Below, piece after piece: positions 1 to 64,000 of a DNA stretch of 64,000 nt. The translations under genes were made by a program, and so were the position numbers. How positions within the stretch are numbered: position 1 is the first letter of the stretch; each line of letters starts with the position of its first letter. Below the pieces are notes generated by a model that made no database searches, had not been told where the DNA came from, and saw only the letters and a program-made list of their open reading frames with translations. This DNA is from Naegleria gruberi (taxonomy: Eukaryota), in assembly GCA_000004985.1 (NCBI GenBank), contig GG738873.1, one strand, 5' to 3'.

Positions 1-285
1 TTTTCAAACAAATGACAGGTGATTGTTTTTAAACAGAAATGTTTACTCTTCGTCTTTCTTGAATATTTAATTGTTAAATATTTAAATAGTATTTAACTGT
101 AATAATACTGTAAAGAAGGCTTTCAAAAAAATGAGAAAAATTTAGAAAAAAAGAAGGGAAACGTTTTCTCTCCAACACTCTTGCTCAAGTATTAAGGTGT
201 AACGGAATTTATTTTCTCTGTAGTAGTAATAATTAATACTAGTAATTGTATATTAAAAAAGTTGATGATTAAGGAGGAATAGAAA

Positions 286-903
286 ATGGTTGAAGCTACA
301 TGTTTTGGATTATTGGCCAGCAATCCGAGGGTTTGTTCAGGTAATGGAAATTGTACATATTTAAACTTTTGTGATTGTCAAGACGGTTGGGATGGTAATC
401 AGTGTCAAGCCTTAACAGCAATTGATATTAGAGAAGTAATGTTTGGATTTTCAATTACTGGTCCAATATTAGCTGTTATTATTTCAATCTTACTGTGCAT
501 TCCCTTCATTATTTATATTAGGAGAAGGAAGAAGCAAGAGGAAGCAAGGAAATCAGCATCAGCTGCTGCTGGTAGTAATGTAGATACAAATTCCTCTTCC
601 GATAGAGTGATAAGGTTTAGTGGACGAGGAAAGAGTAATAGTAATGCAGGTGATGATATTCAACGATCGCCCACCCATGCCTATCTTAAACCTCATCCTT
701 TCACATTGGGTCGATCACACAGTGAGAGAACTGACCGATCTGATGATATACTTATTGGCAAATCAAAAAGTCCTCCTCCTTCAAGCATATCATCATTGGG
801 AAAGACAAGGAGAGAATTGAGTGGAAGCTTTTCTGAGCCTAAAACACCAAAGAGTCCAAAAGATACTTCCAACATACTGAACGATGAAATGAATCAAGTT
901 TAA
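286..903 (+). CDS. Single-pass membrane protein with one EGF-like module (204 aa); the 5' end may be incomplete
   Basis: ORF track 286..903 with ATG at 286. Cys pattern CSGNGNCTYLNFCDCQDGWDGNQC is EGF-like. A hydrophobic TM segment ITGPILAVIISILLCIPFIIYI is followed by stop-transfer RRRKK and a Ser/Pro-rich tail. There is no N-terminal signal peptide. An in-frame TAG that also reads as an AG acceptor lies just upstream, so an upstream signal-peptide exon beyond the window start cannot be excluded. Confidence 0.5.
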   Translation: MVEATCFGLLASNPRVCSGNGNCTYLNFCDCQDGWDGNQCQALTAIDIREVMFGFSITGPILAVIISILLCIPFIIYIRRRKKQEEARKSASAAAGSNVDTNSSSDRVIRFSGRGKSNSNAGDDIQRSPTHAYLKPHPFTLGRSHSERTDRSDDILIGKSKSPPPSSISSLGKTRRELSGSFSEPKTPKSPKDTSNILNDEMNQV

Positions 904-3800
904 TAAAGAGAGCTATCCTTCTTCTTTCTGTAGTGAGCATCATAGGCACAAACATAAAAGTTATCAAAGACAGGGAAAAGAGATCCCAATAATTGACGAT
1001 GAGGTTGTTCAGTGATCCATTCAATGGTTGGTGAAATGGTATGATTAGAAGTTAGAATATCTTTCGAGTCAATTATGCTTTCCACATCGTTAAGTGCACA
1101 TACAAAGTGGCACTTGTGTTTTTGAATAAAGTTTTTGTAGGAGATCATCATGTATGGGAACGGGTATGACATGATTTTGTGACAGAAAAAGTCTCCATAA
1201 TCTGAATGCTTTCCTTCTTGTTCTTCTTCAGAATCAGTGGATTCGCTTGAGATGGAAATATTGTCGTTTCGTTTTGCTGTAAATGGATTAATAACAGAAG
1301 TATCTGCCTGGTAGTAGAGTAATAAGGCTAATCCATTCAAGTCACTTTGTTTCCAATAGTAAGAGTGACTTAACAAGCCAGGTTTCTTTACAAGTTCTGG
1401 TTTATATCCTGGAACCATAACTCTAAATCCTCTATAAGCATATTTTCGCAGTCTTAATTCATAAGTAAGTGATTGTCTTTCAATATCTACAAGATTGTAA
1501 CGACGAGTAAATGCTCTTCTAAATCTTGGTAAACACCACACTTTGTTTCCATCATATCCAACGCACTGTTATTTCAAAAATTCCACAATACAGTCCAAAG
1601 TAGAATTAGTCTCGTTGTGATTGAACTCATATATTACTTACACAAGAATCAATATCAAAACCAATCAAGACCTCTGCACAACTCTTATATAATCTGGTAA
1701 CAACTTGAATAGCAGGTATGCCAGGGGCACAGAATGTTACGGTATATTTTGTTCTGACAACAATAAAATTATCCTTTTTCACCTTCTTGACCAACGAATA
1801 AATATGTCTAATCTTATCTTCTGCTTCAGATTTAGTAAGGCCGTACAAAAAAATGTCAATATCCTGAGACGACTGAAGCATAGTTGCTGCTATCTTCTTA
1901 TTGTACATACTCGCATGGGCTTTACAACAAGTTTGAATGGCTCCTCCTAATATTTAAATGAGCAAATTAATAATACAATTAGTCACTTACCTGCAATGAA
2001 AACTCCATTCCAATCCAACTCTTCGAAAATGTTTGCAGTGAAAGACTTGAAGTTGAAATCAAATTCTTCCTTTCCTGTGGCAATGATTGGTATTTCCTTG
2101 CCATGTAGTTCAGAATTATTTTCAAAATCGAACAACATGTTTGTTAGTGTTGGTTGTTCCACAGGATAAAAATCTGTGACATTATCGAACACCGAGATTA
2201 AGTTCACGAAAGGGTCATCAATCAAAGGATTTTGTCTGTCATAACTGAACAATTTTCTAAGAATTGATTCAGTTTCTCTAATTTCTCTATCTTCCTCGCT
2301 TAAATCTTCAACAGGATATCTGAAAATATCTATCTTTACAGTGAGAGCATCAATACCAAAAAATTTAGACTCCTCAATGAGTTTAATTTGTTTTTGGTTA
2401 GCCAAACCAGTTGGAATAGTTTCATTCTTGATAAACTTGTAAATATAAGAAAACATAGAAGGATCCCTATCCAAAAAGATAGACTTCTTATCCTGACTCT
2501 TATTCATTAACTTGTAAAGTAAGCTAGATTCGTACTTGAGCAATTCAGTTGATTTGAAAGCAAAATCTTCACCACCAATATTAAAAACAATATCAAATTC
2601 TTCAACTGAGGTGGATTTCGCATCCTCATTCTTGAATGATGCTTTCATTTCTACCAATTTCGAAATTAAATCCTGTTCTTTCTTCAATCTTAACTTTTCA
2701 ACTAGCAATTTAGACTTTTTTTCTTCCATTGACCTCAATTGTTTAATGAGTTCTCTAATTTTTTCATCAGCTTGAGAAATGGCTTTTTCATTGGCCTTGA
2801 CTTTTTTATAATATTCTTCTTTTTCTTGTTCAATGTGTCTGTACTTTTCAGAGAGAACCTCTAATCCTAATGGATTTTCGAAATTTTCAACCTTCTTCTC
2901 AATCAAGGTCAACAAATCTTTCACACAAAAGTAATTACAAATTTCATGAAATTCCAAATAGTTTGCCAAATTGAATCCTTCTGTAATAAACTTGAACTTT
3001 TTCCTCATGGTGCTAGTAATTTCGTCTGAAAGTTCTTTATCACTTGGTGTAATCTCCTCGTCATCACCTCTGAAAAATATGAGAATGTGTTTAAAGTAGT
3101 CTGAGTGAGGAACTGAACGGAAAACAACTCTTCCTGCAGAATCTGTTTCAATATCAAATCCTCCACTTTCCTTGTTTTCAATCATTACCTTGATCAATGA
3201 ATCATACTTCATCATTGTCTTTCTAGTGGTTTTATAAATCTTGCCGTCAATGTTCAATTCAAGAAATGTTGTATTATCAGTTTCTTCGAGATTAAACTTG
3301 ATAATTTCTTCTACCAATTCATCGGATTGTTTTTCCTTCCTCTCATACTTTAACAATTCAATTTTAGCCTTTTCTAATAATTCCCTGTCAACTTGATGAA
3401 CATTATTGACAATAGATGAAGATGCTTCTGTTTCCTCCTTGTTATTACTTTCTTCACGTTGTTTGGCCCAGTAGGCTTGCATTGATCGCTTCACATAATT
3501 TCTAACAAGTGCAGATCCTTGTGTTGGCCGTTTAGCATCCTCCAATATAGTGAAAATAGGATGTTGAAAGAGTAAATCATCCTTAGAGAAGGCTGAAGCA
3601 CCAGCCCAACCAAAAGGCTTTGTATTTAAAGTGGTACTATTATTATGAGGATGATAGGTTCCACAACTTGAACAATAATAATAATCACTATTGTTACGAC
3701 GATAATCATCATCGTAATCATCGGAATCATCGTCTTCTTCAGAGGGATGGAAGGATCTATCACTTTCCCATTCATCAGAATCTTCGCCGGATGAGTACAT
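900..3800 (-). CDS. Double BTB/POZ (KCTD/T1-type) domain protein with a conserved C-terminal domain of unknown function; 3 exons, about 926 aa
   Basis: Exons on the minus strand are 3800..1991, 1946..1642 and 1565..900. The introns are 1990..1947 (44 nt, GTAAGT..TTAG) and 1641..1566 (76 nt, GTAAGT..ACAG). The reading frame is restored exactly across both introns, joining ORFs 1983..3800, 1627..1908 and 900..1541. An in-frame TAA lies just upstream of the ATG at 3800. Two T1/BTB-like segments are present: NIDGKIYKTTRKTMMKYDSLIKV..GRVVFRSVPHSDYFKHILIFFR and FNIGGEDFAFKSTELLKYESSLLYKL..IFLDRDPSMFSYIYKFIK. The N-terminus is acidic. Confidence 0.7.
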
Positions 3801-3871
3801 TTTTACTGCAGAACGTTGTTGGTATTTTTTTTACTTCTTTCAGAATGAAGAACAAATGGTGTGTTTAATTT

Positions 3872-6256
3872 CTAGGCTAAAATTAATGTCGATAAGAATA
3901 AGATTTTTAGAGTTTTAAATTCACATATTTTAGATTGTCCAGAATTCTGGCTTGATTGTGTGTTAACAGAGTAAACTTCATAATCATCCACAGTAAAAGT
4001 TATAGAGCCAGCTAAATACAATGCACACGACTCACCAAGGACACATTCATAATCTGATCCAAAAACTGTAACACTATCTTTTTCAGTTTGGCCACGAATC
4101 ATCAAATCGGGAATTTTACCAAATTGTGGACCATTATTCTTATAATTTTCAATGGCAGACTTTGGGTTCAAAACTCTATGCAGTGACCACTTTCTTCTCC
4201 ACTTGCAGATTTAATACTGAATAACATTGCCTTTTCGTCGAAAACACGAACTCTGGTAACAGTGCTCTTCCAAGATACCTCCGAATAGCCACCAAAGATA
4301 TCTTTTCCAGACTTGGTAATCCTCAATGTTAGCCCTTTATTATCACATGCTCTGTGAAATTGTTCTAAATTGGAGCCATTCAATGAGGCTAACTATGGTA
4401 ATTTTTGCTCAATCATATAATCTCTTCCCAATGTTCAAAATCAAATCATCACTGAATTCAATAATTTATTTTCCCGGGGATATTTACAAAACAAATGTTG
4501 GTTCAAGTTTTAGATCAATGTGGTAATCTTCCAGGCAGAAAGATTTCATACGTTCTCTCAATTCCTCATCTCTTAGATTCAATAAGGTTGACAAATGGTT
4601 GTGTAATAATTTTGAAACAAGATCTTTGCTATCCTTTTCCACATAATCACCAATAATATTCAATGATTTTCTCAACATTTCTCTATTAATTGAACTAGAC
4701 AAGAGCATCTCAAATGCTTCTTCGAAATTAACATACTTCTGTGAGTCTTCCTTTTGTTGCAATTCATAGAGCCATTCATCGTCATTAACTTTGTCCTCTC
4801 CTATAAGTTCAATGATTTTCTGGGTGGTCTTTCCATCCAAATCAAAAGCAATATCTTCTCCCAAAACTGAATTCCTCTTTGAAAAGTGAACAGGTCTTGA
4901 AATAAAATCAGAAAGGAGAGCATTTGTCATGGATTCATCAGTTAGAATTTTTGTTCTAAGAGTCGCATTCAAAGAAGCCAGTTTCAATGCATTGCTAGAG
5001 CATTCACCAATCAAGGAAAAATACTTGACCTGACTAGTTCCAATATTTCCTACAAGACATTCAGAACGAGATACTCCAATTCCATAATCTAGTTCTGGTA
5101 ACTTGACTTGATCTTTAAGTTGTGAATTGACTGCTTCCATTTGTTTCTTCAGATGAACAGCACACATCAATGCTCCCTTCTCAAAACTTCTTCCATTCTC
5201 AAAACTGACCATAATTATCTTTGGAGTCACTATGGTAGCTCTTCCCCTAAATTGTTTGCTAACACTCTGAACTTTCTGATATAGCATTGTGAAAACACCC
5301 AACAAATCAGTTGAAATTGGATAGCTTCTTCCATCGAAATTTCTAAATTGAATTACCAACACTGTTGCCACATATGATGAAAGCCCCAATTCCAAGCTAA
5401 CTTTCTGTTGATGATTGCTTGTCATTGATGTGGTAGCCTGTGAAACCTTGCTCTTATGAGAATGGCCCCCAACAGAACTCATTTCAACAAAACTTGATAC
5501 TAAACTCGTTTTGGAAACTTGTTTTCTTTGAGTAACGAGTTTTCTCATCTCTATGAGTTGTTTCTCACGATGTTCCTCGGCCAGTCTATCTTGTTCTTTT
5601 TCCAAATCGTCGTCTTCCATTGAAAAGAGGCTTTCTGGAATAAAGGGTCTTATTTCCTTCATGACTTTGTTAAATTCCCAAAAGAGGCTAAAGAAGGGAA
5701 TGAATTCGGCTATCAAAGTTGGCATTTTCTCAATATCTTCAAATTTCATCTTCTTCATTTTGAAGAGTTGCAAAGTAATTCTTTGAAGTGGTCGTTTCAA
5801 AGTAAAATAATGTATAATTGGAATGGTAAGTAATGTCAAGATACTCATCACTACAAAGGTCAACCATGAAATGATGGAAATTATAGAAATATCAATTGAA
5901 ACTCCTTGATTAATAACTACAACCGAAGAGATCCATATTATCAAGCAAGTAATAAATAAGAGAGATAACGAGAGAGCAATCACAAGCATCCTAATTGACA
6001 TGAAACAGTCCACCACAGTTGACCTTCCGGTACTCAACGGATTATCAAACACATCACCTCGTTTTTCATCTACTTGAATGGAATCATTTGTGCTGGCACT
6101 GGGCACTATCATAATCTTGCTATTGTTTGTTTTTACATTGATTTTATCACTTCTCATTGATGCTTGCCTTGTCGAATTCAAAACAGCAATTTCTTGAGCA
6201 GAAGTTGACCCAACACTTTCAATTTCCAATCTTGATGGGAAAATACGGGTTGGCAT
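3872..6256 (-). CDS. Membrane protein with a degenerate class-III nucleotidyl-cyclase homology domain fused to a C-terminal TLDc domain; 2 exons; an apparent frameshift sits in the TLDc part (possible pseudogene or assembly indel)
   Basis: Exon 6256..4493 (ORF 4484..6256) is joined to 4392..3872 by a 100-nt intron at 4492..4393. The donor is TTT|GTTTTG (canonical GT, weak extended consensus) and the acceptor is CCATAG. The TLDc alignment runs continuously across this junction: ..DYHIDLKLEPTF|LASLNGSNLEQFHRACDNKGLTLRITKSGKDIFGGYSEVSW. Two or more TM helices occur at residues of about 90-150. Cyclase-like motifs are VLVIQFRNFDG, GRATIVTPKIIMVSFENG and DYGIGVSRSECLVGNIGTSQVKYFSLIGECSSNALKLASL, but the metal-binding Asp residues are not conserved. 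ORFs 4168..4383 and 3872..4171 overlap by 4 nt in different frames inside the TLDc domain (..LFSIKSASGEESGHC / ..NPKSAIENYKNNGPQFG). No intron of 34 nt or longer fits, so this is a frameshift. Confidence 0.55.
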
Positions 6257-6775
6257 CGTTCAATTTATTGAATATCCTCAATGGCTGATGGGATGTTGTT
6301 TGGGTTTTTTTATGAAAAAGCTTTGTTAGTGGGTGGGTTACTTTGTTTCTTCACTTCAATAGACATCAGATTGAGGCGCCACTCATAACAAACTAATATA
6401 GATATGTTAGTGCTAAATACATTTTGAGATTTTGTTTCGTATTAAATATTGCCCCTCACCTCAGAACATTTCATGCATTTGTCGGTGACAGACACATTTC
6501 GGATTTATCGCTGGACGCTTAAATGCAATTCTGAATTCAACCAGGTTTTAGTTACTAGTAAACGTATTTTTCTAAACCTATTTTAGAACAACCAGGTTCA
6601 AGCTTATTTGAACAAAAAACTTATTTAATAATACTCCAATCATTTCATTAATAATATTATTCCAGGCTAAAAAGGGTTCATGGCGCTCCTTTTTGCTTAG
6701 TAAAAAGGTCGCTCCTTTTGAATTGGTGAAGAAATAATATGTGGCAACCTACTCAATGAAACACATTAAGAAAAA

Positions 6776-8404
6776 ATGAATTTGTCATCAAACACCTTAA
6801 TATTATCAATCCAACTATGCTTTTTATTATGTTTCATTGGTGTTGTGATGGTGAACGGTTTAGAGTGGAATGGTCAAATTAAAATTGAAAATAGTGTTAC
6901 CATTCCGGTTGGTGAAAATTTGGTGATTAAGGAAGGTGCTGTGGTGAGCTTTGCTCCAACTACCTCAGCAAGTGGACAAATTTTGATAAGAGTGGAAGGT
7001 AGATTGAATATTGAATCGGGAGTTGAACTAAAAAGTGATGATATTTTGAATAATCAGAATGGTACAAATGACCAGTGGGGTTTCTTATTCCCTATTGGAA
7101 CCCAACAAGGTTCTTTAACATTAACAAATTCAAAGATTAGGAAGAGCTCTCCACTCTCCTCTGGAGTGGCAACTTTTTCATTTGAAGGAGGAGATAATTC
7201 AACAGGAATTGTTTTGGATAATTGTGAAGTGGATGGTGGTTTTATTGGCATTCATGTTTCGAGTAATATTGTCATTTCAATCAAATCAAGCTCTTTCTCT
7301 AACATGATATCAGCAGTTCAAACTGACAAGACATCCTTCCCTAAAATGACATTTTTTGATTCCAAATTCACTGGAATGGGTATTGCCATTGATGATAGAG
7401 GTATTTCATCAAACGGTGATTTGGTTTATAGAACCATCTCACTGACAGATTGTAAATTTAAGAGTGTCAGTCGTGCCATTAGTGCAAGCTGTAAGGTGGT
7501 TGTGTCTAGCAATGTATTTCAAGCATTTAGAGGAGCTATCACTGCACCATTTGTTCATTGTACCAATTCCATATTTGATAATAGACAATATATAGTATCT
7601 GCACTCGGTCTATATATTTCAAATATTCCTCAAGGTTATAAGGGAGAAGTTTTCATTAAGGATTCAACATTCTCTGAAATTACAGGCTCAGTCTTTGGAT
7701 CTCAAGGAGATGTTGTCGATTTCACATTTGTGAATAACATTGTGAGAAATTGTGCCACCTCTGCTGGTTTGAAAACTCGTCACTCCTTAATTGAAATGGC
7801 TGCAATTACTGGATCTGTCTCTATTACCAAGAATGACTTTGTTGGAAATCAAATTGTTGCTGGTTCAAGTGCCATACTCTCTCTGCATCAACTCCAATCA
7901 TTGGCTTATATTACCCACAATAATTTCCATGATAATAATATTAATACTTGTACTGTCAAAATGTCAAATGTACCAGATGCTTTGGGAGTATTGACCTTCT
8001 CACAAAATACATTTACCAATTACTTTGGAAGCAAATCTGAGATTGCAACAGAGTTTTGCTATGAAGGACCTTTAGGCAAAAAGATAAATATTGCCTACAA
8101 TTATTGGGGAACTGACCCAACCAGTATGGATGCAACTCAAATGTACGATATGATCATTTCAAAGTTGAAGCCACTCGATGCTCTTGAATTCACTCCATAT
8201 TATTTGACTTCCAATGTGGATGACCAAAGTTCAACCAATCTTGGTGGTCTCCACAAGCCAATCAAACCAAACTCTAGTATTATTGCAACAGTTATTGGAG
8301 GATTATTCGGAGGAATTACACTAGTTCTTTTCATCTCTATGATTATTGCTGTCACTGTAATTCTCATCCGAAGAAGAAGGAAAGGATATGAAAGTTTGAT
8401 ATAA
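6776..8404 (+). CDS. Type-I membrane protein with right-handed parallel beta-helix (PbH1/pectin-lyase-like) repeats, 542 aa
   Basis: Uninterrupted ORF from ATG 6776. The N-terminal signal peptide is LILSIQLCFLLCFIGVVMVNG. Periodic repeats of about 22-25 aa are typical of beta-helix coils, for example NCEVDGGFIGIHVSSNIVISIKSSSFSNM, with recurring N..F....AI patterns. The C-terminal TM IIATVIGGLFGGITLVLFISMIIAVTVILI is followed by RRRRKG. Many NxS/T sequons are present. Confidence 0.6.
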   Translation: MNLSSNTLILSIQLCFLLCFIGVVMVNGLEWNGQIKIENSVTIPVGENLVIKEGAVVSFAPTTSASGQILIRVEGRLNIESGVELKSDDILNNQNGTNDQWGFLFPIGTQQGSLTLTNSKIRKSSPLSSGVATFSFEGGDNSTGIVLDNCEVDGGFIGIHVSSNIVISIKSSSFSNMISAVQTDKTSFPKMTFFDSKFTGMGIAIDDRGISSNGDLVYRTISLTDCKFKSVSRAISASCKVVVSSNVFQAFRGAITAPFVHCTNSIFDNRQYIVSALGLYISNIPQGYKGEVFIKDSTFSEITGSVFGSQGDVVDFTFVNNIVRNCATSAGLKTRHSLIEMAAITGSVSITKNDFVGNQIVAGSSAILSLHQLQSLAYITHNNFHDNNINTCTVKMSNVPDALGVLTFSQNTFTNYFGSKSEIATEFCYEGPLGKKINIAYNYWGTDPTSMDATQMYDMIISKLKPLDALEFTPYYLTSNVDDQSSTNLGGLHKPIKPNSSIIATVIGGLFGGITLVLFISMIIAVTVILIRRRRKGYESLI

Positions 8405-8577
8405 TTGTTTGGAATTAAATTATTATTGTTACATTGCAATGTAACTTCTTTTAATTGTGCCTCAAGGGCAACAAGTTTATCCAACACTTGGAGTTATTCT
8501 TGCAACATAAAATTCATCCAACTCTTGTCCTCCTTTTAAATCCAATCTAAATTTCATCTTATATTCCTAGTAGACAT

Positions 8578-8823
8578 CTATCCATTGTGATGATCCTGAT
8601 ATTTTGGAGGGTTTAACAAGAATAATGTTGATTGTTTTCTCAATTCGGAACAATTCTTCAAACACTCTGCATATTCTCTACTCAAGTCTTTTGGCAACAT
8701 TGTTGCTCCTCCAACATCAATAGATCCACCACTCGAAAAACACTGACGAAAACAATACGACAAATCAGAGAGTAGAATTAAATGTTCTCCTTGTTGATTA
8801 TTACTATCACCACTCTTGCTCAT
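8578..8823 (-). CDS. Small 81-aa protein with twin CX3C motifs (CFRQC..25 aa..CLKNC); function unknown and possibly not a real gene
   Basis: ORF from ATG 8823 with an in-frame TAA upstream. Cys spacing is reminiscent of small Tim / CHCH-type proteins, but the 25-aa spacer is atypical. No other support. Confidence 0.3.
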   Translation of the reverse strand: MSKSGDSNNQQGEHLILLSDLSYCFRQCFSSGGSIDVGGATMLPKDLSREYAECLKNCSELRKQSTLFLLNPPKYQDHHNG

Positions 8824-9294
8824 CTTATTGAATGATGGGAAAAATATTTTTTACGGTTTGAATCTAAAAATCAATGATTACGTTATTCTTCGGCAACTAA
8901 CTCTTTAATAAGGTTAACATTTTCCAAATGTTTATTACTAGGGTGAGGCTTGATGGCTAAAGGACATTTAAAAGTGTTGGATTCATGTCAAGTAAATTGC
9001 CAGGCAAAGAACGAGTTGAAAAAAGAATCAAACTCTCCTCTTGGTGCTTGTTGTTTAATTATTAGCTTCCTATTGTTTTTCTATTATTTCCTTTTGTTGA
9101 ATTTAATTTTCATTTCTTGTGTAGTAATAGAATTTTAGTATTATTTAATTCATCATTGAGTCAGTTTGATATTCTTTTAAAGTGCTATTTCTCCACTCTA
9201 AATTAACTTGATACATTCATAATTACATACAACACCACCCGGGTCTGCACATTCATAATTGTAAATAATAATAACAACAACAGAATAACAACAG

Positions 9295-10833
9295 ATGAAG
9301 CCTCTCTCGGATCAAGACTTGCTTCTCTACTTTACTAAATTCAAAAAAGAAATTAAACCAAGGGATCATACCTATCTATTCACAAGTTATGCTAATTGCT
9401 TCTCAGGGAAGGAGGCTGTTAAAACATTGACTTCTCTCTTTAATAATCTTTCAATGGAGGATGCTATTCAATTAGGAAATCAAATGATTGAGAGGAAATT
9501 GTTTATTCACGTAACACACGAATCTTCACAATTACTCAACAAACGATACGAGTTTTACAGATTTACCAACTTTAGGAGATGTTCAAAGAGATTGAGTATT
9601 ATGAACGTTACACAATTCACATCGAGTCTTGATGCTTCCTATCAGAAAGTTATTCAAGATGAATATAATAACAAGGGACGAGTTGGAGACATTAGAATAT
9701 TATTGGATGATGTTTACTTGTCGAGTCAAAACAATAATCAAACTGCCACCGGTGGTGCCATCAGTACTGCGAATGCAGTCACTTCGAATAGTGCAGTCCT
9801 ATCTCGTTCAAGCTCATTCTTTTCCTCAGCTTGCGTTCAATCCTTTTTAAATGATGATATTGCATTGGTCAACAACCAAACCAATGAGACGGATACTTCA
9901 TCACCAGACCAACAGCAAAATGCCAGTTCAATATCCTTATTTGGAAAGAAAATATCTGTACCTCTAAAGATTAGAAAGAATTCACAACCTTCCCACCAAA
10001 ATTCTCCACCAATGAGTGGTTCCTTTGATAATCCAAACCTTTTGAAAAAATCTCCAAGAGGAAACAATAGCCCATTCACTGGATTCAGTTCTGAGCTGTC
10101 TCCACACCACAAATCATCTAGTGCTGAGGATTTATACGGAAGAAAAGTGAGACTAAATGAGTATGTTGATGTTAACTCCCTTGGAGTTGGGTCACCACTC
10201 AAATCTATAGCAACATCTTCTGCTGATGATTCGAGTCCTCTTCAAGACACTCCCTCTCCTCAAAATGAGAGTAGCGTTGTTTCCTCCTCTCCTAGACGTC
10301 ATGGTATGATAGCCCGAACAACTTCACAAGATTTTGAATTGAAACGTAACTTGGAAGATATGGATTTGGATTTTGACAAGTTTGCAAATATTGATGAGGT
10401 TTTAAAGCATCCAAAAGCTTGTGCCATTCTCACCAAATTTGCATTTGATGAATATGCAGAGGAATCAATTTACTTTTGGAAAGATTTGAAAGCCTACAAG
10501 AAGGAATCGAGAATTGATTGTAAATTAGATATGGCTATCAAAATTTTCGATACCTATGTGAATCCAGATGGTAGCTTGGCTCTTAATATTACAAAAAAAC
10601 AAATAGTTGAGTGTAGGAGAAAGTATCTCAATGCTGATGATGATTGTTTCGATGATATTCAAAAGGAAGTCAAGATTATTTTGAATGATCTCCTTGACCG
10701 TCTTCGTTTGGGTATTCAACAACAAAAAACCAATCAAATTAACATGCTAAACAGCAAGAGCTCTCTTATTCCCTCATCAACTTCCAATTTGAAAATGTCT
10801 AGATCTGATGAAAGTATAGCCTTTGTCCAATAA
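9295..10833 (+). CDS. DEP domain + RGS domain protein (RGS7/EGL-10/Sst2-like architecture), 512 aa
   Basis: Uninterrupted ORF from ATG 9295. The N-terminal DEP-like segment is YLFTSYANCFSGKEAVKTLTSLF..AIQLGNQMIERKLFIHVTHESSQLLNKRYEFYRF. The C-terminal RGS-like segment is FDKFANIDEVLKHPKACAILTKFAFDEYAEESIYFWKDLKAYKK..AIKIFDTYV..ALNI. A Ser/Asn/Gln-rich low-complexity linker lies between them. Confidence 0.75.
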   Translation: MKPLSDQDLLLYFTKFKKEIKPRDHTYLFTSYANCFSGKEAVKTLTSLFNNLSMEDAIQLGNQMIERKLFIHVTHESSQLLNKRYEFYRFTNFRRCSKRLSIMNVTQFTSSLDASYQKVIQDEYNNKGRVGDIRILLDDVYLSSQNNNQTATGGAISTANAVTSNSAVLSRSSSFFSSACVQSFLNDDIALVNNQTNETDTSSPDQQQNASSISLFGKKISVPLKIRKNSQPSHQNSPPMSGSFDNPNLLKKSPRGNNSPFTGFSSELSPHHKSSSAEDLYGRKVRLNEYVDVNSLGVGSPLKSIATSSADDSSPLQDTPSPQNESSVVSSSPRRHGMIARTTSQDFELKRNLEDMDLDFDKFANIDEVLKHPKACAILTKFAFDEYAEESIYFWKDLKAYKKESRIDCKLDMAIKIFDTYVNPDGSLALNITKKQIVECRRKYLNADDDCFDDIQKEVKIILNDLLDRLRLGIQQQKTNQINMLNSKSSLIPSSTSNLKMSRSDESIAFVQ

Positions 10834-11261
10834 CATATGTTCTAAAATCCTTCCACTATTTTGCTATTCCCTATCTAATGAGCCATTCCACCACAAGTTT
10901 TTTTAATTTGTAATCTTGTACAACACAACTGAAAGAGAGAAATTAATTTTTGATATTACGGCCAATATAATTTGTTACAATTTTGAGTAAATAATAATAA
11001 CCAATTTTCATAATCGTTGAATCTAATCTCCTTCGTGCATGAGACTGGTATCATAGTCCAATAGATTTCCTTCAGTTGATGAAATTCAACAAGTCAACAA
11101 TACAAAATTGTCTCCCATCACATAACTCTTGACAGTTAATCACAATCAAAAAAAATTCAGAAACAAAAAGTTCCGTTCACACAAAAACCATCAGGGTCAA
11201 CAGCTTTAAACAAACTTTCACCCGTTCATATACGAAACTCTCTCAACTATCACACAACTAA

Positions 11262-13053
11262 ATGTTCAACTCTGTCGATAAAAGACAAGGCAATCATCTA
11301 TCCGAATTTGATTATGGATACGAAGCCTCCAGTCCAACAAGTCAAACCAATGAACAATCCTACTATACTAATACCAATACTACCACCAATAACAATAACA
11401 ACAACAATAATGGATCGGACGACGAAGGTGGTGATGATACAGTCGACATGACCTTCTCTCAACTCTACGAAATGATGAAGCAACAACCTGTTGAAAACAT
11501 TCCCGCCAATATTTTACAAACCCTCTCAAAAAAAGATTTGGTCTTGTGTGAGTTGAGGCGAGAGGGCATGAATCCACAATTTAAAAGGGATGCTGAATAT
11601 TGGTACAATACATTGAGTGTATTTACTCATCAATCGAATCAAGATGTTATTATGAGTGATTTTTCATTGGCTAGTAATATTACTGAAAAATTTGAATTAA
11701 TTGCTTTGGAAAAGAAGAGAATTGATATTTTGAGAAGAATGTTTATAGTGTTACGTTATGGAGATTTATTATATAGAAAATCAAAGAAAACTAATGATTG
11801 GATGCCTTGGAGTGAATTGAAGGGTTTACCAATTGCTACTGCCATGTCACATGGTTCTAGAATTATTATTCAATTACCTAAATCTGCAATGGCAGCTGAA
11901 AAGAAGGGAATCTTTTCAAAATTAAAGAATACACTTCGACCAAAGGATGAAAGCTCTCACGATCATGGTTTTTGGACTTGGTTATTGTGTGGTGATGAGA
12001 ATGGTAGTTTGGAAATGGTAGTCACTCCAGAAACAACAAATGGAAGTGTAAGTTTTAATATTTCTATCAATAATTTAATAATTATTATGTAAACTACTAC
12101 TATCAATGAAATTTAAATGTCATTTTGATGATATTAATTCACACAATATCACACACTCACTAAATACATATTAATCATTGTGCTAAATACATATTAATCA
12201 TCATATGATGAACATTAATTTTATAATACAATATAATTAGGAAGCTGCAAAGAAAGGATATTTATTATTTAAAAGAACAGCAGCAACTCACAGTTTAGGA
12301 TATTATACAGACGAAATTAAAGATGAAGAATCACCATCTTCACCTGCAGGTGGTAAAAAGAAGAAGGTCAAACAATTGAGAAGAATCACTGCTAACTATA
12401 CCGATCAAAACAATCAAAGGGGAACAATGAAAAAACTCAAGGATATTATTGAAATTAAGGAAAAACTAGGATTGAATACCAGAAATTCCAAACTCCTCGG
12501 AAGCAAGGAAGAAGTTATGCTCAAACACAGACATTGGGGACTCAACGTTTCAATGAGTGGATTTGGTAAAAAACTTCCAGTATTTTTACCTTATAAGGAA
12601 GCTAAAAAAGCAAGAAAAAAAGGACCAAAGAAGGGATCAAAAGTTTCATACACAACAGTTGAACCAACTGGTGAACATTCACATATTTATCTTTACTACA
12701 TGTCACCAGGACCAAAGAGGTATGGTGGCATTATGATTGGTGTTGAAGGTTCTGAACCAGGTAAGAAAGACCAATCTGGAGAACACCACGGCATAACCGC
12801 TGGTTCACCTTTTATTGGTGTGACAGATGGCATGAAGTGGAATAAGATTAAGGATATGGGTATGGAAGAATATCCTGACAAGTATGACTCACTCTTTATT
12901 GACTTGTCATCTGGATGGGAATTTTTGAAAGATAAAGTAAATGAGTGGCGAGATGAAATGGTTTTTGAAACTATTTACATTAAACCAGCTCAAGAAGCCG
13001 AAGAAGAAGCTCAATTCAAGGAACAACAATATATTGAAGATGAGGATGAATAA
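11262..13053 (+). CDS. Conserved hypothetical protein, 2 exons, about 532 aa; poly-Asn/Thr N-terminal region
   Basis: Exon 1 is 11262..12047 and ends ..TTNGS|GTAAGT at phase 0. The intron 12048..12240 is 193 nt and ends at the AG of ..ATAATTAG. Exon 2 is 12241..13053 and begins EAAKKGYLLFKRTAATHSLGYY.. exactly in frame with ORF 12376..13053. An in-frame stop lies immediately upstream of 12241 in the intron. There is a poly-N/T tract (NTNTTTNNNNNNNNGSDDEGGDD) and an acidic C-terminus. No recognisable domain. Confidence 0.6.
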
Positions 13054-13305
13054 ACTATGTAAAATATTTCTGTATTTGTATGATATCTTTATGGTAATTT
13101 AACAACGTTTTCAATTTGGTAAGTTTGAGCGAAATTGCGAAATGCAACATAGGACAAAATTTCGAATAGGATTGCCTTCATGATGGCTTTAACATGTGTT
13201 TATAGGATGTGAAAGGAAACATCGAAATGACCTTATCTGATTCTCTCGCCATAATTCAGTTTCAACCCACACAACAATCTGGCTTCAAAAAAAATATACG
13301 AAACT

Positions 13306-14094
13306 ATGCCTCCCACCAATTCTCAAACAAAACCAAATCAAACTTCAAATACGTCTACGAAAGCAATAAAGAAAACAAAGAAGAAGAAACATGAGTTTGT
13401 AAATATCATGTTCTTTGATAACCAGATTACATCAGAATGCTTTGAGAATCATAAGGCGGGAAACTTGTTTCATTGGAAAGTGCAACAACCTACACATGCA
13501 TCATCTTCAACACAGCATGGAGTTTCTTCTACAATTGGTGCTTCAACTCCAACTTCGGTTGTTTCTTCATCATTATCATCAAACTCAGCTACCAGTAGCA
13601 GATTTTTGCCAACACATGTACTTTCGAATAGTAGTGGAAGTTCATCTTCTTCGGCAAGTGAATCAGACAATACAATATTACATGATGCATTACCAACAAG
13701 TCATAGCACTCTGCATGCTAGTAATAGTAGTATTAGTAGTGTAAATAGTTCGAATAGTTCTCAAAGCCACAGATTATTAGAAACCAACCAAAAAATTCAA
13801 GATTACACTCCCATATTTATTAAACCTCCAAATATGTTGGATTCGTTAGCCACATCCACAACAGAAACGCACCCCTCGCTGTATCAAATAATGGAAAAAC
13901 AACATGTTGAAAGAGAGAAATCCGAAACGAGACAAGATTATTCTTCCAATTTAGTAATCAGAAACGAAACCTCAATAACATTAATGGGTTCAATTCCTCC
14001 TTCTCCTCAACAACAGCATACCGGCCATGCTGTTGGTGTTGAGAAAAGGAAGGTGAGAAGTAGCATATCTATCAGAGAATTGCTTAATGATTAG
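13306..14094 (+). CDS. Ser/Thr/Asn-rich low-complexity protein, 262 aa, unknown function
   Basis: ORF from ATG 13306. It has long Ser/Thr tracts, is basic near the N-terminus (KKTKKKKHEF) and has no recognisable domain. Confidence 0.4.
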   Translation: MPPTNSQTKPNQTSNTSTKAIKKTKKKKHEFVNIMFFDNQITSECFENHKAGNLFHWKVQQPTHASSSTQHGVSSTIGASTPTSVVSSSLSSNSATSSRFLPTHVLSNSSGSSSSSASESDNTILHDALPTSHSTLHASNSSISSVNSSNSSQSHRLLETNQKIQDYTPIFIKPPNMLDSLATSTTETHPSLYQIMEKQHVEREKSETRQDYSSNLVIRNETSITLMGSIPPSPQQQHTGHAVGVEKRKVRSSISIRELLND

Positions 14095-15002
14095 GATAAC
14101 AAAAAGAAGGAGCGGATTATCAGTTCAAATGAGTTGGAGCACATTTTGTTTGCTTTTTGTGGTTCAAATTGGAAGATTACAGTAGCATGCATGCAACTTC
14201 TTCTTCAATGTAAAATTTCAAATAACAAATAAGGAAGTACATGCATTTATACAAAAATTTTTTTTTTCAAAGGAAACGAAAATTTTACAAACCATCAACT
14301 TGATTGAATAGCTATACATCATTAAGATTATCAAATATCAATCAAATTACCAACAAAATTCATTCAAAAATTCACCAATCACACACAAACTTTACTAATA
14401 GAAAATTACATTACAAAAAATATGAGAAACACATTCACTTTTTTATCCGTTCTAAAGATGGAACATTAGAGTATTTAATAAACTCCTGAAATTAAACTCC
14501 CATCTCACAAATTAACATCTGAGAGTTTTATTTGAAATTAAGGTAATTGAGCGAGTTGGAATTTTGTGAAGGAAGGTGTACTGAATTTTAGAAGAGTAGT
14601 AATGGTCCAATTTTCCCACTCAAGGTTTAAAAACTATTGTTTTCAATACATTTTTTAATTCTTTTATCAATTTTTTACAATTTCCAATTAGAAAACATGT
14701 TTTCTTCCAATTGAGTTCCAAGTAGAAACCATTTGGAAATCTAATAGCGCTTAAAAAATTCGCAATTTAAAAAAAAATTGAATGAAGCAACGGCCATCTT
14801 TTTAAATTTTTATCATCACGTAGAATTTATTTGATTTTTTAAAACATAACCTTCTTTGAATGCTGCTGTTTTCCTCTTCTTGTAGAGAACAAATAATTTA
14901 ATAGTAGTAGTATCTTCCGCCACTTTTGTAGTGGAGATTGAATCATCCGAATCTTCATCATCACACAATATATATAATTTCATCTTGTTAATAATAACAA
15001 TA

Positions 15003-16013
15003 ATGGAGGTGGTTAATAATTCAATACCTTTGAATATTGATCAGTATTCACCTCCGCCACCAAATATCATTGTGAATAATCATCTAAATCATCATCATTC
15101 ACAACAACAACATTCTAATAATAATGGTCAACAAGAAATGATGGAAGTTGATAGAGTTTTCATGATGATGAATAATAATAATAACAATAATTTTGTACAA
15201 AATCCATCCACCTCTCCTCCACAACAAACTCCTCCCAATCATCCTGGAATTAATAATTATTATTATTATATGCCTAATCCCTATAATCATTCCGAGTCAG
15301 CTACCAATAATGGTGTTTTTGCTTATCAACCTGTTTTTGTAACCATTCCAAGTCATCATTTGATACCTTCTCCTTCCAATACTAATATTCCACAACCACA
15401 ACCACAACAGAATGTAGGATCAATACCCAATAACTTATCCAAATCAATATCATTTGATAGTGATCCATTGTCAGCGAGTAACCACATGAATCATTTCAAA
15501 CAGAAATTCTCAAATGAAGTTTACATTGATGAATACTCTCTACCTCATTATGCACAACAAAATCCCAGTGATCAATATTATTCCTATTCACAATTTTCAG
15601 ATCCAAGATTATGGATAAAACCATCCAACTCATTCTTTACATATCCACTAGTAATGAGCTTTTTCAATTTAATATTATTAGGTCTTGGACATACCTTAAT
15701 TGGACAAGATAGAAAAGGAGTTAGTTACATGTTAGTGACAATGATAATCTTTTTTTTATGTATTGTGTTCTTTGGAATTCTGGCTCTTCCATTTTATTGG
15801 CTGTGGGCATTAATGGTAATTATGGACGGATATAAACTGTCTAAACGTTTAAGGGAAGGGATTCCAATCCACCAGTCAGAATGTACTAACAAGTGGGCAA
15901 CTAGAGGTATTAGTCAATTTGTAGGTGCTGATTTAACACTATTCAATAATAATAATCCTCGAGAGTGTTCACAGGAATGGTTAGATATGATCAATCATTT
16001 AACAACGATATAA
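15003..16013 (+). CDS. Low-complexity (Asn/Pro/Gln-rich) protein with two C-terminal TM helices, about 336 aa, unknown function
   Basis: ORF 14931..16013. The first in-frame ATG is at 15003 (MEVVNNSIPLNID..). Poly-Asn and Pro/Gln-rich regions are present. The C-terminal hydrophobic helices are FFTYPLVMSFFNLILLGLGHTLIG and MLVTMIIFFLCIVFFGILALPFYWLWALMVIM. Confidence 0.45.
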   Translation: MEVVNNSIPLNIDQYSPPPPNIIVNNHLNHHHSQQQHSNNNGQQEMMEVDRVFMMMNNNNNNNFVQNPSTSPPQQTPPNHPGINNYYYYMPNPYNHSESATNNGVFAYQPVFVTIPSHHLIPSPSNTNIPQPQPQQNVGSIPNNLSKSISFDSDPLSASNHMNHFKQKFSNEVYIDEYSLPHYAQQNPSDQYYSYSQFSDPRLWIKPSNSFFTYPLVMSFFNLILLGLGHTLIGQDRKGVSYMLVTMIIFFLCIVFFGILALPFYWLWALMVIMDGYKLSKRLREGIPIHQSECTNKWATRGISQFVGADLTLFNNNNPRECSQEWLDMINHLTTI

Positions 16014-16113
16014 AAGCAAAATTGTTTTATCAAAATTCTCCACTCTCTAATTGTTCAACAGGAAAGATAATTCTCTCTAAATAATAATACAAGTAATAAT
16101 GTGACAAAATAAG

Positions 16114-16740
16114 TTAGTCCATTATTTGATCTCCATCATAAAGTGGACGATACTTGTGCACTTGGCTATTCTTTCTTGTCACTACAATCCTCAAAATTCC
16201 ACACACAAATAAAGGTACACAACAACAAATTAACAAGGTACAAGCAACACCAACAAAACTCGAATAGTATAGCACTGAAAATTTGTACGTTTTCAATGCT
16301 GCTTGATCATCCTTTGGTTGTGTCGTGTTTAGCACACTGTCTAATTTACTGCCATATCCTCCTATTAAACAAGTCATGGCCATCAATGAGAGTAGTATTG
16401 AAAATGTCCACACATAGGCACAAATAGAAAAGTAACGTGTAGAATTTAATGAAGCTGTACAATCCACTACTGATACCATTCCAACAATACTCATCATTAG
16501 AAAGAATGACACGGCAACAAACTCAAAAACTAGCAACATGGTACCATACTGTTTGTCATTCAATTCTAATAATGTCTTTCCTTCCACAATTAAAACTATC
16601 AACGAAATCAAATATCCTAGAGAAGATAAAAACACAATCAAACAACCAACAAGCGTGCATAGTATGGATAGTGTTGTTGCTTTGTGTTTTGTGTTAATGC
16701 TACTTGTCGGAACGTTGAGCATTTTTTTAATGGTTATCAT
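16114..16740 (-). CDS. Four-pass small membrane protein, 208 aa (tetraspan-like topology, no CCG motif)
   Basis: ORF from ATG 16740. There are four predicted TM helices: LSILCTLVGCLIVFLSSLGYLISLIVLIV, MLLVFEFVAVSFFLMMSIVGMV, VWTFSILLSLMAMTCLIGGY and YSSFVGVACTLLICCCVPLFVCGIL. Confidence 0.5.
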   Translation of the reverse strand: MITIKKMLNVPTSSINTKHKATTLSILCTLVGCLIVFLSSLGYLISLIVLIVEGKTLLELNDKQYGTMLLVFEFVAVSFFLMMSIVGMVSVVDCTASLNSTRYFSICAYVWTFSILLSLMAMTCLIGGYGSKLDSVLNTTQPKDDQAALKTYKFSVLYYSSFVGVACTLLICCCVPLFVCGILRIVVTRKNSQVHKYRPLYDGDQIMD

Positions 16741-16787
16741 TTAACATTTGACATTGATTGAAATAAATGATATTTATTTAATAAAAA

Positions 16788-17535
16788 TTAATTCCATACA
16801 GCATAACTATTAACCATAACATTAGGATCTGCATCATCATCATCAAATTCTGGCATAACATTTGTTGTTGTTGCTGTAGATGAGGACATTTGATCATCAG
16901 AAGAATTCATCTTATCAAACAAGTCATTCATTGCATCTTGTAAATCATCTCTGTTGTGGGCATAATCATAAACAGAATACTTGCTACTTCTCATCTTCTT
17001 TCTTCTGTAATACCAAATACCAGCAACAACGAATACCAATACTGTAACTATTAAAATAATTGCAACTGCACCAGAAATTGCTCCAGCAAGAATGGTTGTA
17101 ATATTGGAGGATTCCATGTTAGGTAATAAAGTGGCATGGGCAACACACTTTTGAACTTTACAAGCAGCCACAATATTGTACAAATCTGTTTCAATGTTAA
17201 TGGTTGGCTTATTTAGAATTTGAGTACAAGTTACACTACTTTCCAACCTTAATGTGTAATTATGAGAGAACTTTTCAATAAATTGAGGGTAAGTGATTGG
17301 GAGAATAAAAGAGTTAGAATTACAAATGGCATCTCCATTGCTGTCCTTGATTGTGTAAGAGAGAGTGGCTTTCCAATCCTTATAATCTTGAGAGGACCAT
17401 TCAGAATAATCTAATTGAGAGAAACTGTGTGTAACCTTCATATCTAACTTCATATTTTCACCTTCTTTAAAGTCACAACGAGTAGATATATTTTTGGTTT
17501 CAAATGAATGTACCCAAGTTACTTCAGAATAAAGA
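16788..17535 (-). CDS. 3' fragment (about 249 codons) of a type-I membrane protein, very probably the C-terminus of the giant EGF/LamG gene interrupted by the scaffold gap. It holds an extracellular Cys-containing segment, a TM helix and an 85-aa cytoplasmic tail.
   Basis: The reading frame of ORF 16788..17453 stays open upstream all the way into the N run (..LYSEVTWVHSFETKNISTRCDFKEGENMKLD..). The internal ATG chosen by the ORF track is therefore not the start. The TM helix is ILAGAISGAVAIILIVTVLVFVVAGIWYY, followed by RRKK and an acidic tail. It shares strand and orientation with the giant ORF on the other side of the gap. Confidence 0.55.
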
Positions 17536-19157
17536 NNNNNNNNNNNNNNNNNNNNNNNNNNNNNNNNNNNNNNNNNNNNNNNNNNNNNNNNNNNNNNNNN
17601 NNNNNNNNNNNNNNNNNNNNNNNNNNNNNNNNNNNNNNNNNNNNNNNNNNNNNNNNNNNNNNNNNNNNNNNNNNNNNNNNNNNNNNNNNNNNNNNNNNNN
17701 NNNNNNNNNNNNNNNNNNNNNNNNNNNNNNNNNNNNNNNNNNNNNNNNNNNNNNNNNNNNNNNNNNNNNNNNNNNNNNNNNNNNNNNNNNNNNNNNNNNN
17801 NNNNNNNNNNNNNNNNNNNNNNNNNNNNNNNNNNNNNNNNNNNNNNNNNNNNNNNNNNNNNNNNNNNNNNNNNNNNNNNNNNNNNNNNNNNNNNNNNNNN
17901 NNNNNNNNNNNNNNNNNNNNNNNNNNNNNNNNNNNNNNNNNNNNNNNNNNNNNNNNNNNNNNNNNNNNNNNNNNNNNNNNNNNNNNNNNNNNNNNNNNNN
18001 NNNNNNNNNNNNNNNNNNNNNNNNNNNNNNNNNNNNNNNNNNNNNNNNNNNNNNNNNNNNNNNNNNNNNNNNNNNNNNNNNNNNNNNNNNNNNNNNNNNN
18101 NNNNNNNNNNNNNNNNNNNNNNNNNNNNNNNNNNNNNNNNNNNNNNNNNNNNNNNNNNNNNNNNNNNNNNNNNNNNNNNNNNNNNNNNNNNNNNNNNNNN
18201 NNNNNNNNNNNNNNNNNNNNNNNNNNNNNNNNNNNNNNNNNNNNNNNNNNNNNNNNNNNNNNNNNNNNNNNNNNNNNNNNNNNNNNNNNNNNNNNNNNNN
18301 NNNNNNNNNNNNNNNNNNNNNNNNNNNNNNNNNNNNNNNNNNNNNNNNNNNNNNNNNNNNNNNNNNNNNNNNNNNNNNNNNNNNNNNNNNNNNNNNNNNN
18401 NNNNNNNNNNNNNNNNNNNNNNNNNNNNNNNNNNNNNNNNNNNNNNNNNNNNNNNNNNNNNNNNNNNNNNNNNNNNNNNNNNNNNNNNNNNNNNNNNNNN
18501 NNNNNNNNNNNNNNNNNNNNNNNNNNNNNNNNNNNNNNNNNNNNNNNNNNNNNNNNNNNNNNNNNNNNNNNNNNNNNNNNNNNNNNNNNNNNNNNNNNNN
18601 NNNNNNNNNNNNNNNNNNNNNNNNNNNNNNNNNNNNNNNNNNNNNNNNNNNNNNNNNNNNNNNNNNNNNNNNNNNNNNNNNNNNNNNNNNNNNNNNNNNN
18701 NNNNNNNNNNNNNNNNNNNNNNNNNNNNNNNNNNNNNNNNNNNNNNNNNNNNNNNNNNNNNNNNNNNNNNNNNNNNNNNNNNNNNNNNNNNNNNNNNNNN
18801 NNNNNNNNNNNNNNNNNNNNNNNNNNNNNNNNNNNNNNNNNNNNNNNNNNNNNNNNNNNNNNNNNNNNNNNNNNNNNNNNNNNNNNNNNNNNNNNNNNNN
18901 NNNNNNNNNNNNNNNNNNNNNNNNNNNNNNNNNNNNNNNNNNNNNNNNNNNNNNNNNNNNNNNNNNNNNNNNNNNNNNNNNNNNNNNNNNNNNNNNNNNN
19001 NNNNNNNNNNNNNNNNNNNNNNNNNNNNNNNNNNNNNNNNNNNNNNNNNNNNNNNNNNNNNNNNNNNNNNNNNNNNNNNNNNNNNNNNNNNNNNNNNNNN
19101 NNNNNNNNNNNNNNNNNNNNNNNNNNNNNNNNNNNNNNNNNNNNNNNNNNNNNNNNN
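17536..19157. other. Assembly gap (1,622 N) inside the giant gene
   Basis: Uninterrupted run of n. Flanking sequence on both sides is coding in the minus orientation. Confidence 0.95.
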
Positions 19158-22100
19158 TTTCTTTTGGTAAATCCAATGTTTGATGCAGTCTTCTTGATTA
19201 CATTCAACTTGATGAATGTATTCTTAACTGTATTCACAAGGTAAATAATATCGTCAACTTTAACAATACTGATCTTGTCAGAGTATTCGGAAAATTGAGA
19301 AATACTTGATGGGTAATTAGCAATTTGTTCAAACTTCATAGAATCTGTCCATAGATTGGTTTTGGAATCTTGTTGAGTAACATTTGCAATAAAGATCTTT
19401 GTTCCTTGATCAGTAATGGTGGCAATCAATATCTTGATACCTGAGGCTTCAGTAGCAGAGATTAGCGCTCTAGCGTTAGAAACTGCGTCCTTGTTTGGGA
19501 ATTCAACAGTTGATATGATTCTAACTCTAGCATCGAAGAAAATAAGGGTTGGTGTTAAGGTATATCTATTACTAGCTGTAAAGACAATTGAAGTAGTATT
19601 ATCAACAACAATATTCAAATCCTTAACTGTTTCTCTGTTGAATGTATGATTGTACAATCGTTTGTTGTCGTATAGGGTTGTCTTGATAATACTGTTTCCT
19701 GAGATATCTCTAGCAGATAAGGATTCATAGAATTCAATAGTAGTAACTGTAAAATTATTTGTGTTAATGGTAATACCATACAAAACAGAGTCCATAATAA
19801 AGATCTTATCAATTTGGTCTGCTTCAGTAAGGCTTGAAAGGTATTTCCAGTTTGAAATTGAGTCAACAATATCCATTTGTGTATAAATTAAAACTGAGAA
19901 ATCATCATAATTAATTACTGTAAAGTAATAAGTCCCATCAAATATTGTTGGAGTAGTAGATTTGATAGGAGATGAAGGTAAACCCAACTCGGAAAGTTTT
20001 TGGGAAGATATGACCACCAAATTACTGCATGCTACATCCATTACAATAATGTCAACCGATTTGGAAGTAACTGAAACAGAATTGACTGTAATATTGGAGC
20101 AAGACTTACTGCTGTCAAAATATTCACAATTCTTGCCGGTAAATTCTTGCTCACAAGAGCAAACATTAGGGAAAACACATACACCATGAGTGCTACAAGC
20201 ATCAGCCAAAGTCTTGTTAAAGCAAACAGGAATGGAACAATTTTCTCCTCTATAATCAGGCCTGCAAACACAAACATCTTGTGAGATACAAGTACCGTGA
20301 GCCGAGCAATTATTTCTATTGGCACAATCAAAGTATGAAGTAATGTTACATTCAATACCCTCGAATCCATAGTCACAAGTGCAATTGTTTGGAGCAGCAC
20401 AATATCCTCTATTACAAGCGTCCTTACCATACTTTTCGTAACAAATAACATACTGACATTCTTCTCCAGTATAACCTTCAGAGCATTTGCAATTATTGTT
20501 AGAAATACAAGCACCCCTGCCACTGCAAACTTGGCTATTATTGACAGATAAACCATAACAAGTATACCAATTACATGTATCAAAATCGTTACAAGTACCC
20601 TTCTTGGCACATACGTTTGGATCAGTGGCTGGTAGTCCATAACAAACCGGTGTAGAACAATTGGTTCCGATATAACCATTGCATTTACAATTGTCTGGAT
20701 AGGTACAATTTCCGTGTCCATTACAAACATTGGTTTCATTAGCTGGAATGTTATAACAAATAGTAAATTCACATTTTGGACCTGTAAAACCTTCACTGCA
20801 TTGACAGGTATCTGGCAAAGAACAAATACCACGACCAGTACAAACATTTTGAGAGTCTGAAGCATTAAAACCATAACAAATTGGAATGGAACAATCTTTT
20901 CCAACATAAGTTGAAATGCATAAGCATAAATCTGTATCGTTACAAATACCATGCCCATAACAAACAGTTGAATCATTTGAAAGAATGTCGAAACAATTTG
21001 AAACTTCACAAGCTGAACCAATGTATCCATTTGAACAAGTGCAATGGTTTGCATAATCACAGGAACCGCGATTGGAACAATCAGTAATATTGTTGACAAT
21101 ACAAGTCCAGTTTTGACAATTATTTCCAAAGTAGTTTGTTTCACATTCACAAGTATTATTGCCAATACATTTTCCTCTGGAGCTACAAACATCTGTTTCA
21201 TTACTTTCCACACCAAAGCAATGGTAGTATTCACAAACATCTGGTGCAATACATTTTCCAATTCTTCCACAAACAGTACTTGTATTAGATACCACACCAT
21301 AACAATTGGTAAGGGAACAGTCTGGAGCAAAGTACCCAACCTCGCATGTACAATTATTAGGTGAACCACAAATACCTCTTCCACTGCAAACTTCTGTTTG
21401 GGTGGAATCAAAGCCAAAGCAAATAGGAAGGGAGCAGCTTTCTCCATCATAAATAGGATCGCAAACACAAGTATCCTTATCCACACATAAACCATGTCCA
21501 GAACAAACATTTGAATCATTTGAAAGAATGTTGAAACAAATGGAAACTTCACAAGCATTACCGACATGTCCTTCTTCACAAACACAGTGATTTGCATAAT
21601 CACAGGAACCGCGATTGGAACAATCAGTAATATTGTTGACAATACAAGTCCAGTTTTGACAATTATTTCCAAAGTAGTTTGTTTCACATTCACAAGTATT
21701 ATTGCCAATACATTTTCCTCTGGAGCTACAAACATCTGTTTCATTACTTTCCACACCAAAGCAATGGTAGTATTCACAAACATCTGGTGCAATACATTCA
21801 CCAATTCTTCCACAAACATCTGGGTGAGTCAAACGTAATCCACCACAAGTTATAATTGAACAATCGACACCATCGGTATTGTTGTTACAAATGCAGGTAT
21901 CAGGAGCAACACAAACACCCTTAGAGCTGCAAACTCGTATGTCTGAAGAATTGAGACCAAAACACATAGGAATAGAACACACACTTCCAGTGAATGTGGA
22001 ATTGCAGCTACAGGTGTCATGAGAAATACATTCACCATTGTTGCTACAAACACCAGATTGGTTGGATAACAAACCATAACAAATTGGAACTTCGCAGTTA

Positions 22101-25100
22101 GAACCATAATAACCGTCATTGCAAACACAAACATCTGGTTCAGAACACAATCCGCTTGAAGAACAAACTGTTTGCTTGTCTGATGGAATTCCGTGGCAGA
22201 CAGGATATTGACATTCAGGACCACTGTATTGTGAAGTGCAATTACAAACGTTAACAGCAACACAATGACCATGACTATGGCAAGTACTGGAACTGTTGGA
22301 TGAAATATTAAAGCACTTATGGAACTCACAGTCAGAACCATCGTGTTCATTATCGCAAGAACAAGTGCTTTCAAATTCACAAACTCCAAAGCCACTACAG
22401 ACCGTTGTGTCATTACCTCTTTTACCATTACAAAGAACAAGGAAAATATCAGGCAATGCTTCACCCAATGAGAATTCTAAACTATACAAGGAGCCATCCA
22501 ATTTGGCATCAGAAACACCTGGTTCCGAACCAATTGTGTTTTGTTTTCCCTTGTTGAACACAGTATTTCTTATCCTCCAATCATCTAGCAAAGTTGAGTT
22601 TACTAGTTTTCTAGTACCATCAACAAACAGGCTAGTACCATGGTTTGTGCTCTTAGAGACAGCAACGGTGTGAATATTATTTTCAAAGGTATGTGGTATG
22701 TTGATATGGGATTCTAGACCATCTGACAAATTGAAACTTAATATCAAAGTGTTATTTTTGTAAACTAATTTCCAATCGGCACCACAAGCAAAATTGAATA
22801 GTGTATGAGTTTTTGAAGGAGAACCATTCATTTTGAATGTAAGAGAAACGGTAAAATTGTTAGAAAACCATCTATCGAATGGTTGATAAACTCCAAGCTT
22901 ACCAAGCACATCAGCCTGTCTTATTGAAAGGGAGATATTTGAGGAGGTAGTCACTTCAGTGCCGTACCCATCAGTAGTGTTGTCGTAAGCCACTGCAACG
23001 ATATCATTGTCAGAACCATTTCCAAACACATATTTTCCTTCGACATATATTGACGAGTTGAAAATTATTGTCTTGTACATAGGTTCCTTTGCTGATAATT
23101 TACAGTCATCACCAAAATAAGGACTGGTACAAACACATGTGTCAACATCAATGCAAGCACCATGATTGGAACAAACTTTTGCTGTGTCGTTAGCATACGC
23201 ACCAAAGCATCTTGGAATTTCGCACCAAGTACCAATCCAATCTTTCTTAAGGTTAGGGTCTGTAGCGTTTGTAGGGTTACAAATGCAATTATCAAGGGAG
23301 TCACATTTTCCATGGGCACTGCAAACTTTTATCAGATCGGTATTTAGAATGTTATTACAAAAATGATATTCACATTTTTCACCAGTGTATCCAGTCTTGC
23401 AAAGACAAGTGTGATTATTAGTGCACTCACCATGTTTACTACAAGCAACGTCGTAGGTTTCATTATGGCATTTAGGCTTAGAACAGTAAAGATCTGTCCA
23501 CAAGTCTTCGCAAGTGCAGTTATTCTTATTATGACAAGTACCGTGACCATTACAAACGAATGTACTGTTGGTGTTCATTATATTATTACAAGTAAAGTCT
23601 TGGCAATACTCTCCATAATAATCGCTAAAGCAGTCACATTTGTTGTACTCAATGCATTTACCTCCTTCATCTTTCTTTTTAAACGAACATTGCACGTTAT
23701 TATCGGAAGAAAATGGAATTCCAAAACAAACAGGACCTTCTTGGTCATAACGGCTTTGTAAACTTTGAGGACTATTCTCAATAGAGATGGTGCTATTGAT
23801 AGTCAAAGAGCTAAGTACAGCAGCATCAAACCTCAGGTTGGATATGCTTCCCATAAAGTATGATTCCCTTGTACTTGGATTATAGCCAATCGCTGACATT
23901 ATATGAATATCAATAGTACGTCTCCAAGAGTAGGTTGTATCAGTGTCCACAAAGCAAGTAGAGAACTCATTGTTAAAACAAACTGAAAGTCCGTTACTGG
24001 TAGAATCTTTAGTGACAGAAACAAAGTAGTATCTATTATATTTCAATAAGTTGCTAACCGATCTAGTTGTGTATTGATCAGTTAGAGACAGTGTAAATCC
24101 ATCAATGGATTCAGTTGCAACTAGCTGCCAGTAGCTTGGAGATCCCATGTAAATAACTGTTTGGGAAGAATTTCCATCCTTCTTTTCTTTCTTCAGCCAC
24201 AAAGTAACGGTGAAATCGTTGTGGAAGAAAACCATGTTTGAATCATGGGCAATGTCAATCTTTGATGATGATCCATCAAAGTAAATACCACTTCTATTTG
24301 AGTTTAACCCATTTGTAGTAATACAATTTTCGCACTCCAATTCTTCGTTGCAATACTTGGATTTTAGACTGTCTGTTTCTTGAACGAGATGTCCTCTTAT
24401 GAATGTCGAATAACCTTGTGTAGTCAAGTTATTGAAATCATACACTTGACTTGTGGCAACCAAGCTGCAATCATCAGCAACATATCCCTTCTTACATTCA
24501 CAATTGTCTGTATATACACAAACACCATGTCCAGAACAAACGTCGGAAGACAATGTAGAAATACCGTAACAGGTAGTGTAGTCAGCAAAATCTTGAATGG
24601 CCTGTTTATCTGAAAAGCCTCCTGCAACAAGAGCAATGAACTTGAAGAAACCATTCAAGGAAGTAGAATTAACATTGTTAAAACCGAAATAAGTTTCTGT
24701 TACCGCTACTAGACTTGTAGTTGATGACAATCTTACAGATGGTAAACCATTGATATAAATGGTAACACCTCTCTGCTTTGACTTTACAAGCGTTACAACC
24801 ACAACAGAGTTGTCAGAAGGTACAACATTATTGTCTGTTTCCACTGTTTCAATTTCAGATTTGTTACTGTTCAAATAGCCAATATATCTAATCGAATTGA
24901 GTGGAGTCTTTTCCAAGAAGAAATTTGATGAGACTATTGGCTGGGCTTGGGTAGATGTATTATCAAATGAAAGTACTATTGTAAATGAAAATTCAGTTTT
25001 GATATTGAAAGGAGAGTTTAAATAAGGTGTAAAGTAGCTATTTTCTCCGTTAAATATAGCACCCTTGTTGTTTGTTATGGTTGCATTGTTGATTATCATT

Positions 25101-28100
25101 TGGAAGAGACTGTCTCGGTCAATTACTACTTTGTCCTCAAGGATTGCTTTTGGGTACCCTATTGGTTGGTCAGCAAGAGCAAAAACAATTCTGTCTCCAT
25201 CTCTTAGCGAAACAGAGGAAATAGACAATTTTGGTAATGTTGAAAGTAAATTACAGAATGGTGCACAGGACAGGGTTGGTGTTGAATTTGTGCTTGAAAA
25301 GAAATCTGATGCATTATCAGTTGTACAGACACCATCAGTAGTATTGCATGTGGTCTTACTTGAATCTACTTGACAATTGGATCCAACGTAAGGAGTTTTG
25401 CATTCACATTTATCTGGAGCAGAACAATATCCTTTACCTGAGCAAACTGTTTTTTCATCTTCAGCTGAAACACCAAAACACAACGGAGTTTGGCACTCTT
25501 CACCAGTGTAATTACCATTACAGACACATACATTTCCACCAAAGCAAACTCCATTATGGCTGCACACAGAACTTTCAAGTTGGGAAATTCCAAAACATGT
25601 AAACAAACTAGTATCCACCCCAGAATAGTTGATTGGATCTATTCTGATAAGGATGAGAGATTCTAAAGTTCCGTTCAAATAAATAGGCAAGTCATTCACC
25701 AAGTCATAACCCACAAAGCTTTCACTTGTCAAAGAAGGATTTAAGGCTAGGAATTCTGGAACACCTCCAAAGAGTCCAAGAGGATTACCGTTTACCAGAA
25801 CAGTTGTCACGTAACTTTTAACAACATTTACATGGTACAGTAAACCAGTGTATGGAATGGCATCCTCTACGGTTAAGGTAATTGGCGATAGAGATGTTTC
25901 ACTAATTCCTTGGATAACAAGAGAAGACCCATCCAAAAAGACTTTCCAGTAGCCTCCATCTTTGAGACTTATGATTGGTTGGATTCCTCCCAAAGATTGA
26001 AGTCTAATATCAAAAGACAAACTAAAGTCATCAGAAAACAAGGTCAAAGGAGACGGATCTTCCAAAATATCGAAGATGACAGATGATTTACCAAATTGTA
26101 AATAACCATTGTTATCAAAAGAAGGATTCTCCACCATTAGGTTAACATGATAAGCTAAATCAAGCAATATTCCGTACATAGGGGCATTAATATCGAAAGA
26201 GTGTGTCAAATTCGAATTTACCACCAATGAGGTATTGTAAGAGATGAACTTGGAGTGTGGTGTATAAACCAAACGATAGTATGGATTTTCTTCCAATGTG
26301 GTTGTTTGGGTAGTCTTAATTTTTTCAATGTAAGAGTTGTCAACTTGACAGTTATTGCCGGAATACCCTACTTTACATTTACAAAAGTCTGGTTTAGTAC
26401 AAGTTCCCTTTCCAGAGCAAACATTCTTATCTTGTGATTGAACTTTGAAACATATTGGGTACTTGCAGTTAGTTCCATAATAACCAACTTTACAAGTGTT
26501 AACAGTGGTATTGACCACACTTGGCTTTGCAGTTGGGTTTGTCGATAATCCACAAAACATGGCTTCAGCGGTAGTTTTTGTATTGTTACAATCAATACCA
26601 ACCTCTATCGTTCCATTGTTAGTCTTATTCAAGTAGTTACTTGGATCATCTAGAGTACAATTAGGATTTCCTTTACATAGAGTGTTTGTAACATCAATAG
26701 AACAGTTTGCTCCAATAAATCCAGGATTACAGGCACATGTATCAGGTGCCTCACAAAGTCCTTTACCAGAACAAACTCTCTTATCATCCGAAGCAATACC
26801 AAAACAAACTGGAGTAGAGCATTTAGAGCCAGTATAATTAGAATTACAGGAACAAACATCCAAACCATAACATTTACCATGGCCATTACAAACTGATGGT
26901 TCAAGTAAAAATGTACCATCACAAGTAAATGCTCTATCAAGTATGTCAGTTGGTGATTGTGGTGTTGAAGCAACAACTATCTTACGTATTTGACCCATAA
27001 AATGTGATTCCTTTCCATCCACAAAGTTATAGCCTATTCTTGCACCCATATCTTTACCTGCCATTGTATTCTTATAGTCTCTACTGAATACAGAGGTGAA
27101 AACTTCCTTATTATTTACAACAACAGATGTACCACTTATGGACGATTTGGTGATTAATATAGAGTAGGGCACATGTTCTACCTCTATTACATATGGAATT
27201 GATATTACTTCAGGTTTTATCAACTCTTTGGTATTACCTTCAATAAACAACACACGGTCAAGCAAGTAAATGTTAAAAGCTGCAACATCAGAAACGAAAA
27301 GTATAGGACTAATTGCTTCGAAACTGTCAATTGTCAGATCTATGTAAATAACGAAATCGTTGATGAATGGGACAAACAGTTTTGAGGTTGGGATGTCCAT
27401 TTTTGCAAGTTTGGGAACAATATAGCTGGCACTATCCACGGACAAGCCTGAAATTTGAACAGTTGTTGAATTTCTAAGTTCAACTAAATTACCAGTTTCG
27501 TCTAAATAAGCTTTGTGAAGCATAAACCTGATGTACGGAATTGTATTATTGCTACTGTCAGGAAGATTAGTTTTTGTAAGGTTATTTGCGGTTAAGTTGT
27601 TGTTTGTAAAGTTACTACTTGTAACATTGTCAAATGTGAAATTGCCCCTACTATTTGTATAGTTATTATATGTGAAATTACCAATTGTAATATTATTGCT
27701 TGTAAAGTTACTAATTGTAAAGTTACTAATTGTAATGTTATCACTCGTAAGGTTACGGATTGTTAAATTAGTATATGTGAAATTACCAATTGTAATGTTA
27801 TCACTTGTAAAGTTACTATTTGTAAAGTTACCAATTGTAATATTATCACTCGTAAGGTTAGTGTTTGTAAAGTTACTGCTTGTTGAATTAGTATATGTGT
27901 AATTACCAATTGTAATATTATCACTTGTAAAGTTACTATTTGTAAAGTTACTGATCGTTAAATTAGTATATGTGTAATTACCACTTGTGGTATTCTCATA
28001 TGTAAAATTATAATAGGTAAAATTGTTGAGTGTCAAATTCGGTATTTCCGTAATTCTCATCACCTCGTTTTCTGGATAATTTGCATCATTTTGGCAATTT

Positions 28101-31100
28101 TGTCCCGTAATAGAATTTCTAAAACATTTACAAAAATCAGGCTTGGTACAATTACCATTTCCACTGCAAACAAGTGGATCTTCTGATTTAACACCAAAAC
28201 AAATTGGTAAAGAACAATTTGATCCATAATATCCTTCTCTGCAAGTGGTTACATTTAAGAGACCTGTTGCATTCTTCTTGGAGCAAAGATACAAATTATC
28301 ACCTGTTGGGTTTGTACAATCAATTTCAAGATCAAGAGTTCCATTAATCTTTGTATTATTACATTTACCTTCAGGATTGGTACATGTCGCCATACTAACA
28401 TTTGTTTGACACTGTGTGCCAATAAAACCAACTTTGCAAGAACATTGATTTGGTTTCTCACAATAACCATTTCCTGAACAAACCTTAGAAAAAGTGGCAG
28501 GAATATTAAAACAAACTGGAATATTGCAGATTGAACCAATGTAAGTGACATTACAGATACAATTATCATAACCAACACATTTACCATTACCACTACAAAC
28601 TTTTGGTGAGGTCATAGATATATTTGCACAGGTGAAAGATTTGTCATTCTTTGGAGGATATTGCGGATCTTCAATAGGTGGAAGATTATCATTGAGTGCA
28701 ATTTCAATCAAATCTAAAGTTCCTGAAAATCCAATAGTGGATCCATCATCCAAAATATCAAAACCAATGTAGCTGTCTCTATTTTGATTCAATGTATCAA
28801 TATAATCATAACTGAAAACACTATTATAACAACGTTTGTTGTTGATGTATACTTGTGTCCCCATTGATTTTGATTTCATTATGAATACATCATAAACCTG
28901 ACCTATTAACTCAATTTCATTTGGTACAGAGATTATATAAGGAAGAGGAGAATCTAAAATACTGGCCTTAATAACCAATGTCGTTCCTGTCAAATAAATA
29001 TTGAAAGAGGCACCACTTTGTATGTTCATGATAGGATTGTATGATTTAAACTCTGTTGGTGAAATTGAGAATGAAACGTAAAAGTTGTTGGTAAATAAGT
29101 AAAGAATTGAAATGACATTGTTGGTATTCAATATTATTTGAGTTCCATCTTTGAATGAAATTATGTTATCTTGATCAATTACCAAATTCTTTACAAGTAC
29201 CTTCATTTCACTTCCAAGCTCTTCAATATACATATTACCATCAATGTCTGGTTCACTTATATAAAGAGGATCAATAACAAGTCTAAAACTAGTAAGGTTT
29301 TGTTTCAATTCATTTTGTAAATTAGTAATATTTTGTAGTAATTCAATATTTACACCACAATCTAATCTTGTAAATGTTGAATTAAAACATTTACAAAAAT
29401 CAGGCTTGATACAATTACCATTTCCACTGCAAACAAGTGGATCTTCTGATTTAACACCAAAACAAATTGGTAAAGAACAATTTGATCCATAATATCCTTC
29501 TCTGCAAGTGGTTACATTTAAGAGACCTGTTGCATTCTTCTTGGAGCAAAGATACAAATTATCACCTGTTGGGTTTGTACAATCAATTTCAAGATCAAGA
29601 GGTGTATTAATAGTTGTACAGTTACCTTCAGGATCCATACATGTTGTCATAGAAAGGTCTGTTTGACATTGTGTACCAATAAAACCAACTTTGCAAGAAC
29701 ATTGATTTGGTTTCTCACAATAACCATTTCCTGAACAAACGTTAGGTAAAGTTGCCGGGACAGTAAAACAAACTGGTATGTCGCAATATTTACCAATATA
29801 AATCCCATTACATTCACACAAATCATTACCATAACATTTTCCATTGCTATTACATGCTTTTGGTGATGTCAAGTAAATACCATTACAAGAGTAAGCAAGT
29901 TGGTCGTTCACAATTGCTAATATTTGTGAGTAATTATTACTACCTATTTTGGACATTTGGATATCATCAATAGTGCCAGAAAATGTGATTTTGTTACCAT
30001 CTTTAAAATCAATACCAACATAACTATTGGCAGTTTTGTTAGAAAGTGAGGTCAAAAAGCTGTAACTGAAAACACTATTGTACTCCTCATGTCCATTAAT
30101 ATAAACTTGAGTTCCGTCTTCAAATGATTTCATAATCAAAACAGAATATTCAATGTTAGTGAATTCAATACCATTAGGAACTAGCTGTACTATTGGATAG
30201 GGGAATTCTACAGTCAAGCCTTCAATGGCTAAAGTTGTGCCCATCAAGTAAATACTGAAGCAGGCCCCACTAGTAATATTCATTATTGGATTGTAGTCTT
30301 TGAATTCAGTAACCACAATCTTGAAGGAAATGTAAAAATCATTGGTGTACGTGTATAAGGGAGAAATAGTATTGTATGTACTGATGATTAAACCACTTCC
30401 GTTTTCGAAAGAAATTGTACCATTAGAGACAACAATGTCAACAACGGTAATCTTTAAAGATCCACCCAATTCCTCTAGCACAGCAGTGTCTGTATCAACA
30501 GCGAGCAATTTTCTTCGAGTACTAAACTTTTGACTGCCAGAGCTTGGATAAGTGGTATTTTTTACAAATGTTGGGCTAACTTTTAATCTAAAACTATAGT
30601 CAGGATATTCTGTTCTCATGTTGTACTGGATTTTAATCAACTCTTTAATGTATTCGTTATCAACACCACAATCTCTTCTAGAGAACGTTGAGTTATAACA
30701 ACGACAATAATCAGGTTTTGTACAATTACCATTTCCATTGCAAACAAGTGGATCTTCTGATTTAACACCAAAACAAATTGGTAAAGAACAATTTGATCCA
30801 TAATATCCTCGTGGGCAAGGGTTACCGGGCAATAAAGGTAACGCAACAGATTTACCACCACAAAGATAAATTTCTGTATCAGTTTGTGGATTGGAACAAT
30901 CGTATTCGTTAATATATTTTCGAGTTCTAAAATACTTTGTTGGGTCATTTGCAAAACAATCACCATTTACGTCTGTGCAAGTTGTTGCACTTAGATCTGT
31001 TTGGCATTGTTCACCAGCATATCCAACCTTGCAAGCACAAAAACCTGGTTTCTCACAGTGTCCATTTCCAGAGCAAACCTGAGAACAGTCAGCGGAAATA

Positions 31101-34100
31101 CCAAAGCAGACTGGAATATCACAATTTGATCCTGTGAAGTTTCTGTTGCATTCACAAACGTTATTACCATAGCATTTACCATTAGAATTACAAACTTGAG
31201 GGGATGTCAAGTAAATTCCTGCACAGAAGTGTCCCTTATTCTCTCTGAGTAAATTAGCTACTTCAACCGAGGATAATCCGAGGTTGCTGCCGATTTGAAT
31301 ATCATCAATATAGCCATTTAAACTTATTTTATGGCCTTCCTTAATGTCAAATCCAATAAAACTATCAGCATTTTGTTGGGGTAAAGTAACAACAAAGTCA
31401 TAGCTAAATGGAGTAGAATACCTCAATACCCCATTAACAAATACTTGAGTACCTGTGCTAGTTGATTTGGTTATTAATATTGAATATATCTGATTTTCAA
31501 CTTCAACTTCTCCATGAACAGAAATAATGAACGGGGAAAGTTCAATTGTATGGCCTTCAAAAACCAATGTGGTTCCAATTAGATATATGCTAAATGAAGC
31601 CCCACTAGTAATGTTCATGATAGGATTGTAATCAGTAAATTCTTCAATTATCAATTTGAAAGATATATAGTAGTCATTAGTAAATAGATATAAAGGGGTA
31701 ATGTTTGTCTTTGTGTGCATTATGACCTCAGTACCATTACGGAAAGAAATTGAATTATTATTCAAAACAAGGTTATTGATTTGGATAGTCATATTACCGC
31801 CCAGTTCTTGCAAATATTTCTTGTCAGCAGTAGTGAACATAAAGTCCGAACTAAGTTTAAGTCTGAAAGAATAGTTGGTATCGTTGGCCTTCAAAAGTTG
31901 TTGAATAGTGTATAATTCTTGTAAAAAGGTAGCATTATTACCACAGTTTTGTCCGCTTATGGAGGATTCAAAACATTTGCAAAAATCAGGCTTAGTACAA
32001 TTACCATTTCCATTGCAAACAAGTGGATCTTCTGATTTAACACCAAAACAAATTGGTAAGGAACAATTTGATCCATAATATCCTTCTCTACAAATACTGA
32101 CATTGCTAAAAACAGGAGATCCAACCAACATTGTTTGCCCACAAGCATAAATGTCTTGACTATTTTTGCAATCAGGTGAGCTGGAGGTAAAATTCAAGCC
32201 CTTACTTGCAATGTAATTAGTGGCATTGTTGGAAGCACAATTACCCTCTGGATCTGTACATGTTGACTTAATTAGTTCAGTTTGGCATTTAGACCCTACA
32301 AACCCAACATTACACTCACAGATGTTTGGCTTTATACAAACACCATGTCCTGAACATACACCGGCATCATTGCTAACTATATTGAAACACATTGGAAGAG
32401 AACAAGAAAGTCCTGAATAGTTAGAGTTACATATACAAACATCAAAGCCGTTACAAACACCATTTCCGTTACATACTTTTGTCGAATTCATGTGAATTCC
32501 GTTACACTTGAAAGCACCTCCAATTGCAGCAATATTGGTAATTTCAGACTCTTGCATTCCGTAAACTCCAAAAATCATGAGCTCGTCTATGTAACCATGA
32601 GAAGGAGAAAAACCAACAGAACTGTAGGTGTTTTGAGATTCGTTCACAGAAATGTAATCATCATAGTGTTCAAATATATAATCTGGAGTAGACTTTCCAT
32701 CCAAGTACACTCTGGTACCTAAAGAGCTTGATTTAACAACCAAAATCTTGTACCATTTGTCTAAAGTTTCAATCATCGGTGTCAACAGCGTTTGCTCTTG
32801 CACCAAATTTGTCTGGGTTCCATTTATATATAGTTTAGTTCCTTGTAAGTAAAGGAACCAGTTAGCAAGATTGTTGATTGAAATAATATGTTTAACAGTA
32901 TTGTCTATACTGGTAAGGTAAATCTTGAAAGATATTGCAAAGTCATTCACTGTCCTTCTTGTTAAAGCACAAGGAACATTTGAATCTAACATTGATTTAT
33001 CATTTGCTGCAAGTTGATGAAGAGAAGTGTTTGTTTGTGAGGAAATTGCAAAACCCATAGAATAGGTTTCTTGTCCACAGGTGGACAGCTCTTCATAGGC
33101 AGCATTTGTATAGTTTGAATCAATTTGACAGTTGTGACCATGGAAGCCAGAATAACATAAACAAAAATTCTTATATTTACAACTTCCATGCCCACTACAA
33201 ACATTATGATCTTCCTGTTTAACTCCAAAACACATTGGCTTGCATCTATAGGTAACATTAGGGTCTTGATAATAGCCTTCTTCACATACTGTGATATTAT
33301 AAGTTGTATTTGCTGTTATGTGAGCATCAAGAATTAGCTGTTTACAAGCTGCACTGGGAGCGACAGAGGATAAACATTCTTGAACTGTTTGATCTACAAC
33401 AGTATCAGGTTTTACAAAGCCATTTGGAAACTCAATTGGATTATAAGCTCCAGTTTCGTTTATCACACTTAGGTTGTTATGGATAAAAAACGCTTGAGGA
33501 TCTACACTATCCACAGCAGTTCCATTTTCATTGTGAACATATAAAATTGCATTATTGATTTGACACTCCAATCCTGTGAAAGAAAGGTCACATTTGCATT
33601 CATCGGTACTATGACAATCACCATGGCCTGAACAAACAGAAACGTTAGTTGCCGAGACGTTGTGGCAAAAAGGAACTTGGCAATTATTACCTTCACTATA
33701 AACACACTCACATAAATCTCTACCTAAACATAATCCTTTTCCTGAACAAACAATTGGACTATCATATCTAATACCATTACAATACCAAAGAGAAGATATT
33801 TCTTCAGTCATATTATAGGAAAACCAAAGAAGTTCAATATAGCCTTCCAATGCCAAGTCGCCAACATAACTTTCACCCTTAGTGTTGGTAACAAGATCCT
33901 CAGTAATGGTAGTGTCATTAAAAATGACATTACTATCAATAGAAATAGTTAAACCTCGTTCTGATGATTTGGTAATTTGAAATTCGTATAAATGATTTGG
34001 TAAAATGAGAGAAAGGCCTAATATAATAGTTTTTGATTTGAGTGATCCTTGCTTAGTTTCAAATATTAAATCATTTCCATTAGTAGAAAGTTTCCAACCG

Positions 34101-37100
34101 GCAATGTTATTCAAGTCTAGCAAAGTTTGGTTTCCATCTAAGGTGAAAAATAACACCCTAACAGTAACTTGGAAATTATTGTAGAGAATGATATATGGTG
34201 AGTTAGTGTTACCACTTGCCAGTGTTGCCCTCAAGCAGCCCTTATTATCACTAGCCGATTGATAGTCTTTCAAATTGTACATTGCATCCAATCCTCGAAC
34301 CTCAGCACCTAACATATATTTGTTGTCGAATATATTACGCAAGCTGAACGATTCTCCGTATGTTGCGATTATGGATTCAAAAATAGTGTCTTTGATTGCG
34401 CAATTGGACCCACTGTATCCAAAATCACAAGTACAGTTATTAAGACCATCACATTGTCCGTGACCACTACAAACTTCAGAAGTGTTGCTACCTATTCCGA
34501 AACATGTTGTATTTTCGCATTTATCTCCAGAGTAACCATCTTTACATTCACACAAGCTTTCACCGATGCAAATGCCTCTATTGTTGCAAACTGTTGGGTT
34601 TTTATCTCCATGGCAACCCACAGCACTATAAAAACCTTTTTTGAGGTGATAATCCTGATAGTCAAAAAAGGCAATAGCAACATTGTCTACAAGTCCATTA
34701 AGGTAACTGTCACCTCTGATACTCATACCAATAGTAGAACTCTGTGTTTGGTTTTGTCTTTTGTTAAACTTTGAGGTAAAAGTAGAATTAATATACACGT
34801 CTGTTGTATTAGCAACAAGCTTCAACCCTTGAGACGAGCTTTTCACAAGGGCCAAATAGAAAGGATAAGTGCTGACACTATATTGTGAGACAATTACTGA
34901 GTCGTCATATAATTTTAGTTTCAAAATGTTGTCAGTGTCAACAAATAATTCCCATGTTGTATCATCATCGTTGAACACAATGGTTTGGCGAGAACCTAAT
35001 ACATTCATCTTAAGCCAAAAGGCAACAGAAAAATCATTCGAAAGGCTAGTGAACATGGAGTATCCTGAGAATACAGAGTAGGATTGGCCAGAAAGGAGCA
35101 AAGCACTCCCCCCACCAGGTAAAAAACTGTTGGTGTAGCTTGCATTGTAAAACACAGAAGTGAAGTTGTAATTCTTGTCTAAAAAGTACATTCTATTTGG
35201 GCCAGTTGAGATAGGATTATTAAAATCATAAAAAGTAATTTTAGATGGTGATCTTTGGGTTTCCTTTAGATACTTCAAATAAAAATCAGTTCTGGCAAAA
35301 GAGAAGGCACAAACAGAAAATTCTGCAGTAAGAAAATCTCCAACAGATTGACAAGGTACGGGGTCATTGGATGAGGAAGGCAATGTGCCACCTAGTGAGT
35401 AACCAGAACTAGATTGGCTATCATCGAATTGTTGAGAGCAACCACCCTGTAAGTTTAGTGGACAAATTGGCTTGGAACCATTCAAGTCCAACTCCAACAG
35501 TTTTTCACATTCTAAACCTTCATAGTTAGGGTTACAAGTACAATTATCGTAGTTAACACATTTACCTCTACCACTGCAAACATCAGAGCTGTTGCCATTA
35601 ATTCCGAAACAAGTGTATATGGGGAAATCGCAAACTGTAGCATGATATGGTTCAGAGCATCTGCACTCATCAGAACCAATACAAATACCATTGTAATTAC
35701 AGTACTTATCAGCTTCCATTTGTTCTATTCCTTGACATTGCCATTCTCGTTCAATATCTCTCAACACAATGGATGAAGAATTGAATTTCCAAATTATTAA
35801 CCTGTCCAGAACACCTTCGAAGAAATTACCTTTTGTTTGAGGGTTGACCCCAATTGTGGAGTTATCTGCCTCAATACTCGGATCTACCAATTTGTGAAAA
35901 TCTTCGACTCTTTTATAATCATAAATTGCAATTTTACCATTGACTTCAATCGTTAAGCCATCCAAAGAGCTCTTCTTGATGTAAATATCATAATCGCCAA
36001 TTTCATCATTTTTTGGAGGTATTGACTCAGATTTGTGAGTAATAATTTGTACCTGTGCATTATTTGCATTGTGGTTTGTTGATTGGAAAATAAACTCCCT
36101 CTTATTGGACATTAATAATCTCCAGTATGAACCATCAGAAACATGGATTATTTCGTGATATATTGTTTCAATAAATTGTGCCACCGTAGAAGATCTAATT
36201 TTAAGGTTCAACACAAAATTATTTCTTAAATGTCTGAAAGGAGAGTTATTGCCGGATATGTCAATGAAATTTTTTCCGTCTAGTTTGAGAAAACCACCAA
36301 TATCACTTTGCACATCTCCAACCATAGAAAAATTACAATTACCTCTTAATTCTCCCAAAGAATCGTTGTAAGGCAAGTATTTGCGATTGAACATCCACTT
36401 GAGAGTATAACTATCTCCAAATATTGTTTGGTTAACTGTAGTTGGGATGAGCAAGAAACTACAATTGTTACCATAATGGAGATTGTCACAGAGGCATGAA
36501 TCTGTGTCAACACAAGTACCAAATCCAGAGCAAACCGCTTGTTGGGTAGATTGTATTCCAAAACAAGTTGAAATTGAACAATCAGGTCCAAGGTATTGTG
36601 GAAGACATTCACACAAGTACTCCCCAACACATTCACCTCCTCTACACAAATCTGGGTTATTAACAAACAAAGAATTATGGCAACCATGACCTTTCCATTT
36701 CATCTTCGTTAGCAAACGGTTAATTGAGAGGTTATCAACCCCAGCATAAAAGAAAGCATAAAATTCATCAAGATATCCATGAAATTGACCAGACATAGAA
36801 TTTAAATCATAACCAATAGAGCTTCTTTGAGAATTAGAGGAACTGGGTCTAGTATTTGACGAAAAGGAACCAGTTATATCTACCCTTTGCAAACATTGTT
36901 TTCCATCGATGTAAATACGTAATCCAGTAACAGAAGATTTGGAAATAAAAACATGGCTAAAAGAGCTAGTTAGTTTCTCGACAGTGTCAAAACAACGTGA
37001 ACCACAAATTTCAACTCCATCAACGTTGACACAAAGCTCAGGACTTCCTTCTAACAGTTTAAGAATAAGGTTCCATTTTGTTACTGTATAGTTTACAGAT

Positions 37101-37981
37101 AAAATAAACTGATCTGTTGACAAATAAGATGTATCTGACAATTGTAACCAAAAACTCAATGTAAAGTTATTTTTCAGTTCAATAAATGGTGTTCTATCTA
37201 GAAGGATGTAGCTTTGGTCGGTTAAACCAAATTTGAAAGATCTTCCTTTTTTTACCACGTTAGACTCCAAATCAATACCATTTGATGCTAGTTGGAGTGG
37301 TTTGGTTTTTTCTCTAACGAACTGAACTCCTCCAATATTGGTAAGGTTGTCAAAATTAAAATACATTTCATAATCAGCATCTACATCATAGCTGATATCG
37401 TCTTGTAATTCTGTACATTGAGGATTGCTAAGTATTTCACTTGTTGTTGAACAAATAGGTGATTGGTAAGAGTATTGAGATGTCCCTAAAGTTGCGATTA
37501 CGCTTGAACTAGAGGAAGACAAAGGGCAATTGCCTAGTAAATCTTTTTGGCAAGTACTTGCAGTCGATTGCAGAAGAGACTCACAAAACACACCTGAAAA
37601 GCCAGGATTGCACTGACAAATTTCAGGACCAATACAAACACCATTGCCACTGCAAACACCGGGAGCACCTTCAGACATTCCACCACATACAATAGTTTCG
37701 CAATTTGTATTGGCGAAGCCTGGGGAACAACTACATAAATCTTCACCAATACAAACACCGTTACCGGAGCAGGCATTAACAAGATCCGATGAATGAACAC
37801 CAAAACAACTGAAGGAGCTAACTTGGCATGTACAATAAATCAAGAAAAGAAAGACTATAAATACAAATCTTATTGCACAAATATTTCTAGTAGATAAAAA
37901 GCGGAATAGATGTGGTGTTGTTGGGCAAAGATCATCACCCTTGGCACCACAACAAAAACCTGTATTCCTCATATCATTCAT
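19158..37981 (-). CDS. Giant extracellular adhesion-type protein. It has a signal peptide and dozens of EGF-like modules alternating with ConA/LamG-like modules of about 200 aa. About 6,270 codons are resolved in one uninterrupted exon upstream of the gap, and the gene continues through the gap to 16788.
   Basis: ORF track 17519..38071 (minus) is open for 20 kb. The probable start ATG is at 37981 (MNDMRNTGFCCGAKGDDLCP..). The signal-anchor/signal peptide is ICAIRFVFIVFLFLIYCTCQVSS. Dozens of C-x-S/N-G-x-G-x-C...C-x-C-x-x-G(F/Y)-x-G-x-x-C modules are present, for example CSGNGVCIGPEICQCNPGFSGVFCE and CSGHGQCDGLNNCTCDFGYSGSNC. Interspersed non-Cys modules of about 180-220 aa carry F..SFWL.. and ..Y(I/V)(D/N)G.. 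motifs typical of ConA-like/LamG/pentraxin folds. NxS/T sequons are very dense. No stop occurs for 18.8 kb, so no intron is needed. Confidence 0.75.
21050..21820. repeat. Recent tandem duplication (unit about 543 bp, about 226 bp near-identical) inside the giant CDS, duplicating a pair of EGF-like modules
   Basis: ORF-track plus-strand antisense ORFs 21044..21364 and 21566..21838 contain an identical 77-aa run (IITGTAIGTISNIVDNTSPVLTIISKVVCFTFTSIIANTF..NIWCNTF). On the coding strand this is the repeated segment CGRIG(E/K)CIAPDVCEYYHCFGVESNETDVCSSRGKCIGNNTCECETNYFGNNCQNWTCIVNNITDCSNRGSCDYANHC. Confidence 0.8.
27560..28040. repeat. Coding minisatellite (21-63-nt units) inside the giant CDS encoding an array of N-glycosylation sequons
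   Basis: DNA units such as gtaaagttactaattgtaatgttatcact repeat many times. The translation (minus strand) is ..NFTYTNLTISNFTNSNFTSDNITIGNYTYTNSTSSNFTNTNLTSDNITIGNFTNSNFTSDNITIGNFTYTNLTIRNLTSDNITISNFTISNFTSNNITIGNFTYNNYT.. Confidence 0.8.
28131..32100. repeat. Four tandem repeat units of about 1.26-1.31 kb inside the giant CDS, each encoding one LamG-like + 3xEGF-like module. Cores of about 210 bp are near-identical between units.
   Basis: Core sequence caaaaatcaggcttggtacaattaccatttccactgcaaacaagtggatcttctgatttaacaccaaaacaaattggtaaagaacaatttgatccataatatcc.. recurs at about 28131, 29394, 30704 and 31981. The protein-level repeat is CNGIYLTSP(K/Q)ACNSNGKCYGN..CREGYYGSNCSLPICFGVKSEDPLVC(S/N)GNGNC. 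More diverged units flank the array at about 26.3 kb and 33.1 kb. Confidence 0.8.
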
Positions 37982-38141
37982 TTTTTGTTGTGAAGGAAGC
38001 AAAGTTTGCAAACAACAGCTTGATTTACGCCGTAAATAAACTGTAGAGATACAGTAAACCTGTACAGCCACAGTAAAAGGGGTAACACCAGAGTGATTTA
38101 TTACATACAGAAAGAAAATACATCAAGCGTGTTCCGGTAGA
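37982..38141. promoter_or_regulatory. Short (160 bp) divergent intergenic region between the ATG of the giant gene (minus) and the ATG of paralog A (plus); putative bidirectional promoter with a TACAG motif cluster
   Basis: Start codons lie at 37981 (minus) and 38142 (plus). The element ctgtagagatacagtaaacctgtacagccacagtaaaagg at 38041-38080 contains three TACAG copies. Confidence 0.45.
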
Positions 38142-40976
38142 ATGGCAAGAAACAATTTTTTTATTGCAATACTGGCTGTTTTTATTTTAGGATTAATTAC
38201 AGGTAGGTAGTAAAATCAACAAGAAGATGTAACACGGACTAGTTAATCTTTGTACCAATATTGTTAATGCTCAGGATGAAAATTCAGCAACAACAGAACA
38301 AGTGCAAAACCTTAAAGCTCAAAAACTTCTTCAAAATGATTTTTTAGAAGTGTTGAGCGTATTGCAAAAGCAGCAATCTGACCTCTCAGACGCAAACACC
38401 AAGAAGAAGCTGTTGGATACAAAGGAAGCTATTGAAATTTCTGGTCCATACCTGGCTGCTCTCAACATTACCTCGGATCAATTTACAACCATGCTAGCCA
38501 ATAAGCAAACTCAATTGCAAAGTGTAATGAGCTTGGAATTGGAGTTGAAGAATTTGATATCATTGACCCAAAACTCTGCTAATATTGTTGGTGATAACAT
38601 CAAAAATTTTGTAGCTGTAAGTATTAATTGTTTGTCTTTTATATTTAACATTAGCAGTTGTTCACAAAAAAAGCCTACACTGTGGATCAGTATCAAAATA
38701 CAACAAAAGAGGTACATAGATATGATCTTAATATTACCCAAGTTGATGCAATTGTTCCAAACTATCTAACTGCTTACCCAGTGAGAAGAATTAGAAATCG
38801 TATTTCAGTCGGTTTTCAACACGTGTTAGTACTAAACCAAAATGGGAAGTTGTACTCTACAGGTATTCCTTCTTATGGAAATCTGGGAAGAACCAACACT
38901 GATTCAAGAATGTTATATAACTTGCCTGTTCAAGGATTGGATGGTCTTGATATCCTTCAATTTGATGCCAATTATTACTCAAACCTTGTTTTAACCAATG
39001 ATGGAGTTTATTCATTTGGGTTGAATGACAAATCACAGATGGGAACTGGAGATAGAAATGACAGATATGTCGCTGGAAAGGTTTACGGATTTGGTGGACA
39101 AAATATTGTTCAAATAGCCATGGGACGCCAAGCATCCTATGCCATTGATTCCAACGGCAAGTTATGGGCCTGGGGTGACAATACCATGTACGGTCAATTG
39201 GGAGACAGAACCTTTTCTGAAAAGAATCGTCCTTTCCCAGTTTACAGCTATGGCGCTATTAACAGCACGGCTGTGGTTAGGGTTTGTGGGGGTGGTTACT
39301 TTGCTCTTGCCTTACTTGCAAATGGAAATATGGTTTCGTTTGGTGATAATTCATATGGACAGCTAGGTGTTAATAACCCATTAATTTCAAAATCGGGAGA
39401 ACCATTGTTGGTGGTTAAACCTTCAGAACTAGCCTCAAAGACAATTGTTGACATTCAATGTGGTTATGATTATGCAATGGCCCTTACATCATCAGGTGAT
39501 GTATATACTTGGGGAAACAACAATTACGGCCAATTGGGTGATGGAAGTTCTGGAGGTAAATCCCCAATTCCACAAAAGATCACAATTTCTGGCTGTACAG
39601 TATCCCAAATCCACACAAAATACCAAAGCTCATTTGCTTTGTGTACAAGCAACGAACTGTATTCATGGGGAATGAACTCTGTTGGCCAACTTGGAAGAAC
39701 TAGTAACCAAATACCAACAACTACCCCAACCAGAGTTGATCCTTCGTCGTTCTTGTCCAGCACTGATGACTATTTGGGCTTCCCCAAAATTATTGAGATA
39801 TCCTCCAATTTTAACAACATGTTCCTTACCACATCTGATTTGAGTATTTATGGAACCGGATCATGTATTGATGGTTCTAAACAGCAATTTGCCTTCTTCT
39901 ACACTACAAGATCCAGTGATTATGGGGCTTGCACTAGTTCCAATATTTTCTCCTTGAATTCAATGTCAAAGATGCCAACTTTCTCTTCTATTAGTTATCC
40001 AGTATCCCTTAGAAAGGCCCAATATTTTGAGATTGGAACAAGAGCCTACCTCCTTCAAACAGATACAGTAGTTCCAACCAGACCTAATAATGGCTTTAAT
40101 ATGTATTATAAGCAATTTGCTGATCCAGAAAACTCTTGGTCTATTATCGAACGAAATGAAGCCACCAACGCAGGTTTTCCTGTATCAATTTACAACAGCC
40201 ACTTCCTTAAAGCTGATGAATATGTCTACTTCTTTGGTGGTTTCATCAATGACGAAGTTTCAAATAAGATTTACAGGGCTCCAATTTATGATGTTGAATC
40301 TGGATGGGAACTCTGTAATTTTACTCTACCATATTCTGTTGCAAGTGGTATGACAACAGTTATTAATGGATACATTTATATTTTTGGTGGTATAACCAAG
40401 ATCTATTCCTACAATGGCGGTGAACTTCCAACTCTTTCTCCAACAGTTACAAACCAAATAATTAGAGCCCCAATTAATAATTTGACAAATTGGATGGTTG
40501 TTTCAGGAAAGGTATTGCCATCCGCTATACACAGTGCTTCCATTACAATTATTGACAAGTATGTCTATTTATTTGGAGGTTCCCCATCTTATTACTCTTC
40601 CAGCCAAGAAGTTTACAGAGCTTTGATTACTGATCCTTCATCTTGGGAAATGACTTTTGGTTTACTTCCATTCTTTGTAACAAATGGTGCTTTTATCTCA
40701 ACTGGTAATGAATTGTTAATGGTTGGAGGCACAGCTTCTGGCAGTTTAGTGAATGGAGGATTTATGGCGATTTCAAAGAAGTCACAATTTGACCCAGTCG
40801 GCTCATGGATGGCTAGTGATGTATTCTTACCTTCAAATGCTGCCCAATCTCTCATTACAGTGATTAGAAACGACACAGTATTGCTCTACGGAACTGAATT
40901 GCACCGTAGTACTTCTTACACTCCCCACTCACCAAAAATTGGAAGAGTTTTGAAGCTTGCACTCGATCTGTACTAA
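38142..40976 (+). CDS. Paralog A: secreted protein with coiled-coil + RCC1-like beta-propeller + Kelch-like beta-propeller; 3 exons, 918 aa
   Basis: Exon 1 is 38142..38202 and encodes MARNNFFIAILAVFILGLITG. Intron 1 is 38203..38242 (40 nt, GTAGGT..CTAG, phase 1). Exon 2 is 38243..38616. Intron 2 is 38617..38654 (38 nt, GTAAGT..TTAG). Exon 3 is 38655..40976. The frames of ORFs 38302..38769 and 38658..40976 join exactly. The predicted signal peptide cleaves near ..IVNA|QDEN. About seven RCC1-like blades carry G.N..GQLG motifs, for example YGNLGRT, GLNDKSQMG, GDNTMYGQLGD, GDNSYGQLG, GNNNYGQLGDG and GMNSVGQLG. The Kelch-like repeats are YVYFFGG, YIYIFGG and YVYLFGG. Confidence 0.8.
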
Positions 40977-41451
40977 AAGTTGTATTTGTAAAATAAAAAA
41001 TAAATTCTGTTGGATTTTTAGTGAGATCTGTGAGTTTCTCGAGCTTCAATTAGAACTCAAACTCTTGGTCTTCTTTTTATTGTTTGAAACCATGCACCTA
41101 AATTGAAATTGTGGCTCTTCCCAAACATTTACAGACCTGACTGATAACTTGTCAGTAAGAGGGGAAGCAAGAGCAGAATCAATAGAAGCAGCATCAGATT
41201 TTCAAAGACGATGGTTCAATACTGATCCTGGGTTATGTTCTATCTGGTCACAAGACAGATAAATTTCTATTGACAAGAAACTCATATTGATCCTTACAGA
41301 GGAGATAATAAATATTGTTAGATTCTGTAAAAGTGTTTGGATTTTATTTGAACAATTTACTCTGTTAGTCTTTCATAGAAAATAGCTCAAAAGTGAAATA
41401 AGCCCTTTTCACTGCAGCTTTTCACTGTTATACATTCTTTGTTCTTGCGCA

Positions 41452-44363
41452 TTAATTTTGGGAAATTACAATAGTTGATATATGAGAGTGTAATCCTTCC
41501 ACTGTTGTGATAATGGATGAAGTTGAATTTGCAGCTGCTGTAATTACTGATACAATGTAACCAACAAGCGGTAACTTTAAATCAATAACTATCCATTTTG
41601 AAGGATCATTTTTAAAACAAGCTAATACATTAGTTGAATTTCCTTCATAATCCTTTCCTCCCCAGATGAAATAATTATCGTTATCACTTGAAATTTTAGC
41701 TTCCACTCTGCTGTATGGAAGAACTTCATATAAATTCTTCCATTTCCAGTCTGCGAGTGATGCTACATGTATATCACCCACAGATTGAACTCTGTTCACT
41801 CTTCCTCCAAAGAAGTACATAGTTTTATCAATTATCTCAATAAATACATTGTAAACCGATCTTGGTAAAACTTGGTTCACAACTTCCCACAACAGCACAT
41901 TGCTAATTTTTGCTCTCATAATCTTTGCTGTTGGTACTCCTTTTGCAATCATTCCACCAAATATATAGACATATTCCTCAATCATTTTAAGTACACCATT
42001 AGCAACTGGATATGGTAATGTTTCATTATAGATTGTAACTTGGTTAAAAGATTGCTTTGAAATAATTCTATTTGAAAAGGTGCCATTCACAATACCCCCA
42101 AAATAAAAAGTCAATCCATCAAATGCAAGTTGGTGAGTGCTAAAGAATGACTTGGCAAAAAACTTTGGGTCAATTGAAAAATTGAAAGTGGGGCTAGAAA
42201 AATAAAAGGAACTAGCTAAAATGACAGAGCTAGAGTTGGAGCTTGACAACGACTTAGTGTAAATTGGTATTTTTGTGAAACTAACTAAATCAAAACCAGT
42301 ATTAGGAATTGGATGATCCATAACTATCACTCTCTTCTCTTCATCTTCATATATTGGAAGAGTTCTTTCTTCTACTGGAAAATAATTAAAAGATCCCATC
42401 ATCATTACACCTGCCATGTAATTTTGCTCATTAATGAACCCACTTGGAAAAGGTGTCACTTTAAAATAACCACCAACCATAATGCCAATTTGCCCATTAT
42501 AGGAATAAACTACTAGAGAAGAATCAGTAGATATTTGAACATCCAATAAATCTTCATATGCTGTTTCGTGAATTTGTACAAATCTTGGTTGCCTAATATC
42601 TCCACAACAAGGAACTTCGTACGATACTGACTTGATGCAAGCTGCTGGTTTTTCACAAGTGCTAATTGTATAACCAACAAATACAGGGTGAGCAGAAACA
42701 GAACAAGTGCCTGAAGACAACAATTGGCTTATTTCTGCTGCTCTCTCTGGAAGAATTCCACTCTCATATAGCCTATTTTCACCAGTAAATACGATATCCA
42801 CATTATGGGCAGGAGCCCACTCTTCACAAGCATGTTCAATGCAAATGGCTGTCAGTACTCCAGTTGCACACTGACACTTTTTCTTAGTGTTAACTCCCCA
42901 AGAAACCACTCTATTGTCAGTGGTAATGGCGTTCACAAGACCACCTCTGTGTCCAATTTTTTCAAATTTAACATCTCCAATGAACTGCCTACTAACTGGA
43001 ACGGGGGAGGGTGATGATGTTTCATCATCAGTTCCAACACAAGGATCATACCTTCCCCAAGCATAAATATTTCCATTTGACAACAAAGCTACAGTTGTTT
43101 CAGTTCCACATTGAATATCTTTTACAAAAACTCCTTCAATCCAGTCTGGAAAGCTGCTCCTAGAGATTGGTGTTGGTGATACACTGGATGCAGATCCCTA
43201 AAAGAAAACAGTAATTAATAATATGTCAAATATTGTACTCACCCAAGTATAAATGTTACCATCATAACCAATTCCAAAGGCATCTTTATCTTGTAAGCAC
43301 ACTTTTTCCATTCTAATATTTGAATTCATTCTTGTTGGCTTTTCAACATTGATATTGTCATTGTTTCCAATTATTGGGCCACCTATTCCCCATATAAAAA
43401 CGTACCCAGAATTATCTATAGCTACTGAATTAATTGCTGCATTCATGTATGCAAAAGTGTTATCATGATAAAGTATTGTAAGTGGTAAGGAAATAAATTT
43501 GTTTGTTCCTGAAGGAGGAGGTATGCCCAATCTTCCATCTGAGTTTTCTCCCTTTCAAAAATTTAGATAGATATAAAATATTGACAACCTACCCAACCAA
43601 TGATTCGTTTGTTGGTCAACACCATTGCATGAACTTTTCCACATACTAGTTGTTTGATGAATTCTCCATCTACAAGTCCTAAATTAACAGCAGCTGGTTC
43701 TATAGTTGGTGGTGAGCCCGGTCTTCCAAGAGGAACAGTCAGACTATATTCATATCCAAATGACATAAGCTGCCCACTTGAAAGATCAATGTACATTCCA
43801 TACTGATCTCCAAGGCATATGAATGTTCTTTCAGAAATAAATTTTCCACGTACTTCTCTTGAAATGCTGACTTTGTTCTTTCGTATGGATGTAGAGTTCA
43901 TTTTCTCCCTTGCAAAATAAGGGGATTTAAAGGCTTCTTGCAATGTTGTTAGGTTTTTTACAAATCGTTGTTCTATACTGTTCCACTTTTCTTGAGCAAT
44001 TTTGTTCATGCACTTTGTTTCCTTCAGCGAATGGAAAAAGGATTGCCTCCTTTGCAAAGTTTGCTTAAATGCATACATGTTTCTATTATTTGTTTCTCCC
44101 AAACTAATTATTTTCATTTCATGATCAACTTGTTTCAATTGAGCTTCTACTTCATTAATATATTCAAACATTGTTCCATTTAATTGATTAACTTTCTCTC
44201 TGTGGGCTTTTGCATTCATTAGGGCTTCAAGATAGATCTCCGAAGACATTTTGGTGTTTGTTGTTAGTGTTGCATTCATTACATTTGTTGAGTTGAGAGC
44301 CACAACTTGCAAACAACATCCCACAGTCAGGAAAAACAAAAGAACAACACTCCAACCACCCAT
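41452..44363 (-). CDS. Paralog F: secreted coiled-coil + degenerate RCC1-like + Kelch-like protein; 3 exons, 941 aa
   Basis: Exons on the minus strand are 44363..43593, 43551..43243 and 43197..41452. The introns are 43592..43552 (41 nt, GTAGGT..GAAAG) and 43242..43198 (45 nt, GTGAGT..TTTTAG), both phase 0. Frames join exactly across ORFs 43563..44363, 43198..43530 and 41452..43086. The signal peptide MGGWSVVLLFFLTVGCCLQVVALNST lies in the first exon with no intron after it. The coiled-coil region is ..NQLNGTMFEYINEVEAQLKQV... RCC1-like motifs are degenerate: GENSDGRLG, GYVFIWGIGG, DGNIYTWG, NGNIYAWG and DNRVVSWG. The Kelch-like repeats are LTFYFGG, YVYIFGG, TMYFFGG and YFIWGG. Confidence 0.75.
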
Positions 44364-44691
44364 GTGTTTTCAATGCGTTTTTTAATTATTAATATTGGAG
44401 AGATATGCAACCTCCTGACTAAACACTTGAACATTTCACCTCTTTAAGGGCGGCTTGACTTTTACTGTAACCAAAAGTTGCTGTTGTATTACCTCTTCTG
44501 CTGTCTGCAATTGGCACTGATAATACGGTATTTTAAATGAATAATGGGTGCCCTAGAGTAAGGTAATACACAAATTTTAAAGGAGCCAAAGTTCTCCAAC
44601 ATGCAAAAAGTTCAATGGTTTGGACAGAGAGCAACTTGTCTAACAAATAAACATGTACAGAATATTTGATGGGTTTTGTCTATTAAGCTTA

Positions 44692-45086
44692 CAGCACGTT
44701 TACTTCAAATTTGACTCGTTTTATGAAAGAAAATAAATTATTTAGAAAAAATTTTGATGTTCTTCTGCTGTCAAATCCAAAATAAGCATTTCAATAGAAC
44801 AACACCTAACCACTCGTTCTTACTCATTTCTACATATTTTTGAGAATGCTGCCACCCCAAGGGGTATGTCAATGCGAGGATTCATAATTTGAAGTCAGAT
44901 TTCAAAACTACCTTAATTCCATCGAGAATTTAGCATTTTGTTGAATAAAATATTATCGTTACAGATTCTTTTCAAATGGAGTTGAGTTTACTTGCCAAAT
45001 CAAAATTGAAAGATGAAATACTGTTAATTTTAAAAAAAACAATTTTAATTTCCCCAAATCTTGTCAAACTTGAAGTAAACGTGCTG
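44692..45086. mobile_element. MITE-like non-autonomous element (395 bp) with 25-bp terminal inverted repeats and TA target-site duplication (Tc1/mariner-Stowaway-like)
   Basis: The left end is TA|CAGCACGTTTACTTCAAATTTGAC. The right end is GTCAAACTTGAAGTAAACGTGCTG|TA. The TIRs match 24 of 25 positions. The interior is AT-rich and non-coding, and the element sits in an intergenic region. Confidence 0.55.
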
Positions 45087-45610
45087 TAATAAAATTACAA
45101 TTTATTCATTATTGTAAATTATTGGAGCTAAAAATATATTCTCGCGCCAACCAAAAACCGCTGAAGGTATAACATAAGGACCGTTAAATATTCAACAAAA
45201 AAAAACAATCGCTCAACATGAGTTCCTCACCACCCTGCTAAACAACCACCTTGATACCAGGAGGAGAGTTCTCCCTTTGCTTCCTTCCACAAAGTTGTTG
45301 TTCATTCTCATCAGCCATAACTAGATTCAACCATAACATCAACAGTCTTACCTGCCATTTACTTGAAGTTGTAGCTACATTAAAGTGAAGGTTCATATCC
45401 AAGAACAAGTACTTCTTTTTAATAAACAAAATATATAATATATTATATTATATTTGTCAATCCTTCACCTCCTTTGGCTTGGGTTCTCCTGGAAAATGAA
45501 CCAGTTTCTCATCTATTTGAATGAAATTATACTTTCTAATAACAATGACTCTTATTTTCCTCTTTGCGCTTTTTGACAGATTTCTCTCACCAAAATAAAA
45601 GTTTAAAAAA

Positions 45611-47016
45611 ATGGAAAAACTGAAAAACGAAACTCTCCCACAATACCCACCAACGGACAATAATAATACAGACTACTCGATCACACAGACAACAGATGAC
45701 CACTCTAAAAACAATAGTACACCACTTTTAAAGAGTACCACAATCGTTTTAGAACAAGGAAATTATAGAATTCATGTTCTAGGGACTGCTCATGTATCGG
45801 AAGAATCAGCAAGAGAGGTGAGAGAATTAATTTTGGAAAAGAAGCCCTCGATAGTAATCTTGGAATTATGTCAAGGAAGAAGTTCAATTCTTGTAGATAC
45901 CAACATTTTGAAAAAGAAGCCTTTTGAAAAATCGGAAAATAGTTTTGATGGAGAAAACAGCTCACCCATATTGATGGAAAAGACAGAGGAAATTGATCCT
46001 CACAGTAATAACAATAATAGACAAAGTTTATTTTCATTACTGATGGATTACGTAAAGAGTAAGTTTAAATCTTTTTTTGTTTGACCTTATTTTCATCATT
46101 AGAAAAGAGGAAAATTACACTTTTTCAATTGGCACTTGTATATTTCATGCAAAAGGTTACAAATGATTTGAAAATACAAACCGGAATTGAAATGAAAGCA
46201 GCATATGATATTTCTGTAAAATTAAATTCGAGAATAATTCTAGGAGATAGACCAATAGATATTACGTTGAATAGATGCTGGCATTTGATGGGCTATTTCC
46301 AAAAATTCAAATTTATTTCACATATTTTATATGCCTGCACACAGACATTTTCCTCTAAAGACATTGAAATGTTGAAACATTCCGATATTTTGACGGATAT
46401 TATTGAAGAGTTTGGAAATCAATTCCCACAGCTTGCAAGAGTGTTGGTTGATGGTATGTAATGAATAATTCTAATTTTGTAATCATTTTCAAAAGAACGT
46501 GATGCCTATCTTACTCATTCAATTCTCAAGGCAATTGAATATCTGGAAAATGAAAGGCTCAGAAGAGATCAATTGGATAGTGCAGATGATGTTGAATCTA
46601 ATAATTCTAACATTTCTTCAAATAATTCAACAGCTTTGGAAGAATCAAAAATAACAACAACCAATACTACAGATATATCGACCATTACTAATGAGAGTAA
46701 GGAAAATCAAATTGAGGAGGAAGGAGCAAACAGTTGGAGTGAATCAGAAGATGAGGAAATAGATACAAGGAGTGGCGATAATTCAAGTGAAACAACTCAA
46801 CCAGATTTGGATCCAAATACAATTGTTGTAGTTGTTGGGGCAGGACATGTTAACGGTATTTCAAAATACTTTTCCAATCCAGAAAAGATTAACAGACGAG
46901 AAATTATGAAACGATACAAGAATGAGTCTAATACGGGAAATATTCTTTTCATTTTTGCTATCCTTTTCACTTTATTGGGAATTGTAATGTATTTGTTCAA
47001 AGATATGTTCATGTAG
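45611..47016 (+). CDS. TraB/PrgY-family (TRABD-like) protein with C-terminal TM helix; 3 exons, 439 aa
   Basis: Exon 1 is 45611..46058. Intron 1 is 46059..46102 (44 nt, GTAAGT..CATTAG, phase 1). Exon 2 is 46103..46453. Intron 2 is 46454..46495 (42 nt, GTATGT..CAAAAG, phase 1). Exon 3 is 46496..47016. Frames join ORFs 45611..46084, 46081..46461 and 46573..47016. TraB motifs are YRIHVLGTAHVSEESAREVRELILEKKPSIVILELCQGR, LGDRPIDITLNR and ERDAYLTHSI. The C-terminal TM is ILFIFAILFTLLGIVMYLF. Confidence 0.75.
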
Positions 47017-47339
47017 CAAAGTATTAATAATTTTAGGTTTAGATTAATTTCAAAATGGAAAACTAAACTCATAATACCATCCCAATTGTTGCCAACCTTA
47101 GTACTTTTGAAATTAACAAGATCCAATTTTTATTTTTCAAATTTCATGCTCCTTCAGTTTGCTGTATGTTTTTGGCACTTTGAAAAATTAACAAGAAGAC
47201 TTTTCATTACTTTCTTTCACCTTTCAACATCTCCAAATATTTTTTAAAAAAAAAATCGTCATTACCCATTCATTCTGCTGTCAATTAATCTGTTGACAAC
47301 AAAACATCATCAACGCCAATCATTAAAATAAAAAAGAAA

Positions 47340-50207
47340 ATGGCCAAAGATAAAAAGAAGAAGGAAACATCTCCATCCTCTTCCTCTACATCTAATCTTT
47401 CTGATGCTCCAACAAGAATTTCTATTTCGTCATCTGACTCTGGATTTTCAAAGAATAGTCAAGATGACCAAAGCTTTGGTGAAGGAGAAGAATATATCCC
47501 AGGTGCTTCATCATCATTGTTATCAGCTTCCTCTGCTGCTAATTCAAAGAAAAAACATAGATTTTCCATTCGTAATTTATTAGGAGGTAAGAAGGAATCC
47601 TCAAAGGAATTGAGTCCTGGCAGAAATTCCGTTACCCAATCAACAGGTTCTCTAGATGAGATGAAAAAGGCAGGATTGAGTGGTACAAATATTGGTGTTT
47701 CACTTGATGTTCCAACTTTGGACACTTCTTCCTCAAGTGATCAAGCTCTCTTGGATTTACAAAAGAGAATCAAGGAATCTGATGTTAATGGAACAAGTTC
47801 AATGTCTCCTTCCTCTCCAAGTGGTTCTACTTCTGCCAGGTCAAATAATTCCCCTCGTGTCTCTTCACCAATTGCTTCATCAACTGGTTCTCCACGCACT
47901 AATCTTGCTTCCAATGAAAAGATTATTCAAATTGATGAATTTGAAAGATTAAAGAATTGTGAACAAGAATTGGCAACCAAATTGAATGAAATTAAAAATT
48001 TTGAAGAAGAGTTGGCTCAAACTAATGCCAAACACAAGCAAGAATCGGAAGAAAAAGAAGGTCAATTACAACAACTTAAAAAGAGTATTGAGGTATTGAC
48101 CAATCAATGCGAACAATTGAAGCAATCCATTTCCAATTCTGCTCCTGTTGAAACTCAACAACAACCAACGAGTGGTGTGGTTGATATATCACTTGTTGAC
48201 CAATTAAAGAAGGAAAATGAAGAAAAATTGCAACAAGTCAAGAATGAACATGCTACTCTCTTAGAACAAACAAAGAAGGATCTTGCAACCGAGTTGGATC
48301 AAGTGAAGAAACAAGTTGAAACTCTTCAAACCAGTATTACTCAATTAACCAAAGAAAAGCAGGAACAAGAAACCAAGATTAAAGAATTGACTTTAGAAAA
48401 TGAAGGTTTAATGGATGACTTGGTGAATTTGGATTCTAGGGCTTCCGACGTTAAAAAAACATTGGAAAAGAAGAATAAGGATCTTGCTACTGAAGTTGAT
48501 GAACTAAAGAAGAAACTCCAAGAACAAACATCCACCGAAAAAAAGGAAACTCAAAAGGCCATCCTTGAACAAAGTGAAAAAGTTGTCTCAAACACAACTG
48601 GAGATCATGCTGAAAAGGTTAAGGCAGAATTTGAAAAATTGAAACGTTGGAATCAAGAACTCAATGATATCATGTCCACTATTGAGAAAGAACGTGATCA
48701 ATTGGCCTTGCAAGTGGAAGAGCTCAAGAAGAAGCTTGAAGAGTCCTCCGAAACAACCAAAAAGGCAGTGCCAACATCAGGTGAAGATGCTGATGCCGAA
48801 GAACCAGCAGATATAGAAACTCTCTTGAAGAATTTGGAAGAAATCACATTGGAAAGAGATGTCCTTGAAGAATTACGTCAAGAAGAACTTTTGGAATATG
48901 AAAAGGAAAAGGAAGAATTAGCTGGTGAAATACTGGCTCTTAAGGAAGAATTGGAAAAGATTAATGGAAGTCAACCATCCTCTACACCTGTTGCCACAAC
49001 TCAACCTCTTGTAGATACAACAGAGTTGGACAATTTGAAGAAACTTGTTCAATCTCTCCAGTCAGAGAATCAAGAATTAAACAAGGTGTCAAGCAAGTCA
49101 GAACCAGAAAAGATTGTAGAACAAGTTGAAAGGGTAGTTGAGAAGGAAGTCGAGAAAATTGTTGAAAAAGTTGTCGAAAAGATTGTTGAAAAGGAAGTTG
49201 AAAAGATTGTAGAGGTTGAGAAGATTATTGAAAAGCTTATTCCTGTTGGAGATGGTGAAGCCAGTGTTGAAATTAACAATTTGAGAGAACAAGTTGATAA
49301 TTTGGTAACTCAACTCGATCAAACTCAAGAACAAGTGAGAGATTACGAAAAACAATTTGAGAGTGATCGTTTGATTTTGGAACAACTCAAGAAGGAATTA
49401 TCTGCTGAAACTCAAAAGGCCAAGAATGCTGAAAGTGAGCTCAAGAAGGCCAAGAACGAACTTGAAAAGCAAGTTTCTTCTGTTTCTACTGCCTCTGCCA
49501 TTGTTACTAAGCAAGAAACCTCCAGTGCACCAACAGAAAATACCATCCAAGAACAACCATCCATCCCAGAGTCATCAGAATCAGCTGTCACCAGTGAAGA
49601 ATCAGCCTCTGTCAGACCAGCATCTTTTGAGGCTCCTGTCATTTCCTCCTTAGAAAAGGAAGACTTGTACAAGATTCGTTCCAAGTATAGTTATTATGAC
49701 TCTGATGAAGAACACAACTCTGTTCCTCAACAACCAGTTGCTGCCGTACCAATTAAAAAAGAAGAACCAGAAGAAGAGGAAGAACCAGCTAGAGACGATG
49801 AAGACGAAATTTATCAAGATGAACTCAAAAAATTCGAAAAGGATTTGGATAAGATGTTGAGTAAAACATCTATCAATCTCTCCAAAGGAAAGATTACCTC
49901 ACTCAAAGAACTCGAATTGTTATGCATCAAGTTGAAATTCAACAAGAGTGTTAAAATTTTGGACTTGTCAAGCAATACTTCCATTGATAATAGAGGTTTA
50001 AAGATTATTTGTGATATGCTTCGATGGAATACTGCTGTAACTGATCTTTATCTCGAAGACACTAGTATTACAACCCTCAATCCTCATCTTTTTGATGTTT
50101 TCAATGAAAATTTCAAACTTACCAATGTTGCCTTCTCAGAAGATTACATCCCAAGTGCAGAATTAGACAAATTGGATACTCTATTAGACAGAAATGAAAC
50201 CTACTAG
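47340..50207 (+). CDS. Long coiled-coil protein (955 aa) with Ser-rich N-terminus and a C-terminal RNI-like leucine-rich-repeat cap
   Basis: Uninterrupted ORF from ATG 47340. There are extensive heptad-like E/K/Q/L-rich repeats including (E/K)KIVEKVVEK.. iterations. The C-terminal part is ..ELELLCIKLKFNKSVKILDLSSNTSIDNRGLKIICDMLRWNTAVTDLYLEDTSITTLNP... Confidence 0.65.
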   Translation: MAKDKKKKETSPSSSSTSNLSDAPTRISISSSDSGFSKNSQDDQSFGEGEEYIPGASSSLLSASSAANSKKKHRFSIRNLLGGKKESSKELSPGRNSVTQSTGSLDEMKKAGLSGTNIGVSLDVPTLDTSSSSDQALLDLQKRIKESDVNGTSSMSPSSPSGSTSARSNNSPRVSSPIASSTGSPRTNLASNEKIIQIDEFERLKNCEQELATKLNEIKNFEEELAQTNAKHKQESEEKEGQLQQLKKSIEVLTNQCEQLKQSISNSAPVETQQQPTSGVVDISLVDQLKKENEEKLQQVKNEHATLLEQTKKDLATELDQVKKQVETLQTSITQLTKEKQEQETKIKELTLENEGLMDDLVNLDSRASDVKKTLEKKNKDLATEVDELKKKLQEQTSTEKKETQKAILEQSEKVVSNTTGDHAEKVKAEFEKLKRWNQELNDIMSTIEKERDQLALQVEELKKKLEESSETTKKAVPTSGEDADAEEPADIETLLKNLEEITLERDVLEELRQEELLEYEKEKEELAGEILALKEELEKINGSQPSSTPVATTQPLVDTTELDNLKKLVQSLQSENQELNKVSSKSEPEKIVEQVERVVEKEVEKIVEKVVEKIVEKEVEKIVEVEKIIEKLIPVGDGEASVEINNLREQVDNLVTQLDQTQEQVRDYEKQFESDRLILEQLKKELSAETQKAKNAESELKKAKNELEKQVSSVSTASAIVTKQETSSAPTENTIQEQPSIPESSESAVTSEESASVRPASFEAPVISSLEKEDLYKIRSKYSYYDSDEEHNSVPQQPVAAVPIKKEEPEEEEEPARDDEDEIYQDELKKFEKDLDKMLSKTSINLSKGKITSLKELELLCIKLKFNKSVKILDLSSNTSIDNRGLKIICDMLRWNTAVTDLYLEDTSITTLNPHLFDVFNENFKLTNVAFSEDYIPSAELDKLDTLLDRNETY

Positions 50208-50398
50208 TTAAACTACTAAAACATTCGACTCAACTTTAAGAAGATTAATTTCTTTGTACATAAATTTTCTTTAACTTCAACTGTTTCCCAATTAATAAAT
50301 TGAAGAACACAAAGCTCACAAATCAAGCTGATTTCCAACATTTATCAAACTTTCCTTGATTCCACTTTTCGGCAATGTAGTAAAGGAGCAAAGAAAAA

Positions 50399-51903
50399 AT
50401 GGGACAAAGAGGTTCAAAGGGAACGAATAATAACGGAAAGAGAGGATCAACACGATCCACCACGACCACAACAACAAATACAACAAATACTGTTGCTAGT
50501 ATTCAAAACGATCCACAGGACTTTGAAAAAGTATGTACAAGATTATTTGTTATATTAATAATTCTTTTACAATTAAATTATATAATATTAACAACATGAT
50601 GATGCTGCGGAAATTAATTACAGGGCATTGAATTTATAATAGATAAATTAAAAAACAATGAAATATATAGAGCAAGACTCCAAGATATTAATATTATGAG
50701 GCAATTTGCTGAAGTTCTTGGTACAGAAGATAAACTCCAAACAACCTATTTAACTACCAAATGGTTAGATACTGTTGATCTTGCCAGGAAGATGTTACAA
50801 CAATCAAAGACTTTAGTGGAGGATGAGGAATTATCTAGAAGTGGACATTCAGGTATGAAATCAGTTGTACCAGCCAGTACAGCTGCTTCGGATGTGAATC
50901 AAATCAACAAGACACCATCAGAAAATGTTGGAGGTGACTTTGATGATGATGATGATATTATCAATGAGGAAGATATTCGTTTGGGAGAAAAGGATCCAGG
51001 ATTGAACAAGATTTTAGAACAAAATACTGTTAAAGTTAAGATTGTCATTTCTGAAATTGCCAAGACTAAAGGAAAGAAGGCATTCAGAAGAATGTTGTCT
51101 CCTGTTTTGAGCAAATTGGATATGTTACCAGAGTTGGGTATGTTCCACTCTGCTCTTCAAATTGGGTATGTAACTATTCTCTAATATTTCCCCTCACTTT
51201 ATATTGTTTAATATTTACTTGCATTACTAATTAATCAATCAAATATTTTAGACCTTGGTTAATTGAATGGAACAATTCTGCTATTTGTGTTCCAAGAAAA
51301 TGTGTTAGCTCTGCTGCCATGCTATCAGCAGATATTGAACAACTCCAAACCAATGAGGATGTTAGAAATGTTGTAGAGAAATTGAGCAAAGTTATTGTAA
51401 AGTGGAATACTAGTATGAGTTATAAGGAAAGAGATACAGAACCAGGAAAGAGTGGAAATTGTCAAGATTTTGTGGATGATGTTCTGGTTTCAATTGGACT
51501 TTCAAGAGATAGCCTATCACAAGGACCTCTTGGAGAATTCCTTAAAAAACTCAAAACAAAGGGACAGAGTGATTTGGTTTTCAAAATGAATGAACAATTC
51601 AGAAAAGCATTTAATTTTGCTGAAAACAAAAAGAAATTTACTACCCACAGAGATTTGGACGAATTTGTTAAAGGTTTACTGACTATTGATCCAGATTTCG
51701 AAAAGAACTACCGATATGAATGGCTATTCCTCAAATCAATGGATCGTGCATTCTGGCTGAAACATATAAAATTTGAGGAAATGGAAGAATACAAGCCTGC
51801 TTCAAGGGAGGCTGTAGATGAGGATGATGAGGTTATATTAATCACAGACTGCCCATTCAAAGATCCAAGAGATACCTATTCTTTCATTTATGACGACGAA
51901 TAA
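50399..51903 (+). CDS. N-myristoylation-motif protein with LRAT/NlpC-P60-like (H..NC.xFV) catalytic-core motifs; 3 exons, 441 aa
   Basis: Exon 1 is 50399..50530 and begins MGQRGSK.., ending at ..DFEK|GTATGT. Intron 1 is 50531..50623 (93 nt, ..TTACAG). Exon 2 is 50624..51165. Intron 2 is 51166..51251 (86 nt, GTATGT..TTTTAG, phase 2). Exon 3 is 51252..51903. Frames join ORFs 50399.., 50696.. and 51319... The motif ..MFHSALQIG|PWLIEWNNSAICV.. resembles the LRAT/H-rev107 His box, and ..GKSGNCQDFVDDVL.. resembles the NCEHFV Cys box. Confidence 0.55.
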
Positions 51904-52652
51904 ACCAATATTATCCTATACAGTTACATGAAACCTAAAGAACTTAAAAACCTATTTCTAAATATTAATCCTTGTAATTGGTTTACAATAGATTTCAGTG
52001 TGGACATTTTCAAGGTGGATTTTATACAAGGTTTTGGAAGTCTAATCTGTCGATTGTGACCTGCATGACGAAGATAGAGAATCAGAAGAGCATTGACCAT
52101 GAATGTCTGTTACAGAGCTTGACATCGAAGAGCGGACTGCACCAATGATCTTTGAACAAGAAATGAGAGAACATTTGGAATCGACTTGGTGCAAAGAACT
52201 AAAATGAGAATTGCTAGTTTTCAGACAGTTTTTCAAGATTGAATGGTGATGTGAATTGACCAAAAGTACCACTAATCATCTTGATGTTGCTGTGCATGTT
52301 TCGTTCGGAGGAAATTGTTGGTGAACAGTGTTTAATTGGTTTTTTCTAACAAGCAGTAAAAACGAGCTGCCCTTAATGAAAATCTTTGTCTGCTCAACCA
52401 TTATTGAATTATGAGGGTTCAGAGTATATAGAAATCAACAAAAAGGTGTATTGAGGGTTTGGTGAAGACTAAATTAAGTGCGTTTGATCATGTTTGGAGG
52501 GTGACTCCTTCTGTTGGAGGAAGCAGTAACAGTTCAGATACAATAAAGCAAGTAAAAGTTTCAAGCTAAGCGTTTGTTCTTGTCATGGTTGGAGTGTAAT
52601 GATTCAAATGTTTGTTTTTGAAACAGCCGATTCAAAATAATATAAAAAAGAA

Positions 52653-55600
52653 CTAAAAAACCATGTCACAATATACTTTAATTGGTATTGTTGTTCCATT
52701 ATTTAGAATACTATAGAAACCACCACCAATCAAACCTTGATAAACACGAGAGGTGTTAGTTGGATTTTTGTAGGAAGAGCAAGAATCAGCAACAGTTCCA
52801 TCAGCATAGTGTCTCCCATTACTGTAATCCACTATTCCTATTAATTGACATCTGTCACCAAATCTACCATGACTACATTGACATTCATCATTACCAACGC
52901 AAATACCAGCTGAAGAGCAGACACTTGGATTAGTAGCCTCGTAATATTGTGGACCAGTATACCCTGTAACATTACTGAAACCAAAATCTGGGTTAGAACA
53001 TTGATAGCACAACAATGGATACTTAGTGCACCAATCAAAATGGGTCAACTCTATATTTGTATCAGGAATAGCAGTCCATGATCCTATAATATCACTCTTC
53101 TTACCAAAGGCAAAGTAAGGTCCAGTTGAACTAGTGGATGAGTTTGTACCACCAAAAATATATAACTTATCTTCTGTTGAGGAAAATGGACCGGTATTAG
53201 TAATGAAATAAGGAAGGAGACCGAAGGTCATCTCCCAAACAGTTGGAGATTGTAATTTTGCTCTAAAGATATTAATACCACTTCCTCGTACTGTTGAGCT
53301 GCCACCAAACAAGTAGACATAATTATCAACCACTTCGATAAAAGCAGAATGCAGAGGAAGGGGAATAACATCTTGTACAATCTCCCATTTTGTTATGCTT
53401 GTTGTTGAAGCTCGCATTATACAATTGGTTACATTGTGTTTCATTGTTGGAGCAATATCTGCAGTTGCATTGAACTCATAGATGGAAATGATACCACCAA
53501 AAATGTAAACATAATCTCCTACTGCCATAAGCATACCAGATGCTATTGGGATTGGAAGTTTTTCGTTAATTAATTCCCATGATTGAAACAAATCATAGAC
53601 AGGTGCTCTGTAAATTCTATTTGAAATATCATCATCCACAACACCTCCAAACAAATAGACATATTCACCATGTTTAAGGACGTGTGTATTATAAATAGAG
53701 TGAGGAAAACCAGTGTTGGTAGTTTCATTATACTCAATCATATTCCATACCATGTCATTTGCTGTAACGTTTGTGGTGTACATATTGAACCCGTTATTTC
53801 TTCTTGTTGGAAGAGTGTTCTCTGTTTGAAGTAAATATGCAATATCACCCATTTCGAAATAAACTGGTTTTCTCTGATACCAGTATAATTGCATGTTGGT
53901 TTGGTGTCGTACTTGAGTGAAAAGTCCGTTAATAGAGAAAGCAAACTTCTTTGTTTGAACGGTTTCAAAGCAATCTTGTCCAAGGAAAAACTGGGTATTA
54001 AAACAGCCACCTGTGGCATGAATGGATCCATCAGCAAGAAAAAGGAAGGAATTATAAACATTGGAAGTAATATCTACAATTGGGTGAGCTGAGTATTTTA
54101 CAAGTTTGGGCGATAGAATTTTTAATCCATAAGAAAGTCCAGCACCTGTTTGCCCAATATCATTCAATCCCCAAGAATAAAAATACCCTGGTTTAGATGC
54201 ACAAACAGCAAAACTCACATGACCTTTTGTGTGGATCTTGGTTACGGTGCAGTTAATACCAGAAATCAAAGTTGGTATTGGTATGTTTGTTGTGTTACCA
54301 GTTCCAACTTGTCCATACATATTACCACCAAAAGCAAAAACTTTACCACTGGCTGTAAGGACAAGGTTATGAAACATACCACATTGAATATCTTTGATTG
54401 TCTCATTTTGGAATGGTTTCATCTTTACAACAACAGGCTCACCACTTGAAACGTAATCACCAGTACCCAATTGACCGTATGTGTTGTCTCCAATTGCTAC
54501 CAGATTACCTGTTGATGTTAAAGCAAGTACACTACCATTTCCAGCACAAACTCTAACAACTGTTTGATTTGCTAAAGCTCCGTATCTATAAACAGAGAAT
54601 GGTCTATTCTTTTCATCCCAAGTTCTGTCACCAATTTGACCTTGATCATTAGCTCCCCATGCCCACAATTTTCCATTTTCATCTATCGCATACGAAGCAT
54701 AATTACCCATAGCAATTTGAACTATTTTAGTGTCAAAGTTAAAACCATGAACTTTTGTTGCTTTCAACACAGATTTAGTTCCACCAGTTGCTAATTGTGA
54801 ACGATCATTTAAACCAAAAACATAGAGACCATTCGTAGTCAACACCATGCTGCTATTTCTCTGAGCTTCAATTTGAAGAATTTCTAATTCGTCAAGAACT
54901 TCAACAGGGTTATTGTAGAGGAGTCTAGAATCCTGACTTGTTCTTCCCAAATTTCCATTATTGTAGACACCAGTCGAGTATAATTTACCATTAGGCATTA
55001 GTACAAGTACGTGATTTGCACCTGCAACAATTCTGTTTCTCACTCTGACAATAGAAGAATGATATTCATAGGAAGGAAAAATACCTGGTCTAGAGTTGAA
55101 ATACATTTGGTGGTTCATTGAAAAGTTCAAAGTGTTTTGTCTGAATAATAATTCCTCTCCATAGATAGCTTCGGTGAAGTTCTTTACAAAACTAAATTGT
55201 CGATGCTCAAAATAAACTTACATTAATCATATTAAAACTATTCTCTCCCAATATTCTTTGTGAGTTATCAGCCAAGGTAATGACATTTAGTAATTCCACC
55301 TCCATGCTCAATGCTCTTTTCCAGTCCTTTTTCTTTGATGTGACCATTTGATCAAACATTGTTTGATTAACTCCCAAGTCATCCAATATCATTGAAGCTC
55401 CATCAAGTGCTTCTTGCATATTCACTAGCTTTTGCATTATCTTTGAGGAGTAAAAATCTTCCTTTTGCTTTTCGAGTCCAACCAGAACTCTATTGTAACT
55501 ATTTTGTTTTTCTTTCCATCCTTTTACAAGTTCAACAGCATGTTGTTGTTGATCATTTGAGGCATCAAATGTATGTACACTCAATGTGAAGCAAATTATT

Positions 55601-55701
55601 ACTATGAAAAATTTATAGTAAGCGGAAATATACAACCTACAAAAAGCTACACACACACATTGCAATTTAGACCGCAAACCAGCGTTGAGGGTCTTCATCA
55701 T
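52653..55701 (-). CDS. Paralog B: secreted coiled-coil + RCC1-like + Kelch-like protein with an extra C-terminal EGF-like module and a truncated fibrinogen-like start; 3 exons, 989 aa
   Basis: Exons on the minus strand are 55701..55641 (MMKTLNAGLRSKLQCVCVAF), 55601..55222 and 55181..52653. Intron 1 is 55640..55602 (39 nt, GTAGGT..CATAG, phase 1). Intron 2 is 55221..55182 (40 nt, GTAAGT..TGTAAAG, phase 0); an alternative acceptor 27 nt downstream is also in frame. RCC1-like motifs are YNNGNLGRT, GLNDRSQLATG, GANDQGQIGD, GDNTYGQLGTG, GGNMYGQVGTG and GLNDIGQTG. Kelch-like repeats are YVYLFGG, YVYIFGG, YVYLFGG and LYIFGG. The C-terminal segment reads CSSAGICVGNDECQCSHGRFGDRCQ, then ..RVYQGLIGGGFYSILNNGTTIPIKVYCDMVF and stop. 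Confidence 0.75.
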
Positions 55702-56077
55702 TCGTTTTTTTTCTGAGTTGTGCACCGCAAATCACTGTAATTTCTGTGTTAAGGCTGTATTCACAGTAAGACTTTCAAAAACCTTAACTAGAAGTTATTT
55801 GGAGAATATTAGAAGAAGATTGTGCATAATGTATCTCCCAAATGTGCTCAACATTTTTTTTGGTTTCAAGCCAATCATAAGGGACGATTGAGCAGCAATA
55901 AACTTTTCATTTCTGCACGAAAATGAGATGATAATTGCCTACAGATTTATTAATCAAGATCTGTTTCTAAGTTGAATAGTCCACAATAAAATTCAAAACA
56001 TTTCAAAGAATAAAGTCCCTATCATTTTCATTATTCTCATTCAATACTCTATATTATCATTAAACTACTAGTACAAT

Positions 56078-58846
56078 TTATTTATTTTCAAATGGTTGAG
56101 TTAATAATGGTATGGTACACAATGTGTGAGTCTTGTTGCTCATTAACCTGGTGAAGATTCTCTTGATATCAGTGCCGTAGAGATAAAGATTATTACCAGA
56201 GAAGGTTGGAGTGAAAGAAGAAACAGAAGGGATAACATCTCCCGAAACAGTCCATGAACCAACTGGGTCACTTGTTGGAGTGTAAACAACTCTGTAATTG
56301 AAATCATTCAGAGATCTTGAATGTCCTTTGCTTGGATAACCACCAAATATGAAAATGTAATCTCCTGTTACCACCATTGGCCCATCAGAGTAGGTAAATG
56401 GCAATACAGAGAAGGTATTTTCCCACAGATAGGGGAAAATATATCTAGCTCTCAAAATATCAGAGTAGGCTTCTTGAGATGGTGATCTACCCCCAAAAAT
56501 ATAGATATAATCACCGATCATGGCTATGTTACCACCATACACAGGTTGTGGGAGTTTTTTAGAGACTATTTCAAAGTTGTAAGGTGCATTGATAGGGGCA
56601 CGAATTATCATGTCAGTAACATTATTAATTGAAATGTCAAAGTTCAAGATGCCACCATAAATGTAGATGTAATCGTCTACAACCAATGACATACCAGAAG
56701 CAACTGCATATGGTAAGGTATTTTTCATCAACTCCCACCCATTCTCTATATCACTGACAGGAGCACGATAAATCTTATTGCTGAGGGTTCCATTCACCAC
56801 ACCACCATAAAAATAAATATATTCTTGAGCTCTGGCTATATGCGTGTTATAAATGGTACCAGGGAAGGTTCTTTTTGTCTTGTTTTGGTAATTCACAAGA
56901 TCCCAAGTCATAGGGTCACTCAAGTTTCTATAATACAACTGGAAGCCATTATCCACAAGTGGATAATACTTATCACCAACAAACTGATAGGCCTTATCAT
57001 CAGTTTCAAAATATGGGTAATGTCTTCTTTCAAGAGTAAAGCCAGTGGTGTTGTCAAAGGTAAAAACTTTTCTAAAATTGGATGTTACAGGTTCAAAAAC
57101 GTCAAACAATTGTCTTTCGGTTTGGGAGGAATATCCAGCACCTACAAACGCTCCATCGGTTGTCAAGCCAACAGCCGACCTGTACATCATTGTTATTTCA
57201 GTAATTTTGTGGTTGTATAATTCATCATTGGAGAGAGGAATAACTTCTGTTGCCACATTCATAAGAGCAGAAAGACCACCTGTGTGACCTAATTGCCCAT
57301 TAGAATTATCACCCCAAGAGAACCACTTTCCATCGTTACAAAGTACAAAGGAATTTCTAAACTTGGAATAGAGGGCAACAATAGATCTGCCAGCACCAAT
57401 ACCAGCCATTTCAATTGGTGTAGGGACAGTGAGGTATGGTGAATTGATACCTGTTCCACACTGACCTTTGTCATTTTTTCCCCAAGCAAAAACTTTTCCT
57501 GATTCTGTCAATACAGTTGTAAAATCATCACCACACTTCAAATCAACAACTATCTCTCCTGCAAAGCTTTCTGGTAAATTTACAGCAACAGCTTCCATTT
57601 TATATTCAGCGGAGGAGGCGCTTCCAATACCTAGTTGACCGTATGTGTTGTCGCCAAATGAATACAGACTATTATTTGAGGTTAAGACAGCAGTGTGTGA
57701 CAAACCACCACAAACCTTAACAATGTACTGATTGGCTAGAGCACCATCCATGTATACATCAACCGGTCTCACCTTTGTCACAGTTGTTTTATCACCAAGT
57801 TGGCCTCTATGATTTCTTCCCCAGGCATATAACTTGCCGTTTTCCTTAATGGCATAGAAAGTAAAAGCACCAGCAGCAATTTGCTCAACATCTTGAGGAC
57901 CTTGCAAGTCCCAAGAGAATAATTTGAATGGTACTTTTTTGTGAACGGCAACGGTTCCATCACCAACTTCGCCATAGTCATTTCTTCCCCAAGTGTAAAC
58001 AGCATCACCAGCCAAGAGAATGTTACTATAGTACGAAGAATCGAATTGAAGAATTGTAAGATTGACATTTGTAGAATAGTTTGGCAACTCAACTGGTGTA
58101 CTAAGTGTTGGAACATATCCTGTGCCCATAGTAGTTCCTAATCTACCCAAACATCCATCACATTCAACACCCCAGGAATAAAGTTTTCCATTGCCATGAA
58201 GATAAAGTCCATGGTCTCTTCCAGCTGATAGCCTATTTCTTTCACGCACAACCTTCTTAAAGGTTGCATAGTTTGGCAGATACCCATATGTAAGATTAAA
58301 ATGCAACGGAACAGGAATTGTACTAATGTTAGTATTGGTCCACTTAGAAGGATCATTCAAATAGTTCAAGGAATCTATTACCAGATCTTTCAAGGAACTA
58401 TATGTTGTATTAAAACCTTGATTGGTGAGAGCAATGAGACTGTCAAGTTCTTTTTCAACAGAAACAACATTCTCATATTGGGTAACCTTATTTTTAAGAA
58501 TTGCTTCGTATTGGTCTTGAGGGATACCAAAATCAGATATAAATTCTTTCGAGTACTTTACAGCTTCACTAATAACAGTGATTTTTTCTTTAATATTTGC
58601 TTTGACCATGTCTGCTTTTTGTTGTAAATAATCTTGATTAACAGCATAATAACTATCTCTTCTTTCTCTAAGACTAGCAATATTATAGTAAGCTTCATCT
58701 AACGGGAGTTGCTCTGATAATACTTGATTGATTACTGTTATATTAAGCATTGTAAATAATCATTTAATATTAATAAATAGAAACATCAACCTACCCGAAG
58801 CAACAAGCAATAGTAACACAACCACAATTGTGGCATTCAGCTTCAT
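56078..58846 (-). CDS. Paralog C: secreted coiled-coil + RCC1-like + Kelch-like protein; 2 exons, 902 aa
   Basis: Exon 1 is 58846..58795 and encodes MKLNATIVVVLLLLVASG. The intron is 58794..58735 (60 nt, GTAGGT..AACAG, phase 1). Exon 2 is 58734..56078 and is in frame with ORF 56078..58750. RCC1-like motifs are GVECDGCLGRLG, GRNDYGEVGDG, GRNHRGQLGD, GDNTYGQLGIG, GKNDKGQCGTG and GDNSNGQLG. Kelch-like repeats are YIYFYGG, YIYIYGG, YIYIFGG and YIFIFGG. Confidence 0.8.
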
Positions 58847-59018
58847 TTTGTGATGTAGCGGGAGATGTGATGGGTGTTGTTTTTTTAAAAGTAGTTGCAG
58901 TTTGCTGCTGTAAGCACTCGCCCAAATCAGCTTAAATACAGCTGTGTACAGTACAGTCGTAATGAAATTACCACTACGAATTATTTTATCGCTTAATACA
59001 GCAGAAAAAAACATCACA
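58847..59018. promoter_or_regulatory. About 172-bp divergent intergenic region shared by paralogs C (minus) and D (plus); putative bidirectional promoter with a TACAG motif cluster
   Basis: Start codons lie at 58846 (minus) and about 59019 (plus). The sequence aaatacagctgtgtacagtacagtcg at about 58935-58960 is followed by ttaatacagcag. Confidence 0.45.
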
Positions 59019-61799
59019 ATGAAAATCAAGCCATCCCCAAACACGCACATCAACAAACGGGTGGTTTTTTGCGTCCTCCTCGCTTTGCTAGGACTTGGTA
59101 AGTAGTGTGGAGGAATAATATGTTGACACGTTTAAAGTATTTGTAGTGGTCAAGGCTCAATCAGAACAATCTTTCAGTGAATATGTACTTTCCTTAATGT
59201 TCATGATTCAAAAAAGACAAAGTTTGATGGGAATTGAAACAGATTATTTAAGTGAAGCTGACAAAATTATCTACAAGGAGAAAATAATTTATAATACAAA
59301 ATATGCAATGGAAAGGTCTCTAGCCTCTATTAACAAGCTTGGTGTTAAAGAACAAACATATACCATACTTCTCTCAGCCAAACAAAACGAAGCAGCAGCC
59401 GCTTGGGACTCTCTTGTTGAAGTTAACAGTTATATCAATGTTACTAAGCATGCTGTTTCAGTTGCCTACTCAACCATTGATTCAATCAATGAGGTATGTT
59501 TTTTTACAATTTTTGTTGCTGAACCAGTTAGAAATTATCGAATGTACTTCTAAGCTACCACCATTGGCAAAAAACTGACCTCGATTTATTGCCAGCAAAC
59601 ATGACTCTCAATACTACAGTTGGTTATCTCCCAAATCATGTAATGTATTTCCCAGTTATGAGAATTAGAAATAGAATTTCTGCTGGATTAAATCATGGTT
59701 TGTTCCTTGGCCCTGGTGGTAATTTGTATTCTTGGGGTGTTGATATGGGTGGTTCTTTGGGAAGATCTGTTAACACACCAATGCCAAGTTTGGATTTGCC
59801 TGTAGAATTGAAGAACGTTACCATTCTTCAGTTCACTAACTCTTACTATGGAAATCTGTTGCTAGCTGATGATGCCGTCTATTCATGGGGAAAGAATGAC
59901 TATGGAGTTGATGCTGATGGTACAACTGTGAATCATTACCAACCAAGGAAGGTCTTTTCATGGGATTTACAAGGTCCTAAAGGAATCGCTCAGATTGCTT
60001 CTGGCCCATATAACTTTTATGCTATTGACGAAAATGGTAAACTCTATTCATGGGGAAAGAATGATTTTGGCCAACTTGGCGATAGAACTCCAATTGACAA
60101 ATGGAGACCTGTGGACGTTTTTATGAAGGGTGCTTTGCTTAATCAAACAGTTACCAGAGTTTGTGGTGGTTTGACTCATACTCTTGTCCTTGCCAACAAT
60201 GGAATGCTTTACTCTTTTGGTGATAACTCTAAAGGACAACTTGGTATCGGAGTTAGTTCCTCAGTTATTGCAAAGAAATGGGAACCTGTCCTCATCAATT
60301 TCCCATTCAATGACACAATTGCAGATATTCAATGTGGTGATAACCACAACCTGGTGCTCTTGACTGGAGGTGCCATGTATGCTTGGGGTCTTAACGACTA
60401 TGGGCAACTTGGAGATAATACCACAACAACAAGAACAAAACCAACCAAAGTCAACACACTCTCAGCTATTGGTACAAGAAAAGTTGTCAAGATTGAATCA
60501 AGACTCAACGAGAATTTTGCCTTCTTGGAAAATGGAGCCATGGTTTCATGGGGTCAAAATGATTATTCTCAATTAGGTCATTCCAAAATAGCAATTATAG
60601 GCAATATTGCCACCACCTTTATAAATGTTCCGGTAGAGTTTAGCTTACCCAATGGTTATATGCCTTCTGAAATAGCAATCATGAATGGATCAACTGTAAT
60701 TCTTGGTGCAAATGGCACCCTTTATGGTGCTGGATTTTCTTCAGAAAGTACCAGAAAACTGTTGAACATCACCACTTCCCAAACTAAGTTTACCCAGTGT
60801 TACACCTTCCCACCTATATACCCAGTTATGGAAAGAAGACATTATCCATATATCCAACTCAACGAAAAGAGCTATGCATTTATTGGATCCAAGTACTTTT
60901 CTTACCCTGATAATGGGTTTGATGGATACGTGAGGAATAACACCTCTCCAGAATTGTGGTCAATGATTGATTATCAAAATACAACATCACAGATGTTCCC
61001 TGGTTCCATTTACAATACTCATATTTTGAGAACTAACCAACATGTTTACTTCTATGGTGGTTTTGTTAATGGATCAATTTCAAACCTTATTTACAGAGCT
61101 CCAGTGGATAATATTGAAAATGGATGGGAAATTGTTAAGCCAACGCTCCCATTCCCAGTTTCAAACGGTATGTCCATTTTATTGGATGACTTTTTCTACA
61201 TATTTGGTGGCTTGACTTGGTTTAATAGCACAGACAAAGGATTCGTATCAATTGGTGTTTCATCAAGTATTTTGAGATGTCATGTTTCCAGTCCAACCCA
61301 ATGGGAAATAATGAGTGGTGGTGGGTTGCCAAGAGGTGTCTATAGTGGCAATATTGCAAGAATTGGAGATTTCGTCTATATTTTGGGTGGGCGAGTTAAC
61401 ACGGGTGATGCGTTTGCTGACATCTTCAGAGCTCCTTATTTGAATATTAGTCAATGGGAAAATACTTACTCAGTGCTTCCATTCCCTTTATCTGATAGCC
61501 CAATGATAATTACCAATAGTAGTATCTACCTCATGGGAGGATATTTGTCTGAGTACTCTCCAAATATTATTGGTACATACTATCCTCATATTATTACAGC
61601 TCCTCTAAGTGATCCAGTTGGTTCATGGTCTGTTACTGGAGACAAGCTCCCAACTAATCCAGCTTTTCAATCTGTTACTTCGCCAGTAGTTGTTGGATCG
61701 AATGTATATTTATACGGTAATGATGCCTCAAAGATAACAGAGACAAACATCAGAAGTACCACTGTCAGCTCATTCATTAAGATTCCTCTATTGGTTTAA
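59019..61799 (+). CDS. Paralog D: secreted coiled-coil + RCC1-like + Kelch-like protein; 3 exons, 897 aa
   Basis: Exon 1 is about 59019..59097 and encodes MKIKPSPNTHINKRVVFCVLLALLGL. Intron 1 is 59098..59146 (49 nt, GTAAGT..TTTGTAG, phase 1). Exon 2 is 59147..59493. Intron 2 is 59494..59531 (38 nt, GTATGT..CAGTTAG, phase 0). Exon 3 is 59532..61799. Frames join ORFs 59146..59553 and 59589..61799. RCC1-like motifs are GVDMGGSLGRS, GKNDYGVDADG, GKNDFGQLGD, GDNSKGQLGIG, GLNDYGQLGD and GQNDYSQLG. Kelch-like repeats are HVYFYGG, FFYIFGG, FVYILGG and IYLMGG. Confidence 0.75.
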
Positions 61800-61990
61800 T
61801 AAACAACCTTGTATAATAGTTATTTATTTTCTAAACATATCTCTTTAAAAAATTAGTTAACCTTATTCAACATTCAAACAAAAAAAATTGAGGTAAAAAA
61901 CCGTTTTAACATTTTGAACACTGTACCGTACAAAATTACAGCCATTGGCTGTAAAACACTGTATAAGGCTTTAAAAAAACATAAAAAAAA

Positions 61991-64000
61991 ATGATCTGGA
62001 GCAATACTCATGTAGAGGTTAGTCCAAAGAGCATTGGGCTTGCCGTGGTATTGTTATTTGTATCAATATCTTTTATTTGTAAGTTTCTCCAAGTAATAAT
62101 TGAAGCATATAGTCCATATAGGTGTTACTTCAAGTGCTCAAACAACCCAATACAATAGCACATTAACTTCAGAATTGTTTTACAAACTGTCATTTTACAG
62201 AGAAAGACGAGATAGTTTTTACCAGATTTACACAGACTACGTTCGTCAAAATCAAGAAATAGAAGAATCCAGAATTAAATTGAAAATTAATATTACAAAA
62301 GAGGCTGTAGAAGCTTCTTTTTATGAAATTACAAAATTAAGAATTCCAGTTGAACAATACTATCAAATGCTGAATAATAAGAATATACAATACGCAAACC
62401 TAGAAGAGGTTCAGAAGGAGCTTGATGACTTGATCACATTGACTGATCTTGGTTTCCTACACACCCAATCCACCCTAGATGATGTAGAAAAAGTAAGTCC
62501 TTCAGTTATTGGAAATGCTTATCGGTAATAGTCTGCTTCTAACATTTTGTACAATGAAGAAAAATGGCAATTGGCCAAAACAAGGAAGATAGTTTCCTCA
62601 ATGAACTTTACTACGACTGTTGGATTTCTTCCTAGTCATGCTAGATCTCACAAAATACCAAGAATTAGAAATAGAGTGTCTGCAGGAAAAAATCATGGTA
62701 TTCTTCTTCATTATAATGGACTACTCTATTCTTGGGGCGCTGACAATGGTGGTGCTTTAGGTAGACCAAATAGTGCAGGTGTCTCATCTTTTACTCTCTC
62801 TACCCCTGTTGAATTACCAAAGAATATTTCCATTCTTCAATTTGTTAGCTCAAACTATGCCAATTTGGTTCTTGCTGGAGATGCAGTTTATTCTTGGGGC
62901 AGAAATGAATACGGAGTTGTTGGTGATGGTACTTTTGGTGGAAATAAGCCACCATACAAGTTATTCTCTTGGGATTTGCAAGGTCCAAAAAGAATTGAGC
63001 AAATTGGAGCTGGAGGCTACACTTTTTATGTAATTGATGAAAATGGAAAAGCATATGCTTGGGGCAGAAACAATAGAGGCCAACTTGGAGACAAAACAAC
63101 CATTGACAAGCCAAGACCAGTTGACGTCTACATGAAAGGCATTTTACTCAATCAAACAGTCATTAGGGTTTGTGGTGGAGAAAGTCACACTTTGTTGTTG
63201 ACTAGTAATAATGAATTAGCGGCTATGGGTGACAACACTTATGGGCAATTAGGTGTGGGTACTTCTGGTGGATATAAAATGGAACCAACAAGAGTCAACA
63301 TCAAATTTAATGGTACTATTATGGACATACAGTGTGGTGAAAATTATAACCTTGTCTTAACTTCCAAAGGGTTGGTATACGGTTGGGGAAGGAACGATGT
63401 TGGTCAACTTGGAAGTGGAGACAAGCTAGACAAGTTGGAACCTACTCTTATTTCCTACCTTAAAAACAGCACAGTAGTCAAGATTTATGCCAGATTTTCG
63501 ACCTCATTTGCTCTTACCAATGAAAGTTTCTTATATGCTTGGGGTAATAACAATCAATACCAATTGGGTGCTAGTTCAGCCACCCTTTTTACAGTACCTC
63601 AAAATATAACACTCCCAGAATATGTGACTGTTGTTGACTTGGCTGTCATGCAAGGAACAACTGTATTTTTAGGAAATAATGGTACTTATTACGGTAGTGG
63701 TGGATCAACTAATGGAGAACTGCTCCGTATTTCATCACAACAACCAGCCTTCGACTGGATTTATAATGGATTGAGTTTTTATGGGTTTGCAATGGAAAGA
63801 AGAAGATATCCATATTTTGAAGTGGATGATATTGCCTACCAGTTTGTAGGGGACAATTTTGCAATCTTTCCAGATAATGGTTTTTACCTTTATAAGAGAA
63901 ATATTGCAGATCCAACAATGGGTTCGATTGTAGAATACAGAAACAATACTGGCAAATTCTTCCAAGGAACAATTTACAATTCTCATATGCTTAGACTAGG
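61991..64000 (+). CDS. Paralog E (3' end truncated by the window edge): secreted coiled-coil + RCC1-like + Kelch-like protein; at least 3 exons, more than 645 aa in the window
   Basis: Exon 1 is 61991..62078 and encodes MIWSNTHVEVSPKSIGLAVVLLFVSISFI. Intron 1 is 62079..62112 (34 nt, GTAAGT..CATATAG, phase 1). Exon 2 is 62113..62492, in the ORF 62100..62528 frame, and ends ..DDVEK|GTAAGT. Intron 2 is 62493..62531 (39 nt, ..GTAATAG). Exon 3 runs from 62532 and stays open to the window end. This frame is absent from the ORF track, presumably because it has no stop. RCC1-like motifs are GADNGGALGRP, GRNEYGVVGDG, GRNNRGQLGD, GDNTYGQLGVG, GRNDVGQLGSG and GNNNQYQLG. Confidence 0.7.

What the first reader, a model, noticed from the sequence alone, without database searches (positions are those of the whole stretch)
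3872..6256. Cyclase-homology + TLDc fusion gene joined across a weak GTTTTG donor, with an internal frameshift in the TLDc domain
The 590-aa ORF (TM helices plus a class-III cyclase-like domain lacking the canonical metal-binding Asp residues) and the downstream TLDc ORFs look separate on the ORF track. However, the TLDc alignment continues seamlessly across a 100-nt GT-AG intron (4492-4393): ..HIDLKLEPTF|LASLNGSNLEQFHRACDNKGLTL... The donor TTT|GTTTTG is atypical for this genome, which otherwise uses GTAAGT/GTAGGT/GTATGT. Within the TLDc domain the frame shifts near 4168-4171 (..SASGEESGHC / ..NPKSAIENY). This is therefore either a decaying pseudogene or a single-base assembly error in an unusual pseudo-cyclase-TLDc fusion. 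I do not recall this domain pairing (cyclase-like + TLDc) from described families.
Basis: partly seen in the sequence, partly recalled or inferred. Interest (0 to 1): 0.6.

Follow-up and report, generated by a model that had tools for sequence, protein, structure and literature searches.

The report
Annotated pseudo-cyclase gene plus dead TLDc gene
This stretch of the Naegleria gruberi genome most likely holds two separate things, an already annotated membrane protein with a catalytically dead cyclase-like domain and, just downstream, an unannotated and recently broken TLDc gene, rather than one novel fusion gene.

Summary
The window is Naegleria gruberi NEG-M. The 590-aa ORF (4484-6256, minus strand) is exactly XP_002676245.1, annotated "Adenylate/Guanylate cyclase".

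What holds up:
- The cyclase-like domain is real by fold, although Pfam PF00211 does not detect it.
- Both metal-binding Asp residues are replaced (Q303, K346) in all six family members.
- The downstream TLDc homology is real (PF07534, 43-49 bits).
- The frameshift is real. An independent assembly of a 98%-identical strain carries it too, so it is not an assembly error.

What changes:
- The frameshift is a 1-nt deletion at 4190/4189, not at 4168-4171. An intact orthologue fragment from another species shows this.
- That orthologue gives dN/dS 0.32, so the TLDc coding sequence was functional until recently.

The fusion is not supported:
- All six homologous genes, from four Naegleria-type sources, stop at exactly the same position (...[V/I/L]L-stop).
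- The four homologue loci examined show no TLDc downstream.
- GTTTTG does not fit the GT[AG][ATG]GT donors inferred in this window.
- Reading the TAG at the proposed acceptor as a mutated Tyr codon gives MIEQKLPY-LASLNGS..., which matches the TLDc KLLY motif about as well as the fusion does.

Verdict: a known gene plus an ordinary young pseudogene. A former fusion cannot be fully excluded (about 0.2).

The parts
4484..6256 (-). Complete single-exon gene for a membrane-anchored pseudo-cyclase (590 aa; TAA stop at 4484-4486). It equals N. gruberi NEG-M XP_002676245.1 / EFC43501.1 / UniProt D2VHY8.
   Evidence: ORF; exact-sequence match; the stop position is conserved in six homologues.
5753..6025 (-). 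Two long hydrophobic helices (residues 78-116 and 123-168), a probable transmembrane hairpin.
   Evidence: AlphaFold2 secondary structure and the hydrophobic sequence itself. Membrane insertion is inferred.
4892..5395 (-). Degenerate class III cyclase-homology domain (about residues 288-455). The metal-binding Asp positions are occupied by Q303 (5348-5350) and K346 (5219-5221).
   Evidence: Foldseek E 6.6e-8 to 2w01, followed by many class III cyclases; PDB profile hit E 1.6e-4; alignment with two PF00211-validated cyclases; Q303, P345 and K346 are invariant in the family; no PF00211 hit.
4417..4483 (-). 67-nt spacer between the cyclase stop codon and the candidate TLDc start codon. It contains AATAAA at 4465-4470.
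   Evidence: Sequence. It is similar in size to the 71-nt TLDc-to-BTB spacer. Any function of the AATAAA is an inference only.
4393..4492 (-). It is judged more likely to be the last two codons plus stop of the cyclase gene, the spacer, and the first eight codons of the TLDc pseudogene.
   Evidence: Coordinates checked; donor consensus; conserved stop.
3965..4416 (-). TLDc pseudogene, from the candidate start ATG (4416-4414) to the end of the domain (...DDYEVYSV at 3965-3982). The open frame now runs on to TAG at 3872-3874.
   Evidence: PF07534 scores: 43.2 bits for the frame-corrected sequence, 46.7 with MIEQKLPY added, 49.3 if fused to the cyclase tail. Orthologue P0054/L005. dN/dS 0.32.
4393..4395 (-). 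In-frame TAG at the position of the conserved Tyr of the TLDc KLLYrasrDGF motif. It is either a TAY-to-TAG nonsense mutation or the AG of the proposed acceptor.
   Evidence: A custom TLDc HMM aligns KLPY-LASLNGSNLEQFH to kllYrasrDGfsastFH, adding 4.3 bits with Y at the TAG position; with six other residues there, W adds 2.1 bits and the rest add almost nothing. MAFFT alignment. The tblastn alignment of P0008 runs through the stop to 4410.
4189..4190 (-). Site of the 1-nt deletion that causes the frameshift (GAAGAAAG^TGG). It is shared by NEG-M and strain L003.
   Evidence: Alignment with L005, which reads GAAGAAAGATGG and keeps the frame; the same sequence is present in L003.
4168..4170 (-). 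TGA that ends the shifted reading frame.
1983..3800 (-). Neighbouring BTB_2-domain gene (first exon). Its ATG lies 71 nt downstream of the TLDc open frame. It is not part of the feature, but it is the syntenic anchor shared with L003 and L005.
   Evidence: Pfam BTB_2, 58 bits; synteny.

Best explanation
There are two adjacent loci on the minus strand of a Naegleria gruberi NEG-M scaffold, not one fusion gene.

1. A complete, already annotated single-exon gene (4484-6256) encodes a 590-aa protein.
- Its parts are a disordered N-terminus, a two-helix membrane hairpin, a helical linker, a degenerate class III cyclase-homology domain and a helical C-terminal region ending in ...PTFVL.
- Both Mg2+-binding aspartates are replaced (Q303, K346) in every family member, so the domain cannot catalyse cyclisation by itself (inference from established class III cyclase mechanism).
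- It most likely acts as a non-catalytic dimerising or regulatory module (inference, not shown).

2. Sixty-seven nt further on lies the wreck of a small stand-alone TLDc gene (ATG 4416 to about 3965).
- It was under purifying selection until recently.
- In the NEG-M/L003 lineage it carries a nonsense codon where the conserved Tyr of the KLLY motif should be (TAG 4395-4393), and a 1-nt deletion at 4190/4189.
- Its domain-end stop is also missing compared with L005.
- Strain L003 has in addition lost the ATG, gained a 2-nt insertion and changed the terminal TAG to TGG.
- It makes no functional TLDc protein.

The in-frame GT...AG link to the cyclase gene is coincidental. The 'donor' GTTTTG is simply the last two codons (Val-Leu) of the cyclase gene.
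For: Identity and completeness of the cyclase gene:
- The window's 590-aa ORF and the neighbouring 542-aa ORF are exact N. gruberi NEG-M proteins. The former is annotated as the unspliced 590-aa product.
- Six homologues (39-57% identical, plus a 99% strain variant) end at the same alignment column: EPTFVL*, DPTFIL*, SDSIL*, YESLL* (twice), SNSIL*.
- TLDc tblastn searches of L001, L002 and L004 gave no hit. In L004, and after the distal paralogue in L001 and L002, the next called gene starts 14-118 nt after the stop on the opposite strand.

Cyclase-homology domain:
- Fold; profile hit.
- Asp replaced by Q303/K346.

TLDc:
- Pfam 43-49 bits.
- The deletion is identical in the independent assembly L003, which has further lesions.
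- The intact orthologous frame in L005 fixes the deletion site.
- dN/dS is 0.32 with dS 0.62, and is similar in both halves.

Donor:
- 10 of 15 junctions between long same-strand ORFs can be bridged with a GT[AG][ATG]GT donor, although such hexamers are only 1.9% of all GT sites. The inferred introns are mostly 38-86 nt.
- The homology-supported intron in L004 is GTAAGT, 39 nt.

Stand-alone start:
- KLP-TAG aligns with KLLY of intact TLDc proteins.
- Adding MIEQKLPY raises the Pfam score from 43.2 to 46.7 bits.
- Database TLDc proteins exist with only 5-15 residues before that Tyr.
- A 67-nt spacer matches the 71-nt spacer to the next gene.
Against: - Fusing the cyclase tail to the TLDc piece gives the highest Pfam score (49.3 bits, profile positions 10-169) and would supply the otherwise missing N-terminal part of the domain.
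- The join is exactly in frame with GT and AG in place.
- Between NEG-M and L003 the first TLDc half (225 nt) has no substitution, while the second half has 7 plus an indel. The adjacent BTB gene has a synonymous divergence of only 0.9%, so this is not significant.
- The Tyr at the TAG is assumed, not observed, because L005 does not cover that part: its 5' portion is an inverted piece of the BTB gene.
- The gains from MIEQKLPY and from the cyclase tail are both only marginally better than shuffles (18/500 and 39/1000).
- No transcript data could be consulted.
Confidence: 0.68

Rival explanations
1. One reading: a lineage-specific cyclase-like + TLDc fusion gene. The final VL-stop of the cyclase ORF is spliced out through a weak GTTTTG donor (100-nt intron, 4492-4393). 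The TLDc exon was later truncated by the 1-nt deletion, leaving a 662-aa product with half a TLDc domain.
For: - The GT...AG join is in frame.
- The Pfam TLD score rises from 43.2 to 49.3 bits and profile coverage extends from 37-169 to 10-169 when the tail is attached. That is higher than six shuffles, a reversed tail and two N. fowleri tails.
- No long upstream coding region for TLDc exists within the 90 nt before the acceptor.
- The TLDc sequence was under selection until recently, so it must have been expressed somehow.
- The first TLDc half shows zero substitutions between the two strains.
Against: - The stop position and the terminal [V/I/L]L are conserved in all six homologues. TLDc searches of the homologue loci gave no hit, and in L004 the next gene starts 14 nt after the stop.
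- The tail of the TLDc-less L004 gene also gains 3-4 bits, so part of the gain is a family feature of the tail.
- With 1000 shuffles the gain has p of about 0.04.
- GTTTTG differs from the inferred donor consensus at positions +3, +5 and +6.
- The public annotation and the protein collection hold only the 590-aa product; the 662-aa product is absent.
- The stand-alone reading scores the same on a custom HMM.
Confidence: 0.2
2. The frameshift is a single-base sequencing or assembly error, and the TLDc reading frame is intact in the organism.
For: The scaffold is a draft with an N gap, and the shift lies in a purine-rich run, GAAGAAAG.
Against: An independently assembled contig from a metagenome (L003), 98.2% identical to the window, has exactly the same sequence at the site, plus a further 2-nt insertion at 4123. 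The in-frame TAG is also shared.
Confidence: 0.02
3. The TLDc piece is a 5'-truncated partial duplicate that landed here and was never functional at this locus.
For: No match to the N-terminal 28-36 profile positions exists in its own frame. No close paralogue was found: the best stretch in any non-orthologous protein is 60% identical over 55 residues.
Against: The copy at the same syntenic position in another species (upstream of the BTB gene, L005) differs by dS 0.62 but dN/dS only 0.32 in both halves. The sequence at this locus was therefore constrained for most of that time.
Confidence: 0.06

Closest known systems
Class III nucleotidyl cyclases (cyclase-homology domain, Pfam PF00211), e.g. 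Cya2 of Synechocystis (PDB 2w01), Rv1625c, mammalian AC C1/C2
   Same: Same fold and strand/helix order. There is recognisable sequence similarity around the beta4-beta5 hairpin, GIGVSRSECLVGNIG against GIGINTGEVVVGNIG. The membrane anchor N-terminal to the domain resembles that of many membrane cyclases. The N. gruberi and UniProt records name it a cyclase.
   Different: Below any PF00211 threshold. Both metal-binding Asp residues are replaced by Gln and Lys in all members. The Asn/Arg pair of the transition-state motif does not align with Asn/Arg either, though that part of the alignment is uncertain. It should be regarded as a pseudo-cyclase; activity was not tested.
TLDc domain proteins (Pfam PF07534; OXR1, NCOA7, TBC1D24, TLDC1/2 and the many protist TLDc proteins)
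   Same: Clear domain match including the hallmark motifs: FH..CDNKG.TL, IFGGY...W, F.FS, GP.FG, DL.I, LAGS..F.V.DYEV. Mammalian TLDc proteins are reported to bind the V-ATPase (PMC8608904, title and abstract only, listed).
   Different: Here the reading frame is interrupted by a stop and a 1-nt deletion, and the normal stop is lost. The nearest intact non-orthologous relatives reach at most 60% identity over short stretches, so it is an old lineage-specific member, now dead.
Unitary (non-processed) pseudogenes in compact protist genomes
   Same: Syntenic position retained, multiple independent disabling lesions that differ between strains, and a signature of past purifying selection.
   Different: Nothing unusual. 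The only notable point is how closely it abuts the upstream gene, which creates a spurious in-frame GT-AG link.

Membership tests
Class III cyclase-homology domain (PF00211) | Score at or above the Pfam gathering threshold (21.9 bits) | tested here: not met
   No PF00211 hit at E<=1 for the whole protein or at E<=10 for the isolated domain. Two canonical cyclases used as controls scored 197-201 bits.
Class III cyclase-homology domain (PF00211) | Cyclase fold (beta-alpha-beta-beta-alpha-beta core) | tested here: met
   The AF2 model of residues 292-432 has pLDDT mostly 55-80 in ten-residue blocks. Foldseek against PDB gives E 6.6e-8 to 2w01, and the top 50 hits are almost all class III adenylyl or guanylyl cyclases. 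The profile against PDB sequences gives E 1.6e-4. Overall model confidence is low (mean pLDDT 48).
Class III cyclase-homology domain (PF00211) | Two metal-binding Asp residues (FxDIxGFT and GD motifs) | tested here: not met
   They align with Q303 and K346, which are invariant in six family members.
Class III cyclase-homology domain (PF00211) | Transition-state Asn and Arg (NxxxR motif) | tested here: inconclusive
   In alignment A3 they fall on K and L of SSNALKLASL, but an Asn lies three residues before that Lys and the alignment is only 16-21% identical.
Class III cyclase-homology domain (PF00211) | cAMP or cGMP synthesis | not testable with these tools
   Requires an enzyme assay.
TLDc domain (PF07534) | Score at or above the Pfam gathering threshold (24.5 bits) | tested here: met
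   42.6-49.3 bits, depending on the repair and on what is attached N-terminally. The first half alone scores 34.9 bits.
TLDc domain (PF07534) | Uninterrupted reading frame encoding the whole domain | tested here: not met
   1-nt deletion at 4190/4189; TAG at 4393-4395. The profile is covered only from position 37 in its own frame, from 29 with TAG read as Tyr, and from 10 with the fusion.
Spliceosomal intron of this genome (for 4393-4492) | GT...AG ends with the reading frame preserved | tested here: met
Spliceosomal intron of this genome (for 4393-4492) | Donor matching the consensus used locally, GT[AG][ATG]GT | tested here: not met
   GTTTTG. Consensus donors are found at 10 of 15 ORF junctions against a 1.9% background, and in the homology-supported L004 intron. 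The local intron set is inferred from ORF structure, not from RNA.
Spliceosomal intron of this genome (for 4393-4492) | Exon junction supported by homologues | tested here: not met
   All homologues terminate two codons after the supposed donor, and TLDc searches of the homologue loci gave no hit.
Spliceosomal intron of this genome (for 4393-4492) | Spliced transcripts | not testable with these tools
   No RNA data are reachable. The predicted 662-aa product is absent from the protein collection, which is only weak negative evidence.
Unitary pseudogene | Disabling lesions that are real rather than assembly artefacts | tested here: met
   The same deletion and the same TAG are present in the independent assembly L003, which adds ATG-to-ATC, a 2-nt insertion and TAG-to-TGG.
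Unitary pseudogene | Descent from a functional gene at the same locus | tested here: met
   The syntenic orthologue in L005 has an intact frame over the part covered; dN/dS 0.32, dS 0.62.

The most novel reading that the evidence does not exclude
The N. gruberi lineage briefly had a true pseudo-cyclase-TLDc fusion protein. It would have been made by recruiting a non-consensus GTTTTG donor from the last two codons of the cyclase gene and capturing a neighbouring TLDc gene as a 3' exon. That pairing did not turn up in two full-text literature searches run here. The fusion is now truncated by a 1-nt deletion.
Probability: 0.17. Interest if true: 0.35.

Novelty: new member of a known kind. Interest (0 to 1): 0.15.

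Why it matters
It matters little beyond annotation.
- The cyclase-like gene is already in the N. gruberi gene set, although it should be labelled a pseudo-cyclase because both catalytic aspartates are missing throughout the family.
- The TLDc remnant is an unannotated young pseudogene.
- The case is a useful caution. In compact genomes with 60-90 nt spacers, a dead downstream gene can be linked in frame to its neighbour by a chance GT...AG and then look like a novel domain fusion.
- If the fusion were real, it would be a small example of gene fusion by exon capture, and of a TLDc domain attached to a signalling scaffold.

Tried and rejected
- My first repair of the frameshift added a T to the TTTT run at 4171-4174. 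It gave a good Pfam score but was wrong; orthologue P0054/L005 showed that the deletion is at 4190/4189.
- I looked by eye for mini-introns that could bypass the frameshift (15, 27 and 103 nt GT..AG candidates around 4175-4290). The first two keep the wrong frame, and the third lands in a third frame and would remove the conserved TLDc core.
- Other strong-looking donors also fail. GTATGA at 4551 to AG at 4174 skips the first TLDc half, and joined to 4393 it gives the wrong frame. GTGAGT at 4035 to the BTB start removes the conserved C-terminal TLDc motif and is absent in L005.
- Translating the 'intron' in another frame (IIEFSDDLILNIGKRLYD...) as a possible TLDc N-terminus gave no score gain.
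- Two metagenome scans for more orthologous loci, one with the fused protein and one with the family alignment, found nothing.
- Look-ups of NEG-M gene context failed because those proteins are not in the contig index.
- The word-indexed search with TLDc found only the L003 ORF and one distant B-box-TLDc protein.
- A literature search on Naegleria splice-site consensus and one on TLDc together with cyclase returned nothing relevant; only titles and abstracts were seen.
- The 5' part of L005 could not be used to see the TLDc gene start, because it is an inverted piece of the BTB gene.
Full report
**What the window is.** The 590-aa ORF at 4484-6256 (minus strand) and the neighbouring 542-aa ORF at 6776-8404 are exact matches to Naegleria gruberi NEG-M proteins XP_002676245.1 ("Adenylate/Guanylate cyclase", UniProt D2VHY8) and XP_002676165.1. 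Both lie on a 461,873-bp scaffold. The window is 35% G+C and has a 1,622-nt run of N at 17536-19157. The upstream half of the finding is therefore an already annotated gene, and the public model is the unspliced 590-aa product.

**Checking the observation.**
- The ORFs are as described.
- Removing 4492-4393 (GT...AG, 100 nt) joins ...HIDLKLEPTF to LASLNGSNLEQFH... in frame.
- The two short downstream ORFs are two halves of one TLDc domain. A frame-repaired translation scores 42.6-43.2 bits on PF07534 (cut-off 24.5) in one stretch covering profile positions 37-169 of 170.
PF00211 gives no hit at E<=1 on the protein or at E<=10 on the isolated domain, while two canonical cyclases used as controls score about 200 bits.
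- The domain is nevertheless real. A profile of six family members hits guanylyl cyclase Cya2 (2w01) at E 1.6e-4.
- An AlphaFold2 model has low overall confidence (mean pLDDT 48), but ten-residue blocks across residues 292-432 mostly reach pLDDT 55-80. It matches Cya2 at Foldseek E 6.6e-8, followed by dozens of other class III cyclases.
Both are invariant in the family.
- So 'cyclase-like but lacking the metal Asp' is confirmed.

**The frameshift.**
- An exhaustive search with the first TLDc half found a 121-aa protein, P0054. It reads ...SIKSSSGEERWSFHKVLKPKYAIEN... and so passes without interruption from the window's first frame into its second.
- Its contig L005 (Logan assembly of SRR19753241) aligns with the window at about 78% identity and, like the window, has the start of the BTB gene just downstream.
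- The alignment shows GGAGAAGAAAG-TGGTCA in the window against GGAGAAGAAAGATGGTCC in L005. This is a 1-nt deletion between 4190 and 4189.
- My own first repair at the TTTT run was equally wrong.

**It is not an assembly error.**
- Contig L003, from an unrelated metagenome assembly, is 98.2% identical to the window over 7.8 kb.
- It has the same deletion and the same TAG at 4393-4395.
- It also has lesions of its own: ATG to ATC at 4414-4416, a 2-nt insertion at 4123, and TAG to TGG at 3872-3874.
- The flanking ORFs have no indels at all.

**The TLDc sequence was a working gene until recently.**
- Between the frame-corrected window sequence and L005, dS is 0.62 and dN/dS is 0.32. The values before and after the deletion are similar, 0.39 and 0.27.
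- The sequence at this locus was therefore constrained for most of the time since the two species split.
- This argues against a never-functional fragment and makes the inactivation young.

**Is it fused to the cyclase-like gene?**

Evidence against:
- The family alignment, completed with the spliced second exon of L004, shows that all six homologues end at the same column. In each, 13 residues follow a conserved C/T-L/I-E/D-x motif, and the endings are EPTFVL*, DPTFIL*, SDSIL*, YESLL*, YESLL* and SNSIL*. The two residues that the proposed splice would delete are thus conserved as [V/I/L]-L, and the stop is ancestral.
- TLDc tblastn searches of L001, L002 and L004 gave no hit.
- In L004 the next called gene starts 14 nt after the stop on the opposite strand. 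In N. fowleri and N. lovaniensis the second gene of the tandem pair is followed by an opposite-strand formin gene.
- Donors: 10 of 15 junctions between long same-strand open segments can be bridged by a GT[AG][ATG]GT donor, although such hexamers are only 1.9% of GT sites. The inferred introns are mostly 38-86 nt. The homology-supported L004 intron is GTAAGT and 39 nt. GTTTTG differs from this pattern at three of the four variable positions. These introns are inferred from ORF structure, not from RNA.
- The 662-aa fusion product is not in the 15-billion-protein collection.

Evidence for:
- Attaching the cyclase tail raises the Pfam TLD score by about 6 bits and extends coverage to profile position 10. 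That is more than six shuffles, a reversed tail and two N. fowleri tails.
- However, the tail of the TLDc-less L004 gene also gains 3-4 bits. With a custom TLDc HMM and 1000 shuffles, 39 random tails do as well.

**An alternative that explains the same bases.**
- In the TLDc frame the codons just upstream of the 'acceptor' read ATG ATT GAG CAA AAA TTA CCA TAG | TTA GCC..., that is M-I-E-Q-K-L-P-stop-L-A-S-L-N-G.
- In intact TLDc proteins this is the K-L-L-Y-r-a-S-r-d-G motif, and the TAG sits exactly on the conserved Tyr.
- Reading it as Tyr (one base change from TAT or TAC) gains 4.3 bits on the custom HMM, the same as the whole cyclase tail. Of six other residues tried there, Trp gains 2.1 bits and the rest almost nothing. 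The Tyr reading gains 3.5 bits on Pfam.
- The tblastn alignment of P0008 also runs through the stop.
- TLDc proteins with only 5-15 residues before that Tyr exist in the database.
- The resulting 67-nt spacer to the cyclase stop is like the 71-nt spacer to the BTB gene.
- A small stand-alone TLDc gene, killed by a nonsense mutation and a 1-nt deletion, is thus at least as good a reading. It needs no unusual splice site and no change to a conserved C-terminus.

**Remaining doubts.**
- L005 does not show the TLDc 5' end. Its first 290 nt or so are a reverse-complemented piece of the same BTB gene, joined with about 13 nt of microhomology. This is either a fold-back chimera or a real inversion.
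- Between NEG-M and L003 the first TLDc half has 0 of 225 substitutions and the second half has 7 plus an indel. This looks like constraint. But synonymous divergence in the adjacent BTB gene is only 0.9%, against 2.7% and 4.2% in the two other ORFs compared, so the contrast is not significant.
- No transcript data could be reached.

**Mechanism.**
- Shown: the pseudo-cyclase has two long hydrophobic helices, a helical linker, a cyclase fold without either metal ligand, and a helical C-terminal region.
- Shown: the family is conserved at 39-57% identity across the Naegleria-type sources recovered here, and is tandemly duplicated in N. fowleri and N. lovaniensis.
- Inferred: it cannot catalyse cyclisation on its own and acts as a dimerising or regulatory module.
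- Shown: the TLDc locus has a broken reading frame. Inferred: it gives no functional product.

**Verdict.** This is an annotated gene plus an ordinary young pseudogene. The fusion is probably an artefact of tight gene spacing. I put about 0.68 on the two-gene reading, about 0.2 on a former fusion, and about 0.02 on sequencing error. Interest is low.

Noticed in passing
window 17536-19157: A 1,622-nt run of N, i.e. a scaffold gap. It explains the apparent 0-14% G+C dip in the composition profile.
   Followed up: yes
window 1566-3800 (minus strand): The BTB_2 gene next door probably continues beyond its 605-aa ORF through a 44-nt intron (1990..1947, GTAAGT...TTAG) and a 76-nt intron (1641..1566). 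Between NEG-M and strain L003 it shows 11 nonsynonymous but only 3 synonymous changes (pN/pS 0.86), unlike its neighbours (0.16-0.17).
   Followed up: partly
L005 1-300: This 925-bp Logan contig joins a reverse-complemented piece of the BTB gene (about residues 134-230) to the TLDc sequence at ...CTTGATGAAG|ATTTTCAT, with about 13 nt of microhomology. The normal BTB start follows downstream. It is either a fold-back chimera from library preparation or a real inverted duplication in that species.
   Followed up: partly
L004 1501-1539 versus window about 4731-4740: The 57%-identical orthologue has a 39-nt GTAAGT...TTTTAG intron after ...KQK, where N. gruberi has uninterrupted coding sequence (...QK YVNF...). 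This is an intron gain or loss between close relatives. The automatic gene call P0002 is truncated at the stop inside this intron.
   Followed up: partly
window, e.g. 38617-38654, 46059-46102, 46454-46495, 59494-59531, 62493-62531 (+); 55221-55182, 43592-43552, 43242-43198 (-): The inferred introns in this window are very short, mostly 38-45 nt, with strongly conserved GTAAGT, GTATGT, GTAGGT or GTGAGT donors.
   Followed up: partly
L001 8001-12124; L002 8001-12105: N. fowleri and N. lovaniensis carry the pseudo-cyclase as a tandem pair of paralogues (FDP41_011864/011863; C9374_000917/000916). Only one copy was recovered for N. gruberi in the protein search. The 458-aa N. lovaniensis model lacks the membrane hairpin and may be mis-annotated at its 5' end.
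   Followed up: no
L003 (ENA ERZ929261, run ERR1078381), whole contig: A metagenome contig 98.2% identical to NEG-M over 7.8 kb, meaning a close N. gruberi-type strain was present in that sample. Divergence is very uneven: 4.8% with six indels in the 519-nt intergenic region 6257-6775, against 0.8-0.9% in the two long ORFs at 4484-6256 and 1983-3800.
   Followed up: partly

Follow-up and report, generated by a model that had tools for sequence, protein, structure and literature searches.

A long minus-strand reading frame and its deposited model

An ORF scan of the window, i.e. the whole stretch of 64,000 nucleotides of DNA analysed here, revealed a minus-strand frame that ran without a stop codon from 38071 to 19158 (6,304 codons), where it met a scaffold gap. 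The first ATG of this long frame was found at 37981, with 6,274 codons from there to the gap; the initial annotation had described the frame as open from this ATG, which was correct, and it starts even further 5′. As a stop was expected at a frequency of 0.071 per codon from the local composition, the log10 probability that such a frame stays open by chance was about −202. On the other side of the gap, a minus-strand frame of 248 codons extended from 17534 to a stop codon at 16788–16790, and the outer limits assigned earlier to the gene were accurate. This uncharacterised locus of Naegleria gruberi is a real intron-less gene of ~21 kb, whose features are listed in Table 1.

Table 1. Features of the giant gene, with their positions in the window.
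Feature	Position	Strand	Remarks
Whole proposed gene, ATG to stop, gap included	16788..37981	-	NAEGRDRAFT_58267 extended 5′
Start codon and signal-type segment, aa 1-57	37811..37981	-	Core FVFIVFLFLIY, KD scan
EGF pairs/triplets alternating with 13 LamG_3-type modules, aa 59-5183	22433..37807	-	
LamG_3 module 1	36656..37441	-	PF13385, E=2e-8, 35.0 bits
LamG-type module 2	35711..36373	-	Matches 13-module profile
LamG_3 module 3	34592..35332	-	Best PF13385 stretch in whole-protein scan, aa 969-1103
LamG-type module 4	33755..34423	-	13-module profile; alone only weak Toxin_R_bind_N, E=0.017
LamG_3 module 5	32477..32989	-	PF13385, E=3.3e-8, 34.2 bits
Five tandem super-repeat units A-E	25598..32506	-	DNA repeat families D2, D3, D6; period ~1,260-1,340 nt
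LamG_3 module 6 (unit A)	31196..31969	-	PF13385, E=3.2e-5, 24.6 bits, below cut-off
LamG-type module 7 (unit B)	29858..30697	-	No Pfam match alone; hhalign
LamG-type module 8 (unit C)	28601..29386	-	No Pfam match alone; hhalign
Pentapeptide sequon repeat within unit D	27527..28039	-	Period 15 nt
LamG-type module 9 (unit D)	26897..27571	-	No Pfam match alone; hhalign
LamG-type module 10 (unit E)	25571..26377	-	No Pfam match alone; hhalign
LamG-type module 11	24545..25276	-	No Pfam match alone; hhalign
LamG_3 module 12	23702..24496	-	PF13385, E=1.8e-6, 28.6 bits
LamG_3 module 13	22406..23131	-	PF13385, E=2.5e-5, 24.9 bits, below cut-off
Uninterrupted EGF array, aa 5184-5952	20126..22432	-	18 EGFs with six Cys, plus some truncated ones; EGF_TEN 297 bits
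Cys-poor beta-rich tail of pre-gap frame, aa 5953-6274	19160..20125	-	No Pfam match
'Intron' of EFC43502	17412..19440	-	GT..AG, ~2 kb, merely spans gap
Scaffold gap	17536..19157	.	1,622 N, size estimated
Overlap of post-gap contig end with C-terminus of EFC35267.1	17436..17528	-	27/31 aa identical, protein level only
Membrane-proximal ectodomain segment	17094..17534	-	147 aa
Single TM helix	17007..17093	-	ILAGAISGAVAIILIVTVLVFVVAGIWYY; KD maximum 3.03
Cytoplasmic tail	16791..17006	-	72 aa; starts RRKK, acidic cluster EFDDDDAD, ends YAVWN
Stop codon	16788..16790	-	

The neighbouring ORFs in the window matched proteins of N. gruberi NEG-M exactly (the scaffold measures 461,873 bp), and neighbouring genes on the same strand can sit close together there. 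In three of the four verifiable neighbours within the window, a single uninterrupted ORF was exactly the annotated protein, and the fourth had one intron of 193 nt. Fritz-Laylin et al. (2010) reportedly put the share of N. gruberi genes with introns at only about one third. The earlier remark that the lack of introns in the giant gene is notable is not supported, its premise being weak, as most of these neighbours are single ORFs too.

In the databases the locus corresponds to NAEGRDRAFT_58267 (EFC43502.1 / XP_002676246.1 / UniProt D2VHZ3), a "predicted protein" of 5,396 aa from N. gruberi NEG-M. EFC43502.1 was 100% identical to the ORF over aa 992–6180, and then over the last 207 aa encoded after the gap. 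Its start codon, at 35008, is an internal Met within LamG module 3, and the model is devoid of the first 991 aa, which comprise the putative signal peptide, six EGFs, LamG modules 1 and 2 and part of module 3. The corresponding 991 upstream codons were open (log10 P = −32) and encoded the leader together with EGFs and LamGs, as revealed by Pfam scans. At the other end, the "intron" of the model drops open codons on both sides of the gap, 94 upstream and 41 downstream, plus the entire gap; the real intron of the neighbouring gene is 193 nt long, compared to ~2 kb for this one. The deposited NAEGRDRAFT_58267 model is faulty, with a 5′ truncation and an artificial splice across the gap. Secretome, proteomic or domain-census work based on it would misclassify the protein as non-secreted.

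Modules, tandem repeats and sequons

The alternation of EGF and LamG modules claimed from the first reading of the sequence was confirmed by Pfam, the families being EGF_2, EGF_Teneurin, EGF_TEN and Laminin_G_3. Fifty regular six-Cys EGF units of the form C-x-C-x-C-x-CxC-x-C were counted, and the Pfam scores were 143 and 243 bits for PF07974, 138 and 259 for PF23106 and 203 and 297 for PF25024 (EGF_TEN). No match to EGF_CA (PF07645), the calcium-binding type of fibrillin, Notch and Crumbs, was listed at E≤0.01 in either protein half. The uninterrupted EGF array holds an internal duplication of 300 nt at 83% identity (DNA repeat family D5).

The LamG-type modules were scanned singly against PF13385, for which the gathering score is 27.6 bits. 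Modules 1, 5 and 12 passed this score and modules 6 and 13 fell just under it, and the best single-module E-value (8.8e-12) most likely belongs to module 3. Modules 7–11 were assigned solely by profile–profile homology, as their comparison with modules 1, 2, 3, 5, 12 and 13 by hhalign gave a probability of 98.6% (E=1.3e-15). The alignment of the 13 modules revealed common motifs (NDF-x-x-SF, W-L, KS-x-x-G and S-IG...G-x-D), and an invariant Cys followed every LamG module, with regular domain boundaries. A profile built from the 13 modules recovered its own members with E-values of 5e-42 to 8.7e-82, a circular result, and matched no other part of the protein. Judged by these comparisons, the 13 Cys-poor modules form a single homologous set. 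Their predicted beta-sandwich jelly-roll fold is deduced only from Laminin_G_3 membership. Among known structures, the module profile matched PDB 4qvs, an S-layer domain protein, with E=4.8e-6. The proposal of the initial annotation to type these ~200-aa modules by HMM succeeded with Laminin_G_3 (PF13385) and failed with Laminin_G_1/2 (PF00054 / PF02210), which were absent even at E≤1 per module, the only other matches being weak ones to Toxin_R_bind_N.

In the central region, five EGF/LamG blocks form a tandem super-repeat in which each unit has the order EGF-EGF, Cys-rich linker, EGF and LamG. Units A–E have 419–569 aa and are 34–55% identical in pairwise comparisons, and neighbouring units share a 246-nt stretch of DNA that is 96% identical. 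This tandem arrangement of five blocks shows that the array grew via unequal crossing-over. The same repeats, identical at the DNA level up to 96%, together with the nearby gap and indel differences at a contig end, would also be compatible with a misassembled locus or a pseudogene in decay, in which collapsed or chimeric repeats had created the long frame. We regard this as extremely improbable, as a run of 6,304 stop-free codons is set against the stop probability given above, the domain boundaries are regular with their invariant Cys after every LamG, and most modules are only 14–55% identical to one another, hence they are not collapsed copies.

Unit D also carries a spacer in which 26 pentads x-N-[F/I/L/Y]-T-x are in perfect register and are followed by a slip of two residues and five more pentads; the inserted stretch has 32 sequons in 171 aa. 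The pentapeptide-repeat family, an Rfr-type beta-helix, is defined by tandem A(D/N)(L/F)XX pentads, and against Pentapeptide_4 this spacer produced a weak match (E=0.0054, 17.2 bits, for a cut-off of 38). In all, 185 N-glycosylation sequons were observed, compared to 103.5 ± 8.8 in residue shuffles, and without the tandem repeat the figures were 153 and 93.5 ± 8.4. Thus, the high sequon density claimed previously holds with or without the tandem repeat, and the protein would be heavily N-glycosylated.

Membrane anchor and probable continuity across the gap

The signal-type N-terminus that had been proposed was recovered as a hydrophobic leader with an n-region of ~37 aa, which is unusually long, and with small residues preceding the first EGF. 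It was the sole segment with a KD value ≥1.8 among the 6,274 pre-gap residues. The TM helix and cytoplasmic tail expected beyond the gap were likewise encoded by the post-gap frame. The chain, interrupted by the gap, contains exactly two hydrophobic segments, the leader and the TM helix, the latter followed by RRKK, and this arrangement predicts a type-I single-pass topology, with probable cleavage of the putative signal peptide. No known domain was detected in the tail, where the Pfam matches were spurious and driven by the TM segment. The first ~100 aa of the pre-gap tail resemble weakly the beta-sandwich repeats of DUF7035/DUF7743, and the structure prediction for the stalk was of low confidence (AF2 pLDDT 38). 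The protein appears to have an orphan, lineage-specific, beta-rich stalk of ~1,000 aa, partly inside the gap.

Part of the missing sequence was located on an orphan contig of 1,276 bp that encodes EFC35267.1 (P0001), a partial protein of 366 aa. Its C-terminus, ...SFETKNISTRCDFKEGENMKLDMK, is the beginning of the post-gap frame, which EFC35267.1 carries 335 aa further into the gap, and these 335 aa are absent from the public model. The four mismatches in the overlap, TWVH versus NLGT, are explained by the window encoding NLGT in an adjacent frame, and this points to single-base indels at a contig end. A hydropathy scan revealed no hydrophobic leader on EFC35267.1, and protein searches found no homologue of it elsewhere. 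The gap is probably filled for the most part by this contig. At its nominal size the gap still leaves ~450 nt unsequenced, across which one continuous gene would run; a stop codon could lie in these ~450 nt or in the 178 nt that precede the annotated Met on the orphan contig.

Alternatively, a secreted EGF/LamG giant could end within the gap, and a separate membrane protein, starting there, would supply the TM helix and the tail. The junction across the gap is unsequenced, the model EFC35267.1 of the orphan contig begins with a Met, and frame continuity is not computable across a gap whose size, 1,622, is only an estimate, all of which fit such a pair of genes. We nevertheless consider two genes improbable. 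EFC35267.1 is leaderless, although when combined with the post-gap segment it would place an ectodomain of ~480 aa before the TM helix and RRKK; both frames remain open up to the gap edges, for 94 codons past the donor (P ~1e-3) and for 41 before the acceptor; and the public model too joins both sides of the gap. A signal peptide belonging to the 3′ part, which the initial annotation had named as evidence against a single gene, was not found on EFC35267.1. No orthologue of the giant protein able to confirm its C-terminal arrangement was found in protein and profile searches. The overlap with EFC35267.1 and the 335-aa extension of the frame strengthen the single-gene reading put forward earlier, with one type-I surface protein of ~7,000 aa as its product. 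In our view, it is likely that the product of one intron-less gene is a single membrane glycoprotein of type I with ~7,000 residues. A gene that ranks among the largest of N. gruberi has been deposited with a fake intron, and with ~335 residues stranded as a separate "partial protein".

Relation to known proteins and possible role

Alternation of EGFs with modules of the LamG fold is likewise found in Crumbs, Eyes shut/EYS, the neurexins, the membrane-proximal part of FAT and domain V of perlecan. These metazoan families have extracellular chains of EGF and LamG domains, and Crumbs and the neurexins are type-I proteins in which a single TM helix precedes a short tail, as is predicted for the Naegleria protein. 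However, the Naegleria modules match Laminin_G_3, unlike the Laminin_G_1/2 of the Crumbs/EYS/neurexin class, and neither EGF_CA, cadherin nor the other domains that accompany metazoan EGF–LamG proteins were detected by Pfam. The cytoplasmic motifs of Crumbs and the neurexin class are a FERM-binding site and a C-terminal PDZ ligand, whereas the Naegleria tail ends in ...NSYAVWN, without an ERLI/PDZ-type end or any family match. The protein is also 3–5 times larger than its metazoan counterparts, to which searches related it only at the generic EGF level. The simplest explanation for the likeness to the metazoan design is that domains were shuffled independently.

The "teneurin/tenascin/FAT-like" description proposed initially was appropriate only at the level of the EGF modules, which score best with teneurin-type models (EGF_TEN, 203 and 297 bits, and EGF_Teneurin). 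Teneurins have a type-II orientation and carry, C-terminal to the EGFs, NHL, a YD shell and a toxin-like domain, and tenascins have FN3 repeats and a C-terminal fibrinogen globe. A teneurin was ruled out by the predicted type-I topology and by Pfam scans that detected no NHL, YD-repeat or Tox-GHH; the same scans detected neither the FN3 nor the fibrinogen of a tenascin, and no cadherin as in FAT or protocadherins. As for bacterial and eukaryotic proteins with Laminin_G_3 or ConA-like lectin domains, the domain is usually single or joined to enzymes or S-layer anchors, whereas here it occurs 13 times between EGFs.

From N- to C-terminus, the chain would consist of the leader, ~50 EGFs interleaved with 13 LamG_3 modules, an EGF-only array of ~770 aa, the stalk, the TM helix and the tail. 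The ~50 non-calcium-binding six-Cys EGFs would form a long rod, with the 31-unit N-x-T pentapeptide as a spacer, and the protein would project on the order of 0.2 µm from the amoeba surface. Its many lectin-like LamG faces would bind carbohydrate or protein on the substrate, on prey bacteria or on other cells, and the short tail, with its C-terminal Y-x-x-hydrophobic motif and acidic cluster, would serve trafficking and not enzymatic signalling. We put at about even the chance that the protein is an adhesion or recognition receptor that projects from the surface and presents ligand-binding LamG faces. If so, it would be a candidate for attachment to, or recognition of, prey or substrate by a free-living amoeboflagellate, and an example of convergent EGF–LamG architecture outside animals.

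The same gene could instead encode a mainly structural component of the glycocalyx, cyst wall or matrix, possibly shed, that forms a glycosylated protective coat. The extreme length, the sequon enrichment with its 31-sequon spacer and the tail without a recognisable signalling domain are in agreement with such a role, as is the presence of EGF arrays in surface appendage proteins, with a weak PDB match to a tubular mastigoneme protein; the 13 conserved LamG_3 modules of lectin fold, on the contrary, are more typical of binding proteins. We hold a mainly structural role to be rather unlikely, although it and a receptor function are not mutually exclusive and the present evidence does not discriminate between them.

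A bolder version of the receptor reading is that a heterolobosean independently invented, for recognition of prey, substrate or self, the design of EGF rod plus LamG whose other known cases are animal proteins (Crumbs, EYS, neurexin). Such a receptor would be built from LamG_3, restricted to N. gruberi and still expanding by duplication of the tandem super-repeat, and its unusual 31-pentad N-x-T spacer might adopt the beta-helix of pentapeptide-repeat proteins, nearly all rungs bearing a glycan. We offer this combination as a speculation that is unlikely to be right in full. On the whole, the protein is of an ordinary kind, remarkable mainly for its size, and embodies no new principle.

The profile of the 13 LamG modules matched none of the other Naegleria membrane proteins with EGF arrays, which carry the same EGF_2/teneurin-type repeats. 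Such relatives include a protein of 2,075 aa with RGS and EGF (P0005), another of 2,331 aa with kinase, EGF and NHL (P0010) and one from N. lovaniensis (P0013), and they have only EGFs in common with the giant protein, with 30–46% identity over 4–10% of the query.

The open frame and its public gene model

The window contains a single run of N (17536-19157, 1,622 N). One minus-strand frame, of 6,304 codons, has no stop between 38071 and the gap edge at 19158; its first ATG lies at 37981, from which 6,274 codons reach the gap. With a stop expectation of 0.071 per codon from the local base composition, the chance openness of this giant ORF has a log10 P of about -202. Beyond the gap, the frame from 17534 (post-gap frame) has 248 codons and ends at the stop at 16788-16790. 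A Kyte-Doolittle scan of all the resolved sequence of the giant gene revealed two hydrophobic segments only, one N-terminal (aa 29-60) and one at 17007-17093. As the open frame, the post-gap frame and both hydrophobic segments were found as computed here, the coordinates and the description of the giant gene in the initial annotation, an EGF/LamG type-I surface protein interrupted by a scaffold gap, were accurate.

Whole-ORF translations of three neighbours matched exactly the N. gruberi NEG-M proteins EFC43501, EFC43421 and EFC43422, which share one 461,873-bp scaffold, and a fourth neighbour, EFC43423, includes the ORF 11262-12089. An exhaustive HMMER search with the Cys-poor tail preceding the gap as the query identified the public model of the giant gene, EFC43502.1 (P0031; XP_002676246.1, UniProt D2VHZ3, NAEGRDRAFT_58267), annotated as a 'predicted protein' of 5,396 aa. 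Its start maps to 35008 (aa 992 of the giant ORF), and 5,189 residues are identical to the giant ORF, as far as 19442. The model then crosses the gap by a GT..AG 'intron' (19440-17412), resumes at 17411 and ends at the stop of the giant gene.

The start of EFC43502.1 is wrong, and the N-terminus is placed here 991 codons farther upstream. The annotated start Met (MNVLGSRQ...) falls in the middle of LamG module 3, and no stop interrupts the 991 codons preceding it (log10 P = -32), whose translation contains a leader, six EGFs and two and a half LamG modules. The intron of about 2 kb is also an artefact, consisting simply of the gap plus the flanking open codons (94 before and 41 after); the sole verifiable real intron nearby, in EFC43423, is of 193 nt. 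A literature search on the accessions of the locus and on Naegleria with EGF/LamG found no relevant paper and, among the papers covered, no citation of any accession. The locus is already known, being public as an uncharacterised predicted protein, and what is new here is the correction of the N-terminus, which adds a putative signal peptide, the intron artefact, the proposed placement of an orphan contig and the module map.

The scaffold gap and the stalk

The first homologue search gave a single match, P0001 (EFC35267.1, XP_002668011.1), a 'predicted protein, partial' of 366 aa encoded on an orphan contig of 1,276 bp. The last 31 residues of P0001 align to residues 3-33 of the post-gap frame, with 27 of 31 identical. 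The mismatch block reads TWVH in the window and NLGT in P0001, and the neighbouring frame of the window encodes exactly NLGT there, so both sequences would differ by single-base indels in A/T runs. Judged from this frame switching, the several indels between window positions 17436-17535 and the orphan contig would represent the usual signature of low-quality contig ends. The first ~40 nt of the window after the gap are probably erroneous. Since the end of P0001 matches the post-gap frame and the NLGT block is explained by indels, the orphan contig is most likely located in the gap, overlapping the window at the protein level and carrying the frame 335 residues upstream of 17534.

P0001 showed no hydrophobic leader by Kyte-Doolittle analysis, no Pfam domain and, in a word-index search, no homologue besides itself. 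In the gap, with its nominal 1,622 nt, the orphan contig would account for about 1,176 nt and leave about 450 nt; the frame is predicted to continue across these and the 178 contig nt upstream of the annotated Met of P0001. Together, the resolved parts contain about 6,855 residues (6,274 + 335 + 246), and a continuous giant protein would have about 7,000 aa.

The pre-gap tail, P0001 and the post-gap ectodomain piece form a stalk with a resolved length of about 800 aa, to which the Pfam scan assigned no family. The only outside match was that of tail residues 32-106 to repeated DUF7035/DUF7743 beta-sandwich domains of a prokaryote-like protein, with a marginal E=4.6e-4. The exhaustive HMMER search, which covered only the pre-gap tail of the stalk, returned nothing beyond its own public model and one marginal DUF7035/DUF7743 protein. 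AlphaFold2, run on single sequences, gave all-beta but unusable models, with a pLDDT of 38 for the pre-gap tail and of 31 for P0001.

Modules, repeats and sequons

Pfam scans of the giant protein detected EGF_TEN, EGF_2 and EGF_Teneurin far over their cut-offs, and also Laminin_G_3, with no Laminin_G_1/2, EGF_CA, cadherin, FN3, fibrinogen, NHL or YD domains, and a six-Cys pattern search identified 50 regular EGFs. The stretches poor in Cys correspond to 13 modules, each about 170-280 aa long, whose alignment revealed common motifs (NDF..SF, W.L, Y.V.I.KS..G..VY.NG and S.IG...G.ID) and an invariant Cys that opens the next EGF. Direct matches to PF13385 were obtained for six modules, with modules 1, 5 and 12 over the gathering score, 6 and 13 slightly under it, and the best stretch located in module 3. 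Five modules gave weak matches to Toxin_R_bind_N, another ConA-like fold. Modules 7-11 had no Pfam match individually; when their profile was compared by hhalign to that of modules 1, 2, 3, 5, 12 and 13, the probability was 98.6% (E=1.3e-15). Against the PDB, the 13-module profile matched a bacterial S-layer-domain structure (4qvs, E=4.8e-6), and the profile of modules 7-11 had no match.

Features of the giant gene and of its surroundings, in window coordinates
Feature	Position	Strand	Remarks
Part order, N-terminal			leader; [2 EGF - LamG] x4; series of [EGF-EGF - Cys-rich linker - EGF - LamG] blocks
Part order, middle			EGF/LamG alternation continues up to aa 5183; pure EGF array aa 5184-5952
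Part order, C-terminal			Cys-poor beta-rich tail aa 5953-6274; gap; 147-aa ectodomain piece; TM helix; cytoplasmic tail
TM helix ILAGAISGAVAIILIVTVLVFVVAGIWYY	17007-17093	-	Kyte-Doolittle scan
Cytoplasmic tail	after TM helix and RRKK	-	acidic, 72 aa
Sequon repeat in unit D	27527-28039	-	15-nt period
Alternative-frame ORF within EGF array	20041-21819	-	592 codons; +1 frame relative to giant ORF
208-aa ORF	16114-16740	-	four hydrophobic stretches, read by eye
205-aa ORF at window edge	286-900	+	weak teneurin-type EGF match, E ~ 6e-4
EFC43423	11262-13050	+	'Novel toxin 11 domain-containing protein' in UniRef; one 193-nt intron, 12048-12240
RCC1-like/Kelch paralogue	38658-40973	+
RCC1-like/Kelch paralogue	41455-43086	-
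RCC1-like/Kelch paralogue	52656-55130	-
RCC1-like/Kelch paralogue	56081-58750	-
RCC1-like/Kelch paralogue	59589-61796	+

Five consecutive blocks (units A-E, aa 1826-4128) are arranged in tandem as a super-repeat whose period is about 1,260-1,340 nt. Their similarity (34-55% protein identity), together with a 246-nt DNA stretch that is 96% identical between neighbouring units, points to growth of the super-repeat via unequal crossing-over or conversion. The sequon repeat of unit D consists of pentads x-N-[F/I/L/Y]-T-x, of which 26 keep perfect register and five more follow after a slip; in pattern it is similar to the pentapeptide-repeat beta-helix family (A(D/N)(L/F)XX), and Pfam Pentapeptide_4 matched it weakly (17 bits, E=0.005). 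This repeat could serve as a spacer with its glycans arranged like a 'bottle-brush', or fold into a glycosylated beta-helix. Sequons are enriched in the giant protein (185 vs 103.5 +/- 8.8 in residue shuffles), also when the repeat is left out (153 vs 93.5 +/- 8.4).

The possibility that the 592-codon alternative frame hides an overlapping gene was rejected. As shuffles of the main-frame codons predicted 7.5 stops over this ORF, vs 25-37 in equal windows elsewhere in the gene, its openness is mostly compositional, a by-product of EGF codons. The longest open run among 2,000 codon shuffles was of 522 codons; the ORF is slightly more open than expected, and its translation is V/L/I/F-rich nonsense.

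Relatives, predicted function and neighbourhood

Used as queries in word-index searches, the C-terminal pieces, P0001 and the N-terminal 1,500 aa found EGF-level relatives only and no giant orthologue. For the N-terminal 1,500 aa, the best matches share only EGF arrays (24-49% identity over 4-24% of the query); these relatives include other EGF membrane proteins of N. gruberi and N. lovaniensis, in none of which the LamG module profile found a match. The word-index searches missed the 5,396-aa EFC43502.1 despite queries 100% identical to parts of it, and the exhaustive search found it. Therefore, very long orthologues may have been missed as well, and their absence is weak evidence. Word-index negatives for very long proteins may in general be unreliable. 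JGI metagenome contigs, scanned twice, and IMG/VR, scanned once, yielded no relatives.

In architecture, the giant protein comes closest to known animal proteins that combine EGF and LamG, namely Crumbs, EYS, neurexins, FAT in its membrane-proximal part and perlecan domain V; it differs from them in LamG type, calcium-binding EGFs, accompanying domains and tail motifs. The proposed likeness to teneurin and tenascin holds for the EGF subtype and is limited to it; no NHL, YD, FN3 or fibrinogen domain was detected. The protein is best filed as a very large new member of the general EGF/LamG surface-protein class, most simply explained by independent assembly in Heterolobosea from LamG_3 modules.

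The predicted layout is that of a type-I surface glycoprotein: a leader is followed by a very large ectodomain rich in Cys and sequons, then by a single TM helix whose flank follows the positive-inside rule, and finally by a short tail. An EGF rod measures about 2.5-3 nm per module and a LamG domain about 4-5 nm, so the chain could span about 0.2 micrometre and display 13 lectin-fold modules. Such a reach would be far past the ordinary glycocalyx. The role favoured here, as predicted from these sequence features, is that of a multivalent receptor for adhesion to, or recognition of, substrate, prey or other cells; its main functional rival is a coat with a structural or protective role. The cytoplasmic tail has no known domain; it carries an acidic cluster and a C-terminal Y-A-V-W that resembles a Y-x-x-hydrophobic sorting motif.

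The initial annotation considered the lack of introns in so large a gene notable, which was not borne out: among the four neighbours that could be verified, one has a single short intron and the other three are single-exon genes, and the other large ORFs of the window are mostly uninterrupted too, so an intron-less gene is unexceptional here. A viral or laterally transferred origin was rejected, as GC is uniform in the window (0.32-0.38, except in the N-run bins) and the neighbours belong to typical Naegleria families. Adjoining the giant gene, five paralogous RCC1-like propeller and Kelch genes look like a local tandem expansion.

The 208-aa ORF starts 47 nt downstream of the giant gene stop on the same strand, which leaves unusually little room for a 3' end and a promoter. 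Its exact translation was absent from the searched protein collection, and it may be unannotated or modelled differently. The 205-aa ORF may be another small EGF-containing gene or exon, judging by its match. The two exons of EFC43423 are present in ENA metagenome contigs as separate protein calls identical to N. gruberi; therefore, some public metagenome assemblies contain N. gruberi-like DNA.

What the first reader, a model, noticed from the sequence alone, without database searches (positions are those of the whole stretch)
27560..28040. Coding minisatellite producing a pure N-glycosylation sequon array (NFT/NIT/NLT/NYT)
About 480 bp of short (21-63 nt) imperfect DNA repeats translate on the coding strand into more than 30 consecutive N-x-T/S sequons: ..NFTNSNFTSDNITIGNFTYTNLTIRNLTSDNITISNFTISNFTSNNITIGNFTYNNYT... 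This looks like a hyper-glycosylated mucin-like stalk embedded in the giant adhesin. Seen on the wrong strand it could be mistaken for a spacer-repeat array. Repeat-number variation here would change stalk length.
Basis: seen in the sequence. Interest (0 to 1): 0.5.

Follow-up and report, generated by a model that had tools for sequence, protein, structure and literature searches.

The report
Asn-x-Thr pentapeptide repeat glycosylation array
A giant surface protein of the amoeba Naegleria gruberi contains 32 back-to-back five-residue units that each spell an N-glycosylation site (Asn-x-Thr); this is most likely a sugar-coated spacer, and its backbone also fits the pentapeptide-repeat beta-helix pattern. 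It is an interesting curiosity rather than a breakthrough.

Summary
Window 27551-28039 (minus strand) lies in frame inside a 6850-codon ORF. It encodes 32 units N-Phi-T-x-x: 26 in perfect register, a 2-residue insertion, then 6 more. That gives 31 N-x-T sequons; composition-matched shuffles average 14 and never exceed 24. The DNA period is 15 nt, not 21-63 nt, with later duplications of 75-120 nt.

The Asn and Thr codons are invariant at their first two bases, while the third base of Asn is T17/C15. Selection therefore acts on the amino acids. The host is Naegleria gruberi NAEGRDRAFT_58267, a type I membrane protein built of EGF and LamG modules. The array is extracellular and takes the place of a linker of about 25 residues seen in three paralogous modules. 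Outside the array, N-x-T is 2.6-fold enriched and N-x-S is not.

"Mucin-like" does not fit: one Pro, 29% hydrophobic residues. The unit matches the pentapeptide-repeat consensus x-[D/N]-[L/F]-[S/T]-x. The best PDB and library hits are pentapeptide-repeat proteins, but Pfam thresholds are not met and the conservation pattern is the reverse of that family.

Best reading: a densely N-glycosylated spacer on a pentapeptide-repeat-like backbone. Actual glycosylation, fold and length variation between isolates are untested.

The parts
27551..28039 (-). The whole array, aa 3345-3507 of the ORF: 32 units N-Phi-T-x-x carrying 31 N-x-T sequons
27650..28039 (-). 26 consecutive pentads in perfect 5-residue (15-nt) register
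27644..27649 (-). Two-residue insertion (Arg-Gly) that shifts the register. AF2 confidence falls from this point on.
27554..27643 (-). Six further pentads; the last, NLPDS, is degenerate and is not a sequon
28094..28243 (-). EGF-like module just upstream of the array (CREGYYGSNC...GQNC). It is a near-identical copy of the EGF of the preceding paralogous module. DNA homology to the paralogues ends at 28095-28120, 55-80 nt before the array.
26882..27529 (-). LamG-like (concanavalin-type) domain just downstream of the array. Assigned by alignment to the LamG parts of paralogous modules; boundaries are approximate.
16791..38071 (-). Host gene, Naegleria gruberi NAEGRDRAFT_58267: a giant EGF + Laminin_G_3 type I membrane protein, interrupted by the assembly gap 17536-19157
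37820..37891 (-). N-terminal hydrophobic segment (aa 61-84), probably a signal peptide or signal anchor
   Evidence: Kyte-Doolittle mean up to 2.2; the function is inferred
17007..17093 (-). C-terminal transmembrane helix (ILAGAISGAVAIILIVTVLVFVVAGIWYY), followed by an RRKK cytoplasmic tail

Best explanation
The array is a translated, extracellular run of 32 five-residue units N-Phi-T-x-x. It lies in the ectodomain of a giant type I membrane protein of Naegleria gruberi, between an EGF module and a LamG domain, where three paralogous modules have only a linker of about 25 residues.

What selection preserves is the N-glycosylation sequon itself: Asn and Thr are invariant, and Ser is never used. 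As the chain enters the ER, oligosaccharyltransferase most likely glycosylates many of the 31 N-x-T sites. The result would be a glycan-clad, protease-resistant, stiff spacer that sets the distance between neighbouring domains, an N-linked functional analogue of a mucin stalk.

The backbone has the pentapeptide-repeat pattern x-N-[F/L/I/Y]-T-x. It could coil into a quadrilateral beta-helix where occupancy is low.

The array grew by slippage or unequal exchange in multiples of 15 nt.

Shown: frame, periodicity, selection on N and T, extracellular position, sequon enrichment, similarity to pentapeptide repeats.
Inferred: glycan occupancy, spacer function, mode of expansion.
For: In frame in a 20-kb ORF.

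N 32/32 and T 31/32, with the Asn third base T17/C15 and the first two bases of the Asn and Thr codons invariant. Column entropies there are 0-0.2 bit, against 1.1-1.7 bit in codons 4 and 5.

31 sequons against 14.2 expected and a maximum of 24.

Thr only, never Ser. NXT is the efficient acceptor for closely spaced sites, and NXT sites with two spacer residues are fully glycosylated in human cells (PMC6761772).

Outside the array, N-x-T is 102 against 39.7 +/- 5.4 expected, while N-x-S is 52 against 53.

The ectodomain location follows from the EGF and LamG domains, the hydrophobic N-terminal segment and the C-terminal TM helix.

N. gruberi has a near-complete ALG/OST set (PMC4973528).

The array replaces a short linker found in paralogous modules.

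Duplications at lags of 5, 7 and 8 pentads show growth in 15-nt multiples.

An analogous NFTQS array of about 30 units lies between Sushi domains of a sponge protein.
Against: There is no experimental evidence of glycosylation or expression.

A hydrophobic residue at position 2 in 30/32 units, plus frequent I/Y at position 4, is odd for a solvent-exposed glycosylated linker and suggests a folded core. However, most single-base neighbours of TTT encode hydrophobic residues, so part of this is mutational neighbourhood.

The best sequence and structure matches are folded pentapeptide-repeat beta-helices.

Full occupancy would be sterically incompatible with that fold, so the two aspects of this explanation cannot both hold at their extremes.
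Confidence: 0.55

Rival explanations
1. A true pentapeptide-repeat domain. [quoted passage not shown] The N-x-T sequons are largely a by-product of the A-[D/N]-L-[S/T]-x consensus and are glycosylated sparsely or not at all.
For: 26 units without any indel. phmmer against PDB puts the designed consensus pentapeptide solenoids 4YC5/5DRA first (E = 8e-8), in register with N on D/N and Phi on L. Of 1039 library hits with E < 1e-3, most of the 150 listed are canonical ANLTx proteins. All 33 comparators taken from them pass Pfam Pentapeptide. AF2 with that alignment gives pLDDT 69.6, pTM 0.64 and a 20-residue strand periodicity. Apart from one alpha-1,3-glucanase (rank 46), all 50 listed Foldseek PDB hits are pentapeptide-repeat proteins or domains; one is NleL at 1.2 A rmsd over 103 columns, and one is SV2A. 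SV2 shows that a luminal, glycosylated pentapeptide-repeat domain exists in eukaryotes (PMC8145042).
Against: Pfam thresholds are not met: Pentapeptide_4 scores 18.2 bits against a 38-bit cut-off, and PF00805 and PF13576 give no hit. The inward-facing i-2 position is S/T in only 14/32 units and G/N/D/R/E/Y in the rest, and i+2 fits the consensus in 0-7/32. Conservation is inverted: the outward N and T are invariant, while the putative core positions vary. D never replaces N, and S, R and others never replace T, which the fold would allow. Single-sequence AF2 failed at pLDDT 46. The better model used an alignment made of pentapeptide-repeat proteins, so the test is circular. The N-x-T enrichment elsewhere in the protein points to glycosylation.
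Confidence: 0.3
2. A neutral low-complexity expansion. A 15-nt coding minisatellite expanded recently in a tolerant interdomain linker and has no specific function. The N-x-T pattern is only inherited from the founder unit.
For: It sits in a linker that is short in the paralogues. Blocks of 105-120 nt are 83-92% identical. No orthologue carrying the array was found. Similar simple arrays occur sporadically in unrelated eukaryotic gene models.
Against: Units are only about 66% identical at the DNA level, yet four nucleotide columns (AA of Asn, AC of Thr) are invariant or nearly so in 32 units, while the synonymous third base of Asn is fully randomised at T17/C15. That pattern needs purifying selection on the amino acids.
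Confidence: 0.1
3. An unglycosylated beta-solenoid that displays ordered Thr/Asn ladders as a binding surface, for ice, carbohydrate or mineral, as in insect and bacterial antifreeze solenoids.
For: Resemblance only: regular T and N rows would line every face of a solenoid. Two of the pentapeptide comparators weakly hit Pfam CfAFP.
Against: The array itself gives no CfAFP hit. It passes through the ER of an organism with a full OST, so free Asn ladders are unlikely. There is no ecological rationale and no cysteine or T-x-T pattern.
Confidence: 0.03
4. Not translated: a frameshift, intron or assembly artefact, or a non-coding spacer-repeat array read on the other strand.
For: An assembly gap lies elsewhere in the gene. 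There are no expression data.
Against: The ORF runs 20 kb without interruption through the array. The other five frames have 4-42 stops. Flanking domains on both sides are in the same frame. The NCBI model includes the array. The context is eukaryotic, so CRISPR biology does not apply.
Confidence: 0.02

Closest known systems
Pentapeptide repeat proteins (Pfam PF00805/PF13599; MfpA, Qnr, Np275/276, Rfr32; designed 'beta1' solenoids 4YC5/5DRA)
   Same: Strict 5-residue period over at least 8 contiguous units. Asn at i-1, a large hydrophobic residue (F/L) at the centre, and Thr at i+1. These are the best sequence hits in PDB and in the 1.84-billion-protein library, and an AF2 model resembles their beta-helix.
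   Different: Fails the Pfam gathering scores. The i-2 position is not Ala or another small aliphatic residue in more than half of the units. I/Y is frequent at i+2. The outward N and T are invariant while the core positions vary. Extracellular in a eukaryote rather than cytoplasmic in a bacterium.
SV2A/B/C luminal domain 4, a glycosylated pentapeptide-repeat beta-helix (PMC8145042; PMC4885069)
   Same: A pentapeptide-repeat segment in the luminal or extracellular part of a eukaryotic membrane protein that carries N-glycans. SV2A appears among the Foldseek hits at rank 50.
   Different: SV2-LD4 has about 5 coils with a few sequons. Here nearly every pentad is a sequon (31 of 32). No homology is shown.
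Sycon ciliatum LOC135821185 (XP_065190326.1): an NFT[QR][SN] array of about 30 units between Sushi domains
   Same: An N-F-T-x-x period-5 array of similar length, inserted between extracellular modules of a large multidomain protein; 52% identical to the array here.
   Different: The units are much more uniform, and the array passes Pfam Pentapeptide (104 bits). The protein architecture is unrelated (LRR, Sushi). The similarity is almost certainly convergent.
Mucin-like PTS stalks (O-glycosylated tandem-repeat spacers)
   Same: A tandem coding repeat in an ectodomain that probably carries dense glycan and acts as a spacer. Its length can change by repeat gain or loss.
   Different: N-linked sequons rather than clusters of Ser/Thr/Pro. 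One Pro, 29% hydrophobic residues, strict register.
Beta-solenoid antifreeze proteins (e.g. CfAFP, PF05264)
   Same: Short repeats with regularly spaced Thr or Asn that would form surface ladders.
   Different: No profile hit for this array. Different period and cysteine pattern. Secretory-pathway context with sequons.

Membership tests
Pentapeptide repeat proteins (PRP) | At least eight contiguous five-residue repeats (PMC8145042) | tested here: met
   26 contiguous units without an indel, then 6 more after a 2-residue insertion
Pentapeptide repeat proteins (PRP) | Consensus A(D/N)(L/F)XX: D/N at i-1 and L/F at the centre | tested here: met
   i-1 is N in 32/32. The centre is L/F in 21/32, or 30/32 if I/Y/V are counted. 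i+1 is T in 31/32. The register agrees with the phmmer alignment to 4YC5.
Pentapeptide repeat proteins (PRP) | Small or aliphatic inward-facing residue at i-2 (A/C/S/T/V/L/I), and G or a polar residue at i+2 | tested here: not met
   i-2 fits in 14/32 units (S9, T5); the rest are N5, G5, D5, Y, E, R. i+2 fits in 0/32 (Vetting 2006 consensus) or 7/32 (Zhang 2019 consensus); I8 and Y6 are common.
Pentapeptide repeat proteins (PRP) | Pfam profile match above the gathering score (PF00805, PF13599, PF13576) | tested here: not met
   Only Pentapeptide_4, 18.2 bits against a 38-bit cut-off, E = 0.0027. No family at E <= 0.001 for the 181-aa segment, while 33/33 comparators pass.
Pentapeptide repeat proteins (PRP) | Right-handed quadrilateral beta-helix, four repeats per coil | tested here: inconclusive
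   AF2 single sequence gives pLDDT 45.8. With an alignment of PRPs it gives pLDDT 69.6 and 20-residue periodicity, and the Foldseek hits are PRPs. That alignment biases the result.
Pentapeptide repeat proteins (PRP) | Core positions (i, i-2) are the most conserved and the outward positions are variable (my recollection of the family; not stated in the passages of PMC8145042 that I read) | tested here: not met
   Here N (i-1) and T (i+1) are invariant, while i and i-2 vary.
Eukaryotic N-glycosylation acceptor sites | N-x-S/T with x not Pro | tested here: met
   31 N-x-T sequons in 163 aa
Eukaryotic N-glycosylation acceptor sites | The segment is exposed to the ER lumen (secretory or ectodomain topology) | tested here: met
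   Hydrophobic N-terminal segment at aa 61-84, cysteine-rich EGF and LamG domains on both sides, and a single C-terminal TM helix followed by a basic tail. The topology is inferred, not measured.
Eukaryotic N-glycosylation acceptor sites | The organism has the ALG/OST machinery | not tested
   Taken from the literature: the N. gruberi row of the table in PMC4973528
Eukaryotic N-glycosylation acceptor sites | Glycans are actually attached (occupancy) | not testable with these tools
   Needs PNGase F / Endo H treatment and glycoproteomics
Mucin-like (PTS) domain | Pro/Thr/Ser-rich, low-hydrophobicity, disordered composition | tested here: not met
   P 0.6%, T 22.7% at one fixed position, S 11.7%, F+I+Y+L+V 29%
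Mucin-like (PTS) domain | Tandem repeats whose copy number varies between alleles | not testable with these tools
   The tandem structure is shown. No second N. gruberi allele or orthologue was found.
   Contiguous 15-nt units without spacers, inside a eukaryotic ORF

The most novel reading that the evidence does not exclude
A natural N-linked 'bottle-brush' module. In this reading a pentapeptide-repeat-type scaffold has had its two outward-facing positions fixed as Asn and Thr, so that almost every 5-residue unit carries an N-glycan. It would be a previously undescribed class of extracellular spacer, an N-glycan counterpart of mucin domains. It would have arisen independently at least twice, in Naegleria and in the sponge Sycon, and would vary in length in 15-nt steps.
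Probability: 0.25. Interest if true: 0.55.

Novelty: new variant of a known kind. Interest (0 to 1): 0.35.

Why it matters
If the sites are occupied, this would be one of the densest natural N-glycan arrays known: about one glycan per five residues over 160 residues. It would be a ready-made natural model for three questions: how oligosaccharyltransferase handles closely spaced NXT sites, how dense N-glycans stiffen a chain, and whether a pentapeptide-repeat beta-helix can fold when glycosylated.

It also shows that the pentapeptide-repeat consensus and the sequon overlap. Pentapeptide-repeat segments that enter the secretory pathway are therefore automatically potential glycan carriers.

For Naegleria biology it marks a giant, probably heavily glycosylated surface protein whose public gene model is truncated.

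It does not open a major unsolved question. Its value is as an unusual, testable structural and glycobiological case.

Tried and rejected
- Word-indexed homologue search with the array alone gave nothing.
- The same search with 601 aa around the array gave only EGF-level hits of 26-43% identity over 11-39% of the query, the named one from Naegleria lovaniensis. No orthologue was available to compare array length.
- Exact-protein look-up of a neighbouring gene found nothing on record.
- A metagenome scan for a 28-nt flank of the array gave no match, so there was no second allele.
- Single-sequence AF2 gave pLDDT 46 and was unusable.
- A literature search for 'pentapeptide repeat' plus 'sequon' returned 0 papers. 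Cui et al. 2009 (PMC2726397) is not held.
- No tRNA genes in the window.
- I looked for a fixed higher-order period, for example 4 pentads per coil. None exists; duplications occur at lags of 5, 7 and 8 pentads.
- Spacer-repeat, CRISPR-like and non-coding readings were rejected.
- I rejected using the hydrophobicity of position 2 as strong evidence for a folded core, because 7 of the 9 single-base neighbours of TTT encode F, L, I, V or Y. The second base of that codon is only moderately conserved, T in 27/32.
Full report

Yes. The finding lies inside the only long ORF of the region, 17519..38071 on the minus strand, 6850 codons (translation).

The array spans aa 3345-3507, window 27551-28039. 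It consists of 26 five-residue units in perfect register, a two-residue insertion (RG), and six more units.
- Position 1 is Asn in 32/32 units.
- Position 3 is Thr in 31/32.
- Position 2 is F13, L8, I5, Y3, V1, plus one T and one S.
- Position 4 is mostly S, I, Y or N.
- Position 5 is mostly S, N, G, T or D.

There are 31 N-x-T sequons. Shuffles of the same residues give a mean of 14.2 and at most 24 in 10,000 trials. The frame has no stops; the other five frames have 4 to 42. No other run of this type exists in any frame of the window.

Tandem Repeats Finder gives a base period of 15 nt (20.3 copies, 67% matches), with overlapping higher-order periods of 60, 75, 105 (92% over 1.9 copies) and 120 nt. 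A lag analysis shows elevated identity at 5, 7 and 8 pentads and no fixed superperiod.

**2. Selection acts on the amino acids, not on the DNA repeat.**

Across the 32 units, the first two bases of the Asn codon and the second base of the Thr codon never vary, and the first base of the Thr codon varies once. These columns have entropy of 0-0.2 bit. The synonymous third base of Asn is T17/C15, the full 1 bit. Codons 4 and 5 have 1.1-1.7 bit at most positions. Units are only about 66% identical to each other.

This is purifying selection on Asn and Thr, and it argues against a neutral young minisatellite.

The second base of codon 2, which specifies hydrophobicity, is T in 27/32 units. That is intermediate conservation. 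Seven of the nine single-base neighbours of TTT encode F, L, I, V or Y, so I treat the hydrophobicity of position 2 as only weak evidence for a buried core.

**3. Host protein and organism.**

An exhaustive phmmer search of 1.84 billion representative proteins returned a 5396-aa protein that is 100% identical over the array. It is XP_002676246.1 / NAEGRDRAFT_58267 / D2VHZ3, a 'predicted protein' of Naegleria gruberi.

Neighbouring ORFs encode BTB, DEP-RGS and several RCC1+Kelch proteins, consistent with a eukaryote.

Pfam finds many teneurin-type EGF repeats and Laminin_G_3 domains along the whole ORF.

The NCBI model begins at ORF residue 1022, inside a LamG domain. The same frame continues upstream for 1021 residues with EGF and LamG hits, and it includes a strongly hydrophobic segment at aa 61-84.

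The C-terminal 207 residues of the NCBI model map to window 16791-17411, beyond the assembly gap 17536-19157. They contain a single TM helix (17007-17093) followed by RRKK and an acidic tail.

The protein is thus a giant type I membrane protein, and the array is in its ectodomain. 'Adhesin' is plausible from the domain content but is not shown.

**4. Position within the modular architecture.**

The motif GYYG[ST]NC marks repeated EGF-EGF-LamG modules at aa 1997, 2422, 2859, 3280 and 3863. In three paralogues the last EGF is joined to the LamG part by a short linker, for example 'NATFLQELYTIQQLLKANDT'. In the module at aa 3280 that place is taken by the array.

The EGF just upstream of the array is 100% identical at the DNA level, over 165 nt, to the EGF of the preceding module. 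The two modules are 87.7% identical over 495 nt. This DNA homology ends 55-80 nt before the array.

The array is therefore an insertion or expansion in an interdomain linker of a recently homogenised module. The paralogous linker contains NIT and NLT triplets, which could have seeded slippage. That last point is inference.

**5. Evidence that the sequons matter as sequons.**

- Outside the array, the ectodomain has 102 N-x-T against 39.7 +/- 5.4 expected from composition. N-x-S is 52 against 53.5 +/- 6.7. Selective enrichment of N-x-T in secreted proteins is the signature described by Cui et al. 2009 (PNAS 106:13421). I cite that paper from its entry in the reference list of PMC5562741 and from my own knowledge, because the paper itself is not held.
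- The array uses Thr in all 31 sequons and never Ser.
- According to PMC6761772, summarising Shrimal and Gilmore 2013, even adjacent NXT sites can be glycosylated by the human STT3A complex. Reporters with two or three NXT sites separated by two spacer residues, exactly the spacing here, are fully glycosylated in human cells, while NXS sites are more prone to skipping.
- N. gruberi has a nearly complete set of ALG and OST components (table in PMC4973528).

Occupancy itself cannot be tested with these tools.

**6. Evidence that the backbone is pentapeptide-repeat-like.**

N-Phi-T-x-x, read as x-N-Phi-T-x, is the pentapeptide-repeat motif A(D/N)(L/F)XX, or [S,T,A,V][D,N][L,F][S,T,R][G] (PMC8145042).

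Supporting results:
- phmmer against PDB puts the designed consensus pentapeptide solenoids ('beta1', 4YC5, 5DRA, 4YEI, 4YFO) first, at E = 8e-8. Asn aligns to D/N and Phi to Leu. Natural pentapeptide-repeat proteins follow at weak E-values.
- In the large library, 1039 proteins score E < 1e-3, and most of the 150 listed are canonical ANLT[GDRE] proteins.
- Of 33 matched segments that I extracted, all 33 pass Pfam Pentapeptide, Pentapeptide_3 and Pentapeptide_4.
- With those segments as the alignment, AF2 gives mean pLDDT 69.6 and pTM 0.64. Residues 20-100 score about 80, strands recur every 20 residues (four units per coil), and confidence drops from the RG insertion onward.
- Foldseek against PDB returns pentapeptide-repeat structures almost exclusively: designed solenoids, Np275/276, QnrB1, MfpA, AlbG, HetL, NleL at 1.2 A over 103 columns, and SV2A at rank 50.

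Contrary results:
- Pfam thresholds are not met. Pentapeptide_4 scores 18.2 bits against a 38-bit cut-off, and PF00805 is not reported.
- The inward-facing i-2 position fits the consensus in only 14/32 units, and i+2 in 0-7/32.
- Single-sequence AF2 failed, with pLDDT 45.8.
- The better model is circular, because its alignment consists of pentapeptide-repeat proteins.
- As I recall the family (this is not stated in the passages of PMC8145042 that I read), the core positions are its most conserved ones; here they are the variable ones, and the outward positions are invariant.

I therefore say that the array works like, and may fold like, a pentapeptide repeat. I do not file it as a member of the family.

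**7. Weighing the two readings.**

A beta-helix of 8 coils would be about 4 nm long. This assumes a rise of about 4.8 A per coil, which is established geometry of the family and comes from my own knowledge. An extended glycosylated chain of 163 residues would be tens of nm long.

On a beta-helix, Asn residues on one face would be stacked 4.8 A apart, too close for a glycan on every rung. Full occupancy and the compact fold therefore exclude each other.

The following favour glycosylation as the selected property:
- invariance of N (never D) and of T (never S, R or E);
- exclusive use of the efficient NXT form;
- protein-wide N-x-T enrichment;
- co-translational access of OST to the unfolded chain.

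I give about 0.55 to a densely N-glycosylated spacer on a pentapeptide-like backbone. I give about 0.30 to a folded pentapeptide-repeat helix with sparse glycans. Neutral expansion gets about 0.10. A small remainder covers a Thr/Asn-ladder binding surface or an untranslated artefact.

**8. 'Mucin-like'?**

Only in the functional sense of a glycan-bearing tandem-repeat spacer. The composition does not fit a PTS domain: one Pro, 29% F/I/Y/L/V, and Thr at a single fixed position.

**9. Comparisons elsewhere.**

Period-5 N-x-T arrays occur in other eukaryotic secreted-protein models.
- The sponge Sycon ciliatum LOC135821185 has about 30 NFT[QR][SN] units between Sushi domains. That array passes Pfam Pentapeptide at 104 bits, and two transcriptome contigs stop at its first unit.
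- Fish models carry NVTID, NATVD and NATLE arrays. Some of these may be annotation artefacts.
- A metagenomic 3281-aa protein combines Pentapeptide, Laminin_G_3 and NHL domains.
- The SV2 luminal domain is the characterised precedent for a glycosylated pentapeptide-repeat helix in the secretory pathway (PMC8145042; PMC4885069).

I found no paper linking pentapeptide repeats with sequon arrays.

**10. Verdict.**

Novelty: a new variant of known kinds, namely a pentapeptide repeat fixed as a sequon array, or equivalently an N-linked counterpart of a mucin stalk.

Interest is moderate to low (0.35). It is a neat, testable oddity in an unstudied Naegleria surface protein, and it does not resolve a major open question.

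Noticed in passing
window 19160-37981 (-), the ectodomain outside the array: N-x-T sequons are 2.6-fold over-represented (102 against 39.7 +/- 5.4 expected from composition), while N-x-S is at expectation (52 against 53). This is a protein-wide signature of selection for efficient N-glycosylation sites.
   Followed up: partly
window 35008-38071 (-): The public gene model XP_002676246.1 starts at ORF residue 1022, inside a LamG domain. The same open frame continues 1021 residues upstream with EGF and Laminin_G_3 hits and a hydrophobic segment at aa 61-84 (37820-37891). The annotated N-terminus is therefore probably truncated.
   Followed up: partly
window 17536-19157: A 1622-nt run of N (assembly gap) lies inside the gene. 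The NCBI model bridges it as if it were an intron, so part of the membrane-proximal ectodomain is unknown. The TM helix and cytoplasmic tail are at 16791-17411.
   Followed up: yes
window 28172-28336 vs 29435-29599; 21041-21253 vs 21584-21796: Internal blocks are 100% identical (165 nt) and 98.6% identical (213 nt) at the DNA level between EGF modules of the same gene. This indicates recent duplication or gene conversion. Homology to the preceding module stops 55-80 nt before the array.
   Followed up: partly
window 38658-40976 (+), 52653-55130 (-), 56078-58750 (-), 41452-43086 (-): A cluster of three paralogous RCC1-like + Kelch ORFs and one Kelch-only ORF surrounds the giant gene.
   Followed up: no
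P0011 / P0159 (Sycon ciliatum LOC135821185), aa ~1886-2063 of P0011: A sponge LRR/EGF/Sushi protein carries about 30 NFT[QR][SN] units between Sushi domains and passes Pfam Pentapeptide. Transcriptome contigs of the same cluster end exactly at the start of the array. This looks like a convergent counterpart.
   Followed up: partly
P0009, P0014, P0015, P0031 (fish and frog gene models): Very long, uniform N-x-T period-5 arrays (NVTID, more than 70 units; NATLE and NATVD, about 30-35 each; NITII, about 17) are attached to otherwise ordinary proteins: an O-acyltransferase-like protein, an alpha-2-macroglobulin-like protein, an unnamed Boreogadus saida product, and P0015, whose source I did not look up. 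They could be real glycosylated tails or microsatellites mis-called as exons.
   Followed up: no
P0023 (metagenomic, 3281 aa): This protein combines Pentapeptide repeats, Laminin_G_3 and NHL repeats. It shows the same pairing of a pentapeptide-type segment with LamG_3 domains in a giant protein of unrelated origin.
   Followed up: no

Follow-up and report, generated by a model that had tools for sequence, protein, structure and literature searches.

Short homogenised tracts among old LamG-like/EGF modules of a giant Naegleria gruberi gene suggest intragenic gene conversion

Concerted evolution and ectopic gene conversion in tandem-module genes for surface or secreted proteins are exemplified by the FLO/ALS adhesins of yeast, the kringle IV repeats of human LPA, the mucins and DGF-1 of trypanosomatids. 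For the last of these, gene conversion is mentioned in a preprint (bioRxiv 10.64898/2026.07.27.741050). The repeats described here lie in NAEGRDRAFT_58267 (XP_002676246), a giant and uncharacterised gene of Naegleria gruberi NEG-M, and resemble those systems in their in-frame tandem modules, in short tracts that are identical even at synonymous sites, in the diverged flanks of these tracts and in the clustering of units by species. They differ from them in that the Naegleria units are old, their LamG-like parts sharing 32-48% of amino acids, and only patches of 70-250 nt have been homogenised. The host is also a free-living heterolobosean amoeba and, unlike the systems named above, this one is known without a documented copy-number polymorphism or phenotype.

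With regard to the protein, the closest described architectures are the metazoan ectodomains of neurexins, Crumbs, agrin, NELL and Gas6/protein S, type I membrane or secreted glycoproteins in which LamG/LNS and EGF domains alternate in the same way. The similarity is confined to domains and fold (11-17% identity), with no sign of orthology or common ligands, and the Naegleria protein, at ~7,000 aa, is far larger than they are and has far more modules. The EGF arrays of teneurins and tenascins are also alike, in that their Pfam models were the best EGF matches, EGF_TEN reaching 237 bits in the C-terminal array. Membership of the teneurin family was nevertheless rejected, the teneurin-specific regions beyond the EGF array being absent from the Pfam matches of the pre-gap ORF. 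Since the EGF models and Laminin_G_3 were the only Pfam families above their cut-offs in that ORF (aa 1-6304), the EGF domains are of the subtype found in teneurins, yet the protein is not a teneurin.

ORFs of the window, by which we mean the whole 64,000-nt stretch of DNA analysed, match N. gruberi NEG-M proteins exactly, on a scaffold of 461,873 bp. A minus-strand frame is open from 38071 to 19158 (6304 codons), ends at a run of N and has its first ATG at 37981. Beyond this gap the frame is open from the gap edge at 17534 to a stop at 16788, and the CDS comprises about 7,060 codons provided that the gap size is correct. The two parts appear to be continuous, to judge from the open frame, the gene model as annotated and the 31 aa shared with an unplaced contig. 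The product is probably a type I membrane glycoprotein of ~7,000 aa. Its probable layout begins with a hydrophobic, signal-like N-terminus, followed by a giant ectodomain of LamG-like and EGF domains, one transmembrane (TM) helix and a cytoplasmic tail of ~70 aa. Only two 19-mers have a mean Kyte-Doolittle value >2.2, ORF aa 64-82 and GAVAIILIVTVLVFVVAGI. The latter, the TM helix, sits in the post-gap exon and is followed by YYRRKK. An N-terminal signal-like segment, called from Kyte-Doolittle hydrophobicity, and a single C-terminal TM helix before a cytoplasmic tail make up the type I single-pass arrangement. A paralog on a small unplaced contig (P0001) carries a signal peptide at its start and the same FSCF..SSDLVN.CSG motif, and a metagenomic relative (P0013) is collinear with ORF aa 555-1498, that is, from upstream of the start of the current model at aa 1022. 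The first-pass annotation had placed the repeats in-frame inside one giant gene, and the single frame, with its cell-surface type of product, bears this out.

The current model (P0012; XP_002676246.1, EFC43502.1, UniProt D2VHZ3), a 'predicted protein' of 5396 aa, joins ORF aa 1022-6210 to the post-gap TM/tail exon, with identical sequence in both. It begins at an internal Met, omitting about 990 upstream in-frame codons that encode the signal-like segment and further LamG/EGF modules, and the annotated protein appears to lack these N-terminal residues. It spans the run of N by a ~2-kb 'intron' (about 19440-17411), which is an artefact of the assembly gap. Another N. gruberi protein, XP_002668011 (P0011), from an unplaced contig of 1,276 bp, overlaps the edge of the gap on its low-coordinate side (window 17528-17436) and reaches ~335 aa into the gap, which it probably fills for the most part. 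The sequence there is Cys-poor and non-repetitive; it matched no Pfam family and did not resemble any other part of the protein. It had been suggested that the gap may result from the same repetitiveness as the modules; this is probably not the case, because the protein overlapping its edge encodes unique sequence. The gain for annotation, a missing N-terminus, an artefactual intron and an unplaced contig protein for the gap, is modest.

Table 1. Coordinates in the window of the gene, its repeat units and the tracts shared between them
Feature	Position	Strand	Basis
Probable full CDS, NAEGRDRAFT_58267	16788..37981	-	Frame openness, gene model, hydrophobic segments, paralog P0001, relative P0013
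Assembly gap, 1622 N, inside CDS	17536..19157	.	N run in sequence
Six tandem units U0-U5	25247..33286	-	Protein alignment, Pfam EGF_2/EGF_Teneurin/EGF_TEN and Laminin_G_3, AF2/Foldseek of U3
U1, 425 codons	30818..32092	-	Unit protein alignment
U2, 437 codons	29507..30817	-	Unit protein alignment
U3, 421 codons	28244..29506	-	Unit protein alignment
U4, 583 codons, with pentapeptide sequon array	26495..28243	-	Unit protein alignment
15-nt (pentapeptide) array, many N-x-T/S sequons	27597..28069	-	Accounts for U4 surplus length
Core copy 1, 69 nt, 1 mismatch	32015..32083	-	Core-occurrence search
Core copy 2, 69 nt, exact	30740..30808	-	Core-occurrence search
Longer tract copy A, 246 nt, 96% to 28120-28365; holds core copy 3 (29429-29497)	29383..29628	-	
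Longer tract copy B; holds core copy 4 (28166-28234)	28120..28365	-	
N-terminal copy, 543-bp (181-codon) repeat	21368..21818	-	Self-alignment, exact-repeat search
C-terminal copy, 543-bp repeat	20822..21275	-	Self-alignment, exact-repeat search

Each tandem unit consists, in order, of a core EGF, a Cys-free LamG-like module, two EGFs and a Cys-containing linker. The unit landmarks begin at 28120, 29383, 30694 and 31969, with spacings of 1263, 1311 and 1275 bp that are all multiples of 3. A more diverged unit is found at 26375, 1749 bp off, its surplus length being the 15-nt repeat array, and upstream, at 32093-33286, there is a further diverged unit. The protein as a whole contains about 14 candidate LamG-like modules and at least 43 EGF-like domains, the six-Cys EGF pattern giving 43 regex matches. 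The Pfam EGF models matched, EGF_2 (PF07974), EGF_Teneurin (PF23106) and EGF_TEN (PF25024), score far above their cut-offs in all four quarters of the ORF (EGF_2 at 65-219 bits against 22.1). For Laminin_G_3 (PF13385) the U1 module reaches 24.9 bits (E = 2.6e-5), below the gathering cut-off of 27.6 bits, and the U2, U3 and U4 modules gave no match; other modules of the same protein, with which the U modules align, pass it at 46.1, 33.9 and 29.8 bits. An AF2 model of the U3 module (mean pLDDT 67.6, pTM 0.68) is of low confidence in its first ~90 residues and has pLDDT mostly of 77-95 at residues ~90-180. Foldseek against PDB matched it to NEL TSPN, BoNT/TeNT Hc-N, laminin alpha2 LG5, neurexin 1beta and the thrombospondin-1 N-domain (E 5e-7 to 6e-6, probability 1.00), and the modelled module accordingly adopts a beta-sandwich jelly-roll fold like that of solved LamG/LNS/TSPN domains. 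The alignment, the Pfam EGF matches and the fold model together uphold the earlier description of each unit as a LamG-like plus EGF-like module. The ectodomain, with LamG-like (ConA-like) modules alternating with EGF-like domains, is predicted to be heavily N-glycosylated. There are 31 sequons within the 178 aa that contain the pentapeptide array. The protein may be a surface adhesion or recognition receptor; the label 'adhesin' first attached to it was a guess from domain content.

The first-pass annotation had called these units near-identical 1.27-kb tandem repeats. They are present, and in frame, at the places it indicated, but near-identity does not hold, as DNA identity over most of the unit is 40-70% and ranges in sliding windows from 30% to 100%. 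The LamG parts of U1-U4 are saturated at synonymous sites (pS 0.70-0.79), while pS in the core EGF is 0.18-0.34. Outside the shared tracts no pair of whole units exceeds ~70% DNA identity and every unit has unique flanks. Relationships among the units are incongruent between segments. By the LamG part, no pair among U1, U2 and U3 stands closer than another (47-48% aa); by the EGF pair and the linker, U2 and U3 form a much closer pair, at 78% and 90% nt, with the linkers of the remaining U1-U4 pairs at 45-49%; and in the core segment all four are alike. The sliding window likewise puts all four units at 87-100% over a core of ~100 nt, and V2-V3 alone at 78-100% across ~400 nt.

A 69-nt core occurs four times (28166, 29429, 30740 and 32015) with 0-1 mismatch, where none is expected by chance. 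The claim that cores of ~210 bp are almost identical in four units has to be revised, since the four-way core is about 100-135 nt and the longer tract is found in two units only. In these adjacent units 29410-29601 and 28147-28338 match exactly over 192 nt, within a wider alignment of 495 nt at 87.7% (29383-29871 and 28120-28614). The tracts ignore domain borders, the core running from the end of the Cys-containing linker through two-thirds of the EGF that comes next. In the 32-codon core the codon is the same for 93-100% of identical residues, against 42-52% in LamG+EGF1 (Fisher p 3e-5 to 1e-9). By a GENECONV-type run test V2-V3 share 74 consecutive identical polymorphic sites, a run not equalled in any of 5000 permutations; V1-V3 is marginal (p = 0.017) and the remaining pairs are not significant. 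As the four-way core is nearly invariant, with few polymorphic sites, the run test is powerless there, and it is the codon-identity test that carries the case.

The same pattern is seen in the EGF array, where the two 543-bp copies (84.8% identity between 20822-21275 and 21368-21818) share a truncated EGF of unusual form, CGRIG.CIAPDVCEYYHC. An exact match of 208 nt (21048-21255 and 21591-21798) is followed by ~200 nt at 63-87%, and the rest of the repeat is at ~50-60%. Within the tract the codon is shared at all 67 identical residues, outside it at 37 of 54 (p = 2e-7). This had been viewed as a separate recent tandem duplication; its period of 543 bp is real, but a mosaic of this kind is not uniformly recent.

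A metagenome contig from a short-read assembly (L001) has a pair of units built in the same way at a distance of 1284-1290 bp; they are 75% identical overall, with a near-exact tract of ~160 nt in the C-terminal half of the LamG module, a different place in the unit from the Naegleria tracts. A metagenome scan for the core itself gave no match. Identity is 47-50% among U1-U3, 74% between the two units of the relative and 34-39% between species, and this clustering of units by species would be consistent with turnover or homogenisation.

For the one haplotype of one strain considered here, the pattern is probably explained by old in-frame modules between which short recent tracts have been copied, by intragenic non-allelic gene conversion or by a short-patch unequal exchange of equivalent effect. 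The ~1.27-kb units would go back to old in-frame tandem duplications, after which their synonymous sites became saturated with changes; the tracts copied recently from unit to unit would measure 69 to ~250 nt, or as much as ~500 nt in the case of an older one, and the identical tract of the 543-bp repeat would have the same origin. Conversion may persist in the EGF core as this stays similar enough to recombine. We infer gene conversion as the mechanism from sequence pattern. If instead the units were young, and the array now expanding or contracting through recent whole-unit tandem duplication by unequal crossing-over, the in-frame periods (1263/1311/1275/543 bp), the head-to-tail order, the greater closeness of U1-U3 to one another than to the relative's units and the truncated EGF common to the 543-bp copies would follow, but not the uneven identity along the units nor the unique flanks of each. 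Because the LamG synonymous sites are saturated while tracts are 96-100% identical, conversion between old units is favoured and recent whole-unit duplication is improbable. Of the earlier proposal of expansion or contraction by unequal crossing-over, there remains that the modules have recombined recently.

An assembler could also have collapsed the repeats or joined them chimerically, making the number of copies or even the identical tracts its own product, in a region that is repetitive, has a sized gap in the same gene and has related sequence on small unplaced contigs (P0001, P0011). The genome was a JGI Sanger shotgun project. Collapse is unlikely because a Sanger read is longer than any of the identical tracts (exact up to 208 nt; 246 nt at 96%; none above 250 nt), and because each is flanked by unique sequence that has strongly diverged; the repeats are not near-identical at the kilobase scale, and the risk is therefore small. 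The reading frame is kept at all junctions over 18.9 kb, the contig at the gap codes for non-repetitive sequence and a comparable mosaic is present in the independent assembly L001, which together make an artefact very unlikely. Least probable of all is selection on the nucleotide sequence itself, whether this holds an RNA element or a signal for regulation or splicing, or is under extreme codon constraint. Retention of the core in four units, where it encodes the best-conserved EGF, would agree with this, but no Rfam family matched within the whole window, the V2-V3 tract runs through the linker that is the most variable part in other pairs, and no similarity was detected between the 208-nt tract and the 69-nt core. 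The near-identical tract of L001 is located in the LamG half instead, and the use of the same codon at just 42-52% of identical residues outside the tracts means that codon bias does not account for the pattern.

Gene conversion between repeats of this kind is an ordinary phenomenon, common in repetitive surface-protein genes, and its scientific weight here is modest. The locus nonetheless offers a clean, quantified case of patchy concerted evolution in a giant LamG/EGF gene of a heterolobosean, a lineage in which such proteins are uncharacterised. There is also a slight chance that the homogenised EGF cores act as recombination anchors, by which the diverged LamG modules may be shuffled or the array resized at meiosis or in mitotic growth, making the gene a diversity-generating receptor. 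If true, this would be a surface receptor of a free-living protist that might serve, for example, in the recognition of prey, substrate or mates.

Self-comparison with self-BLAST and repeat finders confirmed the tandem units in the 28120-31969 region of the giant gene, NAEGRDRAFT_58267, and the spacings between their landmarks are each a multiple of three. Protein alignment places them in one subfamily of six units, U0-U5. The first-pass annotation had described near-identical 1.27-kb repeats here; the periods, reading frames and cores hold up, but near-identity is an overstatement for the unit as a whole, the LamG parts being saturated. Likewise the 543-bp duplication in the EGF array is present, with 208 nt repeated exactly, but to call it recent claims too much, as the ~200 nt next to that tract are 63-87% identical and the rest only ~50-60%. 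The additional ~480 bp of U4 is an array of 15-nt (pentapeptide) repeats, rich in N-x-T sequons, which sits as an insert after the core EGF and ahead of the LamG module. It comprises about 31 pentapeptides, each with an N-x-T/S sequon (e.g. NFTNS NFTSD NITIG), on which a higher-order periodicity (75-120 nt, 80-92% identity) is superimposed. Of all parts of the giant gene, this array is the most likely to be polymorphic in length.

The units do not resemble one another to the same degree along their length. U1, U2 and U3 are equidistant in the LamG part, the EGF pair and linker place U2 and U3 far nearer to each other, all four units U1-U4 are alike in the core (32-codon core peptide CREGYYGSNCSLPICFGVKSEDPLVCxGNGNC), and the near-identical tracts cross domain borders. 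Among residues identical between units, the same codon is used at 93-100% in the core versus 42-52% in LamG plus the first EGF (Fisher p 3e-5 to 1e-9). The same holds for the 543-bp repeat, with 67/67 in the 208-nt tract against 37/54 outside it (p = 2e-7). In a GENECONV-like run test on V2 and V3 (V0-V3 being the U1-U4 units in DNA comparisons), 74 consecutive polymorphic sites were identical, a run reached in none of 5000 permutations; as the four units hardly differ in the four-way core, this test is uninformative there, and the same-codon test was used instead. Selection at the protein level as the cause of the tracts cannot yield identical synonymous sites, and recent duplication of whole units cannot leave their LamG parts saturated. 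The two observations together make short-patch ectopic gene conversion the simplest account, under which old tandem modules would have converted one another repeatedly. The nesting of the tracts (495 nt at 88%, 246 nt at 96%, 192 nt exact) points to events of different ages. GC-biased conversion was considered and gave no signal, the GC of the tracts (0.34-0.35) being that of the CDS (0.35).

It was also proposed that the repeats might have been collapsed in the assembly. Judged from the assembled sequence this is unlikely, as no exact tract exceeds 208 nt, the sequence on either side is unique and the reading frame stays open through 18.9 kb. The assembly is presumably that of the JGI Sanger shotgun project on N. 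gruberi, and its reads should therefore exceed the tracts in length. Of the earlier reading of the duplications as ongoing expansion or contraction by unequal crossing-over, recombination among modules is retained, but we found no evidence of ongoing change in copy number.

Support of an independent kind comes from a relative. A metagenome contig (L001; ENA ERZ27315067, k141_657981; GC 0.35) carries at 3994-6497 two tandem LamG+EGF units with this same architecture, spaced at 1284-1290 bp and 75% identical in DNA and 74% in LamG protein. Their near-exact tract of ~160 nt (4832-4992 versus 6116-6276, with exact stretches of 62 and 95 nt) lies in the C-terminal half of LamG, outside the EGF core. 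A special nucleic-acid element in the core is made less likely by this different location, as it is by an Rfam scan of the whole window, which found no family; a metagenome scan with a 32-nt piece of the core gave no matches. Units cluster by species (47-50% among U1-U3 versus 34-39% between species), and recombination with turnover is argued to be a general habit of this gene family. The three 'genes' called on the metagenome contig probably all belong to a single giant gene. In N. gruberi itself, XP_002667946, on an unplaced 1,054-bp contig, is the N-terminus of a paralog with a signal peptide, two EGFs and a LamG-like module (43% identity to U1, 42% to the N-terminus of the giant ORF), so at least one more gene of the family lies in unassembled sequence.

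Several window ORFs match proteins of N. gruberi NEG-M on one 461,873-bp scaffold exactly, including XP_002676245 (an adenylate/guanylate cyclase), XP_002676165 and XP_002676166, and the GC content of the window is ~0.35; the exact matches make this eukaryotic DNA of a heterolobosean amoeba. By exhaustive profile search the existing model of the giant CDS was found to be XP_002676246.1 (EFC43502.1; UniProt D2VHZ3), which is 5396 aa long and is labelled 'predicted protein'. Literature searches on Naegleria EGF/LamG proteins, the NAEGRDRAFT_58267 identifiers and gene conversion in Naegleria returned nothing specific to this gene. The first residue of the model is an internal Met (ORF aa 1022); the model agrees with ORF residues 1022-6210 throughout, and then passes through an 'intron' over the gap to a last exon. 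The omitted upstream part contains a signal-like segment and further EGF and LamG-like modules; the paralog XP_002667946 begins with a signal peptide and shares the FSCF..SSDLVN.CSG motif of the giant ORF, and a metagenomic relative (P0013), 31.5% identical, is collinear with it over residues 555-1498. The whole giant protein has just two strongly hydrophobic segments, ICAIRFVFIVFLFLIYCTC at the N-terminus and GAVAIILIVTVLVFVVAGI after the gap. An ORF end 'FILK*' at 17519 was rejected as an artefact of reading N as X over a gap of estimated size.

The gap itself had been tentatively attributed to the same repetitiveness, and this is unsupported. XP_002668011, a partial protein of 366 aa from an unplaced 1,276-bp N. 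gruberi contig, ends with SFETKNISTRCDFKEGENMKLDMK, matching the gap edge at 17528-17436 (-) in 27/31 aa. The four mismatches (NLGT versus TWVH) look like compensating frameshifts, which suggests low-quality read ends as the reason why the contig was not merged. The protein reaches ~335 residues further into the gap and would fill roughly 1 kb of its 1.62 kb with unique, Cys-poor sequence (4 Cys in 366 residues), including a Thr-rich run; it matches no Pfam family and resembles no other part of the giant protein, and the 289 residues just before the gap are likewise non-EGF. The upstream open frame, the open frame after the gap and the unplaced contig reading into it point to a real gene that extends beyond the model and lacks this intron, which is probably an annotation artefact. 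The product is most likely a type I membrane glycoprotein of ~7,000 residues that continues across the gap.

Pfam EGF_2, EGF_Teneurin and EGF_TEN occur all along the giant protein, and several Cys-free modules exceed the Laminin_G_3 cut-off. By a count of Cys-free stretches there are ~14 candidate LamG-like modules, and by one of six-Cys patterns no fewer than 43 EGF-like domains; after them comes a Cys-free region of 289 or more residues that runs into the gap. For the Cys-free modules of the repeat units taken alone, U1 scores 24.9 bits against a Laminin_G_3 cut-off of 27.6 and U2-U4 give no hit. These modules nevertheless align with others that pass, and an AlphaFold2 model of the U3 module, with a mean pLDDT of 67.6 and values mostly of 77-95 for residues ~90-180, resembles PDB structures of ConA-like/LamG fold at E 5e-7 to 6e-6, among them NEL TSPN, neurotoxin Hc-N, laminin alpha2 LG5, neurexin LNS and the thrombospondin N-domain. 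A sequence-profile search of the PDB with the module alignment gave weak matches (best E = 0.005, an S-layer domain protein). The alignment and the predicted structure together indicate that the earlier label 'LamG-like' is right at the level of fold. Likeness to LamG/EGF ectodomains of the neurexin, Crumbs and NELL types is at domain and fold level only, and a teneurin is excluded since only EGF models and Laminin_G_3 pass Pfam cut-offs on the pre-gap ORF.

Other features of the window are included in the table. The EGF array also holds two long open stretches in its +1 frame, and the longer exceeds the longest in 2000 codon-order shuffles. Its product is hydrophobic gibberish (MFV...), and it was rejected as an overlapping gene, being probably a by-product; the likely cause of such frames is that V/I/L codons of EGF domains usually precede Cys TGT, avoiding xTA|A and xTG|A stops. 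Among the RCC1-like/Kelch paralogs, the copy at 52653-55130 has an EGF-like Cys-rich segment at its end and that at 41452-43086 looks N-terminally truncated or split. The 955-aa ORF has no Pfam match at E <= 0.001. The 208-aa ORF, also without a Pfam match, is probably a separate small membrane-protein gene. The UniRef name of XP_002676167, to whose cluster the 276-aa ORF belongs, is 'Novel toxin 11 domain-containing protein'. A 3,347-bp ENA contig also carries fragments that are identical or nearly so, which places N. gruberi-like DNA in at least one other public assembly.

Coordinates and properties of features in the window (strand in brackets)
Feature	Coordinates	Properties
Giant frame before gap	38071-19158 (-)	6304 codons without interruption, ending at N block; 185 N-x-S/T sequons
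First ATG of giant ORF	37981	followed by ICAIRFVFIVFLFLIYCTC
Part omitted from XP_002676246	35008-37981 (-)	~990 in-frame codons
'Intron' of XP_002676246	~19440-17411	~2 kb, over gap; last exon to stop 16788
Assembly gap	17536-19157	1622 N, reached by giant frame
Post-gap frame	17534-16788 (-)	open from gap edge; GAVAIILIVTVLVFVVAGI, then YYRRKK, then acidic ~70-aa tail
Units U0-U5	25247-33286 (-)	each core EGF, LamG-like module, two EGFs, Cys-containing linker
Unit landmarks	28120, 29383, 30694, 31969	spacings 1263, 1311, 1275 bp
More diverged unit	26375	1749 bp downstream
69-nt core, four copies	28166, 29429, 30740, 32015	0-1 mismatches; none expected by chance
Core and surroundings, ~100-135 nt		DNA identity 87-100%
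Most of unit, U1-U4 pairs		DNA identity mostly 30-75% (60-nt windows)
LamG parts, U1-U4 pairs		aa identity 32-48%; pS 0.70-0.79 (saturated)
Tract	28120-28365 vs 29383-29628	96% DNA identity, 246 nt; 192 nt exact
Alignment enclosing this tract	28120-28614 vs 29383-29871	87.7% DNA identity, 495 nt
U4 pentapeptide array	27597-28069 (-)	
543-bp repeat, exact tract	21048-21255 = 21591-21798	208 nt
+1 open frames in EGF array	20041-21819 (-); 21850-22464 (-)	592 and 204 codons
Cluster of five paralogs, RCC1-like propeller then Kelch-type repeats	38658-40976 (+); 41452-43086 (-); 52653-55130 (-); 56078-58750 (-); 59589-61799 (+)	Pfam WD40_RLD, up to 226 bits
955-aa ORF	47340-50207 (+)	Ser-rich N-terminus; long Glu/Lys-rich coiled-coil-like middle with (VEKEVEKI)n-type repeats
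208-aa ORF	16114-16740 (-)	directly downstream of giant gene, same strand; several hydrophobic segments
276-aa ORF	11262-12092 (+)	90%-identity cluster of 532-aa N. gruberi model XP_002676167

The predicted architecture of the giant protein combines a signal-like N-terminus with a huge glycosylated LamG/EGF ectodomain, a single TM helix and an acidic tail that is short. From this a cell-surface receptor with a role in adhesion or recognition is suggested; the name 'adhesin' is plausible on its domain content. NAEGRDRAFT_58267 provides a new example of a well-known mode of evolution in repetitive surface-protein genes, and the corrections to the annotation are modest.

What the first reader, a model, noticed from the sequence alone, without database searches (positions are those of the whole stretch)
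37982..38141. Two very short divergent (head-to-head) promoters and a recurrent TACAG motif upstream of every paralog
The giant gene and paralog A start only 160 bp apart on opposite strands (37981 and 38142). Paralogs C and D start about 172 bp apart (58846 and 59019). Clusters of TACAG(C/T) lie within about 40-110 bp upstream of the ATG of every one of the seven genes. The A/giant region has ctgtagagatacagtaaacctgtacagccacagtaaaagg (38041-38080). The C/D region has aaatacagctgtgtacagtacagtcg (58935-58960). B has gaatacagccttaacacagaaattacagtg (about 55745-55780, minus). E has attacagccattggctgtaaaac (61935-61960), part of a 7-bp palindrome. F has ggttacagtaaaagt (about 44455-44475, minus). 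I did not see this motif upstream of the unrelated genes in the window (DEP-RGS, TraB, LRR, beta-helix). It is a candidate shared cis-element co-regulating the giant adhesin and the secreted double-propeller family.
Basis: seen in the sequence. Interest (0 to 1): 0.55.

Follow-up and report, generated by a model that had tools for sequence, protein, structure and literature searches.

The report
Conserved TTACAG promoter motif in Naegleria
A short DNA word, TTACAG(T/C)A, sits just upstream of every gene in a cluster of secreted-protein genes in the amoeba Naegleria, is kept at the same places in at least three species including the brain-infecting N. fowleri, and is probably the promoter signal that switches these genes on together.

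Summary
The window is Naegleria DNA, gruberi-like. The giant EGF/laminin-G gene and paralog A start 160 bp apart, and C and D start 172 bp apart, head to head. All seven genes carry a sense TACAG(C/T) 22-106 nt upstream of the ATG.

TACAG density is 21.7/kb in the 782 bp of family promoters against about 2/kb elsewhere (Poisson 3e-12). The only three places in the 64 kb with at least 3 copies in 60 bp are the giant/A, C/D and E promoters. An unbiased k-mer scan ranks TACAG first: 16/19 family promoters against 1/25 others.

In 85 kb from N. fowleri and N. lovaniensis, 8 of 10 TTACAG(Y)A matches fall in the 714 bp between orthologous family genes. They lie back to back in intergenic regions of only 65-135 bp. 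The motif is conserved while the spacers diverge.

The refined consensus is wTTACAG(T/C)A. It is not a general Naegleria promoter word. The head-to-head promoters are imperfect palindromes, and in one paralog pair the arms are homogenised by gene conversion.

Best reading: a regulon-specific proximal promoter element, either a factor-binding site or an initiator-like start signal. Co-expression and start sites are untested. This is a new member of a known kind, of moderate interest.

The parts
37982..38141 (.). 160-bp bidirectional promoter between the giant EGF/Laminin_G_3 gene (minus strand, ATG at 37981) and RCC1-Kelch paralog A (plus strand, ATG at 38142)
   Evidence: The same head-to-head pairing is present in N. 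fowleri L003 and N. lovaniensis L004.
38041..38045 (-). TACAG copy in sense for the giant gene (ctcTACAGttt), 64 nt from its ATG. With 38050-38054 it forms a back-to-back pair separated by 4 nt.
38060..38064 (-). Second TACAG in sense for the giant gene, 83 nt from its ATG. It overlaps the palindromic 8-mer CTGTACAG.
38050..38056 (+). TACAGTA in sense for A, 92 nt from its ATG
38063..38075 (+). TACAGCCACAGTA: a TACAGC copy 79 nt from A's ATG, followed by the ACAGTA block that aligns with the invariant ACAGTA of N. fowleri and N. lovaniensis
38106..38110 (+). TACAGA 36 nt from A's ATG. This copy is doubtful because it aligns with CACACA in the other species.
44463..44470 (-). TTACAGTA in sense for paralog F (ATG at 44363), 106 nt upstream
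55734..55740 (-). TTACAGT in sense for paralog B (ATG at 55701), 38 nt upstream
55754..55759 (-). TACAGC in sense for B, 58 nt upstream
58847..59018 (.). 172-bp bidirectional promoter between paralogs C (minus strand, ATG at 58846) and D (plus strand, ATG at 59019)
   Evidence: The C/D pair is conserved, with 77-90 bp between start codons, in N. fowleri L001 and N. lovaniensis L002.
58906..58913 (-). TTACAGCA in sense for C, 66 nt upstream
58937..58957 (+). Distal cluster of three sense copies for D: TACAGC, then TACAGTACAGT
58997..59003 (+). TACAGCA 22 nt upstream of D's ATG. TTTACAGCA lies 23 nt upstream in N. fowleri and 32 nt upstream in N. lovaniensis.
   Evidence: MAFFT aligns the Nf/Nl copy to the distal window copy at 58937 rather than to this one.
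61920..61963 (.). E promoter cluster (ATG at 61991). One sense copy, TTACAGCC, at 61936-61943, and three antisense copies at 61920-25, 61948-53 and 61958-63. It includes the 9-nt-arm inverted repeat TTACAGCCA-T-TGGCTGTAA.
   Evidence: Partly conserved in environmental ortholog L007/L008.
96..112 (-). Two TTACAGT copies 11 nt apart that point out of the left end of the window. This may be another promoter of the same type for a gene outside the window.

Best explanation
wTTACAG(T/C)A is a functional proximal promoter element specific to this gene set. The set comprises the giant EGF/Laminin_G_3 protein and the signal-peptide + coiled-coil + RCC1-propeller + Kelch-propeller family.

Shown:
- Each gene carries at least one copy directed towards it. 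The proximal sense copy lies 16-106 nt from the ATG (median about 36) across the window, the N. fowleri/N. lovaniensis and the environmental genes, and 22-106 nt in the window.
- In head-to-head pairs, two copies lie back to back (CTGTAA ... TTACAG) at the centre of an intergenic region that can be as short as 65 bp.
- The element is kept across Naegleria species while the spacers change.

Inferred:
- A dedicated sequence-specific factor binds the element.
- In these compact, apparently TATA-less promoters the factor places the transcription machinery so that RNA starts at or just downstream of the element, giving short A-rich leaders.
- Because all members share the element, they are switched on together.

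The identity of the factor and the condition that triggers expression are unknown. A Myb-type protein is one lead.
For: Enrichment in the window:
- TACAG density is 21.7/kb in family promoters, about 2.1/kb in the rest of the window and 1.7/kb in non-family promoters.
- TACAG ranks first of 705 5-mers, in 16/19 family promoters against 1/25 others (p = 3.6e-8). TACAGT and TTACAG each score 12/19 against 0/25.

Specificity in other species:
- In 85.4 kb of N. fowleri and N. lovaniensis DNA, 8 of 10 TTACAGYA matches lie in the 714 bp of family intergenic DNA (binomial 1e-15).
- The AMP-binding, PAS-cyclase, TPR, ELP1 and other genes in the same loci lack it.

Conservation:
- The TACAG(T/C)A block is among the few invariant intergenic blocks in the orthologous alignments, while the spacers carry substitutions and indels.
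- The family subfamilies share only about 35% protein identity with D, so neutral retention of the motif since their duplication is unlikely.

Unrelated gene: the giant gene is not homologous to the family, yet it has its own copy in the window and in N. fowleri.

Environmental relatives: several, sharing 35-53% protein identity with D, carry TACAG, TACGG or TACCG copies 16-62 nt from their ATGs.

Architecture:
- The consensus is asymmetric: T-rich on the 5' side and A(G/A) on the 3' side.
- In every bidirectional promoter examined the copies diverge, each facing its own gene.

Independent assembly: a metagenome contig carries the giant/A region at 99.85% identity over 3,978 bp.
Against: - No transcript data exist here. 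Start sites, co-expression and factor binding are all untested.
- The background is only about 25 non-family genes, not a genome.
- Promoters are not independent samples. Paralog pairs arose by inverted duplication, and the arms of one pair are still homogenised by gene conversion. Orthologs share ancestry.
- In unidirectional promoters, orientation is not strict. E has one sense and three antisense copies, and its environmental ortholog has only antisense copies.
- Some genes have only degenerate versions. N. fowleri and N. lovaniensis C have TTTACCGT, and N. lovaniensis giant has TTACGG.
- Two environmental family promoters (L006 plus-strand gene, L007 C/D-type gene) have no sense TACAG copy within 150 nt.
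Confidence: 0.6

Rival explanations
1. The element is a specialised initiator. Transcription starts at the CA of TTACAG, much as the TCT initiator is used only by a subset of animal genes. In this reading no separate activator site is involved.
For: - The core CAGT matches the fly initiator TCAGTY at 4 of 6 positions (own knowledge).
- In the compact N. fowleri and N. lovaniensis promoters the sense copy lies 23-40 nt from the ATG, a plausible leader length. The exception is the N. fowleri giant-side copy at 83 nt.
- 65-75 bp intergenic regions leave no room for anything upstream.
- The copies are strand-specific and divergent in all bidirectional promoters.
- There is no upstream ATG between the proximal copy and the start codon in 17 of 19 genes, with 0 observed against 11.9 expected over 669 nt.
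Against: - ATG-free leaders of similar length are normal in non-family genes too, where the median nearest upstream ATG is at 74.5 nt.
- The antisense-only or antisense-rich arrangements in E-type promoters, and 3-5 copies per promoter in the window species, look more like binding-site clusters.
- No start site has been mapped.
Confidence: 0.25
2. The motif is a passive relic. It was copied along with the promoters when the genes duplicated, and is kept similar by gene conversion between palindrome arms, without any function.
For: - The head-to-head promoters are imperfect palindromes. N. fowleri giant/931 has a 20-nt perfect inverted repeat. N. fowleri 1172/1087 has 76-nt arms at 86%. N. lovaniensis 1189/1112 has 81-nt arms at 91%.
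- Arms are more alike within a species (66-71%) than between orthologs (50-58%), which indicates ongoing conversion.
Against: - Conversion explains similarity within a pair, not between the five or more promoter classes. Nor does it explain similarity between species, where spacers and leaders have diverged but the motif has not.
- Family subfamilies are only about 35% identical in protein to D, which is too old for a neutral 8-mer to survive.
- The non-homologous giant gene also has the motif.
Confidence: 0.1
3. The sites are scars or ends of Tc1/mariner-type transposons. TACAGTA and TACTGTA are the canonical excision footprints of such elements.
For: - The canonical Sleeping Beauty footprints are 5'-TACAGTA-3' and 5'-TACTGTA-3' (PMC6943129).
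- A 401-bp MITE-like element sits at 44689-45089. Its 34-nt terminal inverted repeats begin TTACAGCACG..., and it is flanked by TA if the repeat starts at CAG.
- TACAGTA and TACTGTA are the top-ranked 7-mers.
Against: - By my count from the listed contexts, only about a third of copies have the full TAC(A/T)GTA. The TACAGC(A) class does not fit a footprint.
- Scars would be scattered. They would not be restricted to one gene set, placed at fixed distances from start codons and conserved at orthologous positions in three species.
- The MITE end sequence was not found in any of the 8 loci held at the time.
Confidence: 0.04

Closest known systems
Giardia Myb2 site CWACAG of the encystation regulon
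   Same: [quoted passage not shown] It lies upstream of a co-induced set that includes the cyst-wall protein genes and is conserved between assemblages. Here the word is TACAG-based, lies at a median of about 36 nt from the ATG of secreted-protein genes, and is conserved between species.
   Different: The consensus differs: wTTACAG(T/C)A here against C(T/A)ACAG. C[AT]ACAG is not enriched here (4/26 against 4/25), nor is the classical Myb site YAACNG (5/26 against 5/25). No binding factor, no expression data and no link to encystment are known for the Naegleria genes.
Initiator elements of animal core promoters (fly TCAGTY), and subset-specific initiators such as the TCT motif
   Same: A short strand-specific word with a CA(G)T core lies close to the start of the gene. 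It is used by a defined subset of genes rather than all of them (own knowledge of these families).
   Different: The transcription start is not mapped here. Only 4 of 6 positions match TCAGTY. Several copies per promoter and antisense copies occur.
Compact bidirectional promoters of head-to-head gene pairs
   Same: Two genes on opposite strands share 65-172 bp between their start codons, and the arrangement is conserved across species.
   Different: Here each arm carries its own copy of the same directional element. The promoter is itself an inverted repeat that in paralog pairs extends into exon 1 and, in the one pair tested, is homogenised by gene conversion.
Tc1/mariner excision footprint TAC(A/T)GTA
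   Same: The 7-mer is identical to many of the copies.
   Different: The copies here are restricted by position and gene set and are conserved across species. The TACAGC variants do not fit a footprint.

Membership tests
Giardia-type Myb2 element (CWACAG) | Sequence C(T/A)ACAG | tested here: not met
   C[AT]ACAG is present in 4/26 family upstream regions against 4/25 non-family ones (p = 0.67). The enriched word is TTACAG, in 12/26 against 1/25. Only the giant-side copy at 38040-38045 reads CTACAG.
Giardia-type Myb2 element (CWACAG) | Narrow position a few tens of bp upstream of the start codon | tested here: met
   The proximal sense copy lies 16-106 nt from the ATG, with a median of about 36. 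In Giardia the average is 41.5 bp.
Giardia-type Myb2 element (CWACAG) | Bound by a Myb-domain protein, and target genes co-induced at one life-cycle stage | not testable with these tools
   No binding or expression data are available. Needs EMSA or DAP-seq, and stage-resolved RNA-seq.
Initiator (Inr) core promoter element | Overlaps the transcription start site | not testable with these tools
   The annotations of the fetched loci hold coding sequences only, and no transcript contigs were found.
Initiator (Inr) core promoter element | Fixed orientation towards the gene | tested here: inconclusive
   All bidirectional promoters have divergent copies, each facing its own gene. However, this can follow from inverted duplication. 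Unidirectional E-type promoters have mostly antisense copies.
Initiator (Inr) core promoter element | Match to a known Inr consensus (TCAGTY or YYANWYY) | tested here: inconclusive
   Comparing ACAGTA with TCAGTY gives 4 of 6 matching positions, using the consensus. The Inr consensus is from own knowledge.
Tc1/mariner excision footprint | Exact TAC(A/T)GTA at a former TA target site | tested here: inconclusive
   About a third of the copies fit (my count): most N. fowleri and N. lovaniensis A-type and F-type copies, and window A, F and one D copy. The TACAGC(A/C/T) and TACAGT(G/T/C) copies do not fit.
Tc1/mariner excision footprint | No relation to gene identity and no conservation beyond descent | tested here: not met
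   8 of 10 TTACAGYA matches in 85 kb lie in family promoters. Copies lie at orthologous positions in three species while the flanks diverge.
Bidirectional promoter | Head-to-head genes with start sites less than 1 kb apart sharing the intergenic region | tested here: met
   The distance between start codons is 160 bp and 172 bp in the window. It is 65-135 bp in five of the six N. fowleri and N. lovaniensis head-to-head regions, and 272 bp to the annotated start of the N. lovaniensis giant gene.
Bidirectional promoter | Co-expression of the two genes | not testable with these tools
   No expression data.

The most novel reading that the evidence does not exclude
TTACAG(Y)A is a Naegleria-specific, strand-specific start-site element. 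Together with about 25 nt of A-rich leader it makes a complete promoter, so that two copies back to back give a fully functional 65-bp bidirectional promoter. It marks a stage-specific regulon of surface, matrix or cyst-wall proteins (the giant EGF/laminin-G protein plus the secreted double propellers). One dedicated factor would control this regulon, as a parallel to the Giardia Myb2/CWACAG encystation regulon.
Probability: 0.2. Interest if true: 0.65.

Novelty: new member of a known kind. Interest (0 to 1): 0.42.

Why it matters
Very little seems to be known about how Naegleria genes are switched on. My searches of the held literature found no described promoter motif for the genus.

A short, conserved, gene-set-specific element would be useful in three ways:
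- It gives a concrete handle for finding the regulator and the condition that induces this cluster of secreted proteins, including in the pathogen N. fowleri.
- The naturally minimal 65-75 bp bidirectional promoters are obvious candidates for expression tools in an organism that, to my knowledge, is hard to transfect.
- The palindromic promoters homogenised by gene conversion are a small case study of how head-to-head paralog pairs keep matched control regions.

It remains an ordinary kind of thing, a promoter motif, so the interest is moderate.

Tried and rejected
- **Metagenome scan.** A scan of metagenome contigs with the D protein returned only RCC1 matches at 23-34% identity confined to the RCC1 region. 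I took these to be bacterial, and no further Naegleria loci were found.
- **Failed look-ups.** Look-ups of the N. gruberi partial protein P0004 and of a window protein were not on record. So the gene beyond the left end of the window could not be seen. Contig L009 ends at the same place as the window.
- **Literature.** Searches for a known Naegleria promoter motif, start-site data or any mention of this gene family's regulation found nothing.
- **Motif avoidance.** I tested whether the 8-mer is avoided outside promoters. It occurs 2 times against 4.9 expected, which is not significant.
- **Upstream ATGs.** I tested whether upstream ATGs mark the start site. Leaders free of ATG are just as common in non-family genes, so the test does not discriminate.
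- **Myb sites.** The classical Myb site YAACNG and the Giardia site CWACAG are not enriched.
- **Splice acceptor of a 5' UTR intron or trans-splicing.** Rejected. In 65-bp intergenic regions any upstream exon would lie inside the partner gene, the family's own introns end in other YAG contexts, and to my knowledge Naegleria has no spliced leader.
- **RNA-level element in the leader.** Unlikely, because conserved copies in E-type promoters are antisense.
- **Structured RNA gene.** There are no Rfam matches in the window.
- **Other resemblances.** I noted a palindromic bZIP-like reading (TTAC-A-GTAA) and an SBP-like GTAC core (CCGTACAA in E promoters). The consensus flanks are asymmetric, and I have no evidence for such factors, so I did not pursue either.

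Full report
**What the window is.** The sequence is about 35% G+C, has short GT...AG introns and carries a 1,622-base run of N at 17536-19157. The double-propeller ORFs find their best matches in Naegleria. These include a partial N. gruberi protein at 91% identity, and N. fowleri FDP41_000283 and N. lovaniensis C9374_002176 at 57%. Two metagenome contigs are 98.2% and 99.85% identical to parts of the window. The organism is therefore N. gruberi or a very close relative.

Pfam confirms the gene types. The giant minus-strand gene is built of teneurin-type EGF and Laminin_G_3 units. Paralogs A to F are RCC1-like propeller plus Kelch propeller proteins. Each has a short first exon encoding a signal peptide, followed by a coiled-coil exon.

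**Checking the observation.**
- TACAGY occurs 80 times in the window against 51 +/- 8 in dinucleotide shuffles.
- The excess is concentrated. The 782 bp directly upstream of the seven genes hold 17 TACAG/CTGTA. That is 21.7 per kb, against about 2.1 per kb in the rest of the window and 1.7 per kb upstream of twelve other genes (Poisson 3e-12).
- The only places in 64 kb with three or more copies in 60 bp are the giant/A, C/D and E promoters.
- A sense copy within 150 nt of the ATG is found in 7 of 7 family genes and 1 of 12 others. That single case lies inside the neighbouring gene's coding sequence (Fisher 1.6e-4).

One exception to 'never upstream of unrelated genes' needs stating. Two good copies at 96-112, and a CTACAG near 222, lie between the window edge and the EGF-TM ORF at 286. 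They are on the other strand, facing a gene that would lie outside the window.

**Related sequences.** I fetched the orthologous loci. Gene order is conserved. In N. lovaniensis the giant gene (8,772 residues) is head to head with an A-type gene, and this pair is followed by a second head-to-head pair. C and D are head to head in both N. fowleri and N. lovaniensis.

In five of the six head-to-head regions the start codons are only 65 to 135 bp apart. The N. lovaniensis giant/933 region is 272 bp, because the annotated giant start lies further away. These regions contain very little that is conserved apart from one word.
- Examples are cattcggttgtatttttttgctaCTGTAattgtaccctcaataTACAGtaaaaaaaacaaaaccggcaATG in N. 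fowleri, and the equivalent in N. lovaniensis.
- In each such region there is one copy per gene. The copies lie back to back, 23-40 nt from their respective ATGs (83 nt for the giant-side copy in N. fowleri).
- In 85.4 kb of these two genomes the 8-mer TTACAG(C/T)A occurs ten times. Eight of these fall in the 714 bp of family intergenic DNA, against 2 outside where about 5 are expected (binomial 1e-15).
- The other genes in the same loci have no copy in their proximal upstream regions. These are the AMP-binding enzyme, PAS-cyclase, TPR, ELP1 and several unknowns.

**Unbiased motif search.** I compared all 5- to 7-mers between 19 family and 25 non-family upstream regions.
- TACAG ranks first of 705 5-mers (16/19 against 1/25, p = 3.6e-8).
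- TACAGT and TTACAG each score 12/19 against 0/25, and TACAGTA scores 10/19 against 0/25.
- Aligning the proximal copies gives wTTACAG(T/C)A(g/a), with asymmetric flanks.
- Degenerate versions with C or G at the fifth core position (TTTACCGT, TTTACGGTAGG) occupy the same positions in some genes and in environmental relatives. TACNG is present in 25/26 family regions against 6/25 others.

**Conservation versus drift.** In alignments of the three giant/A regions, the three C/D regions and the two F-type regions, the TACAG(T/C)A blocks are among the few invariant intergenic columns. The spacers between them carry substitutions and indels. D shares only about 35% protein identity with the A-, F- and 1087-type subfamilies, so an unselected 8-mer would not be expected to survive. 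The giant gene is not homologous to the family, yet it has its own copy in the window and in N. fowleri. In N. lovaniensis it has a TTACGG variant.

**Architecture and history.** The head-to-head promoters are imperfect palindromes.
- N. fowleri giant/931 contains a perfect 20-nt inverted repeat, CACCAACCTACTACTGTAAA / TTTACAGTAGTAGGTTGGTG. It also has matching CACACAAAGAAAAA leaders on both sides.
- In the F-type pairs the inverted repeat runs through the leader, exon 1 and the start of intron 1, with 76-81-nt arms at 86-91% complementarity.
- The two arms are more alike within a species (66% and 71%) than either is to its ortholog (50-58%). This indicates gene conversion between arms.

This matters for interpretation. 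The back-to-back arrangement is partly a product of inverted duplication, and the two copies within a converting pair are not independent. It does not explain why the same word recurs in five or more promoter classes and across species.

**How it most likely works.** What is shown is a short, asymmetric, gene-set-specific word that is constrained in position and evolutionarily conserved, lying directly upstream of the start codons.

What I infer is a promoter element that recruits a dedicated factor and fixes initiation at or just downstream of itself. This would give short A-rich leaders and co-expression of the set.

Two sub-versions cannot be separated without transcript data.
- A factor-binding site is favoured by the 3-5 copies per promoter in the window species and by the antisense copies in E-type promoters.
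- An initiator-type start signal is favoured by the strand-specific divergent copies, by the 23-40 nt distance in promoters too short to hold anything else, and by the CAGT core. The absence of upstream ATGs between motif and start codon fits this reading (0 observed against 11.9 expected). It is not specific, however, because other genes have similar ATG-free leaders.

**Comparison with known systems.**
- The nearest functional analogue I could document is the Giardia Myb2 site CWACAG. [quoted passage not shown] The Naegleria word shares the ACAG core and the placement. It fails the sequence test for membership, because neither C[AT]ACAG nor the classical Myb site YAACNG is enriched.
- TACAGTA and TACTGTA are also the canonical excision footprints of Sleeping Beauty-type transposons (PMC6943129). 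A 401-bp MITE-like element with ends TTACAGCACG... sits at 44689-45089. Scars cannot explain the restriction to one gene set, the fixed position, the cross-species conservation or the TACAGC class.
- I found no description of this or any other Naegleria promoter motif in the held literature.

**Limits.**
- The non-family background is about 25 genes, not a genome.
- The look-up quota for further Naegleria DNA was exhausted, and the metagenome scan gave only RCC1 matches that I took to be bacterial.
- No expression, start-site or binding data were available.

**Verdict.** This is a new example of a familiar kind of thing, a gene-set-specific promoter motif in compact bidirectional promoters, in an organism where such elements appear to be undescribed. 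Interest is moderate.

Noticed in passing
window 44689-45089: A 401-bp MITE-like element lies in the F-TraB intergenic region. It has 34-nt terminal inverted repeats (88% complementary) that begin TTACAGCACGTTTAC, and it is flanked by TA if the repeat starts at CAG (Tc1/mariner style). Its terminal 8 nt equal the promoter motif. No exact copy of its 14-nt end sequence occurs in the 8 loci held at that point. The only other near-matches in the window are two with 3 mismatches.
   Followed up: partly
window 96-112 and about 222 (minus strand): Two TTACAGT copies 11 nt apart, plus a CTACAG, point out of the left end of the window. They lie upstream of, and antisense to, the EGF-TM ORF at 286-903. 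This may be another promoter of the same class for a gene beyond the window. Contig L009 ends at the same place, so the gene could not be seen.
   Followed up: partly
L003 17012-17248; L004 9832-10088: The 5' ends of the head-to-head paralogs (N. fowleri 1172/1087, N. lovaniensis 1189/1112) form inverted repeats with 76-81-nt arms at 86-91% complementarity, separated by 85-95 nt. The repeats cover exon 1, and the similarity extends into the leader and the start of intron 1. The arms are more alike within a species than between orthologs, which points to gene conversion between palindrome arms.
   Followed up: yes
L003 9931-9978: A perfect 20-nt inverted repeat with an 8-nt spacer sits in the N. 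fowleri giant/931 promoter. It is absent as such from N. lovaniensis. The leaders next to both ATGs are also near-identical (CACACAAAGAAAAA), although the two genes are unrelated.
   Followed up: partly
window 58962-59018; L001 10001-10012; L002 10001-10012: D has an in-frame upstream ATG at 58962 with no stop codon before 59019. If that ATG is used, the proximal TACAGCA at 58997 would be coding, and the distal cluster would lie 10-25 nt from the start. In N. fowleri and N. lovaniensis the D coding sequence itself begins ATGACTACAGCA, which is a second TACAGCA at +5. The true start codons are uncertain.
   Followed up: no
window 61924-61932; L007 about 3888-3897 and 1027-1035: TACCGTAC(AA) recurs next to the TACAG copies in E-type and one C/D-type promoter in the window and in an environmental relative. 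It may be a second conserved word.
   Followed up: no
window 17536-19157: An assembly gap of 1,622 N lies in the 3' part of the giant gene. The 6,850-codon ORF therefore reads through unknown sequence, and its true end is undefined. TACAGT hits about 170 nt apart at 19575-20090 hint at a repeated unit beside the gap.
   Followed up: no
L004 16310-16828: N. lovaniensis has a 172-residue called gene with an HTH_OrfB_IS605 domain (a TnpB/Fanzor-type transposon protein fragment) about 3 kb from the family cluster.
   Followed up: no
L006 (whole contig), L092, L009: Metagenome ERR1078381 contains an organism 98-99.85% identical to the window. It also holds a further head-to-head pair of family genes (L006) with no nucleotide match to the window. 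The intergenic region of that pair carries TTTACAGCA and three TACGG variants.
   Followed up: partly
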